A DNA stretch of 64,000 nucleotides from a candidate division FCPU426 bacterium (GCA_963771075.1 CAVYSE010000011.1:384001-448000); one strand, 5' to 3'. Positions 1-64,000 are shown, numbered from the stretch's first letter. Notes: generated from the letters alone by a model not told the origin. Numbers and translations are program-made.

Positions 1-250
1 CTACTTTGGCATCCATCACGCCCATTGGATCCTTTCCTTTCAAACAGTTGGAAGCCATTTCGTAATGATGGAGGGAGGCACGGAAATCACCTTGAATTCT
101 TTGAACATCAGCGAGACCTAAAGCGGCTTCGGCTTTTTCAAACGGATCAAATAGGTTTTTCAATAGCCTTTTGTACAGGTTTTGGGCTTTCTTAAATTGG
201 GATGAAAGCCTAGCCTGATGGGCCTGGTCAAAGAGTCGAACAGTGTTCAT
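1..250 (-). CDS. TPR-like protein, N-terminal part (runs off window start)
   Basis: Manual translation from ATG at 250 (AGGA upstream): MNTVRLFDQAHQARLSSQFKKAQNLYKRLL...AEAALGLADVQRIQGDFRASLHHYEMA, a TPR-like pattern. No stop before base 1. Confidence 0.6.
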   Translation of the reverse strand, partial: MNTVRLFDQAHQARLSSQFKKAQNLYKRLLKNLFDPFEKAEAALGLADVQRIQGDFRASLHHYEMASNCLKGKDPMGVMDAKV

Positions 251-569
251 GAAAAGTCCTTGGGTGAGGTGGGTTCATCATCGGGATTTCGGTTTTTTTT
301 TCATTAATAAAAAACTTAAAAACCCAAACTAATTGTTATTAAGGTTATACACATTTAAAAATACAAAATAAAAAGTTCTACAATATTGTCGCGTCAATAA
401 AAGCATTGATTTTATTGATCTTTTAAACCTCCCTTATTCAAATTTGAATTTTTTAAATGGCTAATTTTTTGTGGATAAAATTTTTCAAAGTTGTAACAAG
501 CGACAATTTCGTAGCCTGTTTTTAAGATTTTTATCCATAAATTCATGGAATAACCTTCATTTTCATCAT

Positions 570-585
570 TGGCACGAAACTCGCT
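570..585 (+). promoter_or_regulatory. sigma54 (-24/-12) promoter of amtB1-glnK1
   Basis: TGGCACGAAACTCGCT: GG-N10-GC with a TGGCACG core, about 60 nt before amtB1. Confidence 0.8.
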
Positions 586-643
586 TTCCTAAGCCTGTTT
601 TGCTCCGAGAGAGAGCGAATTTTGCCGAAAAGGAGATTGAAGA

Positions 644-2029
644 ATGAGTTTTCTTAAAACTTTTGCCCCGGTTTTGAGGGGGAATGGGATCAGATTGGCC
701 CTGATCGGCTTCACCTTGGGACTGACAATCAACGCTTTGGCTCAACAGGCTCCGGCCGCGTCCGTTCCGGCGCAAGCCCCTGCGGCTGCGCCTGCCGCCG
801 CGACCCAGGCAGCGCCAGTGGCTCCGGCCATCAGCGCGGGCGACACAGCTTGGGTGCTAACTTCCGCTGCTCTCGTGCTTTTGATGACGCCCGGGTTGGC
901 TTTCTTTTATGGCGGGATGGTGCGCAGGAAAAACGTTCTGGCCACAATCATGCAGAGTTTTTTCCTGGTGGCCTTGATCAGCGTGCAATGGGTCATCTGG
1001 GGCTACTCCTTGGCCTTCAGCCCGGGGAGCACTCCTTACATTGGAAGTCTTGATTGGCTCTTTCTGCACAATATGCCAGCGGTGAGCTCCAACGCTCCGA
1101 CCATCCCCCATTATGCCTACATGATATTCCAGGCCATGTTCGCCATCATTACCCCGGCCCTGATCTGCGGGGCTTATGCTGAGCGTGTGAACTTCAAGGG
1201 CTTCGTTGTCTTCTCGCTTCTGTGGGCCACTTTCGTTTACGACCCGATCGCTCACTGGGTCTGGGGCGGTGGTTTCTTTAGCAACGCGCTTGATTTTGCC
1301 GGCGGCACGGTTGTTCATATGTCCTCCGGATATTCAGCCCTTACTCTGGCGCTTCTTCTGGGGACCCGGAAGGGATACGGGAAGAATCCCATGGTTCCCC
1401 ACAACCTAACCCTGGTCCTTTTGGGCGCGAGCCTGCTGTGGTTCGGTTGGTTCGGTTTCAACGCTGGTTCCGCCTGTGCCGCCAACTCTCTGGCTTGCAA
1501 CGCCTTCGTCACCACCAATACGGCAACTGCCATGGCGGCAATCACTTGGTGCCTCATCGAATTGTTTCATCACGGCAAGGCTACTTCCCTTGGAGCTGCT
1601 TCGGGCGCGGTGGCTGGACTGGTTGCCATCACCCCGGCTTGCGGTTATGTGGATGTGATGGGGGCGTTGATCATCGGCTTCATCGTTTCCTTCCTCTGCT
1701 ATGCGGCCATCCAAATCAAGGTCAAGATGGGCTATGACGACTCGCTGGACGCCTTTGGGGTTCATGGGGTGGGTGGGACCTGGGGCGCCTTGGCCACCGG
1801 CCTTTTCGCTTTGAAATCCATCAACGGGACCGATGGCTGGTTCGCCGGCAACCCGGCCCAATTTTTCATCCAACTCAAGACCGTGGGTTGCACGGCGGTT
1901 TACTCCGTCCTTTGCACGATCGTCCTCTTCTTGCTGGTGGAGAAAACCATCGGCTTGCGTGTTTCCGCGAGGGATGAGGAAGTGGGTTTGGACCTGTCCC
2001 AACATGGGGAAGAGGGATACAACTTCTAA
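644..2029 (+). CDS. amtB: Ammonium transporter Amt (copy 1)
   Basis: LMTPGLAFFYGGMVR, FQAMFAIIT, DFAGGTVVH, WFGWFGFNAGS, DDSLDAFGVHG, GLDLSQHGE. Both conserved pore His are present; signal peptide plus Ala/Pro linker. Confidence 0.97.
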   Translation: MSFLKTFAPVLRGNGIRLALIGFTLGLTINALAQQAPAASVPAQAPAAAPAAATQAAPVAPAISAGDTAWVLTSAALVLLMTPGLAFFYGGMVRRKNVLATIMQSFFLVALISVQWVIWGYSLAFSPGSTPYIGSLDWLFLHNMPAVSSNAPTIPHYAYMIFQAMFAIITPALICGAYAERVNFKGFVVFSLLWATFVYDPIAHWVWGGGFFSNALDFAGGTVVHMSSGYSALTLALLLGTRKGYGKNPMVPHNLTLVLLGASLLWFGWFGFNAGSACAANSLACNAFVTTNTATAMAAITWCLIELFHHGKATSLGAASGAVAGLVAITPACGYVDVMGALIIGFIVSFLCYAAIQIKVKMGYDDSLDAFGVHGVGGTWGALATGLFALKSINGTDGWFAGNPAQFFIQLKTVGCTAVYSVLCTIVLFLLVEKTIGLRVSARDEEVGLDLSQHGEEGYNF

Positions 2030-2115
2030 AGAGCAGCCGATAGCTATTGGCTTTTAGCAAGGCATTTAACGGAAGACAAAAATTGGAACACGGAAAGAGC
2101 GTAAAGGAGAAAATA

Positions 2116-2451
2116 ATGAAAAAAGTCGAGGCGGTCATCCGTCCCAGCGCTTTGAGGGATATTTTGGAGAGTTTGAAGAACGTTGGTTATCACGGTGTCA
2201 CCGTGACCGAAGTGCAAGGCCATGGAAAACAAAAAGGCATCACCGAATCCTACCGGGGTCAGAGTGTTGAAAATTTACTGCCCAAGATGGTGATCACCGC
2301 GGTCGTGAACGACAAGGAAGTACCCAAGGTCCTGAAAGCGATCATTGATGCGGCGCGAACGGGTGAAATAGGTGACGGGAAGATATTCGTATCATCGGTT
2401 TCGGATGCCATCCGAATAAGAACCGGTGAAAAAGGACCCAAAGCCTTATAA
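2116..2451 (+). CDS. glnK: PII nitrogen regulator (copy 1)
   Basis: MKKVEAVIRP...QGHGKQKG...YRG...RTGEIGDGKIFV...IRIRTGE. ATG 2116 follows AAGGAG; directly after amtB. Confidence 0.93.
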   Translation: MKKVEAVIRPSALRDILESLKNVGYHGVTVTEVQGHGKQKGITESYRGQSVENLLPKMVITAVVNDKEVPKVLKAIIDAARTGEIGDGKIFVSSVSDAIRIRTGEKGPKAL

Positions 2452-2465
2452 GCTGATTTTTAGTA

Positions 2466-2503
2466 AAAAAGAGGCCTGGAGGACTCCCTCCGGGCCTTTT
2501 TTT
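2466..2503 (+). terminator. Rho-independent terminator
   Basis: aggcctggagg-act-ccctccgggcct followed by a T tract. Confidence 0.85.
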
Positions 2504-2647
2504 GCTTCAATCGCCTCAAAAACCCTCGATTTTTGCTTATTTAACTGCCCGAACTATGATTTTAAATATGTTACAAAATTGTAGATTCGATTAGTCTTTC
2601 TAAGCTTTTGGCGTTTTTTCGTCAAAACCTCAAGGAGTGATCGAGAA

Positions 2648-3967
2648 ATGAAATTACGAAGCGTGTTTTGGTGGTCTCTCAGCTTCTTCGGTTTGGCGGT
2701 CTTAGCCACCGCCCAAACCCCGGCAGCCCCTGTGGCGGCTGCGGCCCCGGCAGGGCCGGTGATCAGCGCGGGTGATACCGCGTGGGTTTTGGTTTCCACG
2801 GCCCTAGTCATGTTGATGACCCCGGGCTTGGGACTTTTCTACGGTGGGATGGTACGGCGCAAGAATGTGCTCTCCACCATCATGCAGAGCTTTTTTCTCG
2901 TCGCTCTAATCAGCATCCAGTGGGTGTTGTGGGGATATTCCACGTCCTTTTCACCGGGGACCGAATACATCGGGGGCTTGGGTTGGGCTTTCTTAAGGAA
3001 CATCGGCCCCGTCAGCTCGAATGCTCCGACCATCCCTCACCTGGCTTTCATCCTCTTCCAGGCCATGTTCGCGGTCATCACTCCCGCACTCATCACCGGC
3101 GCCTACGCCGAAAGGGTGAGCTTCAAGGGCTTTCTTCTCTTCTCCCTTCTCTGGGCCGCCCTGGTCTATGATCCCATCTGCCACTGGGTTTGGAGTAGTG
3201 GTGGGTGGTGGGCCAAGATGGGTGGTCTCGATTTCGCGGGGGGAGTGGTGGTTCACATCAGCGCCGGTTTTTCCGCACTGGCTTTAGCTCTACTCCTGGG
3301 AATACGTCGAGGGTACGGCAAGGAGACCATGGTGCCGCATAACATGACCATGGTCATCACCGGTACTGGCCTTTTGTGGTTCGGCTGGTTCGGGTTCAAC
3401 GCGGGCTCGGCCCTGGCTGCCAATAACGTGGCCTGCAGCGCTTTCCTGGCCACCAATACGGCGGGCGCCATGGCGACCCTGGTCTGGTGCCTGTTGGAAA
3501 GCATGCACCGCGGGAAGGCAACCACCCTGGGCGCAGCCTCGGGGGCCATCGCGGGATTGGCGGCGGTCACTCCCGCCTCGGGCTACGTGGATATGTGGGG
3601 CGCTCTTTGCATCGGCGCTATCGCCAGCCTGGTTTGCTACAGCGCGATCCTGGTGAAGATCAAGTGGGGCTATGACGACTCCCTGGACGCCTTTGGGGTA
3701 CACGGGGTCGGCGGGTTCTGGGGAACGCTGGCGGTGGGGCTTTGGGCCTGCCCGGCCGTGAACGGGAAGGCCGGTTGGTTTTATGGCAACTCGAACCAAT
3801 TTTTCATCCAACTGGGGATGGCCGGCGCGGCCGCGGTCTATTCATTGGGCGTGACCATGATCCTGTATCTCATCGTGGAAAAGACCGTGGGATTCCGGGC
3901 CCAGACCAAGGACGAGGACATGGGGCTGGACATCACCCAGCATGGTGAAGAGGGTTACAACTACTAA
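2648..3967 (+). CDS. amtB: Ammonium transporter Amt (copy 2)
   Basis: Same Amt motifs as copy 1 (DFAGGVVVH, FGVHG, GLDITQHGE). Confidence 0.97.
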   Translation: MKLRSVFWWSLSFFGLAVLATAQTPAAPVAAAAPAGPVISAGDTAWVLVSTALVMLMTPGLGLFYGGMVRRKNVLSTIMQSFFLVALISIQWVLWGYSTSFSPGTEYIGGLGWAFLRNIGPVSSNAPTIPHLAFILFQAMFAVITPALITGAYAERVSFKGFLLFSLLWAALVYDPICHWVWSSGGWWAKMGGLDFAGGVVVHISAGFSALALALLLGIRRGYGKETMVPHNMTMVITGTGLLWFGWFGFNAGSALAANNVACSAFLATNTAGAMATLVWCLLESMHRGKATTLGAASGAIAGLAAVTPASGYVDMWGALCIGAIASLVCYSAILVKIKWGYDDSLDAFGVHGVGGFWGTLAVGLWACPAVNGKAGWFYGNSNQFFIQLGMAGAAAVYSLGVTMILYLIVEKTVGFRAQTKDEDMGLDITQHGEEGYNY

Positions 3968-4052
3968 GTCTTTCACTGGGAAGGGCCGTCTTGAGAAGTC
4001 TCCGGCCCCGCGCACATAATGGTTAGGGAAAAAAAGAGCAAAGGGGACATAC

Positions 4053-4400
4053 ATGAAATCGAGCATCAAGAAGATCGAGGCGGTCATCCGCCCCAGCGCC
4101 CTTCGGGCGGTGTTGGATGGGCTTAAATCCGTCGGGTATCCGGGGGTAATGGTGACCGACGTGCAGGGCCACGGCAAACAGAGGGGAATAACGGAAAATT
4201 ACAGGGGCCAAAGCGTGGAGGGTCTTTTGCAGAAACTCCTGGTCACCACGGTGGTTCAAGATAAGGACGTGAAGAAAGTGGTCCAGATCCTGGTCACGAC
4301 GACCCGTACCGGCGAAATTGGGGATGGAAAAATATTTATTTCTCCGGTGGAGGATGTGATCCGCGTCCGTACGGGGGAAAAGGGAACCAAGGCGCTGTAA
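4053..4400 (+). CDS. glnK: PII nitrogen regulator (copy 2)
   Basis: KKIEAVIRP, QGHGKQRG, RTGEIGDGKIFI, VIRVRTGE. Confidence 0.93.
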   Translation: MKSSIKKIEAVIRPSALRAVLDGLKSVGYPGVMVTDVQGHGKQRGITENYRGQSVEGLLQKLLVTTVVQDKDVKKVVQILVTTTRTGEIGDGKIFISPVEDVIRVRTGEKGTKAL

Positions 4401-4424
4401 TCGCCTTTAACCAATCTTTACAAT

Positions 4425-4461
4425 GGCCCTTCCCGGTTCAAATGGGAAGGGCCTTTTTTTT
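4425..4461 (+). terminator. Rho-independent terminator
   Basis: ggcccttccc...gggaagggcc followed by a T tract. Confidence 0.85.
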
Positions 4462-4471
4462 GGGGTAAAAC

Positions 4472-5467
4472 ATGAACAAAAAATGGATGGGTTTGTTTCT
4501 TTTCGTTTTCTTCAACGGGTGGGCGCTTGGATTTACGCAAGGGACCCCGCCGTCCATTCAAGTCTTGCCTTGGAATGGACACCGTGCCGCGATTTCCTTG
4601 ACCTTTGACGACGGCGACCCCTCCCATTTGGACGTGGCTTTACCCGAATTGAATTCCCGCGGCCTTAAGGCCACCTTTTTCATCATCGGCAACAAGATCG
4701 ACCGGAAGGATGACTGGCGGAAGATCCTTATCGCGGGTCACGAGATAGGCAATCACAGCTTGGACCACCTCCATACCTCGGACCTGAAAACTCCACGCGA
4801 CCTGGAAGCCCAGGTGGTCGGGTCCCAAAATGTCCTCCAAAAAGAATTCGGAGTTTCGCTTTATACCTACGCTTATCCCTTCACCGAAACGACCCCTGAG
4901 TTGGAATCCCTGGTGGGAAAAACCCATTTATTGGCCCGAGGGGGATGGGGCCAAGGCCAGTCGGACTTGAAACCGGAGGCGGAACCCGATTGGTTAAACC
5001 TGCCGTCCCGAATGACCCAAACGAACCTGCCCTGGGTAACCTATCAGTCTTGGTTGGACGCCGACTTAAAGGACGGCGCCTGGATGATATTTACCATCCA
5101 CGGGTTGGAGGGAACCCCCTGGGGCTGGCAACCCATTAGACGGGCCATGTTGACCCAAATCCTCGACTTTCTTTCAAAGAATGACTATTGGGTCGATACC
5201 CTCATGCGCGTGGGAAGCTATTTCCGAGCCCAAAAAATTTTCGAGAAGGCCTCGGCCGAACCGATGGGGAATGGGGTCCGGTACCGGTGGCAGGTTCCCG
5301 GCGTCTTTCCCCCGGGCGTGACACTTCGGGTGAGGATGGCTCCTTCCAACCCGGCCGGTCGGAGCCTGGCGCCCAGCCAAGATGGGAAGTCGTTGAAGGA
5401 AGACGGGACGGGAGTCTATACCGTCGAATTCAACCGCGGTGAATTGACATTTCTGCCCAAAAGTTGA
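4472..5467 (+). CDS. Secreted polysaccharide deacetylase (CE4/NodB-like)
   Basis: Signal peptide; TFDDG, ATFF, HEIGNHSLDH, YAYPF and FTIHG motifs. Confidence 0.85.
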   Translation: MNKKWMGLFLFVFFNGWALGFTQGTPPSIQVLPWNGHRAAISLTFDDGDPSHLDVALPELNSRGLKATFFIIGNKIDRKDDWRKILIAGHEIGNHSLDHLHTSDLKTPRDLEAQVVGSQNVLQKEFGVSLYTYAYPFTETTPELESLVGKTHLLARGGWGQGQSDLKPEAEPDWLNLPSRMTQTNLPWVTYQSWLDADLKDGAWMIFTIHGLEGTPWGWQPIRRAMLTQILDFLSKNDYWVDTLMRVGSYFRAQKIFEKASAEPMGNGVRYRWQVPGVFPPGVTLRVRMAPSNPAGRSLAPSQDGKSLKEDGTGVYTVEFNRGELTFLPKS

Positions 5468-5610
5468 CCAAGTTTAAGGTTACGCCCTTGTATCCTTTGG
5501 AGAAGATTTAGAAACTTATTTGACAGGCCTGGAAAATTTTTAAAACTATTTCTTCCTTTGCTCTTTTCAGCATGGCAAAAGAACCCCGCGATTTCTAAAA
5601 TAAGCCGCGA

Positions 5611-5624
5611 TGAAAACGTTTTTT
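5611..5624. promoter_or_regulatory. Putative LacI-family operator
   Basis: TGAAAACGTTTTTT, a CG-centred palindrome typical of LacI/GalR/CcpA sites, about 75 nt upstream of the LacI gene. Confidence 0.55.
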
Positions 5625-5699
5625 TGCGTTTGATCGGTTCAGCCTTGCTGGTAAATCTCAATACCAATTAACGGATTTCGATCTTAGGAGAATATCACC

Positions 5700-6713
5700 G
5701 TGGCCACCATTAAGGATGTCGCCAAGCGAGCGGGAGTCACCATAGGAACAGTTTCCCGGGTCTTGAACAACAAAAAATGGGTCAGCGACGATTGCCGGAC
5801 AAAGGTCCAGGCCGCCATCAAGGATCTTCACTACAAACCCCAAGCCCATGCACGCCGCCTACGGCAAAAGCATTCTCAAATATGCGGGTTGATCGCACCC
5901 CACCACACCGCCATTTTCCGCAGTTCCTTTTTCACCAGCATCCTCGAGGGGATCGAGGAAGTGGCCGCCGAGAAACAGTACCGGCTCCTGCTTCACCCCC
6001 TGAACGAGACTGCGCGCGCCCAGATCTCCTACCGGGCCCTTTTGGGGGACGGCAGCGTGGATGGGATGTTCGTGCTGAACGCATGGTCCAGCGATGTTTC
6101 CATCCGGGAATTGGCGGAGGCCAATGTACCCTTCGTTTTGGTCAATGGAAAGATCACGGGACAGGACGACATGCCTTACGTGGGTTTCGACAACAAGAAG
6201 GGGGTGCAAAAGGCGGTGGAATACCTCGTCGGCCTGGGGCACCAGCGAATCGGTATCATCAACGGCCGCATGACCACTACCAACGCCTTGGAAAGGTTTC
6301 AGGGCTTTCAAGAGAACCTCGCGATACACCAACTGGATTTCCACCAGGAATGGACCGCCGACGGGGACTATGAGGAGGAGGGCGGCTACCGGGCGGCCTT
6401 GAAAATTTTATCGGCGGTCAGCCGGCCCAGCGCGATCATCTGCGCCAGCGACTTGATGGCCATGGGTGCCATCCGGGCCTTGAAAGACAAGGGAATCTCC
6501 GTGCCGGGGGATATTTCAATAATAGGTTTCGACAACATGGAGGAAGCGGCCTACCACGAGCCGGCCCTCACCACCGTGGCCTTTTCGCCCTATGAAATGG
6601 GTAAACTTTCGGCCAAGAAGATGTTCCAAATGATTTCGGGAGAGCCCTTGGCCGTGAAAGCCTCGACGTTGCAGCCCGAATTGATCGAGCGGGAATCGAC
6701 CCGGAAAATTTGA
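5700..6713 (+). CDS. LacI-family transcriptional regulator
   Basis: ATIKDVAKRAGVTIGTVSRVLN HTH; sugar-binding domain ending ISIIGFDN...PALTTV...LIERES. Confidence 0.95.
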   Translation: MATIKDVAKRAGVTIGTVSRVLNNKKWVSDDCRTKVQAAIKDLHYKPQAHARRLRQKHSQICGLIAPHHTAIFRSSFFTSILEGIEEVAAEKQYRLLLHPLNETARAQISYRALLGDGSVDGMFVLNAWSSDVSIRELAEANVPFVLVNGKITGQDDMPYVGFDNKKGVQKAVEYLVGLGHQRIGIINGRMTTTNALERFQGFQENLAIHQLDFHQEWTADGDYEEEGGYRAALKILSAVSRPSAIICASDLMAMGAIRALKDKGISVPGDISIIGFDNMEEAAYHEPALTTVAFSPYEMGKLSAKKMFQMISGEPLAVKASTLQPELIERESTRKI

Positions 6714-6733
6714 ATTAAAAAAACCCATTATTT

Positions 6734-6808
6734 TAGAGACACGGGGTCAAAATTAACCCACTACCTAATTTAAAATCCCTTAGTTTCTCCCTGTCTCCGC
6801 GGCGAAAA
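6734..6808. repeat. CACAGAG-type periodic inverted-repeat element (degenerate)
   Basis: agagacacgggg ... ctccctgtctccgcggcgaaaa; same family as 8801, 10873 and 21134. Confidence 0.5.
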
Positions 6809-6822
6809 TATTTTGAGAAAAA

Positions 6823-6852
6823 CAATAAACCCGGTACACACCGGGTTTTTTT
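6823..6852 (+). terminator. Rho-independent terminator after lacI
   Basis: aaacccggt-acac-accgggttt followed by Ts. Confidence 0.8.
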
Positions 6853-6969
6853 ATTTGGGCAGTAACTCTTAGGGCTCGGGTTGGGGTATAAAAGGGCATG
6901 GGAAAATTAATGAATCATTCAAATATTCACCTCAGAGACACAGAGGCACAGGGAAAAGTTTATTATTCG

Positions 6970-8775
6970 ATGTCAGCAAAACCAAAAATCCAATTTAGAG
7001 AATTGTCCGTAAAACTTTTAATACTTGCCGTTTTATCCCTATTTACAAATCCGGTATGGCCACAAATGCCTGGGCCGCAAGGGGAGGTTTTCGGTCAAGC
7101 CATTCCTTCGGTTCAACCGATAGCTCCCGGTTCGACCTTTACGGCGGCGGTGGTGCTACAAATCCAGCCAGGCTGGCACATCAATGCCCATGATGGACTA
7201 CCGGAGGGCTTCATCCCCCTGACGGTTGCCCCGGTATCCGGGTCTCCCTTGAGCGTTACAGGAAATGTCCGGTATGAGGAAGGTATCCCTAAAACCCTCG
7301 CGGGGGAAACGAAACCCTTTCCGGTCTACCAGAAAAGCGCAACCCTCTTTTTGGACCTGGTTTTGGATCCTCGAACCCCACCGGGCAGGCTCCCCGCAAA
7401 AATTCAAATCCATTACCAGGCCTGCAACGACCAAATTTGCCTGGCCCCCGCCTCTTTGACCCTTGACCTTAACCTCATCGTGGGCCAGCCCGGGCAGGCG
7501 GTGACGCCGGTTAACCCCGAGGTTTTCAACAACCCCCGCGCCTCTGCGGCCAGCCCCGCGACGGAGAACATCATTTCCCGTTTCTTCCGTGAAAAGGGTC
7601 TTTTCTTAACTTTCCTTTTGATCTTCTTGGGCGGGCTGGCCCTGAATATGACCCCTTGCGTCTATCCCATGATTCCCCTGACGGTTTCCTATTTCGGATC
7701 CCAAAAGGCCGAAAAACCCATGGTGATCCTGAACCGGGCCATCGCTTACGTGATAGGTATTTCCCTCACCTATTCCGGTCTGGGGGTGACGGCCGCCTTG
7801 ACCGGGAAGATATTGGGTTCCACCCTACAATCCCCCGTGGTCCTAGTGGGAATCTCCCTGGTCTTAGTGATCCTTTCCTTATCCATGTTTGGGCTTTATG
7901 AAATCCAAGCCCCTAGCTGGCTTTTAAACAAGGTCGCCGCGGGAAACACCCAAGGTTGGTTGGGGGCCCTGGGAATGGGTTTGGTCTTTGGCATCGTGGC
8001 CGCGCCTTGTGTGGACCCATTTTCCATCGGTCTCCTCACCTATGTGGCCGCCAAGGCCAACCCCTTCCTGGGGTTCATCCTTTTTTTCACCCTGTCCTTG
8101 GGGTTGGGGTTCCCCTATCTGTTGCTGGGGTTTTTCTCGGGAGAGTTGGGCCGCCTGCCCAAGGCCGGGACCTGGATGGTTTGGGTTAAGAAGGTCTTCG
8201 GCTTAGTGCTTTTAGGGATGCCGCTTTACTTTTTGGCTCCGCTACTGCCTGATGGGTTCAACCGGATTGCCGTTCCCGCCTACCTGGGAATGGGCGGTTT
8301 CCTGTTAGGCTGGGTCTTCGCTGGCGGTTCCGTGGCGTTGGGGTTTAAAAGATTCCAACGAATGGCCGGGGTCCTTCTGATCCTGGGGGGCGTGGGCCTA
8401 TTCCAGGTATGGCCCAAACCGGCGGAAAGTTATTTCGCCCCTTACGATCCCGCGTTGCTTTCCCAAGCCCAGACCCAAGGGAAACCAGTCCTGGTGGATT
8501 TCTCCGCTTCCTGGTGCATCCCCTGCAAGGAACTGGAACTGAAGACTTTCTCCGACCCGAATGTGAGAGAGGCTCTGAAACCTTGGGTGCTTTTAAAGGC
8601 GGACCTGACCCAATATTCCTCCGGGCCAGTGGAGGCTTTGAAGAAACAATTCGGCATCATGGGTGTGCCAACTCTGGTGTTTGTGGGGCCGGATGGTAAA
8701 GAAAGGCAGGAACTTAGATCGGTGGGGTTTGTTTCTGCGCATGAGCTACTTCAGAAGATCGAAAAAAATCGTTAA
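6970..8775 (+). CDS. dsbD: Thiol:disulfide interchange protein DsbD
   Basis: Alpha domain QACNDQIC, TM domain TPCVYPM and AAPCVDP, thioredoxin WCIPC. Start is uncertain: the ORF-track start at 6898 runs through a repeat element. Confidence 0.92.
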   Translation: MSAKPKIQFRELSVKLLILAVLSLFTNPVWPQMPGPQGEVFGQAIPSVQPIAPGSTFTAAVVLQIQPGWHINAHDGLPEGFIPLTVAPVSGSPLSVTGNVRYEEGIPKTLAGETKPFPVYQKSATLFLDLVLDPRTPPGRLPAKIQIHYQACNDQICLAPASLTLDLNLIVGQPGQAVTPVNPEVFNNPRASAASPATENIISRFFREKGLFLTFLLIFLGGLALNMTPCVYPMIPLTVSYFGSQKAEKPMVILNRAIAYVIGISLTYSGLGVTAALTGKILGSTLQSPVVLVGISLVLVILSLSMFGLYEIQAPSWLLNKVAAGNTQGWLGALGMGLVFGIVAAPCVDPFSIGLLTYVAAKANPFLGFILFFTLSLGLGFPYLLLGFFSGELGRLPKAGTWMVWVKKVFGLVLLGMPLYFLAPLLPDGFNRIAVPAYLGMGGFLLGWVFAGGSVALGFKRFQRMAGVLLILGGVGLFQVWPKPAESYFAPYDPALLSQAQTQGKPVLVDFSASWCIPCKELELKTFSDPNVREALKPWVLLKADLTQYSSGPVEALKKQFGIMGVPTLVFVGPDGKERQELRSVGFVSAHELLQKIEKNR

Positions 8776-8800
8776 GACCAATCAAGAAGAAAAGACTTCT

Positions 8801-8895
8801 CCGCAAAGGCGCAGAGACACAGAGGACGCAAAGAATAACAAAGGCGTTTTTTGGGGGCGAAGAAATATTGGTTTAACTGTGACTCTGTGGTAAAA
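8801..8895. repeat. CACAGAG-type periodic inverted-repeat element
   Basis: ccgcaaagg-cgcagagac-acagaggac-gcaaag ... ctgtgactctgtggtaaaa. Confidence 0.65.
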
Positions 8896-8907
8896 GCCCG
8901 AAATGTT

Positions 8908-9129
8908 TTAATCTTCCTCGATTAAGTGAAATTCTCGGTGGGGCGCGGCGCAAGAAGGGCAATAGTCGGGGACCCCGCATTTGCGGTGGGCCAGGAGACC
9001 GCATTGGCCACAACGCCAAAGAAGTTCCCGCAAATCAGAAACGGCGTCATAAGTGAATTGGTTGAGGATCTTGATCTTTGACTCGAACTTGAACCCATTG
9101 GTCATTCGATTTCCTTCCGTGAACCACAT
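8908..9129 (-). CDS. Small rubredoxin-like (CxxC...CPxC) protein
   Basis: WRCGQCG...PDYCPSCAAPHREF; AGGTGG upstream. Confidence 0.65.
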   Translation of the reverse strand: MWFTEGNRMTNGFKFESKIKILNQFTYDAVSDLRELLWRCGQCGLLAHRKCGVPDYCPSCAAPHREFHLIEED

Positions 9130-9402
9130 CTCAAACTACCCACCTACTTTATGCCTGGAACATTGGAAGGGAACCTTTCCGGATGTTAAATCAGGTTAAA
9201 CAAATAACCATGGTGTTTTCGCAATTTGGCTTAAAGGGCTTTGTGAAAGCGATACAAGCAGTGAAGTTTTTAGGGGCGTTTTCGAAAACTCAATGAATTT
9301 GACGCTAAAATTTCAGTATTCAATCCTGACAAGGAACAATTCAAAAGGTTTCATGACCTGCTTTATTTAGGTTTCGCGATTTTAGTTTGTTTTAGGCGGA
9401 GT

Positions 9403-10761
9403 TTATTCGCCCAATTTTCTTAGGGTGTCGAATGAATAGAGCCCCGTGCCGTGGCCGTCTGACCACTGAAAGTGGAGGGCATAACGGCCCACCGGGTCCA
9501 CTCCCTCGATCTTTACGTCGGGGTCCACTGATTCCAAATTAATCATCCGCTGGCCCGTATCCTCGTTCACGCAGGAAGCGCAGGGGCACATGCTCCTCAA
9601 ATAACGGTTGGGATAGCGGGTAATCTTTCCATCGTCCCAAGTGATAACCGTGACCTTGTCGTCCTGGGTGTTTACTTCCTGGGGCCGGTTGGTGATCCGC
9701 GCCGTGGCGGCATTGATCAAGGAAAGTTGGGCCGCCATCTGAAGGGCGATGAGACCATAGGCTTTTCCGGAGGCCGAATCGGGATGGGCAGCCACAGTAG
9801 GAACTCCCGAGTCCCCATCCTCGGCGATCAAGGGTTCCAGGGGAACCTCCCCCAGGAAGGGAACAGCCAGTTCCTCCGCCATCCTTTTACCTCCGCCTTT
9901 CTTAAAGATGGGGGTAATCTCCTGGCAATGGGAACAAACGAAACCGCTCATGTTCTCCACGATGCCCAGAATCGGCACCTGAACCTGTTGAAACATACGC
10001 AACCCCTTCTGGGTGATATGCCGGGCCACGTCCTGGGGAGTCGTCACCAAGACGGCCCCCGCCAAGGGTACGGACTGGGTGAGGGTAAGTTGGATATCAC
10101 CGGTCCCCGGGGGAAGGTCAATCAAGAGGTAATCCAGGGCCCCCCATTCGACCCCCGCCAGGAACTGCTGAACCAGCTTGCTGGCCATGGGCCCCCGCCA
10201 GATAAGGGCGGTGTCGCTGTCCTGTTGGAGCATCCCCACGCTCATGAACTTGATGCCGTGCTTCTCGAACGGGATCATTTTCTTGGAAAGGGGGTCGGTA
10301 TCGGGCTGGCGACCCATCACCCCCAACATACGGGGAATGGAGGGGCCGTAAACGTCGGCGTCCATCAAACCGACGGCGGCACCGGTTTTGGCCAGGGCTA
10401 GCGCCAGGTTGGAGGAAACGGTGCTTTTACCCACCCCGCCCTTGCCCGAGGCGATGGCGATAAGGTTCTTCACCATGGGCATATTCAGGTTTTTGACGCC
10501 GGTAGGGGCCTGACGCACGTTGGAAGTCATTTTGACCTCCACCGAAGTGACACCGGGAAGCTTTTGAACGGCCGCTTGGGCCTGGGTCTTGAAAAGGTCC
10601 TTTACCGGGCAGGCGGGGGTGGTAAGTTCCAGGTCAAACCGGACCTTCCCCCCTTCGATAGCCAGGTTCTTCACGAAACCCAAGGACACGATGTCCTGGT
10701 GCAGGTCGGGGTCTTTGATGGGGCGAAGGGCGTTCAAAATATTCTGTTCGGATAGGCTCAT
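9403..10761 (-). CDS. apbC: Mrp/ApbC Fe-S carrier ATPase with N-terminal DUF59 and C-terminal DUF971-like domain
   Basis: DPDL..DIVSLGFV..TTPACP; SGKGGVGKST; DLPPGTGD; CSHC; C-terminal LRSMCPCASC...VGRYAL...WSDGH.TGLYSF. Start taken as MSLSEQ. Confidence 0.93.
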   Translation of the reverse strand: MSLSEQNILNALRPIKDPDLHQDIVSLGFVKNLAIEGGKVRFDLELTTPACPVKDLFKTQAQAAVQKLPGVTSVEVKMTSNVRQAPTGVKNLNMPMVKNLIAIASGKGGVGKSTVSSNLALALAKTGAAVGLMDADVYGPSIPRMLGVMGRQPDTDPLSKKMIPFEKHGIKFMSVGMLQQDSDTALIWRGPMASKLVQQFLAGVEWGALDYLLIDLPPGTGDIQLTLTQSVPLAGAVLVTTPQDVARHITQKGLRMFQQVQVPILGIVENMSGFVCSHCQEITPIFKKGGGKRMAEELAVPFLGEVPLEPLIAEDGDSGVPTVAAHPDSASGKAYGLIALQMAAQLSLINAATARITNRPQEVNTQDDKVTVITWDDGKITRYPNRYLRSMCPCASCVNEDTGQRMINLESVDPDVKIEGVDPVGRYALHFQWSDGHGTGLYSFDTLRKLGE

Positions 10762-10872
10762 GGGGTGGGGTCTCCTTGGGTTTATGTGAACCCATAAAAT
10801 GGGTTTTAAAATCCGAAAATGCAAGTTTCCTTTTAATAAAATTTTTTTCCCCCAATGGCACAACCCCGATCT

Positions 10873-11015
10873 CGCCATAGAGGCTCAGAGCCACAGAGAA
10901 AACATCCAAGATCAATGTTTAATTCTCGGCTTTAAAACCCCAAGGGTTCAATCCGACACTGAAAACTCAAAGTTCATTTTTTGTCGTTCTCTGCGCCTAT
11001 GTGACTTTGTGGTGG
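10873..11015. repeat. CACAGAG-type periodic inverted-repeat element
   Basis: cgccatagaggctcagagccacagagaaaa ... ttctctgcgcctatgtgactttgtggtg. Confidence 0.65.
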
Positions 11016-11183
11016 TTATTTAGTTAGCGCCGAACGTTCAATTTTCCCGTGAAAGCGGATAAAATAACCCCCGTCTTTCCTCCCTTAAAAAAGAGATCAC
11101 AGAAGAATGAATCACCCCTTTTCCCAATGGATGAGGGAAATTCGGTCCTTTTCACCGGACCCTCGAAAAGCAAAGGTCGCGTT

Positions 11184-13685
11184 ATGAAAGCCCTTATCCT
11201 GGCCGGTGGTTTCGGAACCCGCATGCGCCCACTCACCATCAACCTGCCCAAACCCATGATACCGATGGTCAACCGGCCCATTATGGAGATTATCGTGGAT
11301 CTGCTGAAAAAACATGGATTCACCGACCTCGTCAGCGTGGTGTTCTACCAGCCGGAAGTCATCACCGAATATTTCCGGGACGGCGCCGATTTCGGGGTGA
11401 AAATGCAGTACGAGGCTGCGGAAAGCGACCTGGGCACGGCGGGTTCGGTCAAGCATTGCCAGGGGTTGATCGAGAAAAAACGGTTTCTCATCATTTCGGG
11501 GGACGTCCTGACCGATTTCGACCTGACCGAGGCTCTCGCTTTCCATGAGAAGAACAAGGCCCAGGCCACCATGATCCTCACACGGGTCGAAAACCCCCTC
11601 GCCTTTGGGGTCGTCATCACCGGAGCGGACGGCAAGATCCAGCGTTTCCTGGAAAAGCCCACTTGGGGCGAGGTCTTTTCCGACACGGTCAACACGGGCA
11701 TTTATATCCTCGAGCCAGAGGTCCTGGACCTGATCCCGGATCGGGAGGATTTCGATTTCTCTAAGAATCTTTTCCCGCTCATGCTTCAAAAGGGTTTGCC
11801 GCTCTACGGTTACGTGGCCCAGGGTTATTGGGCCGATATCGGCAATCTGGACCAGTACCGACTGGCCCATCAGGATGTGTTCGCGGGCAAGGTGGAGGTC
11901 AGCATCCAGGGTTCCCGTTTGAACCGGGTGGGCAAGGAAATCTGGGCGGGGGAAAGAAGCTCCATCGATCCCACGGCGCAATTGACGGGAACGGTGGTGG
12001 TCGGCAGGGACTGCCACGTGGGGAAACATGTGAAGATCACCAACTCGGTCCTGGGCGACGGTTGCCAGATCGGGGAGGGCGCGGTCCTGACCAACGCGAT
12101 CCTTTGGCGCAACGTGGCCTTGGAGGCCGGGGCCCAGGTACGCGAGTGCGTGATCGCGTCCGGCGCCGACGTGCGCGAGAAGGCCAATATCTTCGAGGGT
12201 GTCATCGTCTCCGATAACTGTACCATCGGCCGGGAGGCCGTGATCAAGGCGGGCGTGAAGGTCTGGCCCAACAAGGTGGTGGAGGACGGAGCCCAGCTTT
12301 CCACCTCTCTCGTTTGGGGCGACAAGTGGTCCCGGTCGATTTTCGGGCAACATGGGGTCACCGGCATGGCCGGAATCGACATTACGCCGGAATTCGCGAG
12401 CAAGCTGGGAGCGGCCTACGGGGCTTCCCTTCCCAAAGGCTCCACGATCCTGACCGCGCGCGATATCCACAAGACCAGCCGCATGATCAACCGGGCTTTG
12501 ATTTCGGGCATCCTCTCCTCCGGTGTCAATGTGCACGACCTGCAGGAAATGCCCATTCCCGTGGCGCGCTACGCCGTGCCCAAGCTTTCCGACGCGGGGG
12601 GATTGCATACCCGCAAGAGCCCCTTCGATGAGCAATTCATTGACATCAAATTCTTCGATGGCCGGGGCCTGGCCCTTTCCTCCGGCAAGGAAAAGGGGAT
12701 CGAGAGCCTTTTTTACCGCGAGGATTTTCGTCGCGCCACCATGGAGGAAACCGGCGAACTGGTTTTTCCCCACCGCATGCTTGAGTTTTATCACCAGGGT
12801 TTCCTGGATGCCCTAGAGGTGAAAGCCATCGTGGACCACAAGCCCAAGGTAGTCATCGACTACGCCTTTTCGGCGGCTTCCCCCATCTTCCCATGGCTTT
12901 TGGGGAAACTGGGTTGCGAGGTGGTGGCCCTGAACGCCTACATGGATGAATCCAAGCTCACCAAAACCCCCGAGCAGTTTCAGGCCGCCCTGAAGCAGCT
13001 TTCCGACATCGTACCGACCCTCCACGCCCACTTTGGTGTATTGTTCGACGCGGGCGCGGAGAAGATTTTCGTGGTGGATGAGAAGGGGCATTTGCTGGCC
13101 GGAACCGAATTGCTGGCTCTGTTCTCCCTTTATATGTATCACCGAATTAAGGGGACGAAGACGGTGGTTCCCATCAACGCTTCCCAAGTTTTGGACGAAC
13201 TGGCCAAGGCCAACGGGGGGAGCATCCAGCGCACCCGCACGACCTATTATTCCCTTATGGAAGCGGCCACCCAGCCGGGCGTGTCCCTGGTGGGTGAACC
13301 GGACGGGGGCTTCATTTTCACCTCCTTCGCGCCCCACATGGACGCCATGATGTCCACTGCTAAACTAATGGAATTTCTAGCCCTGGAACGCAAGCCCATC
13401 TCCAGCTACCTCCAGCAGATCCCCAAGAAGCACGAAATCTCCCAGAAGGTTCCCTGCTCCTGGGAAATGAAGGGGACCATCATGCGGCACCTGATCGAAG
13501 ATACGGAAAAACTGCAGAGGGAACTGATCGATGGGGTCAAGATCCATCAGGAAGGATCTTCCGTCATGATCCTGCCCGACGCGGACTTAGCCTTCTTTCA
13601 CGTCACGGCCGAGGCAGAGACCGAGAAGACGGCGAAAGACTTAGTTGATTCCTACGTAGAGAAAATTAAAAAGTGGCATGGGTAA
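11184..13685 (+). CDS. Mannose-1-phosphate guanylyltransferase / phosphomannomutase-like fusion
   Basis: MKALILAGGFGTRMRPLT..PKPM, FLEKP, hexapeptide repeats, then a PGM/PMM fold with degenerate catalytic motifs. Confidence 0.9.
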   Translation: MKALILAGGFGTRMRPLTINLPKPMIPMVNRPIMEIIVDLLKKHGFTDLVSVVFYQPEVITEYFRDGADFGVKMQYEAAESDLGTAGSVKHCQGLIEKKRFLIISGDVLTDFDLTEALAFHEKNKAQATMILTRVENPLAFGVVITGADGKIQRFLEKPTWGEVFSDTVNTGIYILEPEVLDLIPDREDFDFSKNLFPLMLQKGLPLYGYVAQGYWADIGNLDQYRLAHQDVFAGKVEVSIQGSRLNRVGKEIWAGERSSIDPTAQLTGTVVVGRDCHVGKHVKITNSVLGDGCQIGEGAVLTNAILWRNVALEAGAQVRECVIASGADVREKANIFEGVIVSDNCTIGREAVIKAGVKVWPNKVVEDGAQLSTSLVWGDKWSRSIFGQHGVTGMAGIDITPEFASKLGAAYGASLPKGSTILTARDIHKTSRMINRALISGILSSGVNVHDLQEMPIPVARYAVPKLSDAGGLHTRKSPFDEQFIDIKFFDGRGLALSSGKEKGIESLFYREDFRRATMEETGELVFPHRMLEFYHQGFLDALEVKAIVDHKPKVVIDYAFSAASPIFPWLLGKLGCEVVALNAYMDESKLTKTPEQFQAALKQLSDIVPTLHAHFGVLFDAGAEKIFVVDEKGHLLAGTELLALFSLYMYHRIKGTKTVVPINASQVLDELAKANGGSIQRTRTTYYSLMEAATQPGVSLVGEPDGGFIFTSFAPHMDAMMSTAKLMEFLALERKPISSYLQQIPKKHEISQKVPCSWEMKGTIMRHLIEDTEKLQRELIDGVKIHQEGSSVMILPDADLAFFHVTAEAETEKTAKDLVDSYVEKIKKWHG

Positions 13686-13723
13686 CTATAAGTTATAAAA
13701 AGGATTTCATTGAGAAGCTACTT

Positions 13724-14337
13724 ATGAACCGGTTGTTAAAAAGCGCATTCTTTGTTCTGGCCTTTCTAATGAATACTGCAATTGTTTTTGGAATGGATGC
13801 AAAGCCCGAGGAATTTCAGATAAATCAAAAACCGTCCCATTTTTTCCTGGTGGGATTTATTCCAACTTTGAAATTAATTGGTATTCAAAACATCTAACGG
13901 CGTTGAATGAGCCGTCCTTGTTTGAAAATTCAAAGGCCGCGTTCAAACAAACGTATCGGTTTTTATGGCTCAGATCTTTACATCATCCGGTAAGCATCAG
14001 GCTTACGGTGAATGAAGATGAGACGGGTGAATTGGTTGTAAAAATGACAAACGGTGCTGGTGGGTATCAACCAGGAATCTTGATTACAAATGAACTTTTA
14101 AAAGTTACTAAACCCCAGGTTTCTAATTTTCTAAAGAGGATTGATTCAATTGGATTTTGGAATATGAAACCAAAAACCGGAATTGCTGGTTTAGATGGCG
14201 CTCGATGGATATTGGAAGGGGTTCGGCATAGAAAATATCATTTGATTGATCGTTGGACTTCGGACACGAAAGAAATTAGAGAGCCGGCTTTAGCACTTAT
14301 TCACTTAGCAAAACTAAATGTCGTTGAAGTTTATTAG
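13724..14337 (+). pseudogene. AT-rich secreted hypothetical protein split by a one-base deletion (possibly a sequencing error)
   Basis: The signal-peptide ORF (MNRLLKSAFF...) joins the 13903 ORF frame (FPGGIYSNFEINWYSKHLTALNEPSLF) if one T is added to the T run at 13840-13845. Confidence 0.65.
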
Positions 14338-14485
14338 CAAACATATGATTAGATTTTCATGGCAGCAATAATTTGGTTTGTTGTAAGTATTAGTTTCATT
14401 TGAATTTTGAAGAGCAAATCCATTGCGTCCTTTTTTCTTTTTCCCTAAACTCTCTTCGCTCTTTAAAACCCTTAAGGAATAACCC

Positions 14486-15916
14486 ATGGCCAAGATCACG
14501 TTTGGAACTTCAGGCTGGCGCGCCATCATTGCGGAGGATTTCACCTTCGCCAACGTGAAGATCGCCGTGGCGGCCATCGCCCAACATCTGCAAAAGACCG
14601 GCGAGGCCTCCAAGGGCGTGGTGGTGGCAGGGGACTACCGGTTCCTTACCGAGGAATTCATGCAGTTGACCGCCAGGGTGCTGACGGGCCACGGCATCAC
14701 CTCCTTCATGTGCCCTATCGGCACGCCGACCCCAACCGTTTCCTACGAACTGATCCGCCGCAAGACGGCGGGTTCCATCAACTTCACCGCCAGCCATAAT
14801 CCCGCGGCCTACCAGGGGCTTAAGTTCAACGGCTCCGACGGGGGTCCGGCGCCGGTTCAAGTCACAATGTCCCTCGAGTCGCTCGCCGAGAGTATTTCCG
14901 CGCAGGGGGGTAAGGTTCCCGAACTCAGCTATGCCGAGGCCGAAGCCAAGGGGCTGGTCGTCCCCATCGATCCCAAGCCGGCTTATTTTGAACGTCTTCG
15001 CCAGTTGGTGCAGTTCGAAACAATACGAAAGGCCCGGATGAAGATCGTGGTGGACCTGATGCACGGAAACGGCCTGGGCTATATGGATACCCTGCTTCAG
15101 GAAGCGGGGGTCAACGCGAAGGTCATGCACAATACCCGCGATCCCTTCTTCGGCGGGGCGGGGCATCATCCCGAGCCGGGGGAAGAAGAACTGAGTGAAG
15201 CCATCCATCTCGTGAAGACCTTGCCGGCCCATTTAGGGCTTGCCAACGACGGGGACGCGGACCGCTTCGGGATCATTGATGCCGACGGTAGTTTCATCAC
15301 TCCCAATCAAGTCTTGCCCATTCTCTTCGCCCATCTTTTAAAGACCCGCGACTGGAAGGGCTGCGTGGTTCGCACCCTGGCCACGACCTCCCTGATGGAT
15401 GCCATCGCCAAGGCCAACAATGTGACCCTCAAGGAAACCCCGGTGGGGTTCAAATACATCGCCGAGGTCATGGCCCAGGAGCCGATCATCATCGGCGGGG
15501 AAGAGTCGGGTGGCCTCACGGTTCACGGCCATGTTCCCGAAAAAGACGGGATCCTGGCCAACCTTTTAATGGCCGAAGTGGTGGCCCAGGAAGGCAAGAC
15601 CTTGGCCGCAGTCTTAAAAGGCCTCCATCAGCAGTACGGCGCCTTTTATTCTGACCGCCTCAACCTTAGGTTGAAGGACGGTTTGAAGGAAGTCATGACG
15701 GCCCGTTTGAAGGACAATCCCCCCTCCGACCTGGCTGGCAAGAAAGTGGTTGACCTGATCCGCAAGGACGGGGTGAAGTTCCTCCTGGAGGGCGGGGAAT
15801 GGATGATGGTCCGCTTTTCCGGGACCGAGCCGCTGATGCGTTGCTACATGGAATCCCGCACTCCCGAAGGTTTGGCCAAACTCCGTCTGGCGGGAAAAGA
15901 ACTAACCCAGGTTTAG
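14486..15916 (+). CDS. Phosphoglucomutase/phosphomannomutase
   Basis: FGTSGWR, TASHNP, DGDADR, GGEESGG, RFSGTEP. Confidence 0.95.
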   Translation: MAKITFGTSGWRAIIAEDFTFANVKIAVAAIAQHLQKTGEASKGVVVAGDYRFLTEEFMQLTARVLTGHGITSFMCPIGTPTPTVSYELIRRKTAGSINFTASHNPAAYQGLKFNGSDGGPAPVQVTMSLESLAESISAQGGKVPELSYAEAEAKGLVVPIDPKPAYFERLRQLVQFETIRKARMKIVVDLMHGNGLGYMDTLLQEAGVNAKVMHNTRDPFFGGAGHHPEPGEEELSEAIHLVKTLPAHLGLANDGDADRFGIIDADGSFITPNQVLPILFAHLLKTRDWKGCVVRTLATTSLMDAIAKANNVTLKETPVGFKYIAEVMAQEPIIIGGEESGGLTVHGHVPEKDGILANLLMAEVVAQEGKTLAAVLKGLHQQYGAFYSDRLNLRLKDGLKEVMTARLKDNPPSDLAGKKVVDLIRKDGVKFLLEGGEWMMVRFSGTEPLMRCYMESRTPEGLAKLRLAGKELTQV

Positions 15917-15974
15917 GATTTCGGTAACTGTTCAGCACGACTAAAAAAAACATCCAATACAAAGATAGGAAGAC

Positions 15975-16007
15975 ACCCCATATGATTCACCGTGAATCAT
16001 ATGGGGT
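15975..16007. repeat. Perfect 16-bp inverted repeat
   Basis: ACCCCATATGATTCAC-C-GTGAATCATATGGGGT. Confidence 0.85.
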
Positions 16008-16193
16008 AGTACCGCCATCATTAAACCAATCAAATGGAGGGGCGGCACACAAAGGACAGTAAAAGAAGAATGAATGCCTAAAAAATATCTTAAACCAGGG
16101 CCCTTTTTGCCTTTCTTCCTGGCTTAGTGGCTTCGTGTTGGCTTTGGGTTTGTCGGGCCTGAACTATTACGAATTTTGAATATAAAGGGTTTT

Positions 16194-16317
16194 CACCACG
16201 GAGGAACAGGAAAAATATTTTTTGTGGACAAACCAAAGATTTAAATAAGTTATTTGGGGAAAATGAAGAATTTTTTTTATTTTTATCCTATTCGGGTCTT
16301 GCCGTGTCCCCGTGGTT
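16194..16317. repeat. CACAGAG-type periodic inverted-repeat element (degenerate)
   Basis: caccacggaggaacagg ... cttgccgtgtccccgtggtt. Confidence 0.5.
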
Positions 16318-16445
16318 CTGTCGTCAATTAAGATTTTGGGAGCTTTTCAGTCAAAAGCCGTCCTTTTTTGCGGGTGCTTTTCCGATTCCTTTTGCGTTAA
16401 ACTGATTTTTGGTAATACCTCCACCCGCATCCTAAAGGCCCGATC

Positions 16446-17483
16446 GTGCCCTTGACCCTTTTAAAAAAGATTGTCGACCGGTTCAACCGGTTTTTGGCCC
16501 TCCTGGGTTTCATCATCCTCCTATCCTTACTCGTGTGGGTCATCGCCTCTTCCATGATCGACAATACGGTGGAGGTGTTTTGGATATCCGTCGGGGCGTT
16601 TTTTTTGCTTTTGCTTTGGTGGGGAATCGTCTCCTGGGTCGACAAGGCGGGCCTGATGTCGGAACTGGAATCATCCCTGCTGAAGAATCAAGTACTTCCC
16701 TTCCAATATGAAAGGGTGAAGAATCACATGCCATGGAATCTGGGGGATAACCAGGAGCGTATTATCCGGACGGTTTCCGCCGAATACCGGGCCCTTCAGG
16801 AAAAGGAAAAAGAAGCCCAGCAAACCTTGGAACGCTATGTCGGGTCCAGCGTTTCCACACAGGCCGCTTCCAAGGCCGCCCGATCCGAGTTGGGGGGGGA
16901 ATCACGCCGGGTCTATGTCCTTTTCTCCGATATCCGCGGGTTTACCCGCATGACGGAGATACTCAAACCGGAAGAAACCGTCGAGATCCTCAACAAAATG
17001 TTCACTGCCATGCAGGAAGTCATCACCCAAAACGGCGGGGACATCAACAAGTACATCGGAGACGCCATCTTCGCTTATTTCCGGCGCCCTTACGGCAACG
17101 AGGGAGAGGCGTCCAAAATGGTCCTAAGGACCGCCCTTCGCATGCAGGACCGGTTCGAACTGCTCAATAAGACCTTTAAGGTCGCCTATAGCCAGCCTGT
17201 GGATATCGGCCTTGGGGTGGGAATCACGGCCGGAACCGCCATCGTGGGAAACCTGGGTTCGGCCGAACGTATGGAATTCACCCTCATCGGGGATACGGTC
17301 AACCTGGCCTCCCGGTTTTGCGGCATCGCCAAGCATGGGCAGATCCTCGTCAATGAGGAAATGGCCGATGTCTGCCATGATTATTTCGACCTAACGACTC
17401 TTCCGGCGGTGCAAATCAAGGGAAAGAGCGGCATGATCACTCCCTACCTCGTGAATGGAGAGCGCCTGACCATGAGCCGGTAA
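16446..17483 (+). CDS. Membrane-anchored class III adenylate cyclase
   Basis: Two TM helices; FSDIRGFT, KYIGDA, EFTLIGDTVNLASR. K and T at the specificity positions indicate ATP as substrate. Confidence 0.9.
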   Translation: MPLTLLKKIVDRFNRFLALLGFIILLSLLVWVIASSMIDNTVEVFWISVGAFFLLLLWWGIVSWVDKAGLMSELESSLLKNQVLPFQYERVKNHMPWNLGDNQERIIRTVSAEYRALQEKEKEAQQTLERYVGSSVSTQAASKAARSELGGESRRVYVLFSDIRGFTRMTEILKPEETVEILNKMFTAMQEVITQNGGDINKYIGDAIFAYFRRPYGNEGEASKMVLRTALRMQDRFELLNKTFKVAYSQPVDIGLGVGITAGTAIVGNLGSAERMEFTLIGDTVNLASRFCGIAKHGQILVNEEMADVCHDYFDLTTLPAVQIKGKSGMITPYLVNGERLTMSR

Positions 17484-17541
17484 TCTTCCCCGCATCCGCA
17501 TTTTTGATCCGGCATCGACGGGCGCGTGAAATCAGGGACCC

Positions 17542-18780
17542 ATGAAAAAAAAGACCCCCCCCCAGTCGTCACCCGCGGACCGGATCGGGGCCGCCTATCA
17601 CCGCTATGGCCTGCGTTTTGACCCCTTTACCACCCTGGCCTTGCGTGAACATGAGCTGGACTGTTTTATCGGTCGGGAGGATTTGCTCGACCGCCTGACC
17701 TCGGCCATGCTCTCCTTGTCCAACGCCGGGATCGCGGGGGACCCGGGCATGGGCAAGAGCAGCCTGCTTCAAGTATTACGAAGCCGTGTTCCCAGGGAGT
17801 TCCACAACCTGGCCATCGGGGTCCCCCTGGATGACGCCGCTTATTTTCTGGGTGAACTGCTCCGGGAAATGCTAATCAACCTGCCCCGTCCCAAGGGCCT
17901 TTCCCTGGAGAAGGTGGAAAGAAGTTTGAACCGGGGGGAATTAAGCAAGAACGCCATCTTCACCGTTATCAAAACTTTCGCCGCCCGCCTGAAAAAACCC
18001 CTGCTGATTTTCGTGGATGACATGGAAAAAATAAGGGGGGATTGGAACCAGCATTTGAGCCGGGCCGACCGCACCCTTCAACTGTTGGAGGAATTAAAAT
18101 CCCTTTTGGAGCTCCGCCAAGCCAGCTTCGTCATCGCCTTGCAGGATGAGTTTTACGCGAAGGTGGCGAATGTGGTGAGGGATGGCGCCGAATCAACGGT
18201 GTTGGGGCTATTCCGGCATATGGTTCGGATCGAACCCTTTAACCACGCCCAGCTCAAGGAAATTCTCAAACGGCGGGTTGAAAAGGCCGGTTTTCAAGGC
18301 TCCTCCGACCATTTCCTGGAACCCGAAGCGCTGACCTTGGCTCTTTCGCTTTCGGCGGGAAACCCCCGCCGTTTCCTTTACCTGATTTCCGAAGCTATGG
18401 CCCGCGCCAACCTGAGAAAGGGGCGCCGGGTCGAGTTCCAGGACCTTTTCGAGGCGGTCAATGAGCATTTGAAACTCGACCTGGTCTGCAAGAAACTGCT
18501 TTACTTCCTGGCCAAGGCCGGCCGGGCGACTGCTTCCAACGGCGACCTGCAGGCTTTCATGGGTCTCGACACGATTTCCATCGCCCGACGGCTGGAGATC
18601 CTTTCCAAAAACCGCTTGGCGGACCGGGTGGATTCGGTGGATGGGGTGAGGGTTTACGCCCTGCCCGGCGGGGAACTTCCCGTACCCGTCCCTTCCGCAG
18701 GCACGGACGCGCGTTTTACCCGCACCCCCGAGGGGGACAAACGATTCGATGTGGGCGGCGGAGAAAAGGAGGGCCCTTGA
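17542..18780 (+). CDS. P-loop AAA-type ATPase with probable C-terminal winged helix
   Basis: FIGRE, Walker A GDPGMGKS, Walker B IFVDD, GNPRR, HTH-like C-terminus. Confidence 0.75.
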   Translation: MKKKTPPQSSPADRIGAAYHRYGLRFDPFTTLALREHELDCFIGREDLLDRLTSAMLSLSNAGIAGDPGMGKSSLLQVLRSRVPREFHNLAIGVPLDDAAYFLGELLREMLINLPRPKGLSLEKVERSLNRGELSKNAIFTVIKTFAARLKKPLLIFVDDMEKIRGDWNQHLSRADRTLQLLEELKSLLELRQASFVIALQDEFYAKVANVVRDGAESTVLGLFRHMVRIEPFNHAQLKEILKRRVEKAGFQGSSDHFLEPEALTLALSLSAGNPRRFLYLISEAMARANLRKGRRVEFQDLFEAVNEHLKLDLVCKKLLYFLAKAGRATASNGDLQAFMGLDTISIARRLEILSKNRLADRVDSVDGVRVYALPGGELPVPVPSAGTDARFTRTPEGDKRFDVGGGEKEGP

Positions 18781-19109
18781 GGCCCAAGGCCCTGGTCGTT
18801 TTCATCACCACGCCCGGCCCCCAGGTCAGCCGACAATTGGCCCGGGGGCTTTTGGAGGGAAAATGGGCCGCCTGCGTGAACCGGATATCCGGCATGACCA
18901 GCCAATACTGGTGGAAGGGCGCCATTGAGTCGTCCCAAGAGGACCTCCTGATCGTTAAAACCCTTCCGGGGAAATGGAAAGGCCTGGAAAAATGGGTCCG
19001 TGCCCGTCATCCCTATCAGGTTTGCGAAATTGTGGCCCTGCCCCTGACCGCTCTATCCCTTCCTTATTTGAAATGGCTGCGTGACAGCCTTAAACGAGTC
19101 CGTTCCTAA
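18777..19109 (+). CDS. cutA: Divalent-cation tolerance protein CutA
   Basis: AACVN, SQYWWKG, HPYQVCEI, YLKWL. Confidence 0.92.
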   Translation: MRPKALVVFITTPGPQVSRQLARGLLEGKWAACVNRISGMTSQYWWKGAIESSQEDLLIVKTLPGKWKGLEKWVRARHPYQVCEIVALPLTALSLPYLKWLRDSLKRVRS

Positions 19110-19120
19110 AGGAGATTTCC

Positions 19121-20506
19121 TTGGCTTCCATCGTGACGGACCATCAGACTTTCCGTTATCTCCTCCGGGCCCGAACCCTTTGCCTGGGCCTTTTAGTTTT
19201 GCTTTTTTGGGTTGGAGAGGGGAACCAGACCTCCTCCATCGCGGTCGAGGTGGGTTGGGATATCCTGCTTCTCGCCATGGCGTTGAGCCTGGTTTTTGTG
19301 GCGCTGGGCGGTATCCGCCGGATTACGTGGATACTGATCCCGGCCATCATGGTCTTGGACACCTTCTTAACGGGGATATGGGTATCCGCCTCGGGCGGTC
19401 CGGTGAGCAACTATACCCCCATTTTTATTTTAATCCTCGCGTCCGCCTTGATGATCCTTCCCCCCAAGCGCGCGGCCTGGGTGGTGGCCTGGGTCCTGGT
19501 CATCGCCCTCACAACCCTTTACTTGGATTTTTCCTGGAGACTTCCCCTGGTGTTTGAGGCGGGGGAGATCAACCCCTTCTCAGGAATCTTGGAAAAATCA
19601 TCGTTGGAATTCCGCCAGGCGGCTTATTTCCATCAGGGCCTCCGCTGGGTTTTCTTTTTGGTCATGACAACCGCGCTTTGCACGGTCCTGATGCGCCAGG
19701 TGTGGACGCGGGAAGAACGTATCCGGACGAAGGAAAAGGCCTTGGAGCAAAAAAGGCACTTCATTCAAATGGGGGAGTTGACGGGCCGGATTGCCCACGG
19801 GGTCAACACGCCCCTGGGCCTCATCTCAGGCAACCTCGAGCTTTTAATGGGAGAAATGCGCAAAGATACCAAGACCTACAAGCAACTGGTCCAGATTGAT
19901 GAATATGTCCAGCGAGCCATCCACACGGTCCGGGACGTGCTGGATTATTCCCGGCAAAGCCTCTCCGAGATCAAGCCGGTCTTCCTTCCAAATATTCTCC
20001 AGGCCGTGGTCCAGGCGATCCAGCCGAAGTTGAAGGAAAAGGAGGCCAAGCTGATCGTGGACATCGACCCCAAACTTCCTGCCCTGATGGCCTATACGGA
20101 GGGCCTCTTCCAGGCTCACCTCAACCTCATCGAAAACGCCCTGGATTCCTTGGACCCGGGCGGCCTCATCACCCTGACCGCCAAGTTCCAATACCGGGAA
20201 GTGCGGTTGAGCGCCGCGGACAAGCGGGGAGAAATAAAGGTTACGGTCCGTGACACGGGCCGGGGCATCCCGCCCCAGGACCTCAAGAATATTTTCGAGC
20301 CCTTTTACTCGACCAAGGGATTTGGCAAGGGGACCGGTTTGGGATTGGCCATCGTGAAACGCGTGGTGGATGAGCATCGGGGCAGTATGACCGTTGAAAG
20401 CAAACCGGGGAAAGGCTCCTGCTTCACCCTTCTGTTTCCCGTAGATGGATTAACCGATGAGGAAGAGAAGGATAAGGATTCTTTGGGTTATAATGCGAAG
20501 ACTTAA
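19121..20506 (+). CDS. Membrane sensor histidine kinase
   Basis: Multi-TM N-terminus; H-box IAHGVNTPL, NLIENA, DTGRGI, FEPFYSTK, GTGLGL. Confidence 0.93.
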   Translation: MASIVTDHQTFRYLLRARTLCLGLLVLLFWVGEGNQTSSIAVEVGWDILLLAMALSLVFVALGGIRRITWILIPAIMVLDTFLTGIWVSASGGPVSNYTPIFILILASALMILPPKRAAWVVAWVLVIALTTLYLDFSWRLPLVFEAGEINPFSGILEKSSLEFRQAAYFHQGLRWVFFLVMTTALCTVLMRQVWTREERIRTKEKALEQKRHFIQMGELTGRIAHGVNTPLGLISGNLELLMGEMRKDTKTYKQLVQIDEYVQRAIHTVRDVLDYSRQSLSEIKPVFLPNILQAVVQAIQPKLKEKEAKLIVDIDPKLPALMAYTEGLFQAHLNLIENALDSLDPGGLITLTAKFQYREVRLSAADKRGEIKVTVRDTGRGIPPQDLKNIFEPFYSTKGFGKGTGLGLAIVKRVVDEHRGSMTVESKPGKGSCFTLLFPVDGLTDEEEKDKDSLGYNAKT

Positions 20507-20518
20507 AGGAGTATCCCG

Positions 20519-21007
20519 ATGGGGACAAAAAAGAAGAACGTTCCGTCCAAAAAAGCATCACCGAAAAATCGTCCCTTAACGGTTACCCGGTCCCGGGTTT
20601 TGGTGGTCGATGACGAGATCGATTTCGCAAAGATGATCCAAACCAGCCTCCTTCAGTCGGGGTACAGGGTGGATATCGCCCAAAGCGCAACCCAAGCCAT
20701 CGCCCTACAGCGAAAGAACTCTTACGATTTGGCACTGGTTGATCTTAGGATGCCTGAGATGACCGGCTTGGAATTGCTTCAATATCTCAAGCTTAGGGAC
20801 AAGCGCCTTTTCATCATCCTCATGACCGCATATGGCTCTTTCTCCATCGGCATCGAGGCCTTGAAAAAGGGGGCTTGCGATTATTTGGCAAAGCCATTCA
20901 AGCTCAAATCCATGAAGGAAAAGGTCGCTGAGGCATTGCAGCGGCGATCCCGTTTTTTGGAGGAACAAAGCCTTTTTCCCCAGCGTTCGACTCTGGATGA
21001 ATGGTAA
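20519..21007 (+). CDS. Single-domain response regulator
   Basis: VLVVDDE, DLRMPEMTGL, MTAYG, KPF; no output domain. Confidence 0.9.
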   Translation: MGTKKKNVPSKKASPKNRPLTVTRSRVLVVDDEIDFAKMIQTSLLQSGYRVDIAQSATQAIALQRKNSYDLALVDLRMPEMTGLELLQYLKLRDKRLFIILMTAYGSFSIGIEALKKGACDYLAKPFKLKSMKEKVAEALQRRSRFLEEQSLFPQRSTLDEW

Positions 21008-21133
21008 GGGAGCTGTTTTTGAACGGATGGTTCCCGTGAAACGGGTTCAAGTATTGTCTTATTTAAAAAAGATTCACCCGTTTTCAAACGGTTTCGAAAG
21101 TGATAATTTAAGAGATTATAACAATACCTAATT

Positions 21134-21250
21134 TCACCACAGGCCGCCTTGGGCGGCCACAGAGGCACAGAGAAAAACCTTTCTTAATTCAAGGAATCTT
21201 AAACTCATTGTCCGGGTTTACTCTGTGTCTCCGTGTCTCTGTGGTAAAAA
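21134..21250. repeat. CACAGAG-type periodic inverted-repeat element
   Basis: ccacagaggcacagagaaaa ... ctctgtgtctccgtgtctctgtggtaaaa, with a nested ggccgcc/ggcggcc hairpin. Confidence 0.75.
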
Positions 21251-21298
21251 TTGGGTTTTGTCAGAGATTCTAAGTCAACATCCCAAAAGGGGAGCAGG

Positions 21299-21961
21299 TT
21301 GAACAAAAACAAAATCCATCCGGACCTAAAATTGGAACGGAAACCGTTCCAGGGTTTCCGAAAAGTATTCCATGTACTGGCGTCCTCCCTTTTTCCCCTC
21401 TTTTACCTTTATTGCCCTTTCACCTTGTCGCATTCCCAGGCCAGGGTGGTTTTATTGTGGTTTGCGGGTTGTTCATTCGTCGGTTCCCTGTTACTAGATC
21501 TTTTCCGCCTCGCGGATAAGCGGTTCAATTCGCGTTTTATGGCCCAATTTTCTTTTTTGATCCGCAAGGCGGAAGCGAATCGATTAAACGGTTCCACCTT
21601 TCTTCTGCTTGCCTTTGCCATTGTGATGTATTTCTTTTCCCGGCCTGTGGCCATCACGGCCATGTTCTTTCTTTCCCTTGGGGACGCCGCGGCGGAGCTG
21701 GGAGGAAAGAATTTTGGACGGATGAAGATTTTTGAAAGGTCCCTGGAAGGCAGCCTATCTTTCTTTTTAGTGGCCTTCGCCGTGGCTTTTGCCCTTTTAG
21801 AAGACGTTCGCGTGGCCTTTTTTGGCGCATTGGCGGGTGCCTTGGTGGAGCTGTTCTCTTTTGAACTCGATGATAATTTGACGGTACCCATCGGATCAGC
21901 CTTGGCCATTAGCTGCGCCTTGGTTTTTTTCCATTTTTCGAATCAATTCCTGATTTTTTAA
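21299..21961 (+). CDS. CTP-dependent polyprenol/diacylglycerol kinase family membrane protein
   Basis: RKVFH, GDAAAELGG..FG, RSLEGS, DDNLTVPI; TTG start after GGAG. Confidence 0.85.
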   Translation: MNKNKIHPDLKLERKPFQGFRKVFHVLASSLFPLFYLYCPFTLSHSQARVVLLWFAGCSFVGSLLLDLFRLADKRFNSRFMAQFSFLIRKAEANRLNGSTFLLLAFAIVMYFFSRPVAITAMFFLSLGDAAAELGGKNFGRMKIFERSLEGSLSFFLVAFAVAFALLEDVRVAFFGALAGALVELFSFELDDNLTVPIGSALAISCALVFFHFSNQFLIF

Positions 21962-21975
21962 TCCAACCAAGAAAT

Positions 21976-22210
21976 TTCAGTAGTGGGTCAGTTTGAGGGC
22001 GAACGTTCTTTTCCCCCGCCGAAAGAGGGGGATTAAGGGGGAGTTAGCCTGTCTTTAAAGACAAATACCCCCCCTGTCCCCCTTTTTCACCCCCCATTTC
22101 TTCATTCGTGAATACCAAAAAATAAAATGGGGACGTCCCCATGCCTCTTGCCATTTTTCAAAGGAGGCATGGGGGAAGTGGGGAATTATTCAAACTGACC
22201 TACTACCGAA
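21976..22210. mobile_element. MITE-like non-autonomous element
   Basis: 21-bp terminal inverted repeats ttcagtagtgggtcagtttga / tcaaactgacctactaccgaa (19/21) enclosing several C/G-run hairpins; no ORF. Confidence 0.55.
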
Positions 22211-22421
22211 TCTTTGGGGTAGGTAGGCTGCTTTGTAGCCCTTTTATATTTTTTTAGCAGGCCTACTAGGGGTGGGGTTGTCTTGATCAAAACACCCAAT
22301 AAAATAATAGTTTTAACGTAAAACTTTTAACGCTATTGGCAGATTATTGTCTACTTTCGGTAATCAAAACTTAGAAAATCCAACGACCCACCCCTTTTTA
22401 AGTTATTCCCAAACCTGAATT

Positions 22422-22436
22422 TGGCACAGATGATGC
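22422..22436 (+). promoter_or_regulatory. Putative sigma54 promoter
   Basis: TGGCACAGATGATGC, GG-N10-GC spacing, in AT-rich intergenic DNA. Confidence 0.6.
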
Positions 22437-22645
22437 CCTTTAAATAATGAGAACCTAAGCCGCCCGCTTGCCAGCGACGCCTTGGTACCAATTCGTTGGG
22501 TCCAGGCATTTTCCCCTAAAAATCCAATCAAGATTCACAAGGAGAAAATGACTTGTCCGGCAATCCCTGATCGATTTGATAAGGATGCCGGGCAGGAAGT
22601 TGACTGATACGACACTGATTCGGACACCGGAAAGCGAGGGGAGCT

Positions 22646-22804
22646 ATGGATGAGAATTGCGAGAGAATTAAAAGGTTATTGGACCAGTACCGGTTGGGAA
22701 CCTTGGGAGACAAGGAAAAGGCCGAGGTGGAATTTCACCTTTTGACTTGTCCTGAATGCATTTTCCTCTTAACCATGGTGCCCTCCCTGAGCCCGGACCG
22801 TTGA
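22646..22804 (+). CDS. Stand-alone zf-HC2 (ZAS anti-sigma-type zinc finger) protein, 52 aa
   Basis: Manual translation MDENCERIKRLLDQYRLGTLGDKEKAEVEFHLLTCPECIFLLTMVPSLSPDR (C...HxxxCxxC); RBS GAGGGGAG; below the ORF-track length cutoff. Confidence 0.75.
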   Translation: MDENCERIKRLLDQYRLGTLGDKEKAEVEFHLLTCPECIFLLTMVPSLSPDR

Positions 22805-22844
22805 CCCATCCCTTCTTGAACGAGGTGAAGTTGAGTCCCGGCTT

Positions 22845-22877
22845 TTAAGCCCGTCCCCTGACCGGGGACGGGCTTAA
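22845..22877. terminator. Strong hairpin, probable terminator between convergent small ORFs
   Basis: TTAAGCCCGTCCCC-TGACC-GGGGACGGGCTTAA. Confidence 0.6.
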
Positions 22878-22900
22878 TGTATCCATCATCACCGGAATAT

Positions 22901-23077
22901 TCAGGTTTTAGCAGGGGACGGGTTGATGTCACGCTTGTCTGAAAGAAAGATTTCAAAGGCATTCTTAATCGGTTTGGCGGTGGATACCGGCCGACACTTA
23001 AGCTGGAGTGGGATGGCCTGCTGAAAGCAGCCGGTCTTCCGAAGCCTAGTAGGTTTGAGTTTTTTGGTTCGTCCCAT
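22901..23077 (-). CDS. Possible small basic hypothetical protein (58 aa)
   Basis: MGRTKKLKPTRLRK... with AGGAAG upstream and a hairpin downstream; no recognisable motif. Confidence 0.3.
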   Translation of the reverse strand: MGRTKKLKPTRLRKTGCFQQAIPLQLKCRPVSTAKPIKNAFEIFLSDKRDINPSPAKT

Positions 23078-23089
23078 ACTCGGTCTTCC

Positions 23090-23118
23090 TTGACATTCCA
23101 TTGCGCGCTAGGCAAGAT
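23090..23118 (+). promoter_or_regulatory. Putative sigma70 promoter of mfd
   Basis: TTGACA-N17-CAAGAT. Confidence 0.45.
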
Positions 23119-23218
23119 TCATCCACAAATATTGACCTTTTCCGGGTTTTCTGCCCCACATGGGCGTGGAAAGCCCTCTTTGCGTTTACGGACATTTAAA
23201 AAAGGCATTTAAAACCCC

Positions 23219-26200
23219 ATGCCAGTGACTGAACCTAAAACCCCGCCCACCTCTCCCTTGGCTTTAAACAAGCTGGACTGGCCCGAGGCGGAACAATCCC
23301 TCACCGCCCTCAAGGCCATGAAGCCCCGTACGCTGCTTCAGGGTGTGCCGGGTTCGGCCAAACCCTTCCTCATTTCCTGGCTTTACCAGCGTTTAAAAGA
23401 AGAACAACCTTGGTTGATTCTCGCTCCCACCCGGGATGAGGCCTTGGGGTTGCAGGATGATTTGCTGAGCTGGATGCCCGATGTGCCCGTTTTGTTGTGC
23501 CCTTCCTGGGAAATCATGCCCCAGGACGTGGAGACCCCCGATCCTGAATTGATCGGGGAACGACAAAGGGTTTTTTACCAGCTTTTGCAGGGTGGGCCCT
23601 GCGTCATTATCGCCACATTACAAGGCGCCCTTCAGCAGACCCTTCCCGCATCCGAATGGCTGGATCAGGTAATGGTCCTGCGCAGGGATCAGGAGGTCCC
23701 CCTTGATTTAAAGCAAAAACTGGTGGCTTTGGGATACGAATCGGTCACCCAAGTAGTCGAATTGGGACAGTTCGCCATGCGTGGAGGAATCTTGGACCTA
23801 GCCTCCCCGGGTTCGCCTTCCGGGCCAGTGCGTCTGGAGTTTTTCGGCGAGACCCTAATCTCGGTGCGGCCCCTGAATATCCTCAACCAGAGATCGGGTG
23901 GCGACCTTTCGGAAGTTTATGTCTTTCCAGCCCACGAGGTGGTGGTGAAAGCGGAGACGAGCCAGAACCTGAAGGCGGCCCTAAGGGAAAAGGTGAAGGA
24001 AGAATCCCGCTGGGCGTCCTCGGCGCTGGAGCTTTTCACCCAAACTCGTACCTTTCCCGGCTGGGAATGGCAGGCGGTGGGAGCCCTACCGGATCGACAA
24101 TGCCTTTTGGATTACCTTCCCGAAAAAAGCCGACTATTACTCTTAGAACCCCTGGCCCTGGAAAGAAAATTTGAGGAACTGGCGGACAAACTCAAAGCCT
24201 GTGATCGACAGGCCGCCGAGGAGAAATCGGATCTTTTTCCCGCCTCGAACCTTTTTGGCGATCTTCAGTATATTCAAAAGGCGCTCGCGGACGGCCGAGC
24301 CTTCGCCATCGGGCAAATTCTCCAGGACCTCATGGGGGAGTCTCCCGATTTTGATTTCCCAATCCAGTCCCGAAGTCTGAACCCCTATTACGGCAAATTC
24401 GGTTCTTTTATCAATGATTTAAAAAAATGGCTGGACGACAAGGAAAGGGTGATTTTGTGGTGCCATAACCGGGGCGAGAGGGAAAGGCTGATCGAGCTTT
24501 TACGCGAAGAAAAGATCGACCCAAAGGAGACCCCTTCCCTGACCCTGGCCCTGGGTGAGGTGGAACAGGGATTCGCGTTGGAAGGGATCGGTCTCAAGGT
24601 CCTACCCGACCATGACCTGTTCCGCCGCTACCGGGGCCGACGGCACCGCCGCATTCGAACCGTTTCCGGGGGCAAGGCCCTCTCTTCCCTTAATGAGCTA
24701 TCCCTGGGGGATTGGGCGGTCCACCTGGACTGCGGCATCTGCCTCTATCGGGGGCTAACGCCCCTTACCATTGACGAGGTGACCCGCGACTATATCCAAC
24801 TGGAGTTCGCGGACAACGAGAAAATCTACCTTCCCACTGACCAGATCGGGCTCATCCAGCGATATATCGGAAGCGAGGGTTCGCCGGTCCTCTCGAAATT
24901 GGGGGGCGAGCAGTGGAGCCGGACCAAGAATAAAATCAAAAAAGAGATTGAGGCGGTGGCCCGGGAACTGATGGCGCTCTATTCCACCCGCCAGGCCTTG
25001 CGCAAGAAGCCCTTTTCCATCGACACGCCCTGGCAATACGAGTTCGAAGACGCCTTCCTCTATACACTCACACCCGGCCAGCACCAGGCCATTCAGGATG
25101 TTAAAAAGGACATGGAATCGGACCGGGTCATGGACCGATTGGTTTGCGGTGATGTGGGTTACGGCAAGACCGAGGTGGCCATGCGGGCCGCCTTCAAGGC
25201 GGTGCAGGACAAACGCCAGGTCGCCGTCTTGGTGCCCACGACCATACTGGCCCAGCAGCACTTCAACACTTTCAAGGACCGCATGGCGGACTATCCGATC
25301 AAGATCGCGCTCCTCTCCCGTTTCCGCTCTCCCAAGGAAATCCACGAGACCCTCAACCAGGCGCGCGAAGGCGAAATCGACGTCCTCATCGGTACCCACC
25401 GTTTGATCATGAAAGACGTGAAACTGCCCAACCTGGGCCTTTTGGTGATTGACGAAGAGCATCGATTCGGCGTGGCGCAAAAAGAAAAGATGAAGGCCCT
25501 CAAGAAAGACGTGGATGTCCTGACGCTCACGGCAACCCCCATTCCACGCACCCTGCACATGTCCCTTTCCGGCATCCGGGAGATCTCCGTGATCGACACC
25601 CCGCCCCGCAACCGCATGTCGGTCCTGAGCCAGGTGGCTCCCATGGACGAAAAGCTTTTGGGTGAGGCGATCCGGCGGGAAATCAACCGCGAGGGCCAGG
25701 TTTTCTACGTTCACAACCACGTGAAGGATATCGAGCGCATCGCCGACCGACTGCACCAGGTGGTGCCCGAGGCGAAATTGGCGGTAGCCCACGGCCAGCT
25801 TAATGAACATGAGCTGGAATCCATCATGATGGACTTCATCGACCGGGAATACGACGTACTGGTCTGTACCTCCATCATCGAGTCGGGGCTGGACATGCCC
25901 AATGTCAATACGCTTATCGTAGAGCGGGCGGACCATATGGGATTGTCCCAGCTTTACCAGTTGAAGGGCCGGGTCGGCCGCACCGACCGGCAAGCTTACG
26001 CTTACTTTTTCTATCCCCGGCATATGACCCTGAAGGAACTGGCGCAGAAACGGTTGGAGGTCCTCCAGGAATTTTCCTCCCTCGGTTCGGGCCTTCACAT
26101 CGCCATGAAGGACATGGAGATCCGGGGGGCGGGGAACGTGCTCGGCACCCAACAGCACGGCAACATGGACGCCATCGGTTTCGAGCTTTACAGCCGCATG

Positions 26201-26698
26201 CTCAGCCAGGAAGTGGCGCACTTGAAGGGCGAGGCCTTCAGCGAGGACTTCACACCCCAGCTTTCCCTGGGCGTGACGGCTTATTTCCCAAAAGAATATA
26301 TTCCGGACGAGGGACTGAAGATCGAATTTTACCGGAGATTGGCGGAAGCAGGCGACGATTTGGCGGGGGTGGTGGAGGAGTTGAAGGACCGTTTTGGCCC
26401 CCCTCCTCCCGAGGCCCAGATGTTATTGACCGTGGCCTCTTTCCGTCCGCTCACGAAAAACCTGGGCGTCCAAAGGCTGGAGGCCCAAGGCGGCTGGGTC
26501 AGCCTGCAGTGGCATCCAAGCCATTCGCCTGATCCGAAGCGGGTGGAAAAATGGTTCAAGCAGTACCCCCCCTCCCGAATCCGATTCTCCCCGCATGATC
26601 CTAATATGGTTTCCTTTCGCGTGGCGAAGGGGGATGAATCCCAGGAACAACGTCTAGCGGCGGTAGAACGGCTTCTAAAAGACCTACAAAAGGGGTAG
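23219..26698 (+). CDS. mfd: Transcription-repair coupling factor
   Basis: UvrB-like N-terminus, CarD-like domain, DRLVCGDVGYGKTEVA, DEEHRFGV, TATPIPRT, QLKGRVGR, DMEIRGAGN, TRCF C-terminus. Confidence 0.97.
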   Translation: MPVTEPKTPPTSPLALNKLDWPEAEQSLTALKAMKPRTLLQGVPGSAKPFLISWLYQRLKEEQPWLILAPTRDEALGLQDDLLSWMPDVPVLLCPSWEIMPQDVETPDPELIGERQRVFYQLLQGGPCVIIATLQGALQQTLPASEWLDQVMVLRRDQEVPLDLKQKLVALGYESVTQVVELGQFAMRGGILDLASPGSPSGPVRLEFFGETLISVRPLNILNQRSGGDLSEVYVFPAHEVVVKAETSQNLKAALREKVKEESRWASSALELFTQTRTFPGWEWQAVGALPDRQCLLDYLPEKSRLLLLEPLALERKFEELADKLKACDRQAAEEKSDLFPASNLFGDLQYIQKALADGRAFAIGQILQDLMGESPDFDFPIQSRSLNPYYGKFGSFINDLKKWLDDKERVILWCHNRGERERLIELLREEKIDPKETPSLTLALGEVEQGFALEGIGLKVLPDHDLFRRYRGRRHRRIRTVSGGKALSSLNELSLGDWAVHLDCGICLYRGLTPLTIDEVTRDYIQLEFADNEKIYLPTDQIGLIQRYIGSEGSPVLSKLGGEQWSRTKNKIKKEIEAVARELMALYSTRQALRKKPFSIDTPWQYEFEDAFLYTLTPGQHQAIQDVKKDMESDRVMDRLVCGDVGYGKTEVAMRAAFKAVQDKRQVAVLVPTTILAQQHFNTFKDRMADYPIKIALLSRFRSPKEIHETLNQAREGEIDVLIGTHRLIMKDVKLPNLGLLVIDEEHRFGVAQKEKMKALKKDVDVLTLTATPIPRTLHMSLSGIREISVIDTPPRNRMSVLSQVAPMDEKLLGEAIRREINREGQVFYVHNHVKDIERIADRLHQVVPEAKLAVAHGQLNEHELESIMMDFIDREYDVLVCTSIIESGLDMPNVNTLIVERADHMGLSQLYQLKGRVGRTDRQAYAYFFYPRHMTLKELAQKRLEVLQEFSSLGSGLHIAMKDMEIRGAGNVLGTQQHGNMDAIGFELYSRMLSQEVAHLKGEAFSEDFTPQLSLGVTAYFPKEYIPDEGLKIEFYRRLAEAGDDLAGVVEELKDRFGPPPPEAQMLLTVASFRPLTKNLGVQRLEAQGGWVSLQWHPSHSPDPKRVEKWFKQYPPSRIRFSPHDPNMVSFRVAKGDESQEQRLAAVERLLKDLQKG

Positions 26699-26833
26699 TT
26701 TTCATTCCTGTAACCTCCACCTGTGTGATTTTTCACCTATTTTGACTTTTTGTTGTAATGTAAAGGCTCCTTTCGGGCCCTTAAAAGCCTGTTCGGATCA
26801 ATATAAAACAAACGAAGGTTGAGGTTTCAAGCA

Positions 26834-27034
26834 ATGGTTCAAGGTACTGTGAAGTGGTTCAAGAACGAGAAGGGTTTTGGTTTCATTTCCCAAGACGGTG
26901 GCGAAGACGTATTTGTTCACCATTCGTCCATCCAAGGCGAGGGTTACAAGTCGCTGAACGAAGGGGACCGCGTGGAGTTTGAAGTGACCCGCGGGGACAA
27001 GGGCCTGAAAGCTGAGAACGTCGTTAAGATCTAA
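26834..27034 (+). CDS. cspA: Cold-shock protein
   Basis: [22 protein letters not shown]. Confidence 0.95.
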
Positions 27035-27057
27035 TCAAGATCTTTCAGGATTTTTTT

Positions 27058-27097
27058 AAAAGCCCTGTAGTGGTTAACCGCTACAGGGCTTTTTTAT
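27058..27097 (+). terminator. Rho-independent terminator
   Basis: aaaagccctgtag...ctacagggctttttt. Confidence 0.88.
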
Positions 27098-27136
27098 TAG
27101 AGGCATCAAAAATTTATCTTAAGAAGAAAGGCTGCC

Positions 27137-27403
27137 ATGCAAATCAGTGAAAAAGACCTGGGGAAAATAGTCCGCCTACCCGTCCGCCCCGAATGGGGCT
27201 TCGGCATCATCAGCAAAGTCGAGAACCGTTTCGCTTTCATCCTCTTTCAGACAGCCGAGGATAAAACGCCAAAGAAATATTATCTGGCCGAAAATCCATT
27301 GCAGCTTGCGCCCGACCAGAACCAGCCTGATCTCACAAAACGCGCCCGCGTGAAGAACAAAAAGATCAAGGTCAAGGCTGCGGCCCCCAAAGCTGCCGAA
27401 TAA
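27137..27403 (+). CDS. Small hypothetical protein (DUF3553-like SH3-type fold)
   Basis: G..VRLPVRPEWGFGII pattern. Confidence 0.6.
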   Translation: MQISEKDLGKIVRLPVRPEWGFGIISKVENRFAFILFQTAEDKTPKKYYLAENPLQLAPDQNQPDLTKRARVKNKKIKVKAAAPKAAE

Positions 27404-27609
27404 AGTGAGTTGATGATTTCTCCCTCTATCGTGATTGGGAGAGGGTTTATGGATCTGCTTTGCCAGGCGAATAATGTCTAACCTTTTTGGGACTACGGTT
27501 CGGTGGTGAAGGATTGGTATTTGCCCCGGCCCCGCGCTATTGCGGGACCCATCCCTATTTGTTACGATACGCAGTCTTTTTTCCAGTAAAGCCGATACAA
27601 GGAGTCTCC

Positions 27610-28377
27610 ATGGTTTCGCGCCCGACCCGATTCTGTCTAATCCTTTGCGCTGCCGCCCTCTTTTTTACCGGCTGGTCCTGCGGAAAGCTCGGAAATAAAA
27701 ACGCCCTCTCAGACGATCAGGTCGTCGCCACGGTGGGTGCCAAGAAGATAACCTTTGGCGACTGGATGAGGCAAATGGACCTTTTGCGGGTGTTCTCGCC
27801 CCAACCCGTGGACCCTAACAATTCCGAGGCGGTGAAGGCCGTGCTGGACAGCCTGATCGACCAACAAGTGGTGTTGGAAGCGGCCAAGGCGGCCAATTAC
27901 AGCGATCCCAAGTTCGACGAAATTTCCAAGAACAAGCTCATCGAGGCGGGGAACCAGATCAAGGATATCAAGGATCGCCTGGTCCAGGACATGGAAACGG
28001 TGAATCGCCTGGAAAAAACATACAAGGAATCCTACCTGCATATGCTCTTGGCCCAATCCTATGCCACGAGCCGGGCCTCGCTGGTGCCAGTCAGCGACTT
28101 GGAGATGAATGAACGATACGCTAAATATGTCAAGCAAGCGGAAGGTGTCGGCCAGAAACCACATTCTTTTAGCGAGGTAAAAGAACAGGTGAAGATGAGG
28201 TGCCAAGCGGACAAACTGATGAGCCAGATCGAGTCGACCCAAAAGGTCGTCCGGGACGAAGACGCGATCCAAAAATACCTAACCAATCTTTCCACCTCCA
28301 GTGCCTTGCTTCAGGATCAAACGGCCCTGCCGCAACCCTCTTCTGCGGTAACGGCGTCTAAACCGGGCAGGGAATAG
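27610..28377 (+). CDS. Lipoprotein with SurA N-terminal-like chaperone domain
   Basis: GGAG before ATG; lipobox-like GWSC; VVATVG..KIT, LDSLIDQQVVLEAA, FSEVKEQV. Confidence 0.75.
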   Translation: MVSRPTRFCLILCAAALFFTGWSCGKLGNKNALSDDQVVATVGAKKITFGDWMRQMDLLRVFSPQPVDPNNSEAVKAVLDSLIDQQVVLEAAKAANYSDPKFDEISKNKLIEAGNQIKDIKDRLVQDMETVNRLEKTYKESYLHMLLAQSYATSRASLVPVSDLEMNERYAKYVKQAEGVGQKPHSFSEVKEQVKMRCQADKLMSQIESTQKVVRDEDAIQKYLTNLSTSSALLQDQTALPQPSSAVTASKPGRE

Positions 28378-28397
28378 TCTCGAAGGCCCGTTTTCGC

Positions 28398-29411
28398 GTG
28401 CCTCTGATCACGGATACAAAGAAGATGGGGAAGTGGTTGCGTTGCGCACAGGGAGCCGGGGGGATCTTTTTTCTGCTGGCTGGGTGCCAGAAGGAACCCC
28501 TGGTGGATTTGACCCCAGACCAGGCGATTCCAGCGAAAACGCTTGTGACGGTCAATGGCGAGCCCATTTCCCTGGAAACCTTTGACAATGAATTCCGCCT
28601 CATGGAAATCCATTACAGCGCCGTGACCGAGGGCGAGATGAGGCCCGTCAAGCGGCGCCTATTTGAACAGGTGATCAACCGCAGACTGTTGCTTCAGGAG
28701 GCCCGGCGGGTAGGCCTCAAGATGACCCAGAAAGACCTTGATGACGCCTTTCAAAAAGCCCTCCGGGAGGTTCCCGACGATTACCGGACCGTTTTGAAGA
28801 CCCAGGGGGTCAGTGAGGAAGCCTGGAAGAAAAAGGTGCTCCAGGAGAAATTGGCCCAGAAAATCGTGGATCAGGAAGTGAATTCGAAGGTGCAGGTGAC
28901 GGATCCCGAGGTCGAGGAGTATTACTGGTCCCATCTCTCCGAATATTGGGTCCCGGCTGCGGTGTGGGCCCATCATTTGGTGGTGAGAAAAAGGACCGAC
29001 TTGGACAAGGCCCTGTTAAGCTTGAAGCGCGGGGAGGATTTCGCCAAGGTGGCGGCCACCTTCTCCGAGGGCGTGGAAAAGGCCCAGGGAGGCGATTGGG
29101 GTTGGATGCAGACGGACCGGCTTCCCCCGTCGTTCCTGGCCAGCCTTTCGGGGTTGGGACCGGGTGAGGTTTCCAAGCCCTTGCGGGACGAGTTCGGCTA
29201 CCATTTATTCCAGCGGATCGATTGGAGGCCCCGGCGCATGAGCACCCTGGCCGAGGCGGCTCCCCGAATCCGTGATTTTCTTTTGAAGGAAGAGCAAGAC
29301 GTGAGGTTCGACCAATGGATGGCCGGGCTCAAGAAAAACGCAGTCATTAAAGTGAACCAAGACCTGGCCCCCATCGTCGGGGTCACCCTGGAGGGATTGA
29401 AAGATGAATAA
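28398..29411 (+). CDS. PrsA/SurA-type parvulin PPIase lipoprotein
   Basis: LAGC lipobox; VNGEPI, F..VA..FS, GGDWGW, GEVSKP, FGYHLF. True start may be 28425. Confidence 0.88.
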   Translation: MPLITDTKKMGKWLRCAQGAGGIFFLLAGCQKEPLVDLTPDQAIPAKTLVTVNGEPISLETFDNEFRLMEIHYSAVTEGEMRPVKRRLFEQVINRRLLLQEARRVGLKMTQKDLDDAFQKALREVPDDYRTVLKTQGVSEEAWKKKVLQEKLAQKIVDQEVNSKVQVTDPEVEEYYWSHLSEYWVPAAVWAHHLVVRKRTDLDKALLSLKRGEDFAKVAATFSEGVEKAQGGDWGWMQTDRLPPSFLASLSGLGPGEVSKPLRDEFGYHLFQRIDWRPRRMSTLAEAAPRIRDFLLKEEQDVRFDQWMAGLKKNAVIKVNQDLAPIVGVTLEGLKDE

Positions 29412-31212
29412 ATGGATCATGGCGGGATTGTTCGCGGCGGGACTCACCGGAATTATCCCGGTTTCCGCCAAGGCGGAAACGGTGGACGAGATCGCGCTGG
29501 TGGTGGACCAGGAATCCATGACGCGGGGGGAAATCACCGAATCCATCGAGGCTTATTTCGCCGCCCGGAATGAAAAGAGCCCCTCCCCCGGGTCCCGCGA
29601 GTACCTGGAGGCCAAGAAACAGGTAGAGGACAATTTCATCCAAGAGGTTGTCCTGGCCGAGGAGGCGGACCGTGAAAAGATTGAGGTTTCCGATTCCGAC
29701 GTGGACGGGCAGGTGAACCAGGAGATCGAGGGAATGAAGCGTAATTTTCCAACGGACGAAGATTTCCAAGAGGGGCTGAAGCGGGAAGGAATCACCCTGG
29801 ATGATCTGAAGCAGGATACCCGCGACCGGATGACCCGGCGCATCAAGGCCGGCCGAGTTCTTCACACCAAACAGGCCGAATTGCCCTCGACCGCCGTGGT
29901 CACGGACGAGCAGGTGGCCGATTATTACCAAAAGCACCCGAAGGACTATGAACAAGCCAAGTTTTCCATCATTCTTTTCAACGCGGACGCCAAAACTTCC
30001 GCCGAGAAAAGGGCCTCGGCCGAGAAACAGGCCCAGGCCGTTTTGGCGGAATTGAAAAAAGGCGGGGATTTCGCCGCTGCCGCCAGAAAATATTCCGAAG
30101 ACGCGGGCACCCGGGATAACGGCGGTGAAGTGGGAACCGTCTACCGGTCCGACCTGGACCCCGACCTGGCCAAGGGTATTTTCGCCATGACCGTCCACAG
30201 CCTGGGATTGGTGCATGGAGCCGAGGGCTTTTACGTGGTCAAACTGGAATTCAAAGGGACCGCCGAATACAGTTCGGTGGCTTCCAGTATCAAGACCCAT
30301 CTTGAGCAAACGGGGCGGTCTGACGCCCTTCAACAGTGGATCGACCAGCTGAAGGCCAATGCCTACATCATGGAAGACGGGAAAGTGGTGGTGTTCAAGG
30401 CGAAGCCCGCTTCCACTGTTTCCGCGCCGTTAACCACCGCTGCCTCGAACGTCCCGGCAGGTTCCAGTTCACCCGCCACCGCCGCTTCGGAGGCCGCGAC
30501 CGATGAGGACTCGGACCTGCCCCCCATGGTGGTTTATCCCACCCTGCCGGATACGGACAGCTGGACCCTGACTGCGAAGTTCAACGGAATCAATTACAAC
30601 ACCCAGGATCTGAGCGATTATTACGGCTCATCGTCGAACGCCAACCAGAACTTTCCATTCGGCTTCGGGTTGAATTTTGGCGCCGACCTGGCGCTGGACC
30701 CGACCATTCAGGTCGGTGTGGAAGCCGAATTCCTGCGCAAGACCGTTGAAACGGTCCTGAATGCCAACAATTCGGGTGACACCGAACTTTGGAACAGCGC
30801 GGTGCTGGGTCCCGCCCTTCACGCCAAGTTGTTGATTCCCCTGGACGAAGGAACGAATTTCGACCTTTCCCTTTCCGGGGGATATTATTTCTTGGCCGGT
30901 GCGAGCGTGTCGGTTTCCGGGCCCGTTAGCGAGAACATGAACGCCTCGGCCTCAAGCTTTGGGGCGGTCGCCGCCGCGGATTTCGAGTTTTTCGTCGACA
31001 GCTCCAAAAACACCTCGCTGGATTTGGGCCTAGCCTACCGCTTCCTCAAATTCAGCCCCTTAAATACCAGCCTGACTTATTCCTCCAACAACAACGCCAC
31101 CCCCCTGGCAAACTCGCCGCTCCAGAACGCCGATGGAAGCAATGCCGCCATCGACTATTCGGGAATCGAAGTGGGGGTCGGCCTGCGTTTCTACCTGGGA
31201 AAGGGTGAATAG
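29404..31212 (+). CDS. SurA/parvulin PPIase fused to a C-terminal outer-membrane beta-barrel-like domain
   Basis: Signal peptide, VDEIALVVD, SurA helical core, FAAAARKYSED..NGGEVG, S/T/A linker, then amphipathic strands ending GVGLRFYL. Confidence 0.8.
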   Translation: MNKWIMAGLFAAGLTGIIPVSAKAETVDEIALVVDQESMTRGEITESIEAYFAARNEKSPSPGSREYLEAKKQVEDNFIQEVVLAEEADREKIEVSDSDVDGQVNQEIEGMKRNFPTDEDFQEGLKREGITLDDLKQDTRDRMTRRIKAGRVLHTKQAELPSTAVVTDEQVADYYQKHPKDYEQAKFSIILFNADAKTSAEKRASAEKQAQAVLAELKKGGDFAAAARKYSEDAGTRDNGGEVGTVYRSDLDPDLAKGIFAMTVHSLGLVHGAEGFYVVKLEFKGTAEYSSVASSIKTHLEQTGRSDALQQWIDQLKANAYIMEDGKVVVFKAKPASTVSAPLTTAASNVPAGSSSPATAASEAATDEDSDLPPMVVYPTLPDTDSWTLTAKFNGINYNTQDLSDYYGSSSNANQNFPFGFGLNFGADLALDPTIQVGVEAEFLRKTVETVLNANNSGDTELWNSAVLGPALHAKLLIPLDEGTNFDLSLSGGYYFLAGASVSVSGPVSENMNASASSFGAVAAADFEFFVDSSKNTSLDLGLAYRFLKFSPLNTSLTYSSNNNATPLANSPLQNADGSNAAIDYSGIEVGVGLRFYLGKGE

Positions 31213-31233
31213 GCCTTTACCAGCAGGCTGGCC

Positions 31234-31497
31234 ATGCGAGTGGATCTGTTTTTGAAGCTCATGGGAATCACCAAAACCCGCATGGCCGCAAAGCGGTTTT
31301 GTGATAATGGGCGGGTGACATACGGGCCGCATGCGCTCAAACCCTCTTTTGAACTTCAATGCGGTGAGGAACTGTTGATTCGTCTACCTATTCGGGAAAT
31401 AAGATTAAAGGTCGTCGCGTTACCTAGGGAGAAAAGCGTCGCTAAAGCGAACCGGCCCAAGTTTGTCGAGATCTTATCCTCTGTTGAAATGAAGTAA
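31234..31497 (+). CDS. S4-domain RNA-binding protein (Hsp15/YabO-like)
   Basis: MRVDLFLK..GITKTR..AK..CDNGRV...KPS. Confidence 0.88.
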   Translation: MRVDLFLKLMGITKTRMAAKRFCDNGRVTYGPHALKPSFELQCGEELLIRLPIREIRLKVVALPREKSVAKANRPKFVEILSSVEMK

Positions 31498-31582
31498 CTT
31501 TCCCTTTTGCGCCTCTTTTTTTCACGATCTGGTAGATACCACCTTTGGTAACTCAAAAATGAAATACTCTTCATTTTCTAAT

Positions 31583-31597
31583 TGATAATGGTTATCA
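31583..31597. promoter_or_regulatory. Fur-family box
   Basis: TGATAAT-G-GTTATCA, one mismatch to the 7-1-7 TGATAATnATTATCA consensus, upstream of the NRAMP gene. Confidence 0.7.
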
Positions 31598-31650
31598 TTT
31601 AAATTATTCTCAAGACGCAATCGAATCTATTGAAAGCTATGAGGGAGCGT

Positions 31651-32946
31651 ATGTCGGCGGATATTAAGATTCTCAAAGCGATTTCCGTCAAAAAGAAATC
31701 CAATTTTGGGTCGCGCCTTGCGGCTTTTCTCATGGTCATGGGCCCGGGCTTGATCGTCATGCAGGCCGACACCGAGGCGGGAAGCATCACCACCGCGGCG
31801 GTGGCCGGCGCCCAATACAGCTTCCACCTGGTCGGGTTGCTTGTGATCCTCGCGTTACCTCTCTATGTGGTCCAGGAAATGACCGCGCGCCTGGGTTCGA
31901 TCACGGGAAAGGGCCACGCCTTTCTCATACGCCAAAAATACGGAATGGGTTGGGCCTGGGTTTCCCTTTCAGTGCTGTTCCTTTGCAACATCGCGGCCCT
32001 GGTCACCGAATTCGCGGGAATCATGAGCGCGGCCCGAATGGCCCATATCTCCCCTTTCCTATCGGTTCCCGTCTCGGCCTTTCTCCTGATTTCGGTGGTC
32101 ATGACCGGCAAATACCGCACGGCGGAATATATCGCCCTGGTCTTTTGCCTGACCGACCTGCTCTTTATCCCGGCGGCCTTCATGGCCCATCCCGATTGGG
32201 GCGAAATCGCCCGGCAGGTTTTTTCTATCCCTACCCAGTCCATCGATCGTGATTTTATTTTGATCGTGATCGGCTTGATTGGGGCGGTCATCATGCCCTG
32301 GATGATCTATTACCAACAAAGCGCTGTGGTGGACAAAAAACTCACCCCCGCCGACCTGCCCTTTGAGCGGGTCGATACGGCCATTGGCGCCATCGTCACC
32401 GAGATCATCATGGCGGTCATCGTGATCGCCACCGGGGCGACCCTCTATATCAACCACATCCACGTGGATGACGCCACCCAGGCCGCCCAAGCTCTAATCC
32501 CAGTGGCGGGTAAATACGCGGGGTTACTTTTCGCGGTGGGCCTCATCAGCGCCTCTTTTTTGGGCGCGTTTGTGGTGGCGGTTTCCACCGCCTGGGCCTT
32601 CGGCGAAACTTTTGGCTGGTCCCACAGCCTGAATCACAGCTTTCCCCAGGCCCGCAAGTTCTATTCTTTTTACGCCGCCGGGGTGGTTCTGGCCGCCTTG
32701 ATCGTGTTGATCCCCAACATACCGCTGGTTACCATCACTGTTTTCGTGGAGGTGGGCAACGCGCTTTTATTGCCTATCGTGCTGACATTCCTTCTTCTCC
32801 TCACCAACGATAAGAATCTGCTGGGAGACCAGGTGAATGACTGGAAGGCCAACCTGATGGTGGGCGCCACGGGTATTGTGGTGATTTTTCTGGGCATTTT
32901 GTCGGTGGTGATGACGCTTCTTCCCAACTGGAACCCCTGGAAATAA
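31651..32946 (+). CDS. NRAMP-family divalent metal transporter (non-MntH subgroup)
   Basis: GPGLIV..ADTEAGSI, QEMTARLG..TG.G, IGAVIMPW..YQQS; DxxAG replaces the canonical DPGN. Confidence 0.88.
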   Translation: MSADIKILKAISVKKKSNFGSRLAAFLMVMGPGLIVMQADTEAGSITTAAVAGAQYSFHLVGLLVILALPLYVVQEMTARLGSITGKGHAFLIRQKYGMGWAWVSLSVLFLCNIAALVTEFAGIMSAARMAHISPFLSVPVSAFLLISVVMTGKYRTAEYIALVFCLTDLLFIPAAFMAHPDWGEIARQVFSIPTQSIDRDFILIVIGLIGAVIMPWMIYYQQSAVVDKKLTPADLPFERVDTAIGAIVTEIIMAVIVIATGATLYINHIHVDDATQAAQALIPVAGKYAGLLFAVGLISASFLGAFVVAVSTAWAFGETFGWSHSLNHSFPQARKFYSFYAAGVVLAALIVLIPNIPLVTITVFVEVGNALLLPIVLTFLLLLTNDKNLLGDQVNDWKANLMVGATGIVVIFLGILSVVMTLLPNWNPWK

Positions 32947-32974
32947 AGAAACAAGAACCCAGTTCAAAACCTTT

Positions 32975-33065
32975 TCCGCAAATAACACGAAGACCACGAA
33001 ATAAAATTCTTGGTTTTAGCTATTTTCGTCTTGATTTGAACTTTGTGCTTGTTGTGATCTTTGAG
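32975..33065. repeat. Periodic inverted-repeat element (CACGAA variant)
   Basis: ccgcaaataacacgaagaccacgaa ... ctttgtgcttgttgtgatctttgag. Confidence 0.45.
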
Positions 33066-33166
33066 ATAAGAATTTTTTGAACTGAATTGACTTCTATGTC
33101 GAAGCGCTCACCTTTCCGATGTTCCCCTCCGCCTTGAAGGTGTAAACTTCCTCCAACCTTTTCGGA

Positions 33167-34519
33167 TTGAAGGAAGCGGATTTGGAACATAAAAGCCCAC
33201 CCATCTTTACCAAAACTAACCTGTTCTGGTTTCTTTTACTTTTCATGGCCGCCTTTTATTTCCGGGTTTACTTCGGCTTGCACTGTCCCTCTATTATCGT
33301 GGATGAGGATGAGGTCCAAACCTACCTGATCGGATTGAAATCCTTCACAACTGGCACCTGGCCCTTTTTCGGTCCCGATATGACCACGGTGTCGACCTAC
33401 CAGGGCCAGATTTGCGGGGCGTTGGAAGGTCTGCTCATCGCCCTCCCCCTTCATCTCTGGTCCAATCCCTTGTCTCCTTATCTTTTCCTGAACTTGCTCT
33501 CCATGGGCGCCTTCGTTTTTCTGGGTTGGTATGGTTGCAAGCGCACGCCCGGCCTTTCACCTTGGTTTATCTTTACTTGGGTTTTCATCGCGCCCTGGGC
33601 CACGCATTACTCCACACAAATCATCAATCCATCCTACGCAGTGGTAGGGGCCTCGCTTTTTTTGGTTGGTTTCATGGAATCGGTGCCCGCTTTAAGCCGG
33701 GAGGCCGTTTCTTCCCGCCTATCAAACGCCCTGATGGGGTTCGGCCTTTTGTGGGTTATGCAATTGCACATGTCTTGGACCATGTTCGTGCCCTTCATGG
33801 CCTATAGTCTTTACACGCAAAAGAAAAATTGGATTTCAGCCCTGGGGTTTGCCTTTTTAGGTGCCCTTCCCATGTTCGCCTTGATCGCGCCGACCTATTG
33901 GACCTATGGTTTCGGTTTGGGGCAGAATATCCATTCCTTTTCATCGGCTTTTAACCGGGATAATCTCTCCCAAATCTTCACCATTTTGGCCCGATTCATG
34001 TCCTATGCCTCTTTTGAACTGCCGAGGTTTTTGGCCGAACATACTCATCAACGGTGGGCCTACCTTAAGGAAAGTCCCTGGCTTCTTGTGCCGGGAGCCT
34101 TTCTTTGGGTGGCGGGCCTTTTTCAAGCCGTGATCTTATGTATTTTCGGTTTCGTGAAAATGGAAGGGAAAGAAGATTGGAAAGCGATCAAGATCATGAC
34201 CTATCTGTTCGTCCTCATTATCTATGTTTTATTCTGGTTTTCTTTACTTCCGCCTGCCTCCAACCGCTTTTATGAAGCTTTCCCCTTCGCGTTTGTTTAT
34301 TCCCTCTATTGTTGGGAATATCTCGCTACCCGAAATTTTTGGAGGGTGCTCGGGGTGGTTTTCCTGATCTTCGGGGTCTGGTTTCAAATTGGATACGCCA
34401 TCAAGACGGATTTATCGGGGAATTCGGTCTATTCCAAATGCCGGGACCAAATGAAGAAGGCGATCGATGCGAGGGATTACCGACTGTTGGCGGACCGCAG
34501 GTCCGGAGCGCTTTATTAA
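33167..34519 (+). CDS. Multi-pass membrane protein, GT-C/ArnT-like glycosyltransferase candidate
   Basis: About 11 TM helices, acidic DEDE after TM1, FFGP, NPSY and QLH motifs. Confidence 0.6.
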   Translation: MKEADLEHKSPPIFTKTNLFWFLLLFMAAFYFRVYFGLHCPSIIVDEDEVQTYLIGLKSFTTGTWPFFGPDMTTVSTYQGQICGALEGLLIALPLHLWSNPLSPYLFLNLLSMGAFVFLGWYGCKRTPGLSPWFIFTWVFIAPWATHYSTQIINPSYAVVGASLFLVGFMESVPALSREAVSSRLSNALMGFGLLWVMQLHMSWTMFVPFMAYSLYTQKKNWISALGFAFLGALPMFALIAPTYWTYGFGLGQNIHSFSSAFNRDNLSQIFTILARFMSYASFELPRFLAEHTHQRWAYLKESPWLLVPGAFLWVAGLFQAVILCIFGFVKMEGKEDWKAIKIMTYLFVLIIYVLFWFSLLPPASNRFYEAFPFAFVYSLYCWEYLATRNFWRVLGVVFLIFGVWFQIGYAIKTDLSGNSVYSKCRDQMKKAIDARDYRLLADRRSGALY

Positions 34520-34595
34520 TTCTCGTTTTAGGAACCTAAGTTTTAACCGCAAGTTCCGGGTGGAATCGGACGCCCAAAAACCCTAGTCTAGGTCT

Positions 34596-35447
34596 ATGCG
34601 GAATCAAGTCCTGAACGAAAAAGACTACCAGCGGATCGAGAAAAGCCTTCTTTACCTTCATGAGCGCCTTTTGGACCAGCCCAAGCTTGAGGATCTGGCT
34701 AGGCAGGCCCGGTTAAGCCCCTTTCATTTCCAAAAAATTTTCAAGCGTTGGGCCGGCATCAGCCCGAAGTCCTACCTGTCCTTCCTGACAGCCCGACGCG
34801 CCAAGACCCTTCTTTCCCAATCCCGAAGCGTTTTGAACGCGGCTTACGACACGGGTCTTTCCTCGCCGGGACGTCTGCATGATTTGATGGTCAAGACCGA
34901 GGCGCTCACACCGGGGGAGATCAAATCGGGTGGGGCGGGGGTAACCATCGAACACTGTTTTTTTGAAAGCCCCTTTGGATTGGCCTTGCTAGGGATCACT
35001 TCGCGAGGCATCTGCCACTTAGGGTTCCCCTCCCGCGAGGAAAAAGAGAAGGCCTTGGAGAGAATGAAACAAAACTGGCCAAAGGCAAAATTCACCGAAA
35101 GCACCCAAAAAATCCGAAAGATGGCGAAAAATCTTTTTAAGCATAACGACAAGCCCCACACAGTCCTACTGAAAGGAAGCCCTTTTCAAATCAAGGTTTG
35201 GGAGGCCTTGCTTCAAATCCCGGAAGGGCGGACCTGGTCTTATGGGGAAGTGGCGAATCGAATTGGAAAACCGAAGGCGGTTCGGGCGGTCGGGACCGCC
35301 GTGGGCGCGAACCATGTGGCCTATCTCATCCCCTGCCACCGAGTGATCCGGGAATCGGGAGCCCTGGGAGGGTACGGGTGGGGGCTTCCCAAAAAGACGG
35401 CCATGCTCACTTGGGAGTCATGTGAATATTTAAAGGAAAACGAGTAA
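34596..35447 (+). CDS. ada: AraC-HTH / methylated-DNA-protein-cysteine methyltransferase (Ada-like)
   Basis: LSPFHFQKIFKRWAGISPK; FQIKVWEAL, SYGEVA, IPCHRVI. Confidence 0.92.
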   Translation: MRNQVLNEKDYQRIEKSLLYLHERLLDQPKLEDLARQARLSPFHFQKIFKRWAGISPKSYLSFLTARRAKTLLSQSRSVLNAAYDTGLSSPGRLHDLMVKTEALTPGEIKSGGAGVTIEHCFFESPFGLALLGITSRGICHLGFPSREEKEKALERMKQNWPKAKFTESTQKIRKMAKNLFKHNDKPHTVLLKGSPFQIKVWEALLQIPEGRTWSYGEVANRIGKPKAVRAVGTAVGANHVAYLIPCHRVIRESGALGGYGWGLPKKTAMLTWESCEYLKENE

Positions 35448-35470
35448 TTTAACCAACATCAAACAAAAAG

Positions 35471-35590
35471 CCGCCAAGACACAAAGTGAAGGCCGATTGG
35501 GCAAAATCGATTACGATTTTCAGCACAAAGAACGAAAAGAAAATAATCTAATTTTGATTTTTTGATGACAGGGTGTCTTGGTGGTGAAAA
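35471..35590. repeat. Periodic inverted-repeat element (CACAAAG variant)
   Basis: gccgccaagacacaaag ... gtgtcttggtggtgaaaa. Confidence 0.5.
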
Positions 35591-35601
35591 TTCAGGCTGT
35601 A

Positions 35602-36471
35602 TTACTGGGTGGCAGGGGTGGGTTGAACCGTAGGGGTGATGGAATTGGCCGCTGGTTCAGATGATTCTAATAGATCCTTCGGCAGTGAAGTTGGGGTGGG
35701 TGCGGCCTCTTTGGGAGAGTCGGCATTGGTTTCTTTATCGGCCGAGGGCGATTCGGAAGAGGTTTGCGGGGTTGGGGCCGAAGATGAATCAACAGGAGTT
35801 TCGGCAGGCGGGGCGGGTGTGTTGGTCGGTTCTCCTTTCACGGCGGGTTCCGAATTGTCCGGTTTTGGGGCGTGGGTCGGATGCTTAGCGGGTGACTCGG
35901 TGATCGCAGTAGGCACTTGAGCCTGGGGTGTCGGCGCGCTCAAGTTGGTTTCGGGGGTGACATTGGCCTGGGGTGTGGCCCCGGGGGTAGTCATACCTGG
36001 GGTGGTTTCGCCCGGGGTAATCGAGGTGCTTGCGGTGGCTTGGACCGTTGGAGGGGAATTAAGGTCGATGGGGACCGTGGTATTAGGGGGCGTGGTTGAG
36101 GGCGTCCGATGGGTTAAAAGAACAGCCAGCATTATCAAAATGAGAATTCCCAAGCCGACCCAATAGAAGGTGAGATTTCTGGTACCCTTGGTTTTCTCGG
36201 GAGCCGTTTCGTCATTTGCGGGAGTAAGACTTTTTTCCTCAGGCTTTTGTTCCTTGGGGGCCGAAACCTCTTCTTCAGTGGCCGGAGGGGGAGGTTCTTC
36301 TTCCTTGGATGGGGCTCCTTCCCCTTCGTCGGGTAGGGGCTCTTCCTCAGGAACAGATTTGGCGGCAGGGGTTTCCCCTGCGTGGATGCGCCACAGGGCA
36401 AAATTTAATCCGCATTTGCCGCAAACGGGCGTATGGTCCGGTTGTTCCAAATCGCATTCAGGACATTTCAT
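35602..36471 (-). CDS. Zinc-ribbon, single-TM, Pro/Thr-rich hypothetical protein
   Basis: MKCPEC...CGKCG, acidic linker, one TM helix, low-complexity P/T/S tail. Confidence 0.75.
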   Translation of the reverse strand: MKCPECDLEQPDHTPVCGKCGLNFALWRIHAGETPAAKSVPEEEPLPDEGEGAPSKEEEPPPPATEEEVSAPKEQKPEEKSLTPANDETAPEKTKGTRNLTFYWVGLGILILIMLAVLLTHRTPSTTPPNTTVPIDLNSPPTVQATASTSITPGETTPGMTTPGATPQANVTPETNLSAPTPQAQVPTAITESPAKHPTHAPKPDNSEPAVKGEPTNTPAPPAETPVDSSSAPTPQTSSESPSADKETNADSPKEAAPTPTSLPKDLLESSEPAANSITPTVQPTPATQ

Positions 36472-36687
36472 GGGGAGATTATAAAGGGATAATTCCGAAG
36501 TGGGATATTCATTTAAGAAGACCCTGAATATTTACTTTAGATGCACAGAGACACATGCCGGCCATCCACGAGACATTAAATGGGGCCGGCATCGTCCCGA
36601 TTTCTTTCGCCTTTTGGGCGATAGGGGGCAGAAAAGTGCTTCTTTTTTGATTCCAACAAAACCTGAAACCGATATTTAGAGTCGGAC

Positions 36688-37356
36688 TTAATTCAGGATT
36701 TCAATGAAATCCGAAAGCGAATCCACCAACCAGTCGGGATGGGAGGCCGCCAATTGTTCCTTGGGCACGAAACCATGAATCACGATGCCCACCCTCATTT
36801 GCGCGGCTCGGGCGGCCTCCACGTCCACGGTGGAATCCCCGATCATGACGGAACAGGTGGGAGTGGCCTCCAACTTTTTCAGGGCGGTTAAGAGGGGTTC
36901 GGGATGGGGTTTCCGGTTCGTGGTCGCGTCGGCCCCCAAGGCGACCCGGAAATAGGGCGCAAGCCCCAATTTTTCCAGGGTGATCAGCGTTAATTCGTGG
37001 GGTTTGTTGGATACCAGTCCGAGGGGAATATCCCTTTTTTTAAGGCTGTCCAAAAGCTCCATCACTCCCGGGAAAACGGTCGTCTGGTCCACGCAATGGT
37101 CCCGGTAATAGTCTTTCAAGACCTTCAACCCCTCCGCTAGTTTGGCGGGATCTTCCGTTTCCAGGGCCTTGCGATTTAGGTTTTCCACGCCCCATCCGAT
37201 ATAACCCACGATGGTTTCCGGGGGAAGGGCGGGCATGCCAAAGTGAAGGCGCGCCGAATTAGCCGCCGCGGCGATATCTTTTTTGGAATCGATCAGGGTC
37301 CCGTCCAGGTCGAAAAGGACTCCCTCGATTTCTTGGCGTTTGTCGTTGTGACGCAA
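36688..37356 (-). CDS. gph: HAD-family phosphatase (phosphoglycolate phosphatase-like)
   Basis: FDLDGTLIDS, SNKP, KPHPEP, IGDS..DV.AARAA. Confidence 0.88.
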   Translation of the reverse strand: MRHNDKRQEIEGVLFDLDGTLIDSKKDIAAAANSARLHFGMPALPPETIVGYIGWGVENLNRKALETEDPAKLAEGLKVLKDYYRDHCVDQTTVFPGVMELLDSLKKRDIPLGLVSNKPHELTLITLEKLGLAPYFRVALGADATTNRKPHPEPLLTALKKLEATPTCSVMIGDSTVDVEAARAAQMRVGIVIHGFVPKEQLAASHPDWLVDSLSDFIEILN

Positions 37357-37612
37357 GAAGCCCTCCTGAAGGCGGGCTCATGTTAAAGGGAACGGCTTCT
37401 GGTGTCAAAGTGGCGCCAAAGGGGTATCGAAAGGGGCTGGATTTTTGTATAAAGGAAGAGCCTTGGCTAAAACGACCCCCCCAATATTTAGCCGCCGAAA
37501 CATGGGAACTATTCGGATTAAAACCAAACTTTTAAGATTTTTTGTTTGATCCCTTTAATCCGTTGAATCTGTGGCCCAATCGATTTATTGGGGTTTTAAA
37601 AGGATTAAAACA

Positions 37613-38812
37613 ATGGCGTTAAAGAATCTCCCCCTTCCATCCGGTTTTCTGGCGTCCGGCGTTCACGCCGGTTTAAAAGACCAAGGCGAACTGGACATGG
37701 CCCTCATCTGTTCCAATTTGCCCGCCACCGCCGCCGGGATGGTGACGACCAACCGGGTCAAGGCCGCGCCAGCCCGCCATACCGAAAGGGCGTTGAAAAG
37801 CGGAAGGCCCCTGCGGGCCGTTTTGGTGAACACGAAAAACGCCAACGCGCTCACGGGACGACAGGGTGAAAAGGATGTCCAAGTAACCGTGAATGAGGCC
37901 GCGAGGCTTCTTTCCATTTCTCCCGCCTCCGTCCTGGCCCATTCCACCGGGGTCATCGGCATTCCGCTTCCGATGCCCAAAATCCTAGCGGGTCTCCGAC
38001 AGGCGGTCTTGAAACTTTCCCGTAACGGGGGGATGGACGCGGCACAGGGCATCCTGACCACCGATACTTTCCCGAAATATTCCGCCCAGGCCATGGTCCT
38101 GGGAGGGAAACACGCCTGGCTGACAGGAATCGCCAAGGGTTCGGGAATGATTCATCCCAACATGGCCACCATGCTGGTGTATCTTTTGACCGACGCGAAC
38201 ATCCCGCGGCCGGTCTTGAACCAAGCCTTGCGGGAGGCGGTCGCCCAAAGCTTCCACCGCATCACGGTGGACGGCGATGTGTCCACCAACGACAGCGTCC
38301 TGCTTTTGGCCAATGGAGCCTGCGGGAACAGACCTCTTCGGGCCGCCGACCCAGATTACCAAGTCTTTGTGAATGCCCTTAAAGCCGTCTGCCTCGACCT
38401 GGCGAAAGCGGTCGTGCGGGACGGGGAAGGGGCCACCAAGTTCGTCACCATCACCATCCAGGGCGCCAAGAACGCTTCGGACGCGTTGAAGGCCGGCATG
38501 GCGGTGGCCAAGTCCCCCCTGGTCAAAACCGCTTTGTTCGGGGCGGACCCTAATTGGGGAAGGGTTTTGGCGGCAGTGGGCTATTCGGGAGCGGTGGTGG
38601 AGGAATTCAAAACCTCTATTTCCATCGGGGGTTATCGGCTTTATGACGGCGGCAAAAAAGTGGTTTGGTCACGGGAAAAGCTGAAAAAAATATTGCTCCA
38701 AAAGGATATTCTGATCACCGTGGACTTAAAACTGGGAAAGGGGAAAACCTCCGTTTATACCTGCGACCTGACGGATGGTTACATCGACATCAATGGCCGA
38801 TACACCACGTAA
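37613..38812 (+). CDS. argJ: Glutamate N-acetyltransferase / ornithine acetyltransferase
   Basis: NANALTG, STGVIG, TTDTFPK, KGSGMIHPNMATML, DGEGATK, DPNWGR. Confidence 0.97.
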   Translation: MALKNLPLPSGFLASGVHAGLKDQGELDMALICSNLPATAAGMVTTNRVKAAPARHTERALKSGRPLRAVLVNTKNANALTGRQGEKDVQVTVNEAARLLSISPASVLAHSTGVIGIPLPMPKILAGLRQAVLKLSRNGGMDAAQGILTTDTFPKYSAQAMVLGGKHAWLTGIAKGSGMIHPNMATMLVYLLTDANIPRPVLNQALREAVAQSFHRITVDGDVSTNDSVLLLANGACGNRPLRAADPDYQVFVNALKAVCLDLAKAVVRDGEGATKFVTITIQGAKNASDALKAGMAVAKSPLVKTALFGADPNWGRVLAAVGYSGAVVEEFKTSISIGGYRLYDGGKKVVWSREKLKKILLQKDILITVDLKLGKGKTSVYTCDLTDGYIDINGRYTT

Positions 38813-39851
38813 AAAACCGGGCGCCGAAACAACCAAAAATCCAACCCTGGGCGATGTAGGCGAGTTTGGCTTGATCGAAAAAATAAGATCCGCCGTGAAA
38901 ACCAACAATCCCAACATCCTTCTGGGCATCGGGGATGACGCGGCCCTGTTCAAGACCACCCCGGGCCATGAGATGGTCCTCACCACCGATATGCTGGTGG
39001 AAGGAAAACACTTCGATTTCAAAACCATTTCCCCCTGGCAATTGGGGGCCAAAACCATGGCGGTCAACATTAGCGATTGCGCGGCCATGGGCGCCAAACC
39101 CACGGTGGCGGTCGTGTCCCTGGGGATTCCGACAAACTTTTCCGTACGGGATATCGAGGCCTTTTACGACGGTTTGAACGAATGGGGCGAATCCTACGGG
39201 GCCCAGGTGGTGGGGGGCGACACGGTGGGAAGCGGCCAATTCGTGGTCAATGTTGCCCTGGTGGGGGAAGTCGAGAAGGGGAAGGCCCTGCGCCGGTCCC
39301 GCGCCAAGGCGGGGGACGCCCTTTTTGTCACTGGAACCCTTGGCGATTCGGGGGCGGGTCTCTACGCCTTGCAGCATCCCTCGCCGAAGGGAAAGGAATC
39401 GGAATCCCTGCTGGTCAAAAGGCATCTCTGCCCCGTACCTCGGTTCAACGTGGGCAGGGCCCTGGCGGTGGAGGGCATCGCCAGTTCGGCCATCGACATA
39501 TCGGACGGCCTATCCAGCGAAATTCATCACCTGTGTGAGGAATCCGGTGTGGGGGCGGAGATCCATGAGGAAGCCATCCCCCTTTCCCCGTCACTCTTGC
39601 ATTTTTGTGAGAAACGCGAATTGGACCCCCTGGTTTTCGCCCTCTCGGGAGGGGAAGATTACGAGCTTTTATTCACTGTGCCCCTCCCCAAGATCTCCAA
39701 GGCGGTCCGATTGCCGGGTTCGACCGGGGTGGTGGTCAAGTCCATCGGCCGGATGTTGCCCCAGGCCAAGGGAATCACGATGATCACAAAGAATGGTAGG
39801 AAGATTCCTTTGAAGAAACAGGGCTTCGACCATTTCGCTTCGAAAGCTTGA
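38793..39851 (+). CDS. thiL: Thiamine-monophosphate kinase
   Basis: GEFGLI, GIGDDAA, NISDCAAMGA, GGDT, DISDGL, GGEDYEL, GFDHF. Confidence 0.96.
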   Translation: MADTPRKKPGAETTKNPTLGDVGEFGLIEKIRSAVKTNNPNILLGIGDDAALFKTTPGHEMVLTTDMLVEGKHFDFKTISPWQLGAKTMAVNISDCAAMGAKPTVAVVSLGIPTNFSVRDIEAFYDGLNEWGESYGAQVVGGDTVGSGQFVVNVALVGEVEKGKALRRSRAKAGDALFVTGTLGDSGAGLYALQHPSPKGKESESLLVKRHLCPVPRFNVGRALAVEGIASSAIDISDGLSSEIHHLCEESGVGAEIHEEAIPLSPSLLHFCEKRELDPLVFALSGGEDYELLFTVPLPKISKAVRLPGSTGVVVKSIGRMLPQAKGITMITKNGRKIPLKKQGFDHFASKA

Positions 39852-39869
39852 CCCCGGATTTCCCGTCGG

Positions 39870-41912
39870 CTAGGGCGTGTTGGTCGTTTGTTTGGGAGAC
39901 CAAGGAATCAGCCCTTTTTCTATAAGCTTGTTGGCCAGGATGACGCTGAAAAGGAGATGACCGTTCGCGTTGAAATGGTCGCCTCCATAAATCTCTGAAA
40001 AGGGATGATAAGTTGTCCGCAAGGCCGTGAATTCCGGTGTGAAATCCCCCCAAGTCAAGTTCTCTTCCTTAAAGACGTCCCTCCAAAATCCGATGGAAAG
40101 CAGGGCGGGGTTTTCATTGCCTGTAGGGAGTAAGAAAGGCTGGAATTTAACGGGTTGCCCTCCGGAAGTTCTTGTTTGGGTGAGCTTTTGGTTCAATAAA
40201 CCCAGTGGTTTACCCATCATCTTAATCAAACAGGTTCGGGTATCGGGATCTGTCATCAGCCTGGAATTGTCCACGAAATTGATCTGATCTCCCTTCGTGG
40301 AAATATTGATCCATTTTTTCGCTTTGGCCAGCTCATACATTTTTCGAGGGATTCCGTCCGGTATTTTCTCTTTGTAAGGTTTCAATAGGTATTCGGGGTC
40401 CACCTGGTCCGTGGGAATCCCGTCCGAATCCGTGGGGCGTTGGTAATAGGCGGAAAGGCTGTTCCCGTAGTCCGGGCTCAGCATGAGAAGAGCCAGGTCC
40501 ACGTCGTATTTTTTGACGAGGGGCGGAATTTCATGGCTGGTCCAAACCAATAGGGGGCCCCAGGAAAGTTTCCCGATAAAGAGAACCTCGAAGTTCATGG
40601 GAACATCCCTTAAGGCGGCCTGGGTGTTCAATTCCAGCTCCAGACGTTTTGCCATGGTTTGCATTCGGTTGGAGAAACTTTGCGCCAAATCCTTATGGTC
40701 GTCGTCCAGTGTGAAAAAGGTATGGGAATCCCCCGCCAAAAGGATCCGGAAGGTATGGGGTGGTTTTTTCTCTGGGTATTCAAAATCGCTTGCTCCGTTC
40801 GAGTTGGGGGATCCCGAGTCCAGGAGAGCGTTTAGGAAAAGATCATGAACGGACGTAATGACGTTGCGGTTTGGGTTGGAAATAAAAAACCGTCTTTCGT
40901 TAGTCGGGTCGGCCGTGAAACCAGGGGGAAATTGCTGGCTTAAGTTTAGGAAACAGGGGAGTTTTAAACCATCCGTCGGATCACCCCAAACCGAAACGAA
41001 GGTTACCGGCTCGTTGCGGGGCATCAGCCTTATCATCGGATTTTTGTTGTCGGCTTGCAGGGCGTAAAGATAATTGCCCGAGGCCGATAGAGCCACGATT
41101 TGCTCGCCCGTGCCGGAAGGCAGGAAGGTTACCCCGCCCTGGGCGGTGAGTTGCAGTTGTCCGACCTGGGATAGGGCTTGGTCGGCAACGATTAACTTGT
41201 CATTGAAAAGGCACAGGGCGTTGGGATGGGGAAATTGGGGCTGATCCTTGAAAACCGTGGTGACCTTTTTCGTGTTCAAATCTAGTTTTTGAACCGCTCC
41301 CAGGGCGGGACGGGAAAGATAGAGGGCTTTTCCCTTATCCGAATAGGCGATTGCTCCAACGCCGTCCATGGGCACTTTCAGGGCGTCCCCCTCCGCAAGT
41401 CCACCTTGTCCGTTTCCCGCCAGGGTAGTGACAGTCATTGATTTCAGGTCGATCGAACGGATACGGGCGCTGTCATGGTCGTTGACCAGGAGTAAATCTC
41501 CCGGCAGATATGCCAAACCGGTGGGACGGCTGAACATGGCCTGGGAGACTGGTCCGTCCAGATATCCCTGCGTGCCCGTGCCCGCGAGCGTGGACACTTC
41601 GTTGTCGTGGGCGAGGTCAATCACCCGTATCCGTTCGTTTCCGTAGTCGGCGACATAAAGTCGGGTGCTATCGGAATTGACCGCCAAACCCAAAGGCGCG
41701 TGAAAAAGGGCCGAATCAAAGGAGCCGTCCTGGTAGCCGTCCCCACCTTCGCCGGCCACTAGGCTGTTGTAATGGTAGATGGGACGCAGGCCCCAAGCCT
41801 GCAGTCCGGAGAGAAGAAAGAGCGCCACAAAATAGAAGGTGACCCGGGTGAAATTTGTTTTTCGCAAGAAACCTCTCCTAAATTTAATAATTTGAAAAAA
41901 CCATATCGCCAC
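39870..41912 (-). CDS. Secreted NHL-repeat beta-propeller plus SGNH-hydrolase-like protein
   Basis: Repeats of AG.G..G..DG....A.F..P.GLA and LYVAD..N.RIR; C-terminal AGDS...GDHFNANGH. Confidence 0.75.
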   Translation of the reverse strand: MAIWFFQIIKFRRGFLRKTNFTRVTFYFVALFLLSGLQAWGLRPIYHYNSLVAGEGGDGYQDGSFDSALFHAPLGLAVNSDSTRLYVADYGNERIRVIDLAHDNEVSTLAGTGTQGYLDGPVSQAMFSRPTGLAYLPGDLLLVNDHDSARIRSIDLKSMTVTTLAGNGQGGLAEGDALKVPMDGVGAIAYSDKGKALYLSRPALGAVQKLDLNTKKVTTVFKDQPQFPHPNALCLFNDKLIVADQALSQVGQLQLTAQGGVTFLPSGTGEQIVALSASGNYLYALQADNKNPMIRLMPRNEPVTFVSVWGDPTDGLKLPCFLNLSQQFPPGFTADPTNERRFFISNPNRNVITSVHDLFLNALLDSGSPNSNGASDFEYPEKKPPHTFRILLAGDSHTFFTLDDDHKDLAQSFSNRMQTMAKRLELELNTQAALRDVPMNFEVLFIGKLSWGPLLVWTSHEIPPLVKKYDVDLALLMLSPDYGNSLSAYYQRPTDSDGIPTDQVDPEYLLKPYKEKIPDGIPRKMYELAKAKKWINISTKGDQINFVDNSRLMTDPDTRTCLIKMMGKPLGLLNQKLTQTRTSGGQPVKFQPFLLPTGNENPALLSIGFWRDVFKEENLTWGDFTPEFTALRTTYHPFSEIYGGDHFNANGHLLFSVILANKLIEKGLIPWSPKQTTNTP

Positions 41913-41984
41913 AGCCTAATCTTGGAAAGTTGTAGTATAAAAGGTATCGGCCTGAAACCAAACAGAGGGAAAAGGGGAACTTTT

Positions 41985-42458
41985 TTGTTATCCGCGAGCA
42001 TTCTTTGCGAGACCCCTGAACAAACCATCCAATGGGGTCGGTTGATCGGTGAAAAAGTCCTCCCCGGCGAGGTCTGGAGCTTGTCCGGGCCCCTGGGGGC
42101 GGGAAAGACCCTTTGGGTCAAAGGCTTGGCGGAAGGGATGGGAGTGGAAGGCTTGGTCACTTCCCCTACCTTCACCCTGCAGCATATTTACCAGGGCCGG
42201 CTTCCTTTGTTTCATTTTGATTGGTACCGTTTAGAGAGAGCCCAAGAGGTGGAGGATTTGGGCTTCCGTGAATGGGCCGAAAAAGGAGGGGTGGTGGCGG
42301 TGGAATGGGCCGACAAATATCCCTATCTGCTCCCTCCCCATGCCGTGCGATTGCGATTTGAGCCCCTGGGTTCCCTCAGCCGCCGTATCATCGTGGAAGC
42401 CGACGACCCGCAAACAATCCCAAGAATAGAGGAGCTCCTGCGTTGCTGGCCGCTATAG
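41985..42458 (+). CDS. tsaE: tRNA t6A biosynthesis ATPase TsaE
   Basis: GPLGAGKT, VTSPTF, HFDWYRL, VEW; TTG start inferred. Confidence 0.93.
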   Translation: MLSASILCETPEQTIQWGRLIGEKVLPGEVWSLSGPLGAGKTLWVKGLAEGMGVEGLVTSPTFTLQHIYQGRLPLFHFDWYRLERAQEVEDLGFREWAEKGGVVAVEWADKYPYLLPPHAVRLRFEPLGSLSRRIIVEADDPQTIPRIEELLRCWPL

Positions 42459-43138
42459 AAGTATCCACCCGAATTTCCAGCGTCGCCCTGCTGGACCTGA
42501 TCACCGGCGAGGAATTGGCCGAATGCCATCTCCCGGCCGATTGGGAAAGCTCGGTTACCCTTATCCCCGCCATGGAAACCCTTCTCCAGGACCGGGACCT
42601 GACCGCGCAGGACCTGGCGGCCGTGGCGGTTTCGGTGGGCCCCGGCAGTTTTACGGGAATCCGGGTGGGGATCGCCACGGCGGAAGGTTTGTGCCTTCCC
42701 TCCAACCTGCTGGTTTTCGGCGTTCCCACCTTGGACGGGCTGGCCGAAAACCTGTTGAACGCCGGCCTCAAGGGGGAAGCCCTTTGCCTGGTGGACGCCC
42801 AGAGAGCCGAGTGTTTCGTGGGGCATTACTATGTGGATGACGAGGGTTTTCGCGCGATGAATCCCCCCCAAATATTGGCGCTGGATCGGCTGGACGCCAT
42901 CATCCAGGAAAGAGCCTGGATCGTGGGGCCGGGCGCGCTGAAGTACGAGAAACTTTTGCGCGAAAGCCTGGGGACAAGAGGTCTCTTCGCCTTTAACGCC
43001 CAGCAGCAGCCCAGCGCCATGAGCATCGCGCGCATCGCCTACCGCCAATGGCGCTCGGGCCTGCGCCCCTCGCTGGACGAGTTGAAGCCCCTCTATCTCA
43101 GGCCTCCGGCCGTGGACGAGAAAAAACACGACCCATGA
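42443..43138 (+). CDS. tsaB: tRNA t6A biosynthesis protein TsaB
   Basis: GPGSFTGIRVG, DAQR, PLYLR. Confidence 0.93.
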   Translation: MLAAIEVSTRISSVALLDLITGEELAECHLPADWESSVTLIPAMETLLQDRDLTAQDLAAVAVSVGPGSFTGIRVGIATAEGLCLPSNLLVFGVPTLDGLAENLLNAGLKGEALCLVDAQRAECFVGHYYVDDEGFRAMNPPQILALDRLDAIIQERAWIVGPGALKYEKLLRESLGTRGLFAFNAQQQPSAMSIARIAYRQWRSGLRPSLDELKPLYLRPPAVDEKKHDP

Positions 43139-43596
43139 TCTTCCGCCCCATGATCCTGGCCGACCTGGACAAGGTCGTCGCCATCGAAAAAGTTTCCATG
43201 CCCTCGCCCTGGAGCTACGAGCTTTTCGAGGAGGAGCTGAAGCGCACCCAGGCCAATTATTTCGTCATCGAGGAAGAAGGCGTCCTGGCCGGTTATATCG
43301 GTTATTGGGAAGCCCCGGAGGAAGCCCATATCATCACCCTTGCCGTGTCGCCCGCTTTCCGCAACCGGGGGCTGGGGAAACGGATGATGGACCACTTCCT
43401 TGCCTTCGCCGCCCGGAAGGGGGCGAGGCTGGCGACGCTGGAAGTCCGGGAAGGGAACCAAGCGGGCCGCCGGCTTTACGAGAAATGTGGTTTTCGGCTG
43501 GTGGCCATCCGCAAAAAATATTACAGCGACAACCAGGAAGACGCGGTGGTGATGATCCGGGAGATCGCCGAGGCCCAAACACCGCCTTTCGGATGA
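43135..43596 (+). CDS. rimI: Ribosomal-protein N-acetyltransferase RimI
   Basis: PWS, HIITLAV, RGLG, LEVR, RKKYYSDNQEDAVVM; ATGA overlap with tsaB. Confidence 0.93.
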   Translation: MIFRPMILADLDKVVAIEKVSMPSPWSYELFEEELKRTQANYFVIEEEGVLAGYIGYWEAPEEAHIITLAVSPAFRNRGLGKRMMDHFLAFAARKGARLATLEVREGNQAGRRLYEKCGFRLVAIRKKYYSDNQEDAVVMIREIAEAQTPPFG

Positions 43597-43702
43597 ATTC
43601 TTTCTCGGCCCCTACGAAAGTTGTTCTTGTATCAGGACGGGAAACCGCCCATTGAGGGCCTGGTCATTGACGGGACTTCGGGTGGCCGATAGCATGGAAG
43701 GC

Positions 43703-44974
43703 ATGCGCACCCTTTTTAAATTAGGCCTGGTTTTACTGGCCTCCATCCTTTCGCTGGGAATAATGCCAGACCATTCATGGGCCGATAACGTCCAAACGAC
43801 CATCTTGCCTACGCCCACTCTTACTCCTCCCGCTTCACCCACGTCTGAATTAACCCCAACCCCCATTCCCGGCGCTTTGCCCAAAAACTGGGTGGGTGAG
43901 AAAATCTATACCTACGACACAACGTTTGGGACCAAGGGGGCAGGCCTCAATGAAATAAGCGGCCCGGAAGGTCTCTGCGTGGGCCCTGACGATAATCTTT
44001 ACATCGCGGACACCCAAAACAGCCGCATCCTGGTTTGGACCTGCGACGGACAACCCTTGAAATCCTTTGGCTCCTATGGCCCTTCGGCCGTCTGGCGCAA
44101 TGATCCGCAATTCGACCATCCGGCGGGGGTGATGGTGGCCCCGGGAGGGAAGATCTACGTGGCGGATACCCTTAACCACCGCGTCGTGGTCCTGGACCCC
44201 GATGGGACTGTTCTCATGAGTTGGGGAAGCCAGGGAGTCCGTCGCCGGCAGTTCAACATGCCCCGGGTGGTGGCCCGGGACCACTTTGGGAATATCTGGG
44301 TGCTGGACTCGGGAAATTCCAGGGTCACCAATTTCACGAATACGGGGAAATTCAACTTCACCTGGTCTTCCTACGGCACCCAGCCCGGACTGCTCAACCT
44401 TCCGCTGGGAATGGCCTTGAACAATATCGATCAGGGCATCCTGGCCGACACGGGCAATTTTCGGATCCAGGTTTTTAACGACATGGGGGCTTCCAATTAC
44501 GACCAGTCCCCGGTCACCACGGATACGGGAGCGGTCACGATGATCGCGACCCCCGTCAACAATGTCCCCGTCACGGTGATGGGGTGGTACGGAGACGGAC
44601 CCTACGAATTCAAGGAGCCCGCCGGAGTGTGCGTGACCAAAAGCGGTATGGTCGCCGTCGCCGACGGCTTGACGGGCCGGGTTGAATTTTTGAACGGCCG
44701 ATGGGACTTTGTCGGCCAGTGGAAGGCCAGCGAGGAGAACGTGAAACTGGCGTCTCCCCCCCGATTCCGTGCGGTGGCCTGCGATTCCAAGAACCGCCTT
44801 TACGTCACCGACATCCAGAATAATTGCATCATCCGCCTGAAGCTGATCAAGGAAGACCAGCCTCTCATCTCGACCGGCGGCGGCCCGGCGGCGACCGAGA
44901 CCCCCGTGGATACGCCTACTCCTACTCCCGATGATTCCATCCCCTATGGTGGGGCGGGATTTCCCATCCGCTGA
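43703..44974 (+). CDS. Secreted NHL-repeat protein with Pro/Thr-rich ends
   Basis: Signal peptide; repeated F..P.G....LY(I/V)ADT.N.R motifs. Confidence 0.85.
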   Translation: MRTLFKLGLVLLASILSLGIMPDHSWADNVQTTILPTPTLTPPASPTSELTPTPIPGALPKNWVGEKIYTYDTTFGTKGAGLNEISGPEGLCVGPDDNLYIADTQNSRILVWTCDGQPLKSFGSYGPSAVWRNDPQFDHPAGVMVAPGGKIYVADTLNHRVVVLDPDGTVLMSWGSQGVRRRQFNMPRVVARDHFGNIWVLDSGNSRVTNFTNTGKFNFTWSSYGTQPGLLNLPLGMALNNIDQGILADTGNFRIQVFNDMGASNYDQSPVTTDTGAVTMIATPVNNVPVTVMGWYGDGPYEFKEPAGVCVTKSGMVAVADGLTGRVEFLNGRWDFVGQWKASEENVKLASPPRFRAVACDSKNRLYVTDIQNNCIIRLKLIKEDQPLISTGGGPAATETPVDTPTPTPDDSIPYGGAGFPIR

Positions 44975-45120
44975 ATCCTCCGCCCATTCGTTTGTCAAAC
45001 CCTCCGTTCCCGCTCTTTCCGAAATGTTTTCTTTAGACAAAACCTGCCCGGCCCGGATCTTTCCTTAGACGCTCCCCGAATCCACGGAAGAAAATTTTTA
45101 TTATTTTGGGCTTGAATTAT

Positions 45121-45156
45121 AACTATACGGTTGTATAACTACACGGATGTATAGTT
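45121..45156. promoter_or_regulatory. Tandem palindromic TetR operator overlapping the promoter
   Basis: AACTATACGGTTGTATAACTACACGGATGTATAGTT contains two TA(T/C)ACGG.TGTATA sites; TTGAAT at 45112 and TATAAC at 45134. Confidence 0.7.
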
Positions 45157-45172
45157 ATGAAGGAGGGGGACT

Positions 45173-45823
45173 ATGACCCGGCCATCCCAGAACGCCGATA
45201 AGCGCCTCATCGAGGCGGCCCAGAAGATGCTCAAGAAAAACAGCCTGAGCCAGATGAACGTTCGGCAAGTGGCCGCCGAGGCGGGGGTGAACCTTGGGAT
45301 GTTCCACTACCACTTCAAGACGAAGGACCAGTTCATCCGGGCGGTTTTGCAGGACCTTTACGAAAAGTTTTTCAAGAACTTCGGATTGAAAATCGAGGAA
45401 GCCGACACGAACCTGGAAAAACTCCGGCAGGCCCTATTCGCCGTCGGGCAATTCGCCCGGGATAACCGGGTGTTGGCCCTGGCCATTTTGCGGGACCTGT
45501 TGGACCACAACCAGGAAACCTTGAATTTCATCAAGACCAACGCCACCCGGCACGCGGTTGTCCTTTGGGAGCTGGTCAGCCAATGCCAGAAAGAAGGAAG
45601 CCTCGAAAAAATGCCCAAGCCCCAGGCCATGGCTTTCATGATGCCGGCGGTGGCGGGCCCCGCCCTAGTCCTGGCCGGGGTTGAAAGCGTGGCTTCCTCT
45701 CTTTTGTCCAAGGGTCTGCTCAAGGGCGCCGGAATGATGATCCTTTCGGATGAGGCATTGAAAAAGAGGATCGATATGGCCCTGAAGGGTTTGGGCGCCA
45801 ACAGCAAGGGAGGCAAGGGATGA
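45173..45823 (+). CDS. TetR-family regulator
   Basis: VRQVAAEAGVNLGMFHYHFKTKDQ HTH. Confidence 0.93.
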   Translation: MTRPSQNADKRLIEAAQKMLKKNSLSQMNVRQVAAEAGVNLGMFHYHFKTKDQFIRAVLQDLYEKFFKNFGLKIEEADTNLEKLRQALFAVGQFARDNRVLALAILRDLLDHNQETLNFIKTNATRHAVVLWELVSQCQKEGSLEKMPKPQAMAFMMPAVAGPALVLAGVESVASSLLSKGLLKGAGMMILSDEALKKRIDMALKGLGANSKGGKG

Positions 45824-47247
45824 GGAAAAGAAAGGTTTGGGCCCTTCTCGGGGCCTGTTTGGGTTCTTATATGTTTTCGGGATGGGCCCTCAGCCAGGAA
45901 AAAACGCAGGTTTCCACCTTGAAATTGTCCCTTTCGGACCTGATTCAGGCCGCGATGAAGAACTCGCCGAAACTGGACTCGGCGAGATTGACCGCGCTGT
46001 CAGCCTTGAGCGAGGCGCACTCGGCCGGGGCGGCCGAGTTTCCCCGCCTTTCGGCGACGGGAAATTACTTTTATAACACCACCATCCCCGACTTGCAGAT
46101 CAGCCCCATGGCCCCGGCCATACCTTTTGGGTTCAACAATAACTGGTCCGCAAACGCCAACCTCTCCTTTGACCTTTGGGATTTTCGCTCCCTGCACAAC
46201 CAGGCCAACAGCCTGGACCAATGGTCCCAATCCCAAGATCAGGCTTACGAATCCGCGAAACGCCAACTTCTTCTGGCGGTGCGGATGGGTTATTTCCAAA
46301 CCCAGATCAACCTGGAGCAGGTGAGGCTTTTGGGGGAATCGCTCCAGGTGGCCCAAGCCCAGTACGGGGACATCAGCCACCAAACACGGTATGGCGCCGC
46401 AAGCCGGTTGGACCGGCTCTCTTCTCATCAAGAGGTTATCAATTACCAGCGTTCCTTTAGCCAGGCCCAGGCTGTTCTCTCCGGTTCCCTGCGGGATCTA
46501 TTCGACCTGACGGGAATAGAAGAACCCGCGGATTTTGCGACCCCCCTGGACGCCCGCATGAAGGGAAACAAACCGGACGGCACCTCGATGCCCACCGTCT
46601 GGCTTTCCATGGACCCCCTGGAGGGTTCCTTAAAAGACCTACAAAAGGAAAGCAGGGCGTTTCCCGATGATTCAGTGCCCCAGCTCAAGGCTTACGCTTG
46701 TCTGGCCGAATCGGAACGTTTCGCGGCGGATTCGGTGGCGGCCGGGATGCTTCCCAAGGTGACCCTTTCCGCCCAGGCGGGATATCAGGACCCCATCGGC
46801 CCCATCAATGAAACCATCCAGCAAAACACCATCAGCCTCACGGCCTCCATGCCCCTCTTCGACTGGGGACAGATTCTGGATGATTCGGATTCGAAGCGAA
46901 AACAATCCCAAGCCTATTTACGCGACCTGGGCCAGGCCAAGAGCGACCTGTGGAGGGATTTTCACAAAACCCAGGACCTGCTGAGGTCCATCCAATATCA
47001 GCAAGGTTTGAACCGCACCGCCGTGGAGGAAACCCAGCAACTCGCGAAATTGACCTATGTCTCTTATAAAGCGGGCGGCTCGAAATACCTAGAGGTGCAG
47101 ACGGCCAATTTTCAGGCCTTGACCGCAAAGGTCCAAGCCGTGACGAACGAGATCCAAATGCTGATGCAATTGTCGGTTTTGTCCTCCCTGTCCGGGGGCA
47201 GTTCACAGTCGACAGCCAGCAGCTCGCAGCCAGAAGAAAAACATTAA
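45820..47247 (+). CDS. TolC-family outer membrane efflux protein
   Basis: Signal peptide, two OEP repeats (FPRLSA.., LPKVTLSA..MPLFDWG, YKAG). Confidence 0.9.
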   Translation: MRKRKVWALLGACLGSYMFSGWALSQEKTQVSTLKLSLSDLIQAAMKNSPKLDSARLTALSALSEAHSAGAAEFPRLSATGNYFYNTTIPDLQISPMAPAIPFGFNNNWSANANLSFDLWDFRSLHNQANSLDQWSQSQDQAYESAKRQLLLAVRMGYFQTQINLEQVRLLGESLQVAQAQYGDISHQTRYGAASRLDRLSSHQEVINYQRSFSQAQAVLSGSLRDLFDLTGIEEPADFATPLDARMKGNKPDGTSMPTVWLSMDPLEGSLKDLQKESRAFPDDSVPQLKAYACLAESERFAADSVAAGMLPKVTLSAQAGYQDPIGPINETIQQNTISLTASMPLFDWGQILDDSDSKRKQSQAYLRDLGQAKSDLWRDFHKTQDLLRSIQYQQGLNRTAVEETQQLAKLTYVSYKAGGSKYLEVQTANFQALTAKVQAVTNEIQMLMQLSVLSSLSGGSSQSTASSSQPEEKH

Positions 47248-47280
47248 ACCGTCGACTGAAAACTATGCAGTGCTGAATTG
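47199..47280. repeat. Heptamer-periodic (CAGnnnn / CTGnnnn) inverted repeat
   Basis: CAGTTCA CAGTCGA CAGCCAG CAGCTCG CAGCCAG ... CCGTCGA CTGAAAA CTATGCA. Confidence 0.6.
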
Positions 47281-47294
47281 AAAAGGAGAACGAC

Positions 47295-48029
47295 ATGAAA
47301 AAACGCCTCAGAATCATCATTCCCATCCTCGTGCTCGGGATCGGGGGTTACCTGCTCTGGAGCCACTTCTACGGGAATCCCTTCACTTTCGCCGGAACGG
47401 TCGAGGCCACTGAGGTGGATGTGCCCGCCCAGGTCTCCTCCACCATCGCCGCCCTGGCCGTGGATGAGGGGCAGGCGGTAACCCAGGGCCAACTATTGGT
47501 TTCCCTGGATGGGCAGGATTACCGACTGTCCCAAAGCCAAGCGGACGACGATTTCGCCCGCGGAGAGAAGCTTTACCAGAGCGGCTCCATGCCCAAGGAA
47601 ACCTTCAATCACCTGCAAAACCAGAAACAACTGGCAGACCTGCGGGTGCAATGGTGTTCCATCACCTCGCCCCTGACCGGGACGGTCCTCACCAAGTACC
47701 ACGAGCCGGGGGAGTGGGTAAACCCGGGAACCAAGGTCTTCACCCTGGCGGATCTGCGGGAAGTCTGGTGCCTGATCTATGTGCCCGCGCCCGACCTTCA
47801 AAAACTCGCATATGGGCAAAAGTTGAAGGCTCGTTTGGACGACGAGAACAAAACCTCATTCGAGGGAACGGTCACCCATATCAACGACCAGGCGGAATTT
47901 ACCCCCAAGAATGTCCAGACCGAGAAGGAACGGACAAACCTGGTTTACGCCATCAAGGTCACTTTTCCCAACCCGAAAGGCCTGCTGAAGCCGGGCATGA
48001 CGCTGGAAGTCTCCATACCCCAAAAGTAA
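47295..48029 (+). CDS. HlyD-family membrane fusion protein (YbhG-like)
   Basis: GTVEATEVDV, AEFTPKNVQT..ER..LVY.IK, LKPGM. Confidence 0.92.
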   Translation: MKKRLRIIIPILVLGIGGYLLWSHFYGNPFTFAGTVEATEVDVPAQVSSTIAALAVDEGQAVTQGQLLVSLDGQDYRLSQSQADDDFARGEKLYQSGSMPKETFNHLQNQKQLADLRVQWCSITSPLTGTVLTKYHEPGEWVNPGTKVFTLADLREVWCLIYVPAPDLQKLAYGQKLKARLDDENKTSFEGTVTHINDQAEFTPKNVQTEKERTNLVYAIKVTFPNPKGLLKPGMTLEVSIPQK

Positions 48030-48031
48030 CC

Positions 48032-48106
48032 AAGTCGACGGACGACAGCGGAGATTTTAAAGCCGTAATGCCTGCCTGCCGACTGTTGACCGCTAACTGT
48101 GAACTG
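48032..48106. repeat. Heptamer-periodic inverted repeat
   Basis: AAGTCGA CGGACGA CAGCGGA ... CTGCCGA CTGTTGA CCGCTAA CTGTGAA CTG. Confidence 0.6.
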
Positions 48107-48122
48107 TCTTTAGGAGTGTTAA

Positions 48123-48884
48123 GTGCCCGAAGCGCAGATATCCATCGAGGTCCAGGAACTCTTCAAGAACATGGGGCCCAACCACGCCATCGAGGGCGTG
48201 AGTCTCACCCTGGAACCGGGGCTTTTGCACGGCCTGATCGGCCCCGAGGGTTCGGGCAAAACCACCCTCTTGCGCCACCTCATCGGGCTTTTGAAGTCGG
48301 ACAAGGGCCAGGTGATCTATAAAGAAAACGGGAAGGTCGTGCCGCTGGAGGACGTCCGGTCCCGCATGGCCTATATGCCCCAAATGCAAAGCCTTTACGC
48401 GGACCTTTCCATCGGGGAACACCTGGATTTTTTTCGGGAGCTCTACCAGATCCCGGCCCGAACCTACATCGAACGGCGCAAGGAATTGCTCCAGGTCACA
48501 CGGCTGGGTCCCTTCGTGGAAAGGCCCGCGGGCCAGCTCTCCGGCGGCATGTACAAGAAACTGGGCCTGATGTGCGCCCTGCTCCAGTCCCCTAACCTGG
48601 TGCTGTTGGATGAGCCGACCACGGGGGTGGACCCCATCAGCCGGAGGGAATTCTGGGAAATGCTCTACCGCCTTCGGGCGGAGGGCATCCTCATCGTCAT
48701 CACCACCGCCTACATGGACGAGGCCGAGAGATGCGACCGGGTGCATTTGATGGAGCGGGGAAAGCTCCTGGCCACCGGGGAACCCAAGGAGATCCTGGCC
48801 CGGGAGCAGGTTGAAAGTTTCGAGAAGCTTTTCCTCAAATACGACACCCACAAATTGACCAATCCCCTGGAGGCGTTCTCGTGA
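48123..48884 (+). CDS. ABC transporter ATP-binding protein
   Basis: GPEGSGKTT, LSGGM, LLDEPTTGVDP. Confidence 0.93.
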   Translation: MPEAQISIEVQELFKNMGPNHAIEGVSLTLEPGLLHGLIGPEGSGKTTLLRHLIGLLKSDKGQVIYKENGKVVPLEDVRSRMAYMPQMQSLYADLSIGEHLDFFRELYQIPARTYIERRKELLQVTRLGPFVERPAGQLSGGMYKKLGLMCALLQSPNLVLLDEPTTGVDPISRREFWEMLYRLRAEGILIVITTAYMDEAERCDRVHLMERGKLLATGEPKEILAREQVESFEKLFLKYDTHKLTNPLEAFS

Positions 48885-49818
48885 GCGCGCTCGAACAGGG
48901 AAAGGGCTACTCGGTCGAGGTGAAAAACCTCACGGTGAAGTTCGGGTCATTCACCGCCGTGGATAGCATTTCCTTTTTCGTGCACCCGGGCGAGATCTTC
49001 GGCTTTCTCGGCGCGAACGGGGCGGGCAAAACCACCACCATCCGGGTGCTCTGCGGCCTGTTGGAACCCTCCTCGGGGGATGTCCGGGTCGCGGGGCTGG
49101 ATCCCAGACAGGGGCTTTCACCCATCAAGGCCAAGGTGGGCTATATGTCCCAGAAATTCACCCTTTACCCGGATATGTCGGTGGATGAGAACCTGGAATT
49201 CGCCGCCGCCCTGCACAAGACGCCTAAGGATGTTTTCCTGAAGCGCAAGAAGGAAGGGCTGGAGATCATCGGCTTCCGGCCGGAAGGCCGCCAGCTGGTG
49301 CGGGAACTTTCCGGCGGCACCAAGCAGGAGGTGTCCCTGGTGGCTTCGCTCTTCACGACCCGGAGATCCTGTTCCTGGACGAGCCCACGGCGGGGGTTTC
49401 GCCCGTCTCTCGCAGCCGGTTCTGGTCCATCATCCGGGACCTGTCCCGGCGGGGAAAAACGGTCTTCGTCACGACCCACTACATGGACGAGGCCGAGAAT
49501 TGCGGGCGGATCGCCCTCATGAGGGACGGGAAGATCGTGGCGCTGGACAGCCCGGATTCCTTGAAGAAAAACACCTTCCCCGAGCCTCTTTTCGAGCTAA
49601 CCCCCCGGGATAAGGATCATCTCGATTGGCTGGAAACCCTGCGCCAGAGCGGGTCCATCCTCTCGGTAAAGCCCTATGGCATGAGGTACCACGCCATTGT
49701 GAGCGATGAAGGGAAGTGGAACGAGGTCAGCTCCCGGATGTCGGCCGACTTCAAGGCCTGGCCCATCCAGCCCTCGCTGGAGGATGTGTTCATCCGTGTG
49801 GTGGAGGGGGTTCGATGA
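48881..49818 (+). CDS. ABC transporter ATP-binding protein (frameshift near 49351)
   Basis: GANGAGKTT, LSGG; adding one C restores LLHDPEILFLDEPTAG and joins the 49483 ORF. Confidence 0.88.
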
Positions 49819-50935
49819 AAGACCCCGTCAATCTCCGGCGCGCCTATTCCATCGGCTTCAAGGAAGTGCGGCACATTTGGCGGGATCCCTTCACCCTGAG
49901 CCTGGCCCTGGGGCTTCCGCTCCTGATGGTGCTTTTTTTCGGCCTGGCCATGGATTTCAACGTGCATGACATCCACCTGACGGCCTACGACAGGACCACA
50001 GCCGCTCCTCCCGCCAGCTCTTGGAAACCTTTGAGAGTTCGGGCTATTTCCAGCCCCATTTAAAACCCCTGGCAGGCGACGTCACCGAACCCCTGCAGGC
50101 CAACCAGGCCAAGGCGGTGCTGGTGATCCCACCCCGTTTCGGCCGCTACGTGGTTTCCCGCATGGATTCCCCCGTGCAGGTCCTGATCGATGGCACGGAT
50201 AATTCCACGGCCGGGGTCATCGGGGGCTACATGGACGGCATCCAGGCCGCGGCCAACCTGCGGCTTGCCAATACCGTGGTGAATCCCCTGGTCACCCTCA
50301 AGCCCCGCTACCTCTTCAACCCGGAGCTGAACAGCCGGTGGTTCACCGTGCCGGGGCTGGCCACGGTGGTGCTGGCCATCATTTCCATCCTTTTGACGGC
50401 CATGACCGTGGCCCGGGAATGGGAGAACGGCTCCATGGAACTTCTGCTCTCTACCCCCGTGCACCCGGTGGAAATCATCCTGGGCAAGCTGGCCCCCTAC
50501 GTGGTGCTGGGTCTGACCGCCCAGGCCCTCATCTATCTCCTCGCCCGATTCTATTTCGGCATCCCCTTCATGGGAAGCCACCTGCTTTTCATCCTGGGGA
50601 CCTTCCTGTTCGTCGCTTCCTACATGGCCCTGGGGCTGCTGATCTCGGTCACCACGCGCCAGCAGATATTGGCCATGCAGTTTTCCATGATGATGGGCAT
50701 GCTTCCCAATATCCTGCTCTCCGGGTTCATCTTCCCCATCGAGAACATGCCGACGTTCTTCCAATGGCTGACGGCCCTCTTCCCGGCCCGATGGTTCGTG
50801 CTGGTGATCCGGGGATGCTTCCTGAGGGGGTCCGACCTGAACCAACTGGCGGTGCCCCTCACGGTCCTGCTCTTCATGGCGGTCTTTTTCGTGACGATGG
50901 CCGTGCGCAAGTTCAAGAAGGACGTGGAACCGTGA
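49815..50935 (+). CDS. ABC-2 permease (frameshift near 49991)
   Basis: KEVRHIWRDP; adding one C restores YDQDHS and joins the 50021 ORF (FNPEL, AREWENGSME.L). Confidence 0.88.
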
Positions 50936-50940
50936 AAAGA

Positions 50941-51013
50941 CAGTTAACAGCTCACAGTTCGCAGTTGGCAGGTAAGGCTTGGCTGCGGTCTGCGAACTGC
51001 CATCCGCCAACTG
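50941..51013. repeat. Heptamer-periodic inverted repeat
   Basis: CAGTTAA CAGCTCA CAGTTCG CAGTTGG CAG ... CTGCGGT CTGCGAA CTGCCAT CCGCCAA CTG. Confidence 0.7.
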
Positions 51014-51029
51014 CCTTTCGAGGTGTTGA

Positions 51030-52163
51030 ATGAAACTGAACCCCACCGTCATGGGTTTTTTCAAGAAGGAACTGGTGCAGACTCTGCGCGACAAGCGCAT
51101 GCGCATCATGCTCTTCGTCATGCCGGTCATTCAGATGACGGTCTTCGGGGTGGCCATTTCCACCGAGACCCGCAACATCAAACTGGCGGCCATCTATCAG
51201 CCCAACGACTTCTTGTGCCGCCGGGTGGTGGAGAGGTGTTACAGCTCGAAGTGGTTCATCCCGGCCAAGAACCTGGATGGGAACGATCCTTTTAAATGGA
51301 TCCAATCGGGAAAAGCTGATGTGGTGATGATCGCCCCGGAAAAGGGCCTCACCCGGGGCGTGGGGCGAGCCCTTCAACCAGGCTCAGGGGAGGGCGGTGC
51401 CAACCTGCAGCTTCTGATCGATTCCAGCAACATCACCAAGGCCCAGGCCGTCGAAAGCTACACCCAGGCCACCTTGAGCCAGGTCCTGACCGAGGCTTTC
51501 CCTCAGAAGAACCAAAGTCCGCCGGTGAGGTTCGTGGCCCGCTACCTCTACAACCCGGAAATGGTGACCTCGGTCTTCATGGTCCCGAGCGTCCTTTGCA
51601 TGATTTTGCTGATGGTGACCATGATCCTTTCCTCATCCTCCATGGCCAGGGAAAAGGAAATGGGCACCCTGGAAACCCTGCTTTCGTCCCCCGCCACCAC
51701 CACCGAAATCATGCTGGGCAAGTCGCTCCCCTTCGTTCTTCTGGGGATGATCGAGTTCCCGCTGGTGATCGCCGTAGCGATCTTTGGGTTCGGCGTTCCC
51801 ATGAGGGGTTCGTTCTTCCTTTTAATGGGTTGCGCCCTCGTTTTTATGTGCAACGCCGTGGCTTTTGGGATACTGCTCTCCACCTTCGTGAAAAACCTGC
51901 AACAGTCGGCGATGGCGGGTTTCCTGTTCATCTTCCCGGCCATCCAGCTTTCAGGCGTGCTGTATCCAGTGGAGAACATGCCTTGGCTTTTAAAGTATTG
52001 CGCTTACCTGGACCCGATCATGTATTTCGTGAACCTGTTAAGGAATATCATGCTCAAGGGCGGGGATTTTCAGGTGGTAGCCTTCAACGCAGGAGCTTTG
52101 TTCGTTATGGGCGTCATCGCCATCGGGATCGCTTCCCGCCGGTTCCACCAGACATTGAATTGA
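51030..52163 (+). CDS. ABC-2 permease
   Basis: KELVQTLRD, YNP, AREKEMGTLE.L, P.ENMP. Confidence 0.92.
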   Translation: MKLNPTVMGFFKKELVQTLRDKRMRIMLFVMPVIQMTVFGVAISTETRNIKLAAIYQPNDFLCRRVVERCYSSKWFIPAKNLDGNDPFKWIQSGKADVVMIAPEKGLTRGVGRALQPGSGEGGANLQLLIDSSNITKAQAVESYTQATLSQVLTEAFPQKNQSPPVRFVARYLYNPEMVTSVFMVPSVLCMILLMVTMILSSSSMAREKEMGTLETLLSSPATTTEIMLGKSLPFVLLGMIEFPLVIAVAIFGFGVPMRGSFFLLMGCALVFMCNAVAFGILLSTFVKNLQQSAMAGFLFIFPAIQLSGVLYPVENMPWLLKYCAYLDPIMYFVNLLRNIMLKGGDFQVVAFNAGALFVMGVIAIGIASRRFHQTLN

Positions 52164-52305
52164 TCAATTGAAAACAGAACGATAAGACCGAATTACACCT
52201 AAGGTGTCATTTTCAATAAATATGAACTTTTTTCACCCCCCCTTTTTCCAAAACAAAAGGGTTTTCAAAGACTCCTATCTCGAATAATTCTTTTAGCGCG
52301 TCCAT

Positions 52306-52332
52306 TAAAGTTTCCTGCCAAAGTGCCGTTAT
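52306..52332 (+). promoter_or_regulatory. sigma28 (FliA)-type promoter
   Basis: TAAAGTTT-N11-GCCGTTAT versus consensus TAAAGTTT-N11-GCCGATAA. Confidence 0.65.
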
Positions 52333-52367
52333 AAGTACTAGGGAGTTTTGAGGGCTTTGGGGGAAAA

Positions 52368-52691
52368 ATGGACTCATTATCAATCAATTCAGCGATGATC
52401 AATTCACTGGAACAAACCATCGACCAGATCGTCAAACAGGAACTGGCCGCCAACAAACCGAACCCCGCCCAGATCCAGGCCCGGCAAAAGGCCCTCGACT
52501 TTAACCTGGAAATGAGCCGGGTTTCGAGCGAGATGGAGCAGGCCCAACGGCAGATGGTAAGCGCCGATTCCCAGTTGACCCCCGACGCCAAACAAAGGTA
52601 CGTCTATTGGAAGACCCAGATGGCCCTTTTGGAAAGCCAAAAACCCCTGACCTATGATCCGCAAACCGATCCCCAAACCATGAGCCTTTAA
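52368..52691 (+). CDS. Hypothetical helical protein
   Basis: 107-aa ORF with GGGGA upstream and a sigma28-like promoter; no recognisable motif. Confidence 0.7.
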   Translation: MDSLSINSAMINSLEQTIDQIVKQELAANKPNPAQIQARQKALDFNLEMSRVSSEMEQAQRQMVSADSQLTPDAKQRYVYWKTQMALLESQKPLTYDPQTDPQTMSL

Positions 52692-52918
52692 CCCTTTTGG
52701 ATAGGGACCGCCCCCGCCCATAACGAAGTTTCCTATTTAAATAAGCTGTAACCTCTAAAAAAGTCGGCTTACGCCGCCTTTTTTAGCAAGTCTTATGAGT
52801 AACCCCACGATTTTCTGCGGAAATCTTTGGGGTCGAGACCTCTGATTGTCGCTTTATTGAAGTTTTTCAGAGGTCTCAAGCCTTTTCTTTCTGGTCCTCC
52901 CTAATAGCTTCCATTAAA

Positions 52919-52946
52919 GTAACTTAAATGCCGCTTGTTCCCTATA
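52919..52946 (+). promoter_or_regulatory. Autoregulatory ECF promoter
   Basis: GTAACT-N16-CCTATA directly before the ECF gene. Confidence 0.7.
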
Positions 52947-52967
52947 AATGTTCAGGAGCCAAGGCCT

Positions 52968-53531
52968 TTGGACTTCCAAGACGACCAATGGCAGGTTTGG
53001 ACCGCCTTGATGAAAAAAACCCAAGAAGGCGACCGGGAGGCTTACGAGCGTTTATTGGTGGGAATTAGCCCCCTGGTTTTCAATTACGTCCGAAAAAGGG
53101 TCTTTAATCCCCAGCACGTGGATGACATCTACCAGGAGGTGCTTTTAACCTTTCATAAGGCCAAACACACCTACCGGACGGACCTGCCCTTTTCGCCCTG
53201 GTTCTTCGCGGTCATCCGGAACGCCATCTGGGCCGCCTTGCAGAAGAACCGAAAGATCGCCCAGCGGGAATTTCCCCTGGAGGATTACCCTGAGATCGCC
53301 GTCCTTGAAACGGCCGAGGGGGGCGTGGATGACCGGCTTCACAAGGCTTTGGCATCCCTCCCGGCAGGCAACCGGCAGGCGGTGGAAATGCTCAAGTTCA
53401 GGGGCATGAGCGTGGAGGACGCGGCGAGGGAACTGGGCATCTCCAAGATCGCCCTCAAGGTGAGGGCCCACCGGGGCTATGCCCTTTTACGGAAGTTTTT
53501 GAAGGAACAACAGGATAAAGAGAATGAGTGA
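52968..53531 (+). CDS. ECF RNA polymerase sigma factor (SigF/ECF16-like)
   Basis: GDREAYERLL, DDIYQEVLL..H...HTY....PF.PWFFA..RN, K.RAHRG; TTG start after AGGAG. Confidence 0.92.
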   Translation: MDFQDDQWQVWTALMKKTQEGDREAYERLLVGISPLVFNYVRKRVFNPQHVDDIYQEVLLTFHKAKHTYRTDLPFSPWFFAVIRNAIWAALQKNRKIAQREFPLEDYPEIAVLETAEGGVDDRLHKALASLPAGNRQAVEMLKFRGMSVEDAARELGISKIALKVRAHRGYALLRKFLKEQQDKENE

Positions 53532-54216
53532 ATCCCAATCCCATACGATGGGCCCCACCCTCAGCGAGGCGCAAAGACGCCTTGTGGATCAGCTCGTGGC
53601 GGATCACAAACCCACCCCGCCCGCGCCTTCGGTCCTGCGCCAATGGCTGATCTGGCTGGTGTTTTCCCTGTTGGCGGTGGCCATCACCTTAAGCTTGATC
53701 GGCCCCCAGTTCGAGATCTGGGAAAGGCTCTCCGAGATATCCTCGGGCGGGTTCTTGGCCCTGGCTTTCGCGCTTTCAGCCTTCGCGGCATGGATGGGCA
53801 TCGCCTCGAGCATGCCGAACCACCGGGCCCATTGGGCGCCCCAAGCTTTCGCTGGGGTTTTGACCCTTTTTCTTTTCAGCATGCCCTTTATTTTCTTCCA
53901 ACCGGATTCCTTCGCCCAGGTGTGGGCCTTGAACCTGGAAGACGGTTGGTTTTGCGTGAGGACGGTGATCCTGGTGGCCCTGCCGACCTGGCTTTTACTG
54001 GGTTGGATGGCGTCCCGCAACGCGTCGTTCCACCCCGGATGGACCGGGGCTTGGCTGGGCGCGTCGGCTTTTTTGCTGGGGGCGGGAACCATCCAGCTTC
54101 ATTGCGCCCATTGGGAAACCTGCCATATGCTCGTGGACCATCTTATGCCGATGCTGGTCCTGATCTTCCTGCCGATTTGGATAGGGACCTATTGGTTTTC
54201 GAGGTGGAAGAAGTAG
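53524..54216 (+). CDS. NrsF/DUF1109-type membrane anti-sigma factor
   Basis: Overlaps the sigma stop; L.DQLVAD..P N-terminus, about 6 TM helices, two Cys (WFC, LHC) and a downstream His. Confidence 0.82.
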   Translation: MSESQSHTMGPTLSEAQRRLVDQLVADHKPTPPAPSVLRQWLIWLVFSLLAVAITLSLIGPQFEIWERLSEISSGGFLALAFALSAFAAWMGIASSMPNHRAHWAPQAFAGVLTLFLFSMPFIFFQPDSFAQVWALNLEDGWFCVRTVILVALPTWLLLGWMASRNASFHPGWTGAWLGASAFLLGAGTIQLHCAHWETCHMLVDHLMPMLVLIFLPIWIGTYWFSRWKK

Positions 54217-54219
54217 CTG

Positions 54220-55161
54220 TTAGTCTTGCGGTTTGATTAAATCCACATTCTTGCTGTCGACCACGATGGGGGTGAGTAACACCGCTTTCACAGTGGTTTC
54301 CCCGTTGGGCATTTCCGTAAACTGGCATTCAAACTGTTTGGCTTTGCGGGCCAACTTGGCCGAAAGATAGGCGGTTTCCTCGGCCAGCTTTTTGGGCGAG
54401 AGGAAAACCGTGATGGATTGTTTACCCGACTGGATTCGGCCCCAGGTGTCCCTGTCATCGCCCATTCCGGCGACAGCGGCAAATCCCGCCGCTTTTCTAA
54501 CCTCAACCGCTTCCCCCGCCAAGGCCGAATTGGAAGCCAAAATCGCATTAATGTTTGGGTCCGCGAGGGTATCCCGGTCCCTTGGGGTCAGGGTGGAGGA
54601 AGGATTCAGGGAAGAGGTGATCTGGATATCCCCCTTGTCGATGGAGGGTTGAAGGACCTTCATTTGGCCCTGGCGTAATTCCTTCTCGAATCCGCTTGAA
54701 GAACCTTCCCCCAAAAGGACGTAACGCCCTTTCGGTGCCAATTTCAGTAAGGACTGTGCCTGCAATTCACCCGCTTTTTCCCGGTTCAAGGCGATGAGGT
54801 AATCCAATCCGCAATTGGGGATGGGACTCCCCAAGGCGAGGACCTTGATCCCCGCATGATGGGCGGTTTCCACAAGGGGTACGGCTTTGGATGGGTCGCA
54901 GGGGATGATCACCAAGGCCTGGACGCCTTGTTGGATCAGGTCCCGGGCCTGGGTTTCCTGGACCGCCGGGTTCCCCTTCGCGTCCATGATAAGAAGGTCC
55001 GCTTCGTTGTCTTCCATCGATTCCTTCACCTCTTGGAGGAATACCTCCCGGCCCCTGCTGTCATCGAGCGAAAGGCCGATCTTCACCCGGGGCTCGTGAT
55101 GGCCCCAGCCGGTCAGGGAAAGAGCGACGACGCAAATAAAAGGGGTCAGAAACCACCGCAT
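54220..55161 (-). CDS. Orphan XylF-like periplasmic sugar-binding protein
   Basis: KIGLS, Q..Q...LI.QGV..LVI.P, G..QA..L, GQMKVL.P.ID.G.I, VLLTP..V. Confidence 0.8.
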   Translation of the reverse strand: MRWFLTPFICVVALSLTGWGHHEPRVKIGLSLDDSRGREVFLQEVKESMEDNEADLLIMDAKGNPAVQETQARDLIQQGVQALVIIPCDPSKAVPLVETAHHAGIKVLALGSPIPNCGLDYLIALNREKAGELQAQSLLKLAPKGRYVLLGEGSSSGFEKELRQGQMKVLQPSIDKGDIQITSSLNPSSTLTPRDRDTLADPNINAILASNSALAGEAVEVRKAAGFAAVAGMGDDRDTWGRIQSGKQSITVFLSPKKLAEETAYLSAKLARKAKQFECQFTEMPNGETTVKAVLLTPIVVDSKNVDLIKPQD

Positions 55162-55288
55162 GGAAACCTCAAGATAAAAAGGGATTGGATGCCGGCCATT
55201 AATTATAAGAAGGGCGGGGGATGGGTTTCAGGGAAAAAGGGTTCTGCGCCGGGTTGCGAAGGCAAACAATCAGCGCTAAAGTTTGGGC

Positions 55289-56047
55289 GTGAAAAGACCC
55301 TTTCTATTAGGCCCATTCCTCTTTTTCCTCATTTGCCTGGCCTGGCGACCCCTTTTCCTTCAAGCCCAGGAAGCAGATCCGGGCCTGATCCGCGCTTTGA
55401 ACACCGACTCCGCCTCGGTAGAGAACGCCTATTACCTGTGGGCCACGGTCGATAACGACTCCTCACCCTATCATTGGCTCTACCTGTACGGGGAAGGGGT
55501 CTTCGGACTGAACAAGGACTGGGGAATCGAATTGGACTTCCCGACTTTGGAAGATATCGATCCCCTGGGAACCTATCCCCTGGGGTTGGGGCCGGTCGGT
55601 TTGAACTTAAGGTATGAGGCCTATCGCTTCGGCAGTTGGAACAGCGAGACGGCGGGAGTGATTTCCTTTCAGGCGGGAGGGGCCTATGGACCGCCCAACC
55701 GCACCTACCGTTATATCGGAAGCAGTTGGACCCTAAAGGTTTTGGCTGGTTACAGGGTGGGAAAACTTTTCGCCCAGGGAAACTATGCTTTCCAGGGTGG
55801 CATCGACCCCCAATCCCTAAGCATGGCATCGGCTAATACGAGTTTGGGCTATGGCCTCGGTTCCAATTGGTATATCCAGGCGGAGGGGAATTTCTACGCC
55901 GTGACCGCCCCCTTCCATGATTCTTCCTGGACCTTTGTTCCCCAGCTTGCCTTTCAACCGGGGGACTGGCTGTTTGAGTTCGGGGAAGCTTTCAATGACG
56001 ATAATCCCACCGGAACCACTGAAATCTTAGCCGCCCGAACCTTTTAG
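55289..56047 (+). CDS. Putative outer-membrane beta-barrel protein
   Basis: Signal peptide, aromatic/Gly-rich alternating strands, terminal Phe. Confidence 0.65.
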   Translation: MKRPFLLGPFLFFLICLAWRPLFLQAQEADPGLIRALNTDSASVENAYYLWATVDNDSSPYHWLYLYGEGVFGLNKDWGIELDFPTLEDIDPLGTYPLGLGPVGLNLRYEAYRFGSWNSETAGVISFQAGGAYGPPNRTYRYIGSSWTLKVLAGYRVGKLFAQGNYAFQGGIDPQSLSMASANTSLGYGLGSNWYIQAEGNFYAVTAPFHDSSWTFVPQLAFQPGDWLFEFGEAFNDDNPTGTTEILAARTF

Positions 56048-56138
56048 CCCATTCCTTACCCGTCCCAAAGCGCCATAGCCCTTTATTTAACAGGGAAAAA
56101 GGGTCTTTCCGACCCTTTCGGAAATTTGACCTGATCCT

Positions 56139-56166
56139 GTAACCGCTTGGTCCCCCATCCCCTATT
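56139..56166 (+). promoter_or_regulatory. ECF promoter
   Basis: GTAACC-N16-CCTATT. Confidence 0.75.
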
Positions 56167-56200
56167 CATAAGAAATCCTTATATCGGTTGGGGGAGAAAC

Positions 56201-57021
56201 ATGAAAAAATTATTATTGGGTTTGATCCTGGCGTCGTTTGTTTTAACCGCATTAGCTTGTTCGCATAATTCCTATACCACGCCCTCAACGCCCAATTATA
56301 CGAACCCGACCAACACGCCTACTCCGGGCACTCCAACCAATACCCCGACGATTACCTCAACCCCTACGGTGACCCAATCGCCGACCATCACGGTCTCCCC
56401 GACCCAAACCACCTCGCCCACACCGACCAGCACCTTGACCCTTTCCTTTACTCCCACGGCCAGCTCAAGCCCTACCAATACATCATCGCCGACTTCCACC
56501 GCGACGATCACCCTGACCATGACCCCCACCCCCACTTCCACCCCGACGGATACGGCCACGATCACCGATAGCCCCACCGAAACCCTTTCTCCCACCCCGA
56601 CCTTGACATCTTCCTGGACCCCCACGGAAACATCCACGAACACCCCCACCTCGACCCGACGCCCACCGCCACTCCGACCACCGTGTCTTTCTCCACCACC
56701 CTATACCCCATCGTTTCCGCGAACTGTTTCAGCTGTCACGCCAACGGCTCGGCTTCGGGCGGGATGAACCTGGGCAATCCCGCCAGCGCATCCACCGTTT
56801 ACGCCACATGGGTTGGCACGGGTTCGGGCGGCACCGCCAGCACCACCAATAACTGCGGAATCGCCGATTACATCCTTCCCGGAAACCCAAGTTCCAGCCT
56901 GGTCCTCCAGAAATTGAACGGTTCCTGCTCACCCCAAATGCCCGACGGAGGACCCTTCCTCACTTCCGACCAGATCGCCGAGTTCACGAATTGGATCAAC
57001 GCGGGGGCGCCCAATAATTAG
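56201..57021 (+). CDS. Lipoprotein: Thr/Pro stalk plus monoheme cytochrome c (frameshift at 56655-56657)
   Basis: Lipobox ALAC; adding one C joins the TxT linker to the CFSCH...PGNP..SL..QKL...QMP...WI.AGA domain (planctomycete-type cytochrome c pattern). Confidence 0.82.
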
Positions 57022-57070
57022 TTTTCGGGCAAAAAGTCATTCGGCATTGGGATGATTTCCCTGAACTTTT

Positions 57071-57098
57071 GTAACCGCGCCCAGGCCTGAACCCAATT
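57071..57098 (+). promoter_or_regulatory. ECF promoter
   Basis: GTAACC-N16-CCAATT. Confidence 0.7.
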
Positions 57099-57152
57099 CG
57101 ATCGAGCAAGCCTTGTATCGGATTCTATCTGAGGTTTTTCTTGGAGGTGGTC

Positions 57153-58931
57153 GTGAATTTAAGGGGAGCTTTATACCTATCCCTATTGTTTTCAGGCGTC
57201 CTGTTTCTTTATTCCTGCACCCGTCCCATGTCGGTTTCACCCACCAGCCCCGCCATGCCCAAGACTCCCACCCTGACGGTCGCCGTCGGAAGCCTTTCTT
57301 CCACCTTTTCCCCCACCCTGGTCCTTACCCCTTCTTTCACCGGTACCGTGACGAACACCGTTACACCCGCCCCCTCCTCCACCCCTTCGTCTACCCTCAC
57401 CCTTAGTCCCAGTTCTTCCTATACCCCAACCCTGGCGCCAACTTCGACGCCTTCCCTTCAGCCCACTCCATCCTATACCGCTACTTGGGTGATGACCGTA
57501 ACGGATTCCCCGACCGCGGTTCCTACAACCATCTTTTCCGAAACTCCCACGGAAACCGCGACTTTGCCTTTCACCTCGACGGATTCCCCTACGCCCACGG
57601 TCACCTCGACGGCGACCCTGGTGAACACGCCGACGAATACCATGACCGCGACCGCTCCCGTCGCCTATTCGGATACACCCACACCGACCGAGACGATCAC
57701 CGACAGCTTTACCTTGACCGACACCCCGACCCTTTCACCGACTATTACGAACAGCCCCACCCTTTCGGATACTCCAACCCTGGTTTTCACTTCAACCGCC
57801 ACCCCTCAGCCTATCAACACCGCGACTGAGACCTGGACGAGTACGGTAGCAAATACTTTGACCCCTTCCGAAACATCAACTTTTTCCTTCACTCCGCTAT
57901 CCACTTCGACTCCCTCCCATACCCCGACCCAAACAGGGGTTTTCACGCCATCCGGTACGCCCACGGAGACTTTAACCATCACCGTGACCGTTAGCCCGGT
58001 GATGACCACGACCCTGACTTTGACGGCCTCACCGACCCCCACGGCATCACCTGGCGCCACCCGCACGGTGACACTCACTCCGACGGGAAGTTATACTCCG
58101 GTCTTTTCCGTTACGGCCACCCAGACCCTGACTTCCTCCCCTTCGCCAACCTATTCGGCCAGTGCCAGCCCAACCCCCACCAACAGCCTCACCCCGACCG
58201 TAAGCGGAACTCCCATCCCTTCCAATACGTCCACTCGAACCCAGACCTTGACGCCCTCCGCGACCCCTACTGCCAGTGAAAGCCCTACCCCCACCGGTAC
58301 CAACACCCCTACCCGGACCTTCACTTTAACCCCCACCCTATCCACTACCCCGAGTAATAGCCCTACCGCTACAAACACTTGGACCCTTACCACTACGGCA
58401 AGCATTACACCCACCGTTTCCAACTCGCCCACCCGGACGGTTTCCTTGACGCCGTCCCCGACAACCACGGCCAGTTTCAGCCCCACCGCGACCAAAACGA
58501 ATACTCCCGGCTCGACCGTGACCTCCACCGCCACACTTACGAACACTCCCACAGGGACGCCGACACCGACAGTCACGGTCACGCAGACGACTATTTCCTT
58601 CTCCCAAACCCTGTATCCGATCATTTCCACGTCTTGTTTTAGCTGCCACGCGAACGGGGCGGCGTCGGGGGGGATGAACCTGGGAAATCCCGCCAGCGCA
58701 TCGACCGTTTATGCGCTCTGGCTTGGCACGGGAACGGGGGGCACCGCTAGCACGACCAATAACTGCGGAATCGCCGACTACATCGTTCCCGGAAACCCCG
58801 CCTCCAGTCTGGTGCTTCAGAAATTGAACGGTACCTGCGCGCCCCAAATGCCGGATGGCGGGCCTTTTTTAACCACTGCCCAGATCGCCGAGTTCACCAA
58901 CTGGATCAATGCGGGCGCGCCTAATAATTAG
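57153..58931 (+). CDS. Lipoprotein: long Thr/Ser/Pro stalk plus monoheme cytochrome c
   Basis: GTG after GGAGG, lipobox LYSC, about 460-aa T/S/P linker, C-terminal CFSCH...QMP domain. Confidence 0.87.
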   Translation: MNLRGALYLSLLFSGVLFLYSCTRPMSVSPTSPAMPKTPTLTVAVGSLSSTFSPTLVLTPSFTGTVTNTVTPAPSSTPSSTLTLSPSSSYTPTLAPTSTPSLQPTPSYTATWVMTVTDSPTAVPTTIFSETPTETATLPFTSTDSPTPTVTSTATLVNTPTNTMTATAPVAYSDTPTPTETITDSFTLTDTPTLSPTITNSPTLSDTPTLVFTSTATPQPINTATETWTSTVANTLTPSETSTFSFTPLSTSTPSHTPTQTGVFTPSGTPTETLTITVTVSPVMTTTLTLTASPTPTASPGATRTVTLTPTGSYTPVFSVTATQTLTSSPSPTYSASASPTPTNSLTPTVSGTPIPSNTSTRTQTLTPSATPTASESPTPTGTNTPTRTFTLTPTLSTTPSNSPTATNTWTLTTTASITPTVSNSPTRTVSLTPSPTTTASFSPTATKTNTPGSTVTSTATLTNTPTGTPTPTVTVTQTTISFSQTLYPIISTSCFSCHANGAASGGMNLGNPASASTVYALWLGTGTGGTASTTNNCGIADYIVPGNPASSLVLQKLNGTCAPQMPDGGPFLTTAQIAEFTNWINAGAPNN

Positions 58932-59125
58932 CCTCCCATTCCCCTGAACCCGCTTCCCCTTTTTTAAGGATCTTCATGGCCGTTATCAAATAAACATGTC
59001 TATAAAATCCGTTGTGGCGCATGTTTATTTTTTGTTCGGGGCTAATCCACAATGGGGAAGCAAAGGCATTCAATCGTGTCGCCTTGGAATGGGGAGGGTC
59101 CTCCCACCTGCGTGCTTGAGAAACC

Positions 59126-60214
59126 TTAATAGAACAAAAAGGCGTCCGCCATCACCATGTCCTCGACCGGGCCCAAGAGGGCGTAATTGGGGTTGCTGGT
59201 GGAAGGGGCGGTGCGGGCCAGGTCGAGCTGAAATTTAAGGTTGTGCACCGGATAACAGCGGAAGCTAACCACGTGCCGGTAGCCCTCCGACGCGTTCGTG
59301 CCCATGGAATCCCACAGCCATTCGGTGGCCAGCCGCAGGTAACAGTCATACCCCAGGTCCCCTTCCGCGCTCAGGTGATAGGCCTGGATATTATCCTGGG
59401 TGTTTGAGGTCAATCCGTTATATCCCGCGTCGAACTCCGCCAGCAGGACCACCGGGGCGATCCGGCCCCAGCCATAGACCCCGTAACGGACCTGATCGGT
59501 GGTCAGGACCAGGTTTTCGGCGAAGAGGGAACCCGCCAGCGCCCATCCATCCCCGGTGACGCCCCCCTTCCCGGATAGGACCTTGCCGGAGGTGGCCTGG
59601 TCCCCGTTAAAGAAAGCCAGGTTCAGGAAGGCCGGGTCGGGGTAGATGCCCCCTTCCAAACCCTCGGCCGGATTGTTGTCGAAACTGAACCCTAAAGCGT
59701 TGCGGACCAGGCTGTTGTCATCGGCCAGTTCCAGGCCGTAGGGTACGGTGAATTTACCCACCTTCAAAAAGCCTCCGTCGGGCAGGCTCGTCCACAAGGC
59801 GTAGATCTCGCGCGTTTCCATGTCGTCCAAACGGTAAGTCAAGACGCCTGTCAGGTCCGGGTTGGCCTTCACCCCGACCTCCAGGGCCTGCCGGCCGCTG
59901 GAAAAACCATTTTGGTTCGGGGAGGGGGCCGCGTTAAAGGTGGAAAAGTAGGCCTCGTGGATATCCAAACCCACGGAGACCTGGGCAGGGATGAGCTTGG
60001 CCGCGTCCTGGGTGGCTTTATCCATTTCCTCCCAATCGAAGGTGGCCAGTTTGTTTCCGTAGTTTTTCCCGAATCCGTCGCGGAGCCATCCCCCCGTTTG
60101 GTTCACGTGGCAGGCGTTGCAGTTGACGCCCTTCCAGGCGGCGAAATAGGGCTCGGACCAACCGAGGGCAGGTCCTAAGACCAGAAATAAAAACGTTAGG
60201 TCTTTAAATTTCAT
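59126..60214 (-). CDS. Cyc2-like N-terminal monoheme cytochrome c / beta-barrel porin fusion
   Basis: Signal peptide, EPYFAAWKGVNCNACHVNQTGG, porin-like body (VGKF..PYG, amphipathic strands), ends AFLFY. Confidence 0.75.
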   Translation of the reverse strand: MKFKDLTFLFLVLGPALGWSEPYFAAWKGVNCNACHVNQTGGWLRDGFGKNYGNKLATFDWEEMDKATQDAAKLIPAQVSVGLDIHEAYFSTFNAAPSPNQNGFSSGRQALEVGVKANPDLTGVLTYRLDDMETREIYALWTSLPDGGFLKVGKFTVPYGLELADDNSLVRNALGFSFDNNPAEGLEGGIYPDPAFLNLAFFNGDQATSGKVLSGKGGVTGDGWALAGSLFAENLVLTTDQVRYGVYGWGRIAPVVLLAEFDAGYNGLTSNTQDNIQAYHLSAEGDLGYDCYLRLATEWLWDSMGTNASEGYRHVVSFRCYPVHNLKFQLDLARTAPSTSNPNYALLGPVEDMVMADAFLFY

Positions 60215-60291
60215 GAGACACTCCTTAAAAATAAATTAAAGCCCGAGTTTTCGGCGCCTTTGTACAAGGGATTTCATCCGAACCGGTTCTT

Positions 60292-60714
60292 TTAGTTGAC
60301 CAGGATGTTCCCGACCATTCCGGTGCAGGCGCCTCCCGGGCAGCCGGTCGCGCAGGAAGCGTGGTTGGAACAATGGAAGGAATAGGTCCCTGGGCTATTG
60401 AAGGTTTGGGTCACGGGAAAGGTCGTGTTTCCGCTGACGAGACAGGAAGTTCCATTGTCGATATAGAGGGGATGGAGGGCGCCCACATTGGAGGCGTCCC
60501 AAACCACGGATTGCCCATGGGTGATCGTTAGGGGAGCGCTTAGGGCGACCCCCGCGATGGAGTAGCGGTATCCGGAGGTGGTGGAGATGGCCCCTACCGT
60601 GCTGGCGATGACCGAGGATGGGGGAGCGGTTTGGGTGGGCGCTCCCACGTACTCGCAAGCGATGGATGTCAGGAGAATGGAAGACAACAAGCTTAAAAAG
60701 ATGGCTTTTTTCAT
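60292..60714 (-). CDS. Cupredoxin-like lipoprotein
   Basis: Lipobox SIAC, LTI..GQSV.W, HPLY, F.SPGTY.FHC..H...GM.G.I.V. Confidence 0.8.
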   Translation of the reverse strand: MKKAIFLSLLSSILLTSIACEYVGAPTQTAPPSSVIASTVGAISTTSGYRYSIAGVALSAPLTITHGQSVVWDASNVGALHPLYIDNGTSCLVSGNTTFPVTQTFNSPGTYSFHCSNHASCATGCPGGACTGMVGNILVN

Positions 60715-60754
60715 GGTCAAACACCTCACGCTGGATGGAAATGCTTTAATTTTG

Positions 60755-60782
60755 AATAGGGGTAGGGCGGGGCCGGGGTTAC
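60755..60782 (-). promoter_or_regulatory. ECF promoter (leftward)
   Basis: GTAACC-N16-CCTATT on the minus strand. Confidence 0.75.
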
Positions 60783-60812
60783 AGGATTAGGTCAATTAAT
60801 TTTCATTATTTA

Positions 60813-60840
60813 GTAACCCCGGGAGCCCTTTTCGGTTATT
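60813..60840 (+). promoter_or_regulatory. ECF promoter (rightward)
   Basis: GTAACC-N16-GTTATT. Confidence 0.7.
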
Positions 60841-60915
60841 GAGTTTTGGTACCTTGGTGAAATAGGACATGAGGTCCTGGGCGGGCCTGATATTACAGGG
60901 AGAAGAAGGTTAACC

Positions 60916-61389
60916 ATGCTTTATCGCCGTGTTCGGATAGCCCTGTTGCTGGCTTTCCCTTGGCTCTTCCTTTCTGTCGGCCTGGCCCATTCAACGGGCG
61001 ACCCAAAATTGGAATGGGCGATCCGGGAAATCGCGAAGGATTACCAGGCGAAGGTCGAGCCTTTGTTCCGGGAGAGCTGTTTTGACTGCCATTCCAGCTT
61101 CACCCGTTATCCCTGGTACCACCGCCTCCCGGTCATTCGGGGGATGATCGACGAGGATATCGCGCAAGCGCGGAAACATTTGGACATGTCCAATGGCTTT
61201 CCATTCCAGGGGGAGGTTAAACTGAAAAGCGGTCTGAAGGCCATCGCCTACCAGGTGGCCCAGGGAAAGATGCCCCTATTCCAATACCGTTGGATGCATC
61301 CGCGGAGCGCCTTGACGGATGGACAGAAGCAGGATATCGAGGATTGGGTGGATCGAAGCCTGGATCGCCTTGACCAGGCGGGGGAATAG
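60916..61389 (+). CDS. Secreted monoheme c protein (Haem-binding-domain type)
   Basis: SCFDCHS..T.YPWY, DI..AR.HL, GKMPL..Y..MHP...LT...K..I..W. Confidence 0.87.
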   Translation: MLYRRVRIALLLAFPWLFLSVGLAHSTGDPKLEWAIREIAKDYQAKVEPLFRESCFDCHSSFTRYPWYHRLPVIRGMIDEDIAQARKHLDMSNGFPFQGEVKLKSGLKAIAYQVAQGKMPLFQYRWMHPRSALTDGQKQDIEDWVDRSLDRLDQAGE

Positions 61390-61432
61390 GCCGAGAGCTG
61401 GAAAATGATGGGTTCAACTTAAGGGGGATTGC

Positions 61433-61855
61433 ATGAGAAAAACATTGTTCGCGTTAGGTTTGGCGGCGGCCGTGGCGGGGTTCACGGGCCTTTACGGGGG
61501 GGACATGGCGGGTATGGGGGCGGACACGGCTCCCGCCTCGAAGACCGTTACCGTGACCGGGACCCTGGTGGATGTGATGTGTTATTTGGAGGAAGGGGCG
61601 ACCGGCAATGACCACGACGGCATGAAGGCCTGCGGAACCGCCTGCCTAAAGGGCGGAAGCCCGGCGGGAGTGCTGGTGGGAAAGAAATTGTACAACCTGG
61701 CCTTTCCCGCGCCGGTCTTCATGGATTACGTGGGAATGACCGTCGAGTTCTCGGGGAAGGCCTATCTGGGCGACCAATTGATCCCGTCCAGGTTCTTTGT
61801 CATCAAGGACGGCAAGAAAACCGAGGTCAACATCAAGGGAAAGAGCATGATGTGA
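61433..61855 (+). CDS. Secreted small Cys/His/Met-rich protein
   Basis: Signal peptide; TG.LVDVMCY...H....CGTACLKGG.P.G pattern. Confidence 0.8.
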   Translation: MRKTLFALGLAAAVAGFTGLYGGDMAGMGADTAPASKTVTVTGTLVDVMCYLEEGATGNDHDGMKACGTACLKGGSPAGVLVGKKLYNLAFPAPVFMDYVGMTVEFSGKAYLGDQLIPSRFFVIKDGKKTEVNIKGKSMM

Positions 61856-61901
61856 GCCTGGACGCCCAACCGCCTCAAAAAGAATTGACCCCGGAGGTTC
61901 C

Positions 61902-62480
61902 GTGAGCAAGGGAAGGCTGGAGGCTTTCAGCGACGGGGTCATCGCGATCCTCATCACGATCATGGTGCTGGACCTGCGGGCGCCCCATGGGGCCGGGTGG
62001 ATGGACCTGAAGCCGGTCGTGCCCAACCTGATCGGCTATATCCTGAGTTTCGTCTTTTTGGGGATCTACTGGTCCAACCACCACCATCTTTTCCAGGCCG
62101 TTCAAAAGGTGAACGGCGCCATCCTGTGGGCGAACCTGCACCTCCTGTTCTGGCTTTCCCTCATTCCTTTCGTGACGAATTGGATGGGGAACACGGGTTT
62201 TACGGCCCTGCCGGTGTCCCTTTATGGCGTGGACCTTCTCTTCTCGGCACTGGCTTACTATATCCTGAACCTGGCACTGCTCGCCCGCCATGGGCCCCAA
62301 TCCGCCTTGGCCAAGGCGATCGGTAACCAGAAGAAGGAATACCTTTCGCTTTTCCTTTACTTAGCGGCAATTCCCTTTTCCTTCGTCGAATCCTGGATCG
62401 CTTACGGCCTTTATATCGCGGTCGCCGTCATGTGGCTGGTACCGGACCGGAGGATCGAAAATGCGCTGGAGGGGCTTTGA
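61902..62480 (+). CDS. TMEM175-family (DUF1211) potassium channel
   Basis: RLEAFSDGVIAILITIMVL, YWSNHH, PFVT.WMG. Confidence 0.92.
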   Translation: MSKGRLEAFSDGVIAILITIMVLDLRAPHGAGWMDLKPVVPNLIGYILSFVFLGIYWSNHHHLFQAVQKVNGAILWANLHLLFWLSLIPFVTNWMGNTGFTALPVSLYGVDLLFSALAYYILNLALLARHGPQSALAKAIGNQKKEYLSLFLYLAAIPFSFVESWIAYGLYIAVAVMWLVPDRRIENALEGL

Positions 62481-62612
62481 GGCCTCCCGCCCCTTGCGGA
62501 CAAACCCGAAATAAAATTCCCCAAGGATATTTATTTTTAGTTTGGGCCTAACCCATAATCACGACTTGGCTTTTCAAGCCGATAGGAATTCTTGAAATGG
62601 GGAGGTAGGAAA

Positions 62613-62825
62613 ATGAAGGCGTTCGTCAATCAGGGACGGTTTCTGCTGGGCACGGTAGGAGTGATGGGTTTGGCCGGGATGGCCCGCGCCGAGGAATTTG
62701 TGGCCAATCATATTCCCCTGAGCCCCCAACTTTCCCAGCCCCACGACGGTTGGATCACGATTGTGCCGGGAATCGTACTCGCGGTCTTGTCCTCATTCAT
62801 CTGGATCTTCGGAAAAAAGGGGTAG
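62613..62825 (+). CDS. Small exported/membrane hypothetical protein
   Basis: GGAGG RBS, signal peptide (ARA), C-terminal TM helix plus KK. Confidence 0.55.
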   Translation: MKAFVNQGRFLLGTVGVMGLAGMARAEEFVANHIPLSPQLSQPHDGWITIVPGIVLAVLSSFIWIFGKKG

Positions 62826-62872
62826 TCACCCTTTTATCAGGCTGTTGAAGCGGTTTGGGATCATCCGAAAAT

Positions 62873-62907
62873 AAAAAAGGGGCGCCAGGTTTCCAGCGCC
62901 CCTTTTA
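62873..62907. terminator. Bidirectional terminator
   Basis: aaaaaaggggcgc...gcgccccttttt between convergent genes. Confidence 0.85.
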
Positions 62908-62918
62908 CTTGAGCCGGC

Positions 62919-63509
62919 TTATTTACCTTCGAAATTCTTTCCGGCGAAATTCCAGTTAAGCACCTTCCAGAAGGCTTCCACGTACTTCGCCCGGGCGTTG
63001 CGGTAGTCGATGTAATAGGCGTGTTCCCAAACGTCGCAGGTGAAGAGGGGAATATGCCCCGTCGTGAGGGGGGTCCCGGCGTTGGCGGTGGTCTCGATCT
63101 TCAGGCTCTTGTCGGCGGGGTTGAGGCTTAGCCAGGCCCAGCCGGAGCCGAATTGGCCCAGGGCGGCCGCGGTGAATTGTTTCTCGAACTCGGCCCGTGA
63201 TCCGAAGGTCTTATCCAGGGCCGTGGCCAGCGCGCCCGAGGGGGACTGGTTCTTGTCGGCCGAGAGGCTGTTCCAGTAGAAGGAATGGTTAAAGTGCTGG
63301 GCGGCGTTGTTGAAGAGGGGGCCGGTGGCTTTGCGGATCAGGTCATCCAGGTGCAGGGCCTCCTCCGGAGTGCCGGCGATGAGCTTGTTCAAATTATCCA
63401 CGTAGGTCTGGTGGTGCTTCCCGTAGTGGAAATCGAAGGTCTCGACGCTCAAATAGGGGGCGAGGGCGTCCTTGGTATAGGGCAAATGAGGCAATTCGTA
63501 CTTCGGCAT
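62919..63509 (-). CDS. sodB: Fe superoxide dismutase
   Basis: HYGKHH, FNNAAQ..NH, FGSGWAW, NAGTP, DVWEHAYY; AAQ and NAG are Fe-type signatures. Confidence 0.95.
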   Translation of the reverse strand: MPKYELPHLPYTKDALAPYLSVETFDFHYGKHHQTYVDNLNKLIAGTPEEALHLDDLIRKATGPLFNNAAQHFNHSFYWNSLSADKNQSPSGALATALDKTFGSRAEFEKQFTAAALGQFGSGWAWLSLNPADKSLKIETTANAGTPLTTGHIPLFTCDVWEHAYYIDYRNARAKYVEAFWKVLNWNFAGKNFEGK

Positions 63510-63676
63510 GTCAGCTCCTTTTCAATTATGAAGAATGCGACAACCACCGCAATTTGACAGCTAGGGGTTCAAAAATCAATCCGACGCCCATAAAAAAAGG
63601 GGGGAAAAGGCCTAATAATGATTGGGGAATCCCTTTGGCGGGAAATGGAAACCGGTTTTTCCTACAATGTCCAGCC

Positions 63677-64000
63677 ATGACCTCCCCTTCCAACCGGATC
63701 CTTTACTCTTCCGATGTGATCCAAGCCGCGGTCCAGTCCACCGCGGAGAAAATTGCCGATTGGGTGGAAGCGTCCTCAATTCATGCCCTGGGGTGGGTGA
63801 CGGTGTTGGAAGGAGGGAAGCCCTTTTCGAGGGATCTTTACCACGAGGTCACTCGAAGGGTTCCCGGGTTGGCGCCCTTTTTGGGGGAAGTCCGGGTCAC
63901 GGCGACCTCCGGAACGAGCCTGTTGGAAGAAAGAAATATTGGTCATGATGAATTTGAAACCGGAAGTTATGCGGGACATTCCGGTTTTATTGGTGGACGA
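63677..64000 (+). CDS. Purine phosphoribosyltransferase (HPRT-like), partial, frameshift near 63930-63936
   Basis: ILYSSDVIQAAV...IA....VTVLEGG.PF..DL, then VLLVD (start of the PRPP motif) in the adjacent frame at the window end. Confidence 0.7.
   Translation, partial: MTSPSNRILYSSDVIQAAVQSTAEKIADWVEASSIHALGWVTVLEGGKPFSRDLYHEVTRRVPGLAPFLGEVRVTATSGTSLLEERNIGHDEFETGSYAGHSGFIGGR

Follow-up and report, generated by a model that had tools for sequence, protein, structure and literature searches.

The systems closest to the locus described here are the SigF/NrsF pairs of Caulobacter, Bradyrhizobium and Azospira (EcfF/OsrA), which we take to be of the ECF16 type. They share with our locus an ECF sigma gene overlapped by the gene of a multi-pass membrane anti-sigma factor (DUF1109/NrsF), two conserved cysteines 50 residues apart in the latter, a -35 element GTAAC(C) separated by 16 nt from the -10 hexamer, and a small, often divergent regulon next to the regulator with autoregulation, which in our case is predicted. 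For Caulobacter the promoter GTAACC-N16-CGAA and the role of C131 and C181 are experimentally established (Kohler 2012, PMC3511200). The window, i.e., the whole analyzed stretch of 64,000 nucleotides, differs from these systems in its regulon, which consists of extracytoplasmic redox carriers and not of MsrP/YedYZ, MrpX, bufferins or sulfur-metabolism genes. Moreover, the -10 element in this lineage is CTAT or CTAG, sometimes ATAG, instead of CGAA, a deviation already pointed out in a preliminary description of this DNA, and the lineage has at least two or three paralogous sigma/NrsF pairs per genome whose -10 elements have diverged. The redox proteins themselves are best compared with Cyc2, rusticyanin and Cyc1 of the Acidithiobacillus rus operon and with Cyc2 of neutrophilic iron oxidisers.

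The sigma factor and its membrane anti-sigma factor

52968..53531, plus strand: ECF sigma factor, sigma1 (Pfam Sigma70_r2 6e-11, Sigma70_r4_2 2e-10)
53524..54216, plus strand: NrsF-type membrane anti-sigma factor (PF06532 NrsF 7.8e-17, profile positions 1-202 of 204)

Judged by these Pfam matches the pair is an ECF sigma factor with an NrsF/DUF1109 anti-sigma factor, and the SigF/NrsF type given in the preliminary description is thereby corroborated. The reading frame of sigma1 opens at 52935 and the likely start is the TTG at 52968 behind an AGGAG; this AGGAG and the N-terminus LDFxDDQW are conserved in relatives. The nrsF gene overlaps the sigma1 stop codon by 8 nt, and its product has five clear and one weaker hydrophobic segments. 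The two anti-sigma cysteines mentioned earlier are C144 and C194, both nearly invariant (86 of 87 homologues for each) and spaced by 50 residues as C131 and C181 of Caulobacter, and C200 is found in 63/87.

The genome encodes a second SigF/NrsF pair on contig C25, whose sigma factor (sigma2) has the promoter GTAAC-N17-CGTA. Among the NrsF-linked sigma factors the sigma1 clade is supported by values of 100/99, and the clades differ in their predicted -10 elements: position 19 in the clade's own promoters is a C in 11 of 12 sigma1 rows and a G in 10 of 12 sigma2 rows, the remaining two being without motif. Both promoter types share the -35 GTAAC, place the TA of the -10 element in the same register (GTAAC-N17-C-G-TA for sigma2 versus GTAAC-N17-x-C-TA for sigma1) and are thus mainly one position apart; one member of the sigma1 clade, G018, uses GTAT. 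Because of this small difference and the GTAT in G018 cross-recognition between sigma1 and sigma2 is possible, and since the second pair has such a similar promoter we infer which sigma factor belongs to which site. A sigma2-type CGTA motif lies upstream of the gene for a secreted MsrA (conserved in 11 of 14 loci), and within the genus another GTAAC-type promoter is located ahead of a small metal-binding CxxC protein, beside an apparent RND efflux gene.

Promoter motif sites in the window and in relatives

52919..52946, plus strand: predicted autoregulatory ECF promoter of the sigma-nrsF operon, GTAACT-N16-CCTATA (rank 3 in the genome with the relatives' matrix)
56139..56166, plus strand: predicted ECF promoter of stalked cytochrome 1, GTAACC-N16-CCTATT (rank 2)
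57071..57098, plus strand: predicted ECF promoter of stalked cytochrome 2, GTAACC-N16-CCAATT (weaker -10)
60755..60782, minus strand: predicted ECF promoter of the cupredoxin/heme-porin operon, GTAACC-N16-CCTATT (rank 1)
60813..60840, plus strand: candidate ECF promoter of the heme-binding unit, GTAACC-N16-GTTATT (least supported site)

The preliminary description had listed five bipartite sites with an exact 16-nt spacer and a SigF-type GTAAC, and all five were recovered at their positions. The degenerate pattern GTAACY-N16-SYWATW, designed after the sites had been seen, matches five times in the window versus a shuffle mean of 0.13 (sd 0.37), and none of 100 shuffles reached five. Genome-wide there are 17 matches at the 16-nt spacer, five of them inside one 8-kb stretch of the window; with spacers of 12-15 nt there are 9, 9, 12 and 7 occurrences and with spacers of 17-20 nt 4, 8, 11 and 9, so that among the spacers from 12 to 20 the excess is confined to 16 nt. 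Each of the five sites lies outside open reading frames of at least 100 aa and is oriented toward a gene, with its 3′ end 22-76 nt ahead of the likely start codon. A dispersed repeat as the origin of the sites was rejected, because the spacer sequences differ between all five.

Since the pattern was made post hoc, a matrix built from 14 relatives' sites only, with the window sites left out, served as an independent test. Over the 4.39-Mb genome (8.8 million positions) the top three matches of this matrix are the window sites at 60782 (minus, 27.8 bits), 56139 (plus, 24.9 bits) and 52919 (plus, 22.2 bits), followed at 19.5 bits by a match within an open reading frame; the genome-wide scan suggested earlier as a check thus came out in favor of these three. 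The sites at 57071 and 60813 score below 12 bits, because their -10 element reads CAA or TTA and not CTA. The GTTATT of the latter recurs at one sigma1-like autoregulatory site (L083), and the former precedes the tandem paralogue of cytochrome 1 and is therefore not fully independent.

In relatives every one of the 12 further sigma1-like loci has GTAAC-N18-CTA or GTAAC-N18-ATA ahead of the sigma gene (13 of 13 with the window), at the same distance. Likewise the motif precedes the cupredoxin/heme-porin operon in all eight loci in which this operon adjoins sigma1 (L015-L020, L023, L037). Counted over the 16 loci of relatives, GTAAC-N18-CTA has 18 occurrences, as against 2, 2, 4 and 4 at N16, N17, N19 and N20. 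Further instances lie upstream of a small cytochrome in the same genus (L017, GTAACC-N16-TCTATG), of a divergent cytochrome/cupredoxin operon (L023, L037) and of a stalked cupredoxin (G018). The motif is kept across several genera upstream of sigma and of heme-porin, cupredoxin and cytochrome genes, as would be expected of a genuine autoregulated regulon. In at least five genera there is physical linkage between the targets and sigma1, often with a shared divergent intergenic region. The expected co-occurrence of genes and motif in relatives is hence borne out for loci with an adjoining sigma gene. The motif is absent from all nine heme-porin loci without an adjacent sigma gene, and it does not precede the heme-porin in G008, G009 and G023, which have a sigma1-like gene elsewhere. 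The link between motif and module is therefore clade-specific.

The heme-porin and the small redox carriers

56201..57021, plus strand: lipoprotein c-type cytochrome 1 (lipobox, Pro/Thr-rich linker of ~130 aa, C-terminal monoheme domain)
57141..58931, plus strand: lipoprotein c-type cytochrome 2 (Pro/Thr-rich linker of ~440 aa, C-terminal monoheme domain; likely start GTG 57154)
59126..60214, minus strand: fused monoheme cytochrome-porin of Cyc2-like architecture, the heme-porin (signal peptide, CNACH; 362 aa)
60292..60729, minus strand: plastocyanin-like cupredoxin, its ligand loop enlarged by a Cys-rich insertion (likely start ATG 60714)

The heme-porin has no match in Pfam or NCBIfam. Like Cyc2 it has a signal peptide, a single N-terminal CXXCH and the sequence A-x-P-x-F-A ahead of the heme motif. 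Its model (pLDDT 70, heme domain below 50) contains a predicted 16-strand barrel which fits best to OprP (2o4v, E 6e-13) and OprO (4rjw), both reported as templates for Cyc2, too (PMC8406198). As with Cyc2, rusticyanin and Cyc1, the gene lies beside those of a cupredoxin and monoheme c-type cytochromes, and the gene combination, considered unrecognisable in the preliminary description, does resemble this layout. The published criteria define Cyc2 by AXPXFAR[QK][TY], a PXL after the heme site and a 365-aa filter. The heme-porin lacks the R-[QK]-[TY] and the PXL, in place of which it has an invariant EPY...C..CH.N..GG..R, and with 362 aa it is shorter than the filter allows; the Cyc2 motif was found in 0/135 of the heme-bearing top family matches. 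Membership in the Cyc2 family was rejected on motif and length, and Fe(II) oxidase activity is therefore not transferable by membership. On sequence grounds the protein belongs to a large unnamed family (1963 cluster representatives) that is sister to Cyc2, and neither the single CXXCH nor the motif around it varies in a 20-sequence alignment and in the wider family. In addition the operon differs from rus by having no oxidase genes and by its predicted control through an ECF sigma factor; the term "sigma factor" does not occur in a 2026 review of iron oxidation, and in a literature search for Cyc2, ECF sigma and anti-sigma none of the ten matches listed mentions Cyc2. Of 16 loci in relatives, tblastn places a cupredoxin or cytochrome of these types near the heme-porin in 11, and inspection by eye adds one; the same proximity is seen in both Gammaproteobacteria loci.

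The cupredoxin, probably co-transcribed with the heme-porin, matches plastocyanins weakly (E 0.04), and its NCBIfam matches to halocyanin/plastocyanin models are likewise weak (E 0.003) and below cut-offs. Its C-terminal Y-x-F-H-C-x-x-H ... G-M-V-G-x-I-x-V-N, together with a His further upstream, corresponds to the type-1 copper ligands of plastocyanin-type cupredoxins, and the ligands His, Cys-x2-His and Met are conserved in homologues. Unlike plastocyanin it carries, between its His and its Met ligands, a Cys-rich insertion of 12-13 residues with 3-4 extra Cys. The domain also occurs in fused form in some relatives, attached to a long lipoprotein stalk rich in Pro and Thr or to a large protein.

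Cytochrome 1 has a CFSCH motif, with Cytochrome_CBB3 and PSCyt1 matches below cut-off. In the assembly it is split by a frameshift near 56656 (open reading frames 56147-56767 and 56683-57021), and in contigs from two other runs a single additional base behind 56656 brings the two frames together. Cytochrome 2, the tandem paralogue of cytochrome 1, has a C-terminal domain homologous to the one in cytochrome 1 and to cytochromes beside heme-porins elsewhere, including Gammaproteobacteria MAGs. The claim that both stalked cytochromes are preceded by the motif holds as to the sites, with the qualification that one gene is frameshifted in the assembly and the other has the weaker -10. The gene content was found as described, namely four proteins with CXXCH, one resembling cupredoxins and one with 3 Cys.

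Predicted role of the regulon and neighboring genes

As the module genes beside the sigma/anti-sigma pair carry one conserved motif, sigma1 likely switches on the predicted path. We consider the chances slightly better than even that sigma1 reads the conserved GTAAC-N18-CTA-type promoters and that their products form a Cyc2-like electron path between outer membrane and periplasm. By homology with Caulobacter and Azospira SigF/NrsF, NrsF would hold sigma1 at the membrane until a thiol-reactive signal in the periplasm (Cu, Cd, chromate or chlorine oxidants) reaches the two NrsF cysteines that face this compartment, and freed sigma1 would then raise its own operon and the module. At the cell surface the heme-porin would accept electrons from a reduced metal in solution, Fe(II) or Cu(I) being the likeliest donors, and hand them to the cupredoxin and the tethered cytochromes; from these they would reach a terminal oxidase, for which the genome offers two COX1-family enzymes and a cytochrome bd. 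These steps are suggested by architecture and recurrent gene adjacency, substrate and direction of flow being the least certain. With an inward path the response would remove reactive reduced metal outside the cytoplasm. Against this reading counts that known SigF regulons contain repair and chelation genes (MsrP/YedY, MrpX, bufferins) and not electron-transfer chains, and that the Caulobacter bufferin reporters are induced by Cu2+ and not by Fe2+.

It is possible, if rather doubtful, that the same regulon moves electrons outward, so that under oxidant or metal stress respiratory electrons would run through the tethered cytochromes, cupredoxin and heme-porin to chromate, chlorine oxidants or peroxide, which would be reduced at the outer membrane or outside it, or that it is a purely protective, cuprous-oxidase-like detoxifier without energy gain. 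Characterised SigF/NrsF systems do answer chromate, Cd, Cu and reactive chlorine species by inducing periplasmic protective functions, the other GTAAC-type promoters precede secreted MsrA and the CxxC protein, and Pro/Thr stalks of ~130 and ~440 aa would suit a reach across or beyond the envelope. However, the locus encodes no quinol dehydrogenase to feed electrons outward, the set of monoheme porin, cupredoxin and class-I-type cytochrome mirrors the inward Cyc2/rusticyanin/Cyc1 chain, and the functionally tested fused cytochrome-porins named in the literature consulted (PMC8406198 and the 2026 review of iron oxidation) are all Fe(II) oxidases with inward flow.

The promoters might also be genuine ECF promoters read wholly or partly by sigma2 or by both, with sigma1 not a dedicated regulator. 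This seems unlikely to us: although the common -35, the shared register of TA, the GTAT of G018 and the poor fit of 57071 and 60813 to either consensus speak for it, position 19 follows the sigma clade, the three strongest window targets have the sigma1-type CTAT, the targets are linked to sigma1 across genera and CGTA is found at msrA promoters. We think it very improbable that there is no chain at all, the porin being a heme-decorated diffusion channel or sensor, the cupredoxin and cytochromes serving unrelated periplasmic chemistry and the promoter marking only a general envelope-stress regulon. The failed Cyc2 motif test, the poorly modelled heme domain and the presence in the locus of two proteins without redox role, the K+ channel and the binding protein, would fit such a view, but the invariant CXXCH with its surroundings and the recurrent adjacency of small redox carriers, even in Gammaproteobacteria, argue against it.

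54220..55161, minus strand: periplasmic binding protein (Peripla_BP_4)
55283..56047, plus strand: 254-aa protein with Phe C-terminus (start codon uncertain)
60916-61389, plus strand: Haem_bd protein (PF14376 2e-28)
61433-61855, plus strand: 3-Cys secreted protein
61902-62480, plus strand: TMEM175-type K+ channel (PF06736 5e-31)

The last three genes possibly form an accessory operon. The Haem_bd and Cys-rich pair recurs in a different context in G015 (61% and 64% identity), where no motif lies upstream, and in same-genus genomes matches to the unit reach at most 29% identity. Judged from these comparisons the heme-binding unit is an accessory insertion and the least supported regulon target, so that of its earlier designation as a target the site at 60813 stands. 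The Fe-SOD gene is indeed adjacent to the module, as had been noted, and lies outside the regulon by motif, with no GTAAC upstream. The 254-aa protein, without match in Pfam or NCBIfam, is possibly a small outer-membrane barrel; its gene is not an ECF target and has a sigma-70-like promoter, TTGCGA-N17-TAAAGT at 55254-55282, which is kept as TTGCG-N17-TAAAGT in the four relatives compared. The periplasmic binding protein gene is without ECF motif and is syntenic with sigma1-nrsF in L015-L020, L023, L037, L100 and L102.

The sigma1/NrsF pair and the promoter motif

The sigma gene of the window, sigma1, codes for regions 2 and 4 of an ECF sigma factor, and its stop codon is overlapped by the start of nrsF, with an overlap of 8 nt. 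Both products match their profiles above the cut-offs, which bears out the preliminary description of the two genes as a SigF/NrsF-type pair. The features of the window that concern us here are the following.

Genes and motif sites of the window
52919 (+), motif site upstream of sigma1
52935-53531, sigma1 ORF; Sigma70_r2 6.2e-11, Sigma70_r4_2 1.7e-10, TIGR02937 3.6e-21, all above cut-off
53524-54216, nrsF ORF; PF06532 at 62.2 bits (cut-off 26.8), profile positions 1-202 of 204
54220-56047, Peripla_BP_4 protein without a transporter, and OMP254 (55283-56047), a 254-aa protein ending in Phe
56139 (+) and 57071 (+), motif sites upstream of the two stalked cytochromes
59126-60214 (-), heme-porin
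60292-60729, cupredoxin
60782 (-), motif site upstream of the cupredoxin/heme-porin operon
60813 (+), motif site upstream of the heme-binding unit
61433-61855 (+), 3-Cys protein
61902-62480, TMEM175-type K+ channel

The likely start codon of sigma1 is the TTG at 52968, because the sequence LDFxDDQW and the preceding AGGAG are conserved in the relatives. The hydropathy profile of NrsF shows five strong hydrophobic segments and a weak one. Among 87 aligned NrsF homologues, 86 have C144, 86 have C194 and 63 have C200, so that the two conserved anti-sigma cysteines claimed before can now be named. C144 and C194 are 50 residues apart, exactly as are C131 and C181 of the Caulobacter protein, the correspondence of the residues being deduced from this spacing; replacement of C131/C181 in Caulobacter NrsF is described to de-repress the regulon (PMC3511200). 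As judged by hydropathy both cysteines are located at the ends of hydrophobic segments, namely segments 4 and 6, and are probably oriented towards the periplasm.

All five bipartite motif sites are present in the window sequence exactly at the positions first reported for them. The pattern GTAACY-N16-SYWATW matches five times in the 64-kb window compared to a mean of 0.13 matches in 100 dinucleotide-preserving shuffles, none of which had five or more. In the whole genome of 4.39 Mb the pattern occurs 17 times with the 16-nt spacer, five of these matches being in one 8-kb stretch of the window, and 9, 9, 12 and 7 times with spacers of 12-15 nt and 4, 8, 11 and 9 times with spacers of 17-20 nt. 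None of the five sites is within an ORF of at least 100 aa and each is upstream of an ORF on the same strand, whose likely start codon follows 22-76 nt after the 3′ end of the site. As this pattern had been written after the sites were seen, we built a position matrix independently from 14 sites that all stem from other genomes. When all positions of the genome were ranked with this matrix, the site at 60782(-) came first (27.8 bits), followed by 56139(+) (24.9 bits) and 52919(+) (22.2 bits); the fourth match (19.5 bits) is internal to an ORF of 667 aa. The sites 57071 and 60813 scored below 12 bits because their -10 element reads CAA or TTA and not CTA. The genome-wide scan that had been proposed earlier thus gave an excess at the 16-nt spacer and three window sites at the top of the ranking. 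Together the shuffles, the comparison of spacers and this ranking rule out that the motif arose by chance, and a repeat is ruled out as well since the spacers of the five sites differ from one another. Scans of the region for sigma-70 promoters and for terminators yielded 5 promoter-like sites (4.6 expected) and 7 terminator-like sites (17.8 expected).

The window promoters share the -35 element GTAACC and the 16-nt spacer with the Caulobacter SigF/NrsF system as described in PMC3511200. The -10 element, however, differs from the CGAA of Caulobacter SigF given there: it reads C-T-A-T/G in the sigma1 clade, a departure that had been recognized from the window alone. As the site upstream of the sigma gene is conserved, sigma1 probably controls its own expression.

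Conservation in the relatives and a paralogous sigma factor

The heme-porin gene is present in 19 of 24 genomes of the same family and in the one genome of the sister family, and was found in none of the 15 genomes searched from other families of the phylum; NrsF is present in 20 of the 24 family genomes. The block comprising sigma, nrsF, the binding protein, OMP254, heme-porin and cupredoxin recurs in rearranged form in three genomes of the same genus (L015-L017), in G012, G004, G020 and G015, and in a locus recorded under Candidatus Firestonebacteria (L037). The strict pattern gave one site only in 16 loci of relatives and the motif therefore appeared not to be conserved, a reading that was overturned once the -10 element was relaxed to CTA. 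The core GTAAC-N18-CTA is found upstream of all seven sigma genes that were aligned, and it occurs 18 times in the 16 loci versus 2, 2, 4 and 4 times for N16, N17, N19 and N20. The block, for which conservation in related genomes had been named as a check, and the motif are both found beyond the genus.

Where the cupredoxin/heme-porin operon adjoins the sigma gene it is preceded by the motif in eight of eight loci, in L015, L016, L017, L018, L019 and L020 and, directly upstream of the heme-porin and with ATAG replacing CTAG, in L023 and L037. The motif is also found upstream of a small cytochrome (L017), of a divergent cytochrome/cupredoxin operon (L023, L037) and of a Pro/Thr-stalked cupredoxin in G018, a genome of 89% completeness in which a heme-porin was not found. 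The link between motif and heme-porin is not universal: nine heme-porin loci without an adjacent sigma gene (L021, L022, L024-L030), in which the motif was not found, count against it. A further locus (L031) shows no more than a near-match, whose spacer is shorter by one base. In three genomes (G008, G009, G023) a sigma1-like gene is present elsewhere in the genome.

A second NrsF gene follows a second ECF sigma gene on contig C25 of the host genome (G000).

Paralogous pair and msrA loci
G000 C25:48117-49402 (L014), sigma2/NrsF pair, 53-54% identity to the sigma factor of the window
G000 C28:234730 (L044/L046), gene for a secreted MsrA; loci of relatives L047-L059

The 244-aa gene just upstream of the sigma2/NrsF pair is presumably of the chlorite-dismutase/HemQ type. 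Upstream of sigma2 itself we find GTAAC-N17-CGTAGA. In a tree of 38 NrsF-linked sigma genes of the family, sigma1 and sigma2 belong to separate clades of 12 members each, with support values of 100/99 and 92/95, respectively. At the 19th position after GTAAC, the promoters of the sigma1-clade genes have C in 11 rows and G in one. In the sigma2 clade, 10 rows have G at this position and two yielded no motif. No GTAAC motif was found for a further clade of six members. The CGTA of the sigma2 clade is closer to the CGAA reported for Caulobacter SigF than is the -10 element of the sigma1 clade. In 11 of 14 loci the gene for a secreted MsrA has GTAAC-N16/17-CGTA(T/A/C) upstream. With this CGTA promoter and a product that agrees with the SigF regulon content described in PMC3511200 and PMC4436054, msrA fits the sigma2 type and probably belongs to the sigma2 regulon. 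The lineage thus appears to hold several SigF/NrsF pairs with a shared -35 and differing -10 elements, and paralogous ECF sigma factors with one -35 may be separated by a single position of the -10. As far as promoter sequences can tell, sigma1 and sigma2 could nevertheless recognize some of each other's promoters.

A GTAACT-type promoter was observed upstream of the gene for a small secreted protein (G000 C28:65667, L045/L104; L105-L107), which has the metal-binding motif CPMG...CPNC, in all four genomes of the genus, with varying -10 elements (CTTATA, CATATA, CGAATG), and was absent in four other genera. The C-terminus encoded by the preceding gene we take to be RND efflux pump-like.

The heme-porin and its partner proteins

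The heme-porin has a signal-like N-terminus followed by a single CNACH at residues 32-36. It has no match in Pfam or NCBIfam, and a word-based search gave 77 relatives, all named "hypothetical protein" at most. A profile of 20 relatives matched 1963 cluster representatives with E-values up to 0.001; for 292 of these the E-value was 1e-30 or lower. In the AlphaFold model (mean pLDDT 70, pTM 0.69) the heme domain is below 50 and the barrel at 70-87; since two of the 17 strand elements form one split strand, the predicted barrel has about 16 strands. The best Foldseek match of the model is OprP (2o4v, E 5.7e-13, TM 0.64) with OprO (4rjw) in fourth place, the two structures to which PMC8406198 likens the Cyc2 porin most. 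The heme-porin is therefore Cyc2-like in its predicted architecture.

Cyc2 proteins are defined in PMC8406198 by three features: AXPXFAR[Q/K][T/Y] before CXXCH, a PXL motif four residues behind CXXCH, and a minimum length of 365 aa. The heme region of our protein reads SEPYFAAWKGVN-CNACH-VNQTGGWL: its (S/A)EPYFAAWK keeps the A/S-x-P-x-F-A part but lacks R-[QK]-[TY], VNQTGGWL takes the place of a PXL motif, and the protein has 362 aa. We surveyed 146 further family matches taken from the best 150 of the 1963 profile matches. Eleven of them have no CXXCH in the first 140 residues; among the 135 heme-bearing ones neither P.FAR[QK][TY] nor PXL after the heme site was found, while x-[NS]-x-x-G-G follows this site in 126. 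The invariant signature of the family is EPY...C..CH.N..GG..R. By the published motif and length criteria the heme-porins are set apart from Cyc2 as a distinct family. Microbial iron oxidation is recognized in genomes mainly by fused cytochrome-porins, and as published screens would reject this family many possible outer-membrane redox proteins would go uncounted.

The neighboring putative cupredoxin has weak matches only (PDB plastocyanin, E 0.04; NCBIfam below the cut-off). Its ligand-like pattern of His, Cys-x2-His and Met is kept in eight homologous sequences. Between the His and Met ligands there is a Cys-rich loop insertion with 3-4 extra cysteines, for example H-ASCATGCPGGACTG-M, which is conserved in outline across genera; the extra cysteines could form disulfides or a second metal site. 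In two loci of one genus (L019/L020 of G004 and G020, ~9764-12072) a protein of 623-747 aa with a cupredoxin domain at its C-terminus only is encoded between the promoter and the heme-porin. Both stalked proteins have a lipobox, a Pro/Thr-rich linker of ~130 and ~440 residues, respectively, and a C-terminal monoheme domain with CFSCH and Q-M-P, which gives weak matches below the cut-off to Cytochrome_CBB3 (20 bits) and PSCyt1 (19.9 bits) and PDB matches at E >0.3. This domain recurs beside heme-porins, including two loci of Gammaproteobacteria (L042, L043) for which tblastn found no adjacent NrsF or sigma gene. A cupredoxin or cytochrome of these types is present by tblastn in 11 of 16 heme-porin loci of relatives and, as seen by eye, in L030. 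The coding sequence of stalked cytochrome 1 changes frame at ~56656 (window 56640-56690). In contigs from two further metagenome runs (X1 and X4, 95-99% alike) there is one extra base behind 56656 that joins the two frames, and the run closest to the window (X2) has no coverage at this position; the frameshift thus stems either from the assembly or from a recent break that is specific to the strain.

The gene combination had been called unrecognized. It mirrors, however, the Cyc2/rusticyanin/Cyc1 chain of Acidithiobacillus as described in PMC13741234. Because of this likeness and because the genome encodes heme-copper and bd oxidases, we favor that electrons would flow inward from a dissolved reduced metal; the strongest competing view is that electrons flow outward or that the chemistry serves protection alone. 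Homology with the systems of Caulobacter and Azospira (PMC3511200, PMC11626156, PMC4436054) suggests that NrsF would hold sigma1 at the membrane until a thiol-reactive agent in the periplasm acts on its cysteines, and that sigma1, once freed, would raise the expression of its own operon and of the redox module. The functions known to be under SigF/NrsF control, repair and chelation, would then be extended by electron transfer.

We tentatively put forward a wider reading that we consider rather improbable as a whole: an unnamed family that is sister to Cyc2 and counts about 2,000 cluster representatives across bacteria would be outer-membrane metal oxidases, and in this candidate-phylum lineage one of them would be wired to a dedicated thiol-switch SigF/NrsF paralogue with a -10 specificity shifted from CG(A/T)A to CTAT. 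If true, this would be an inducible, stress-gated chain for extracellular Fe(II)/Cu(I) oxidation with stalked lipoprotein cytochromes. The literature examined here on Cyc2 and on ECF sigma or anti-sigma factors named no regulator for pathways with a fused cytochrome-porin, and "sigma factor" has no occurrence in a 2026 review (PMC13741234). For experiments, a sigma/anti-sigma pair whose promoter is short and portable would offer a direct point of entry.

Further genes of the region

The heme-binding protein matches Haem_bd (PF14376) with 99.2 bits (cut-off 27). In the genomes of the same genus the matches to the unit are at most 29% identical, and the orthologous pair in G015 is part of another operon and lacks the motif. 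The unit of Haem_bd, 3-Cys and TMEM175 proteins, listed earlier among the promoter-linked targets, looks accessory and is the least supported of them. The Fe-SOD gene was rejected as a target since its 250-nt upstream region contains no GTAAC motif. Likewise rejected were OMP254 and the binding protein, as both lack the ECF motif; upstream of OMP254 there is instead a conserved sigma-70-like element, TTGCG-N17-TAAAGT. The two genes adjoin sigma1-nrsF in ten loci of relatives (L015-L020, L023, L037, L100, L102) and may have a role in signal input.

Neither the 3-Cys protein nor OMP254 has a match in Pfam or NCBIfam, and a sequence search of the PDB gave none for the 3-Cys protein. An Atlas search with these two and the heme-porin returned unnamed clusters only, in which DUF5818 was a lead at 31% share. 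In G009 (L103, G009:C92, ~3409-3911), on the downstream side of a sigma1-like pair, GTAAC-N18-GTATT precedes a secreted Cys/His-rich protein of 141 aa; its VxCxxC...H..CA style recalls the 3-Cys protein, and similarity was not found by tblastn. A TMEM175-type channel is also encoded in L037 (7393-7791), between nrsF and the binding protein. Elsewhere in the host genome there is a match to the RuBisCO large-subunit family (G000 C15:40032-40721, E 2.8e-34, 119 bits).
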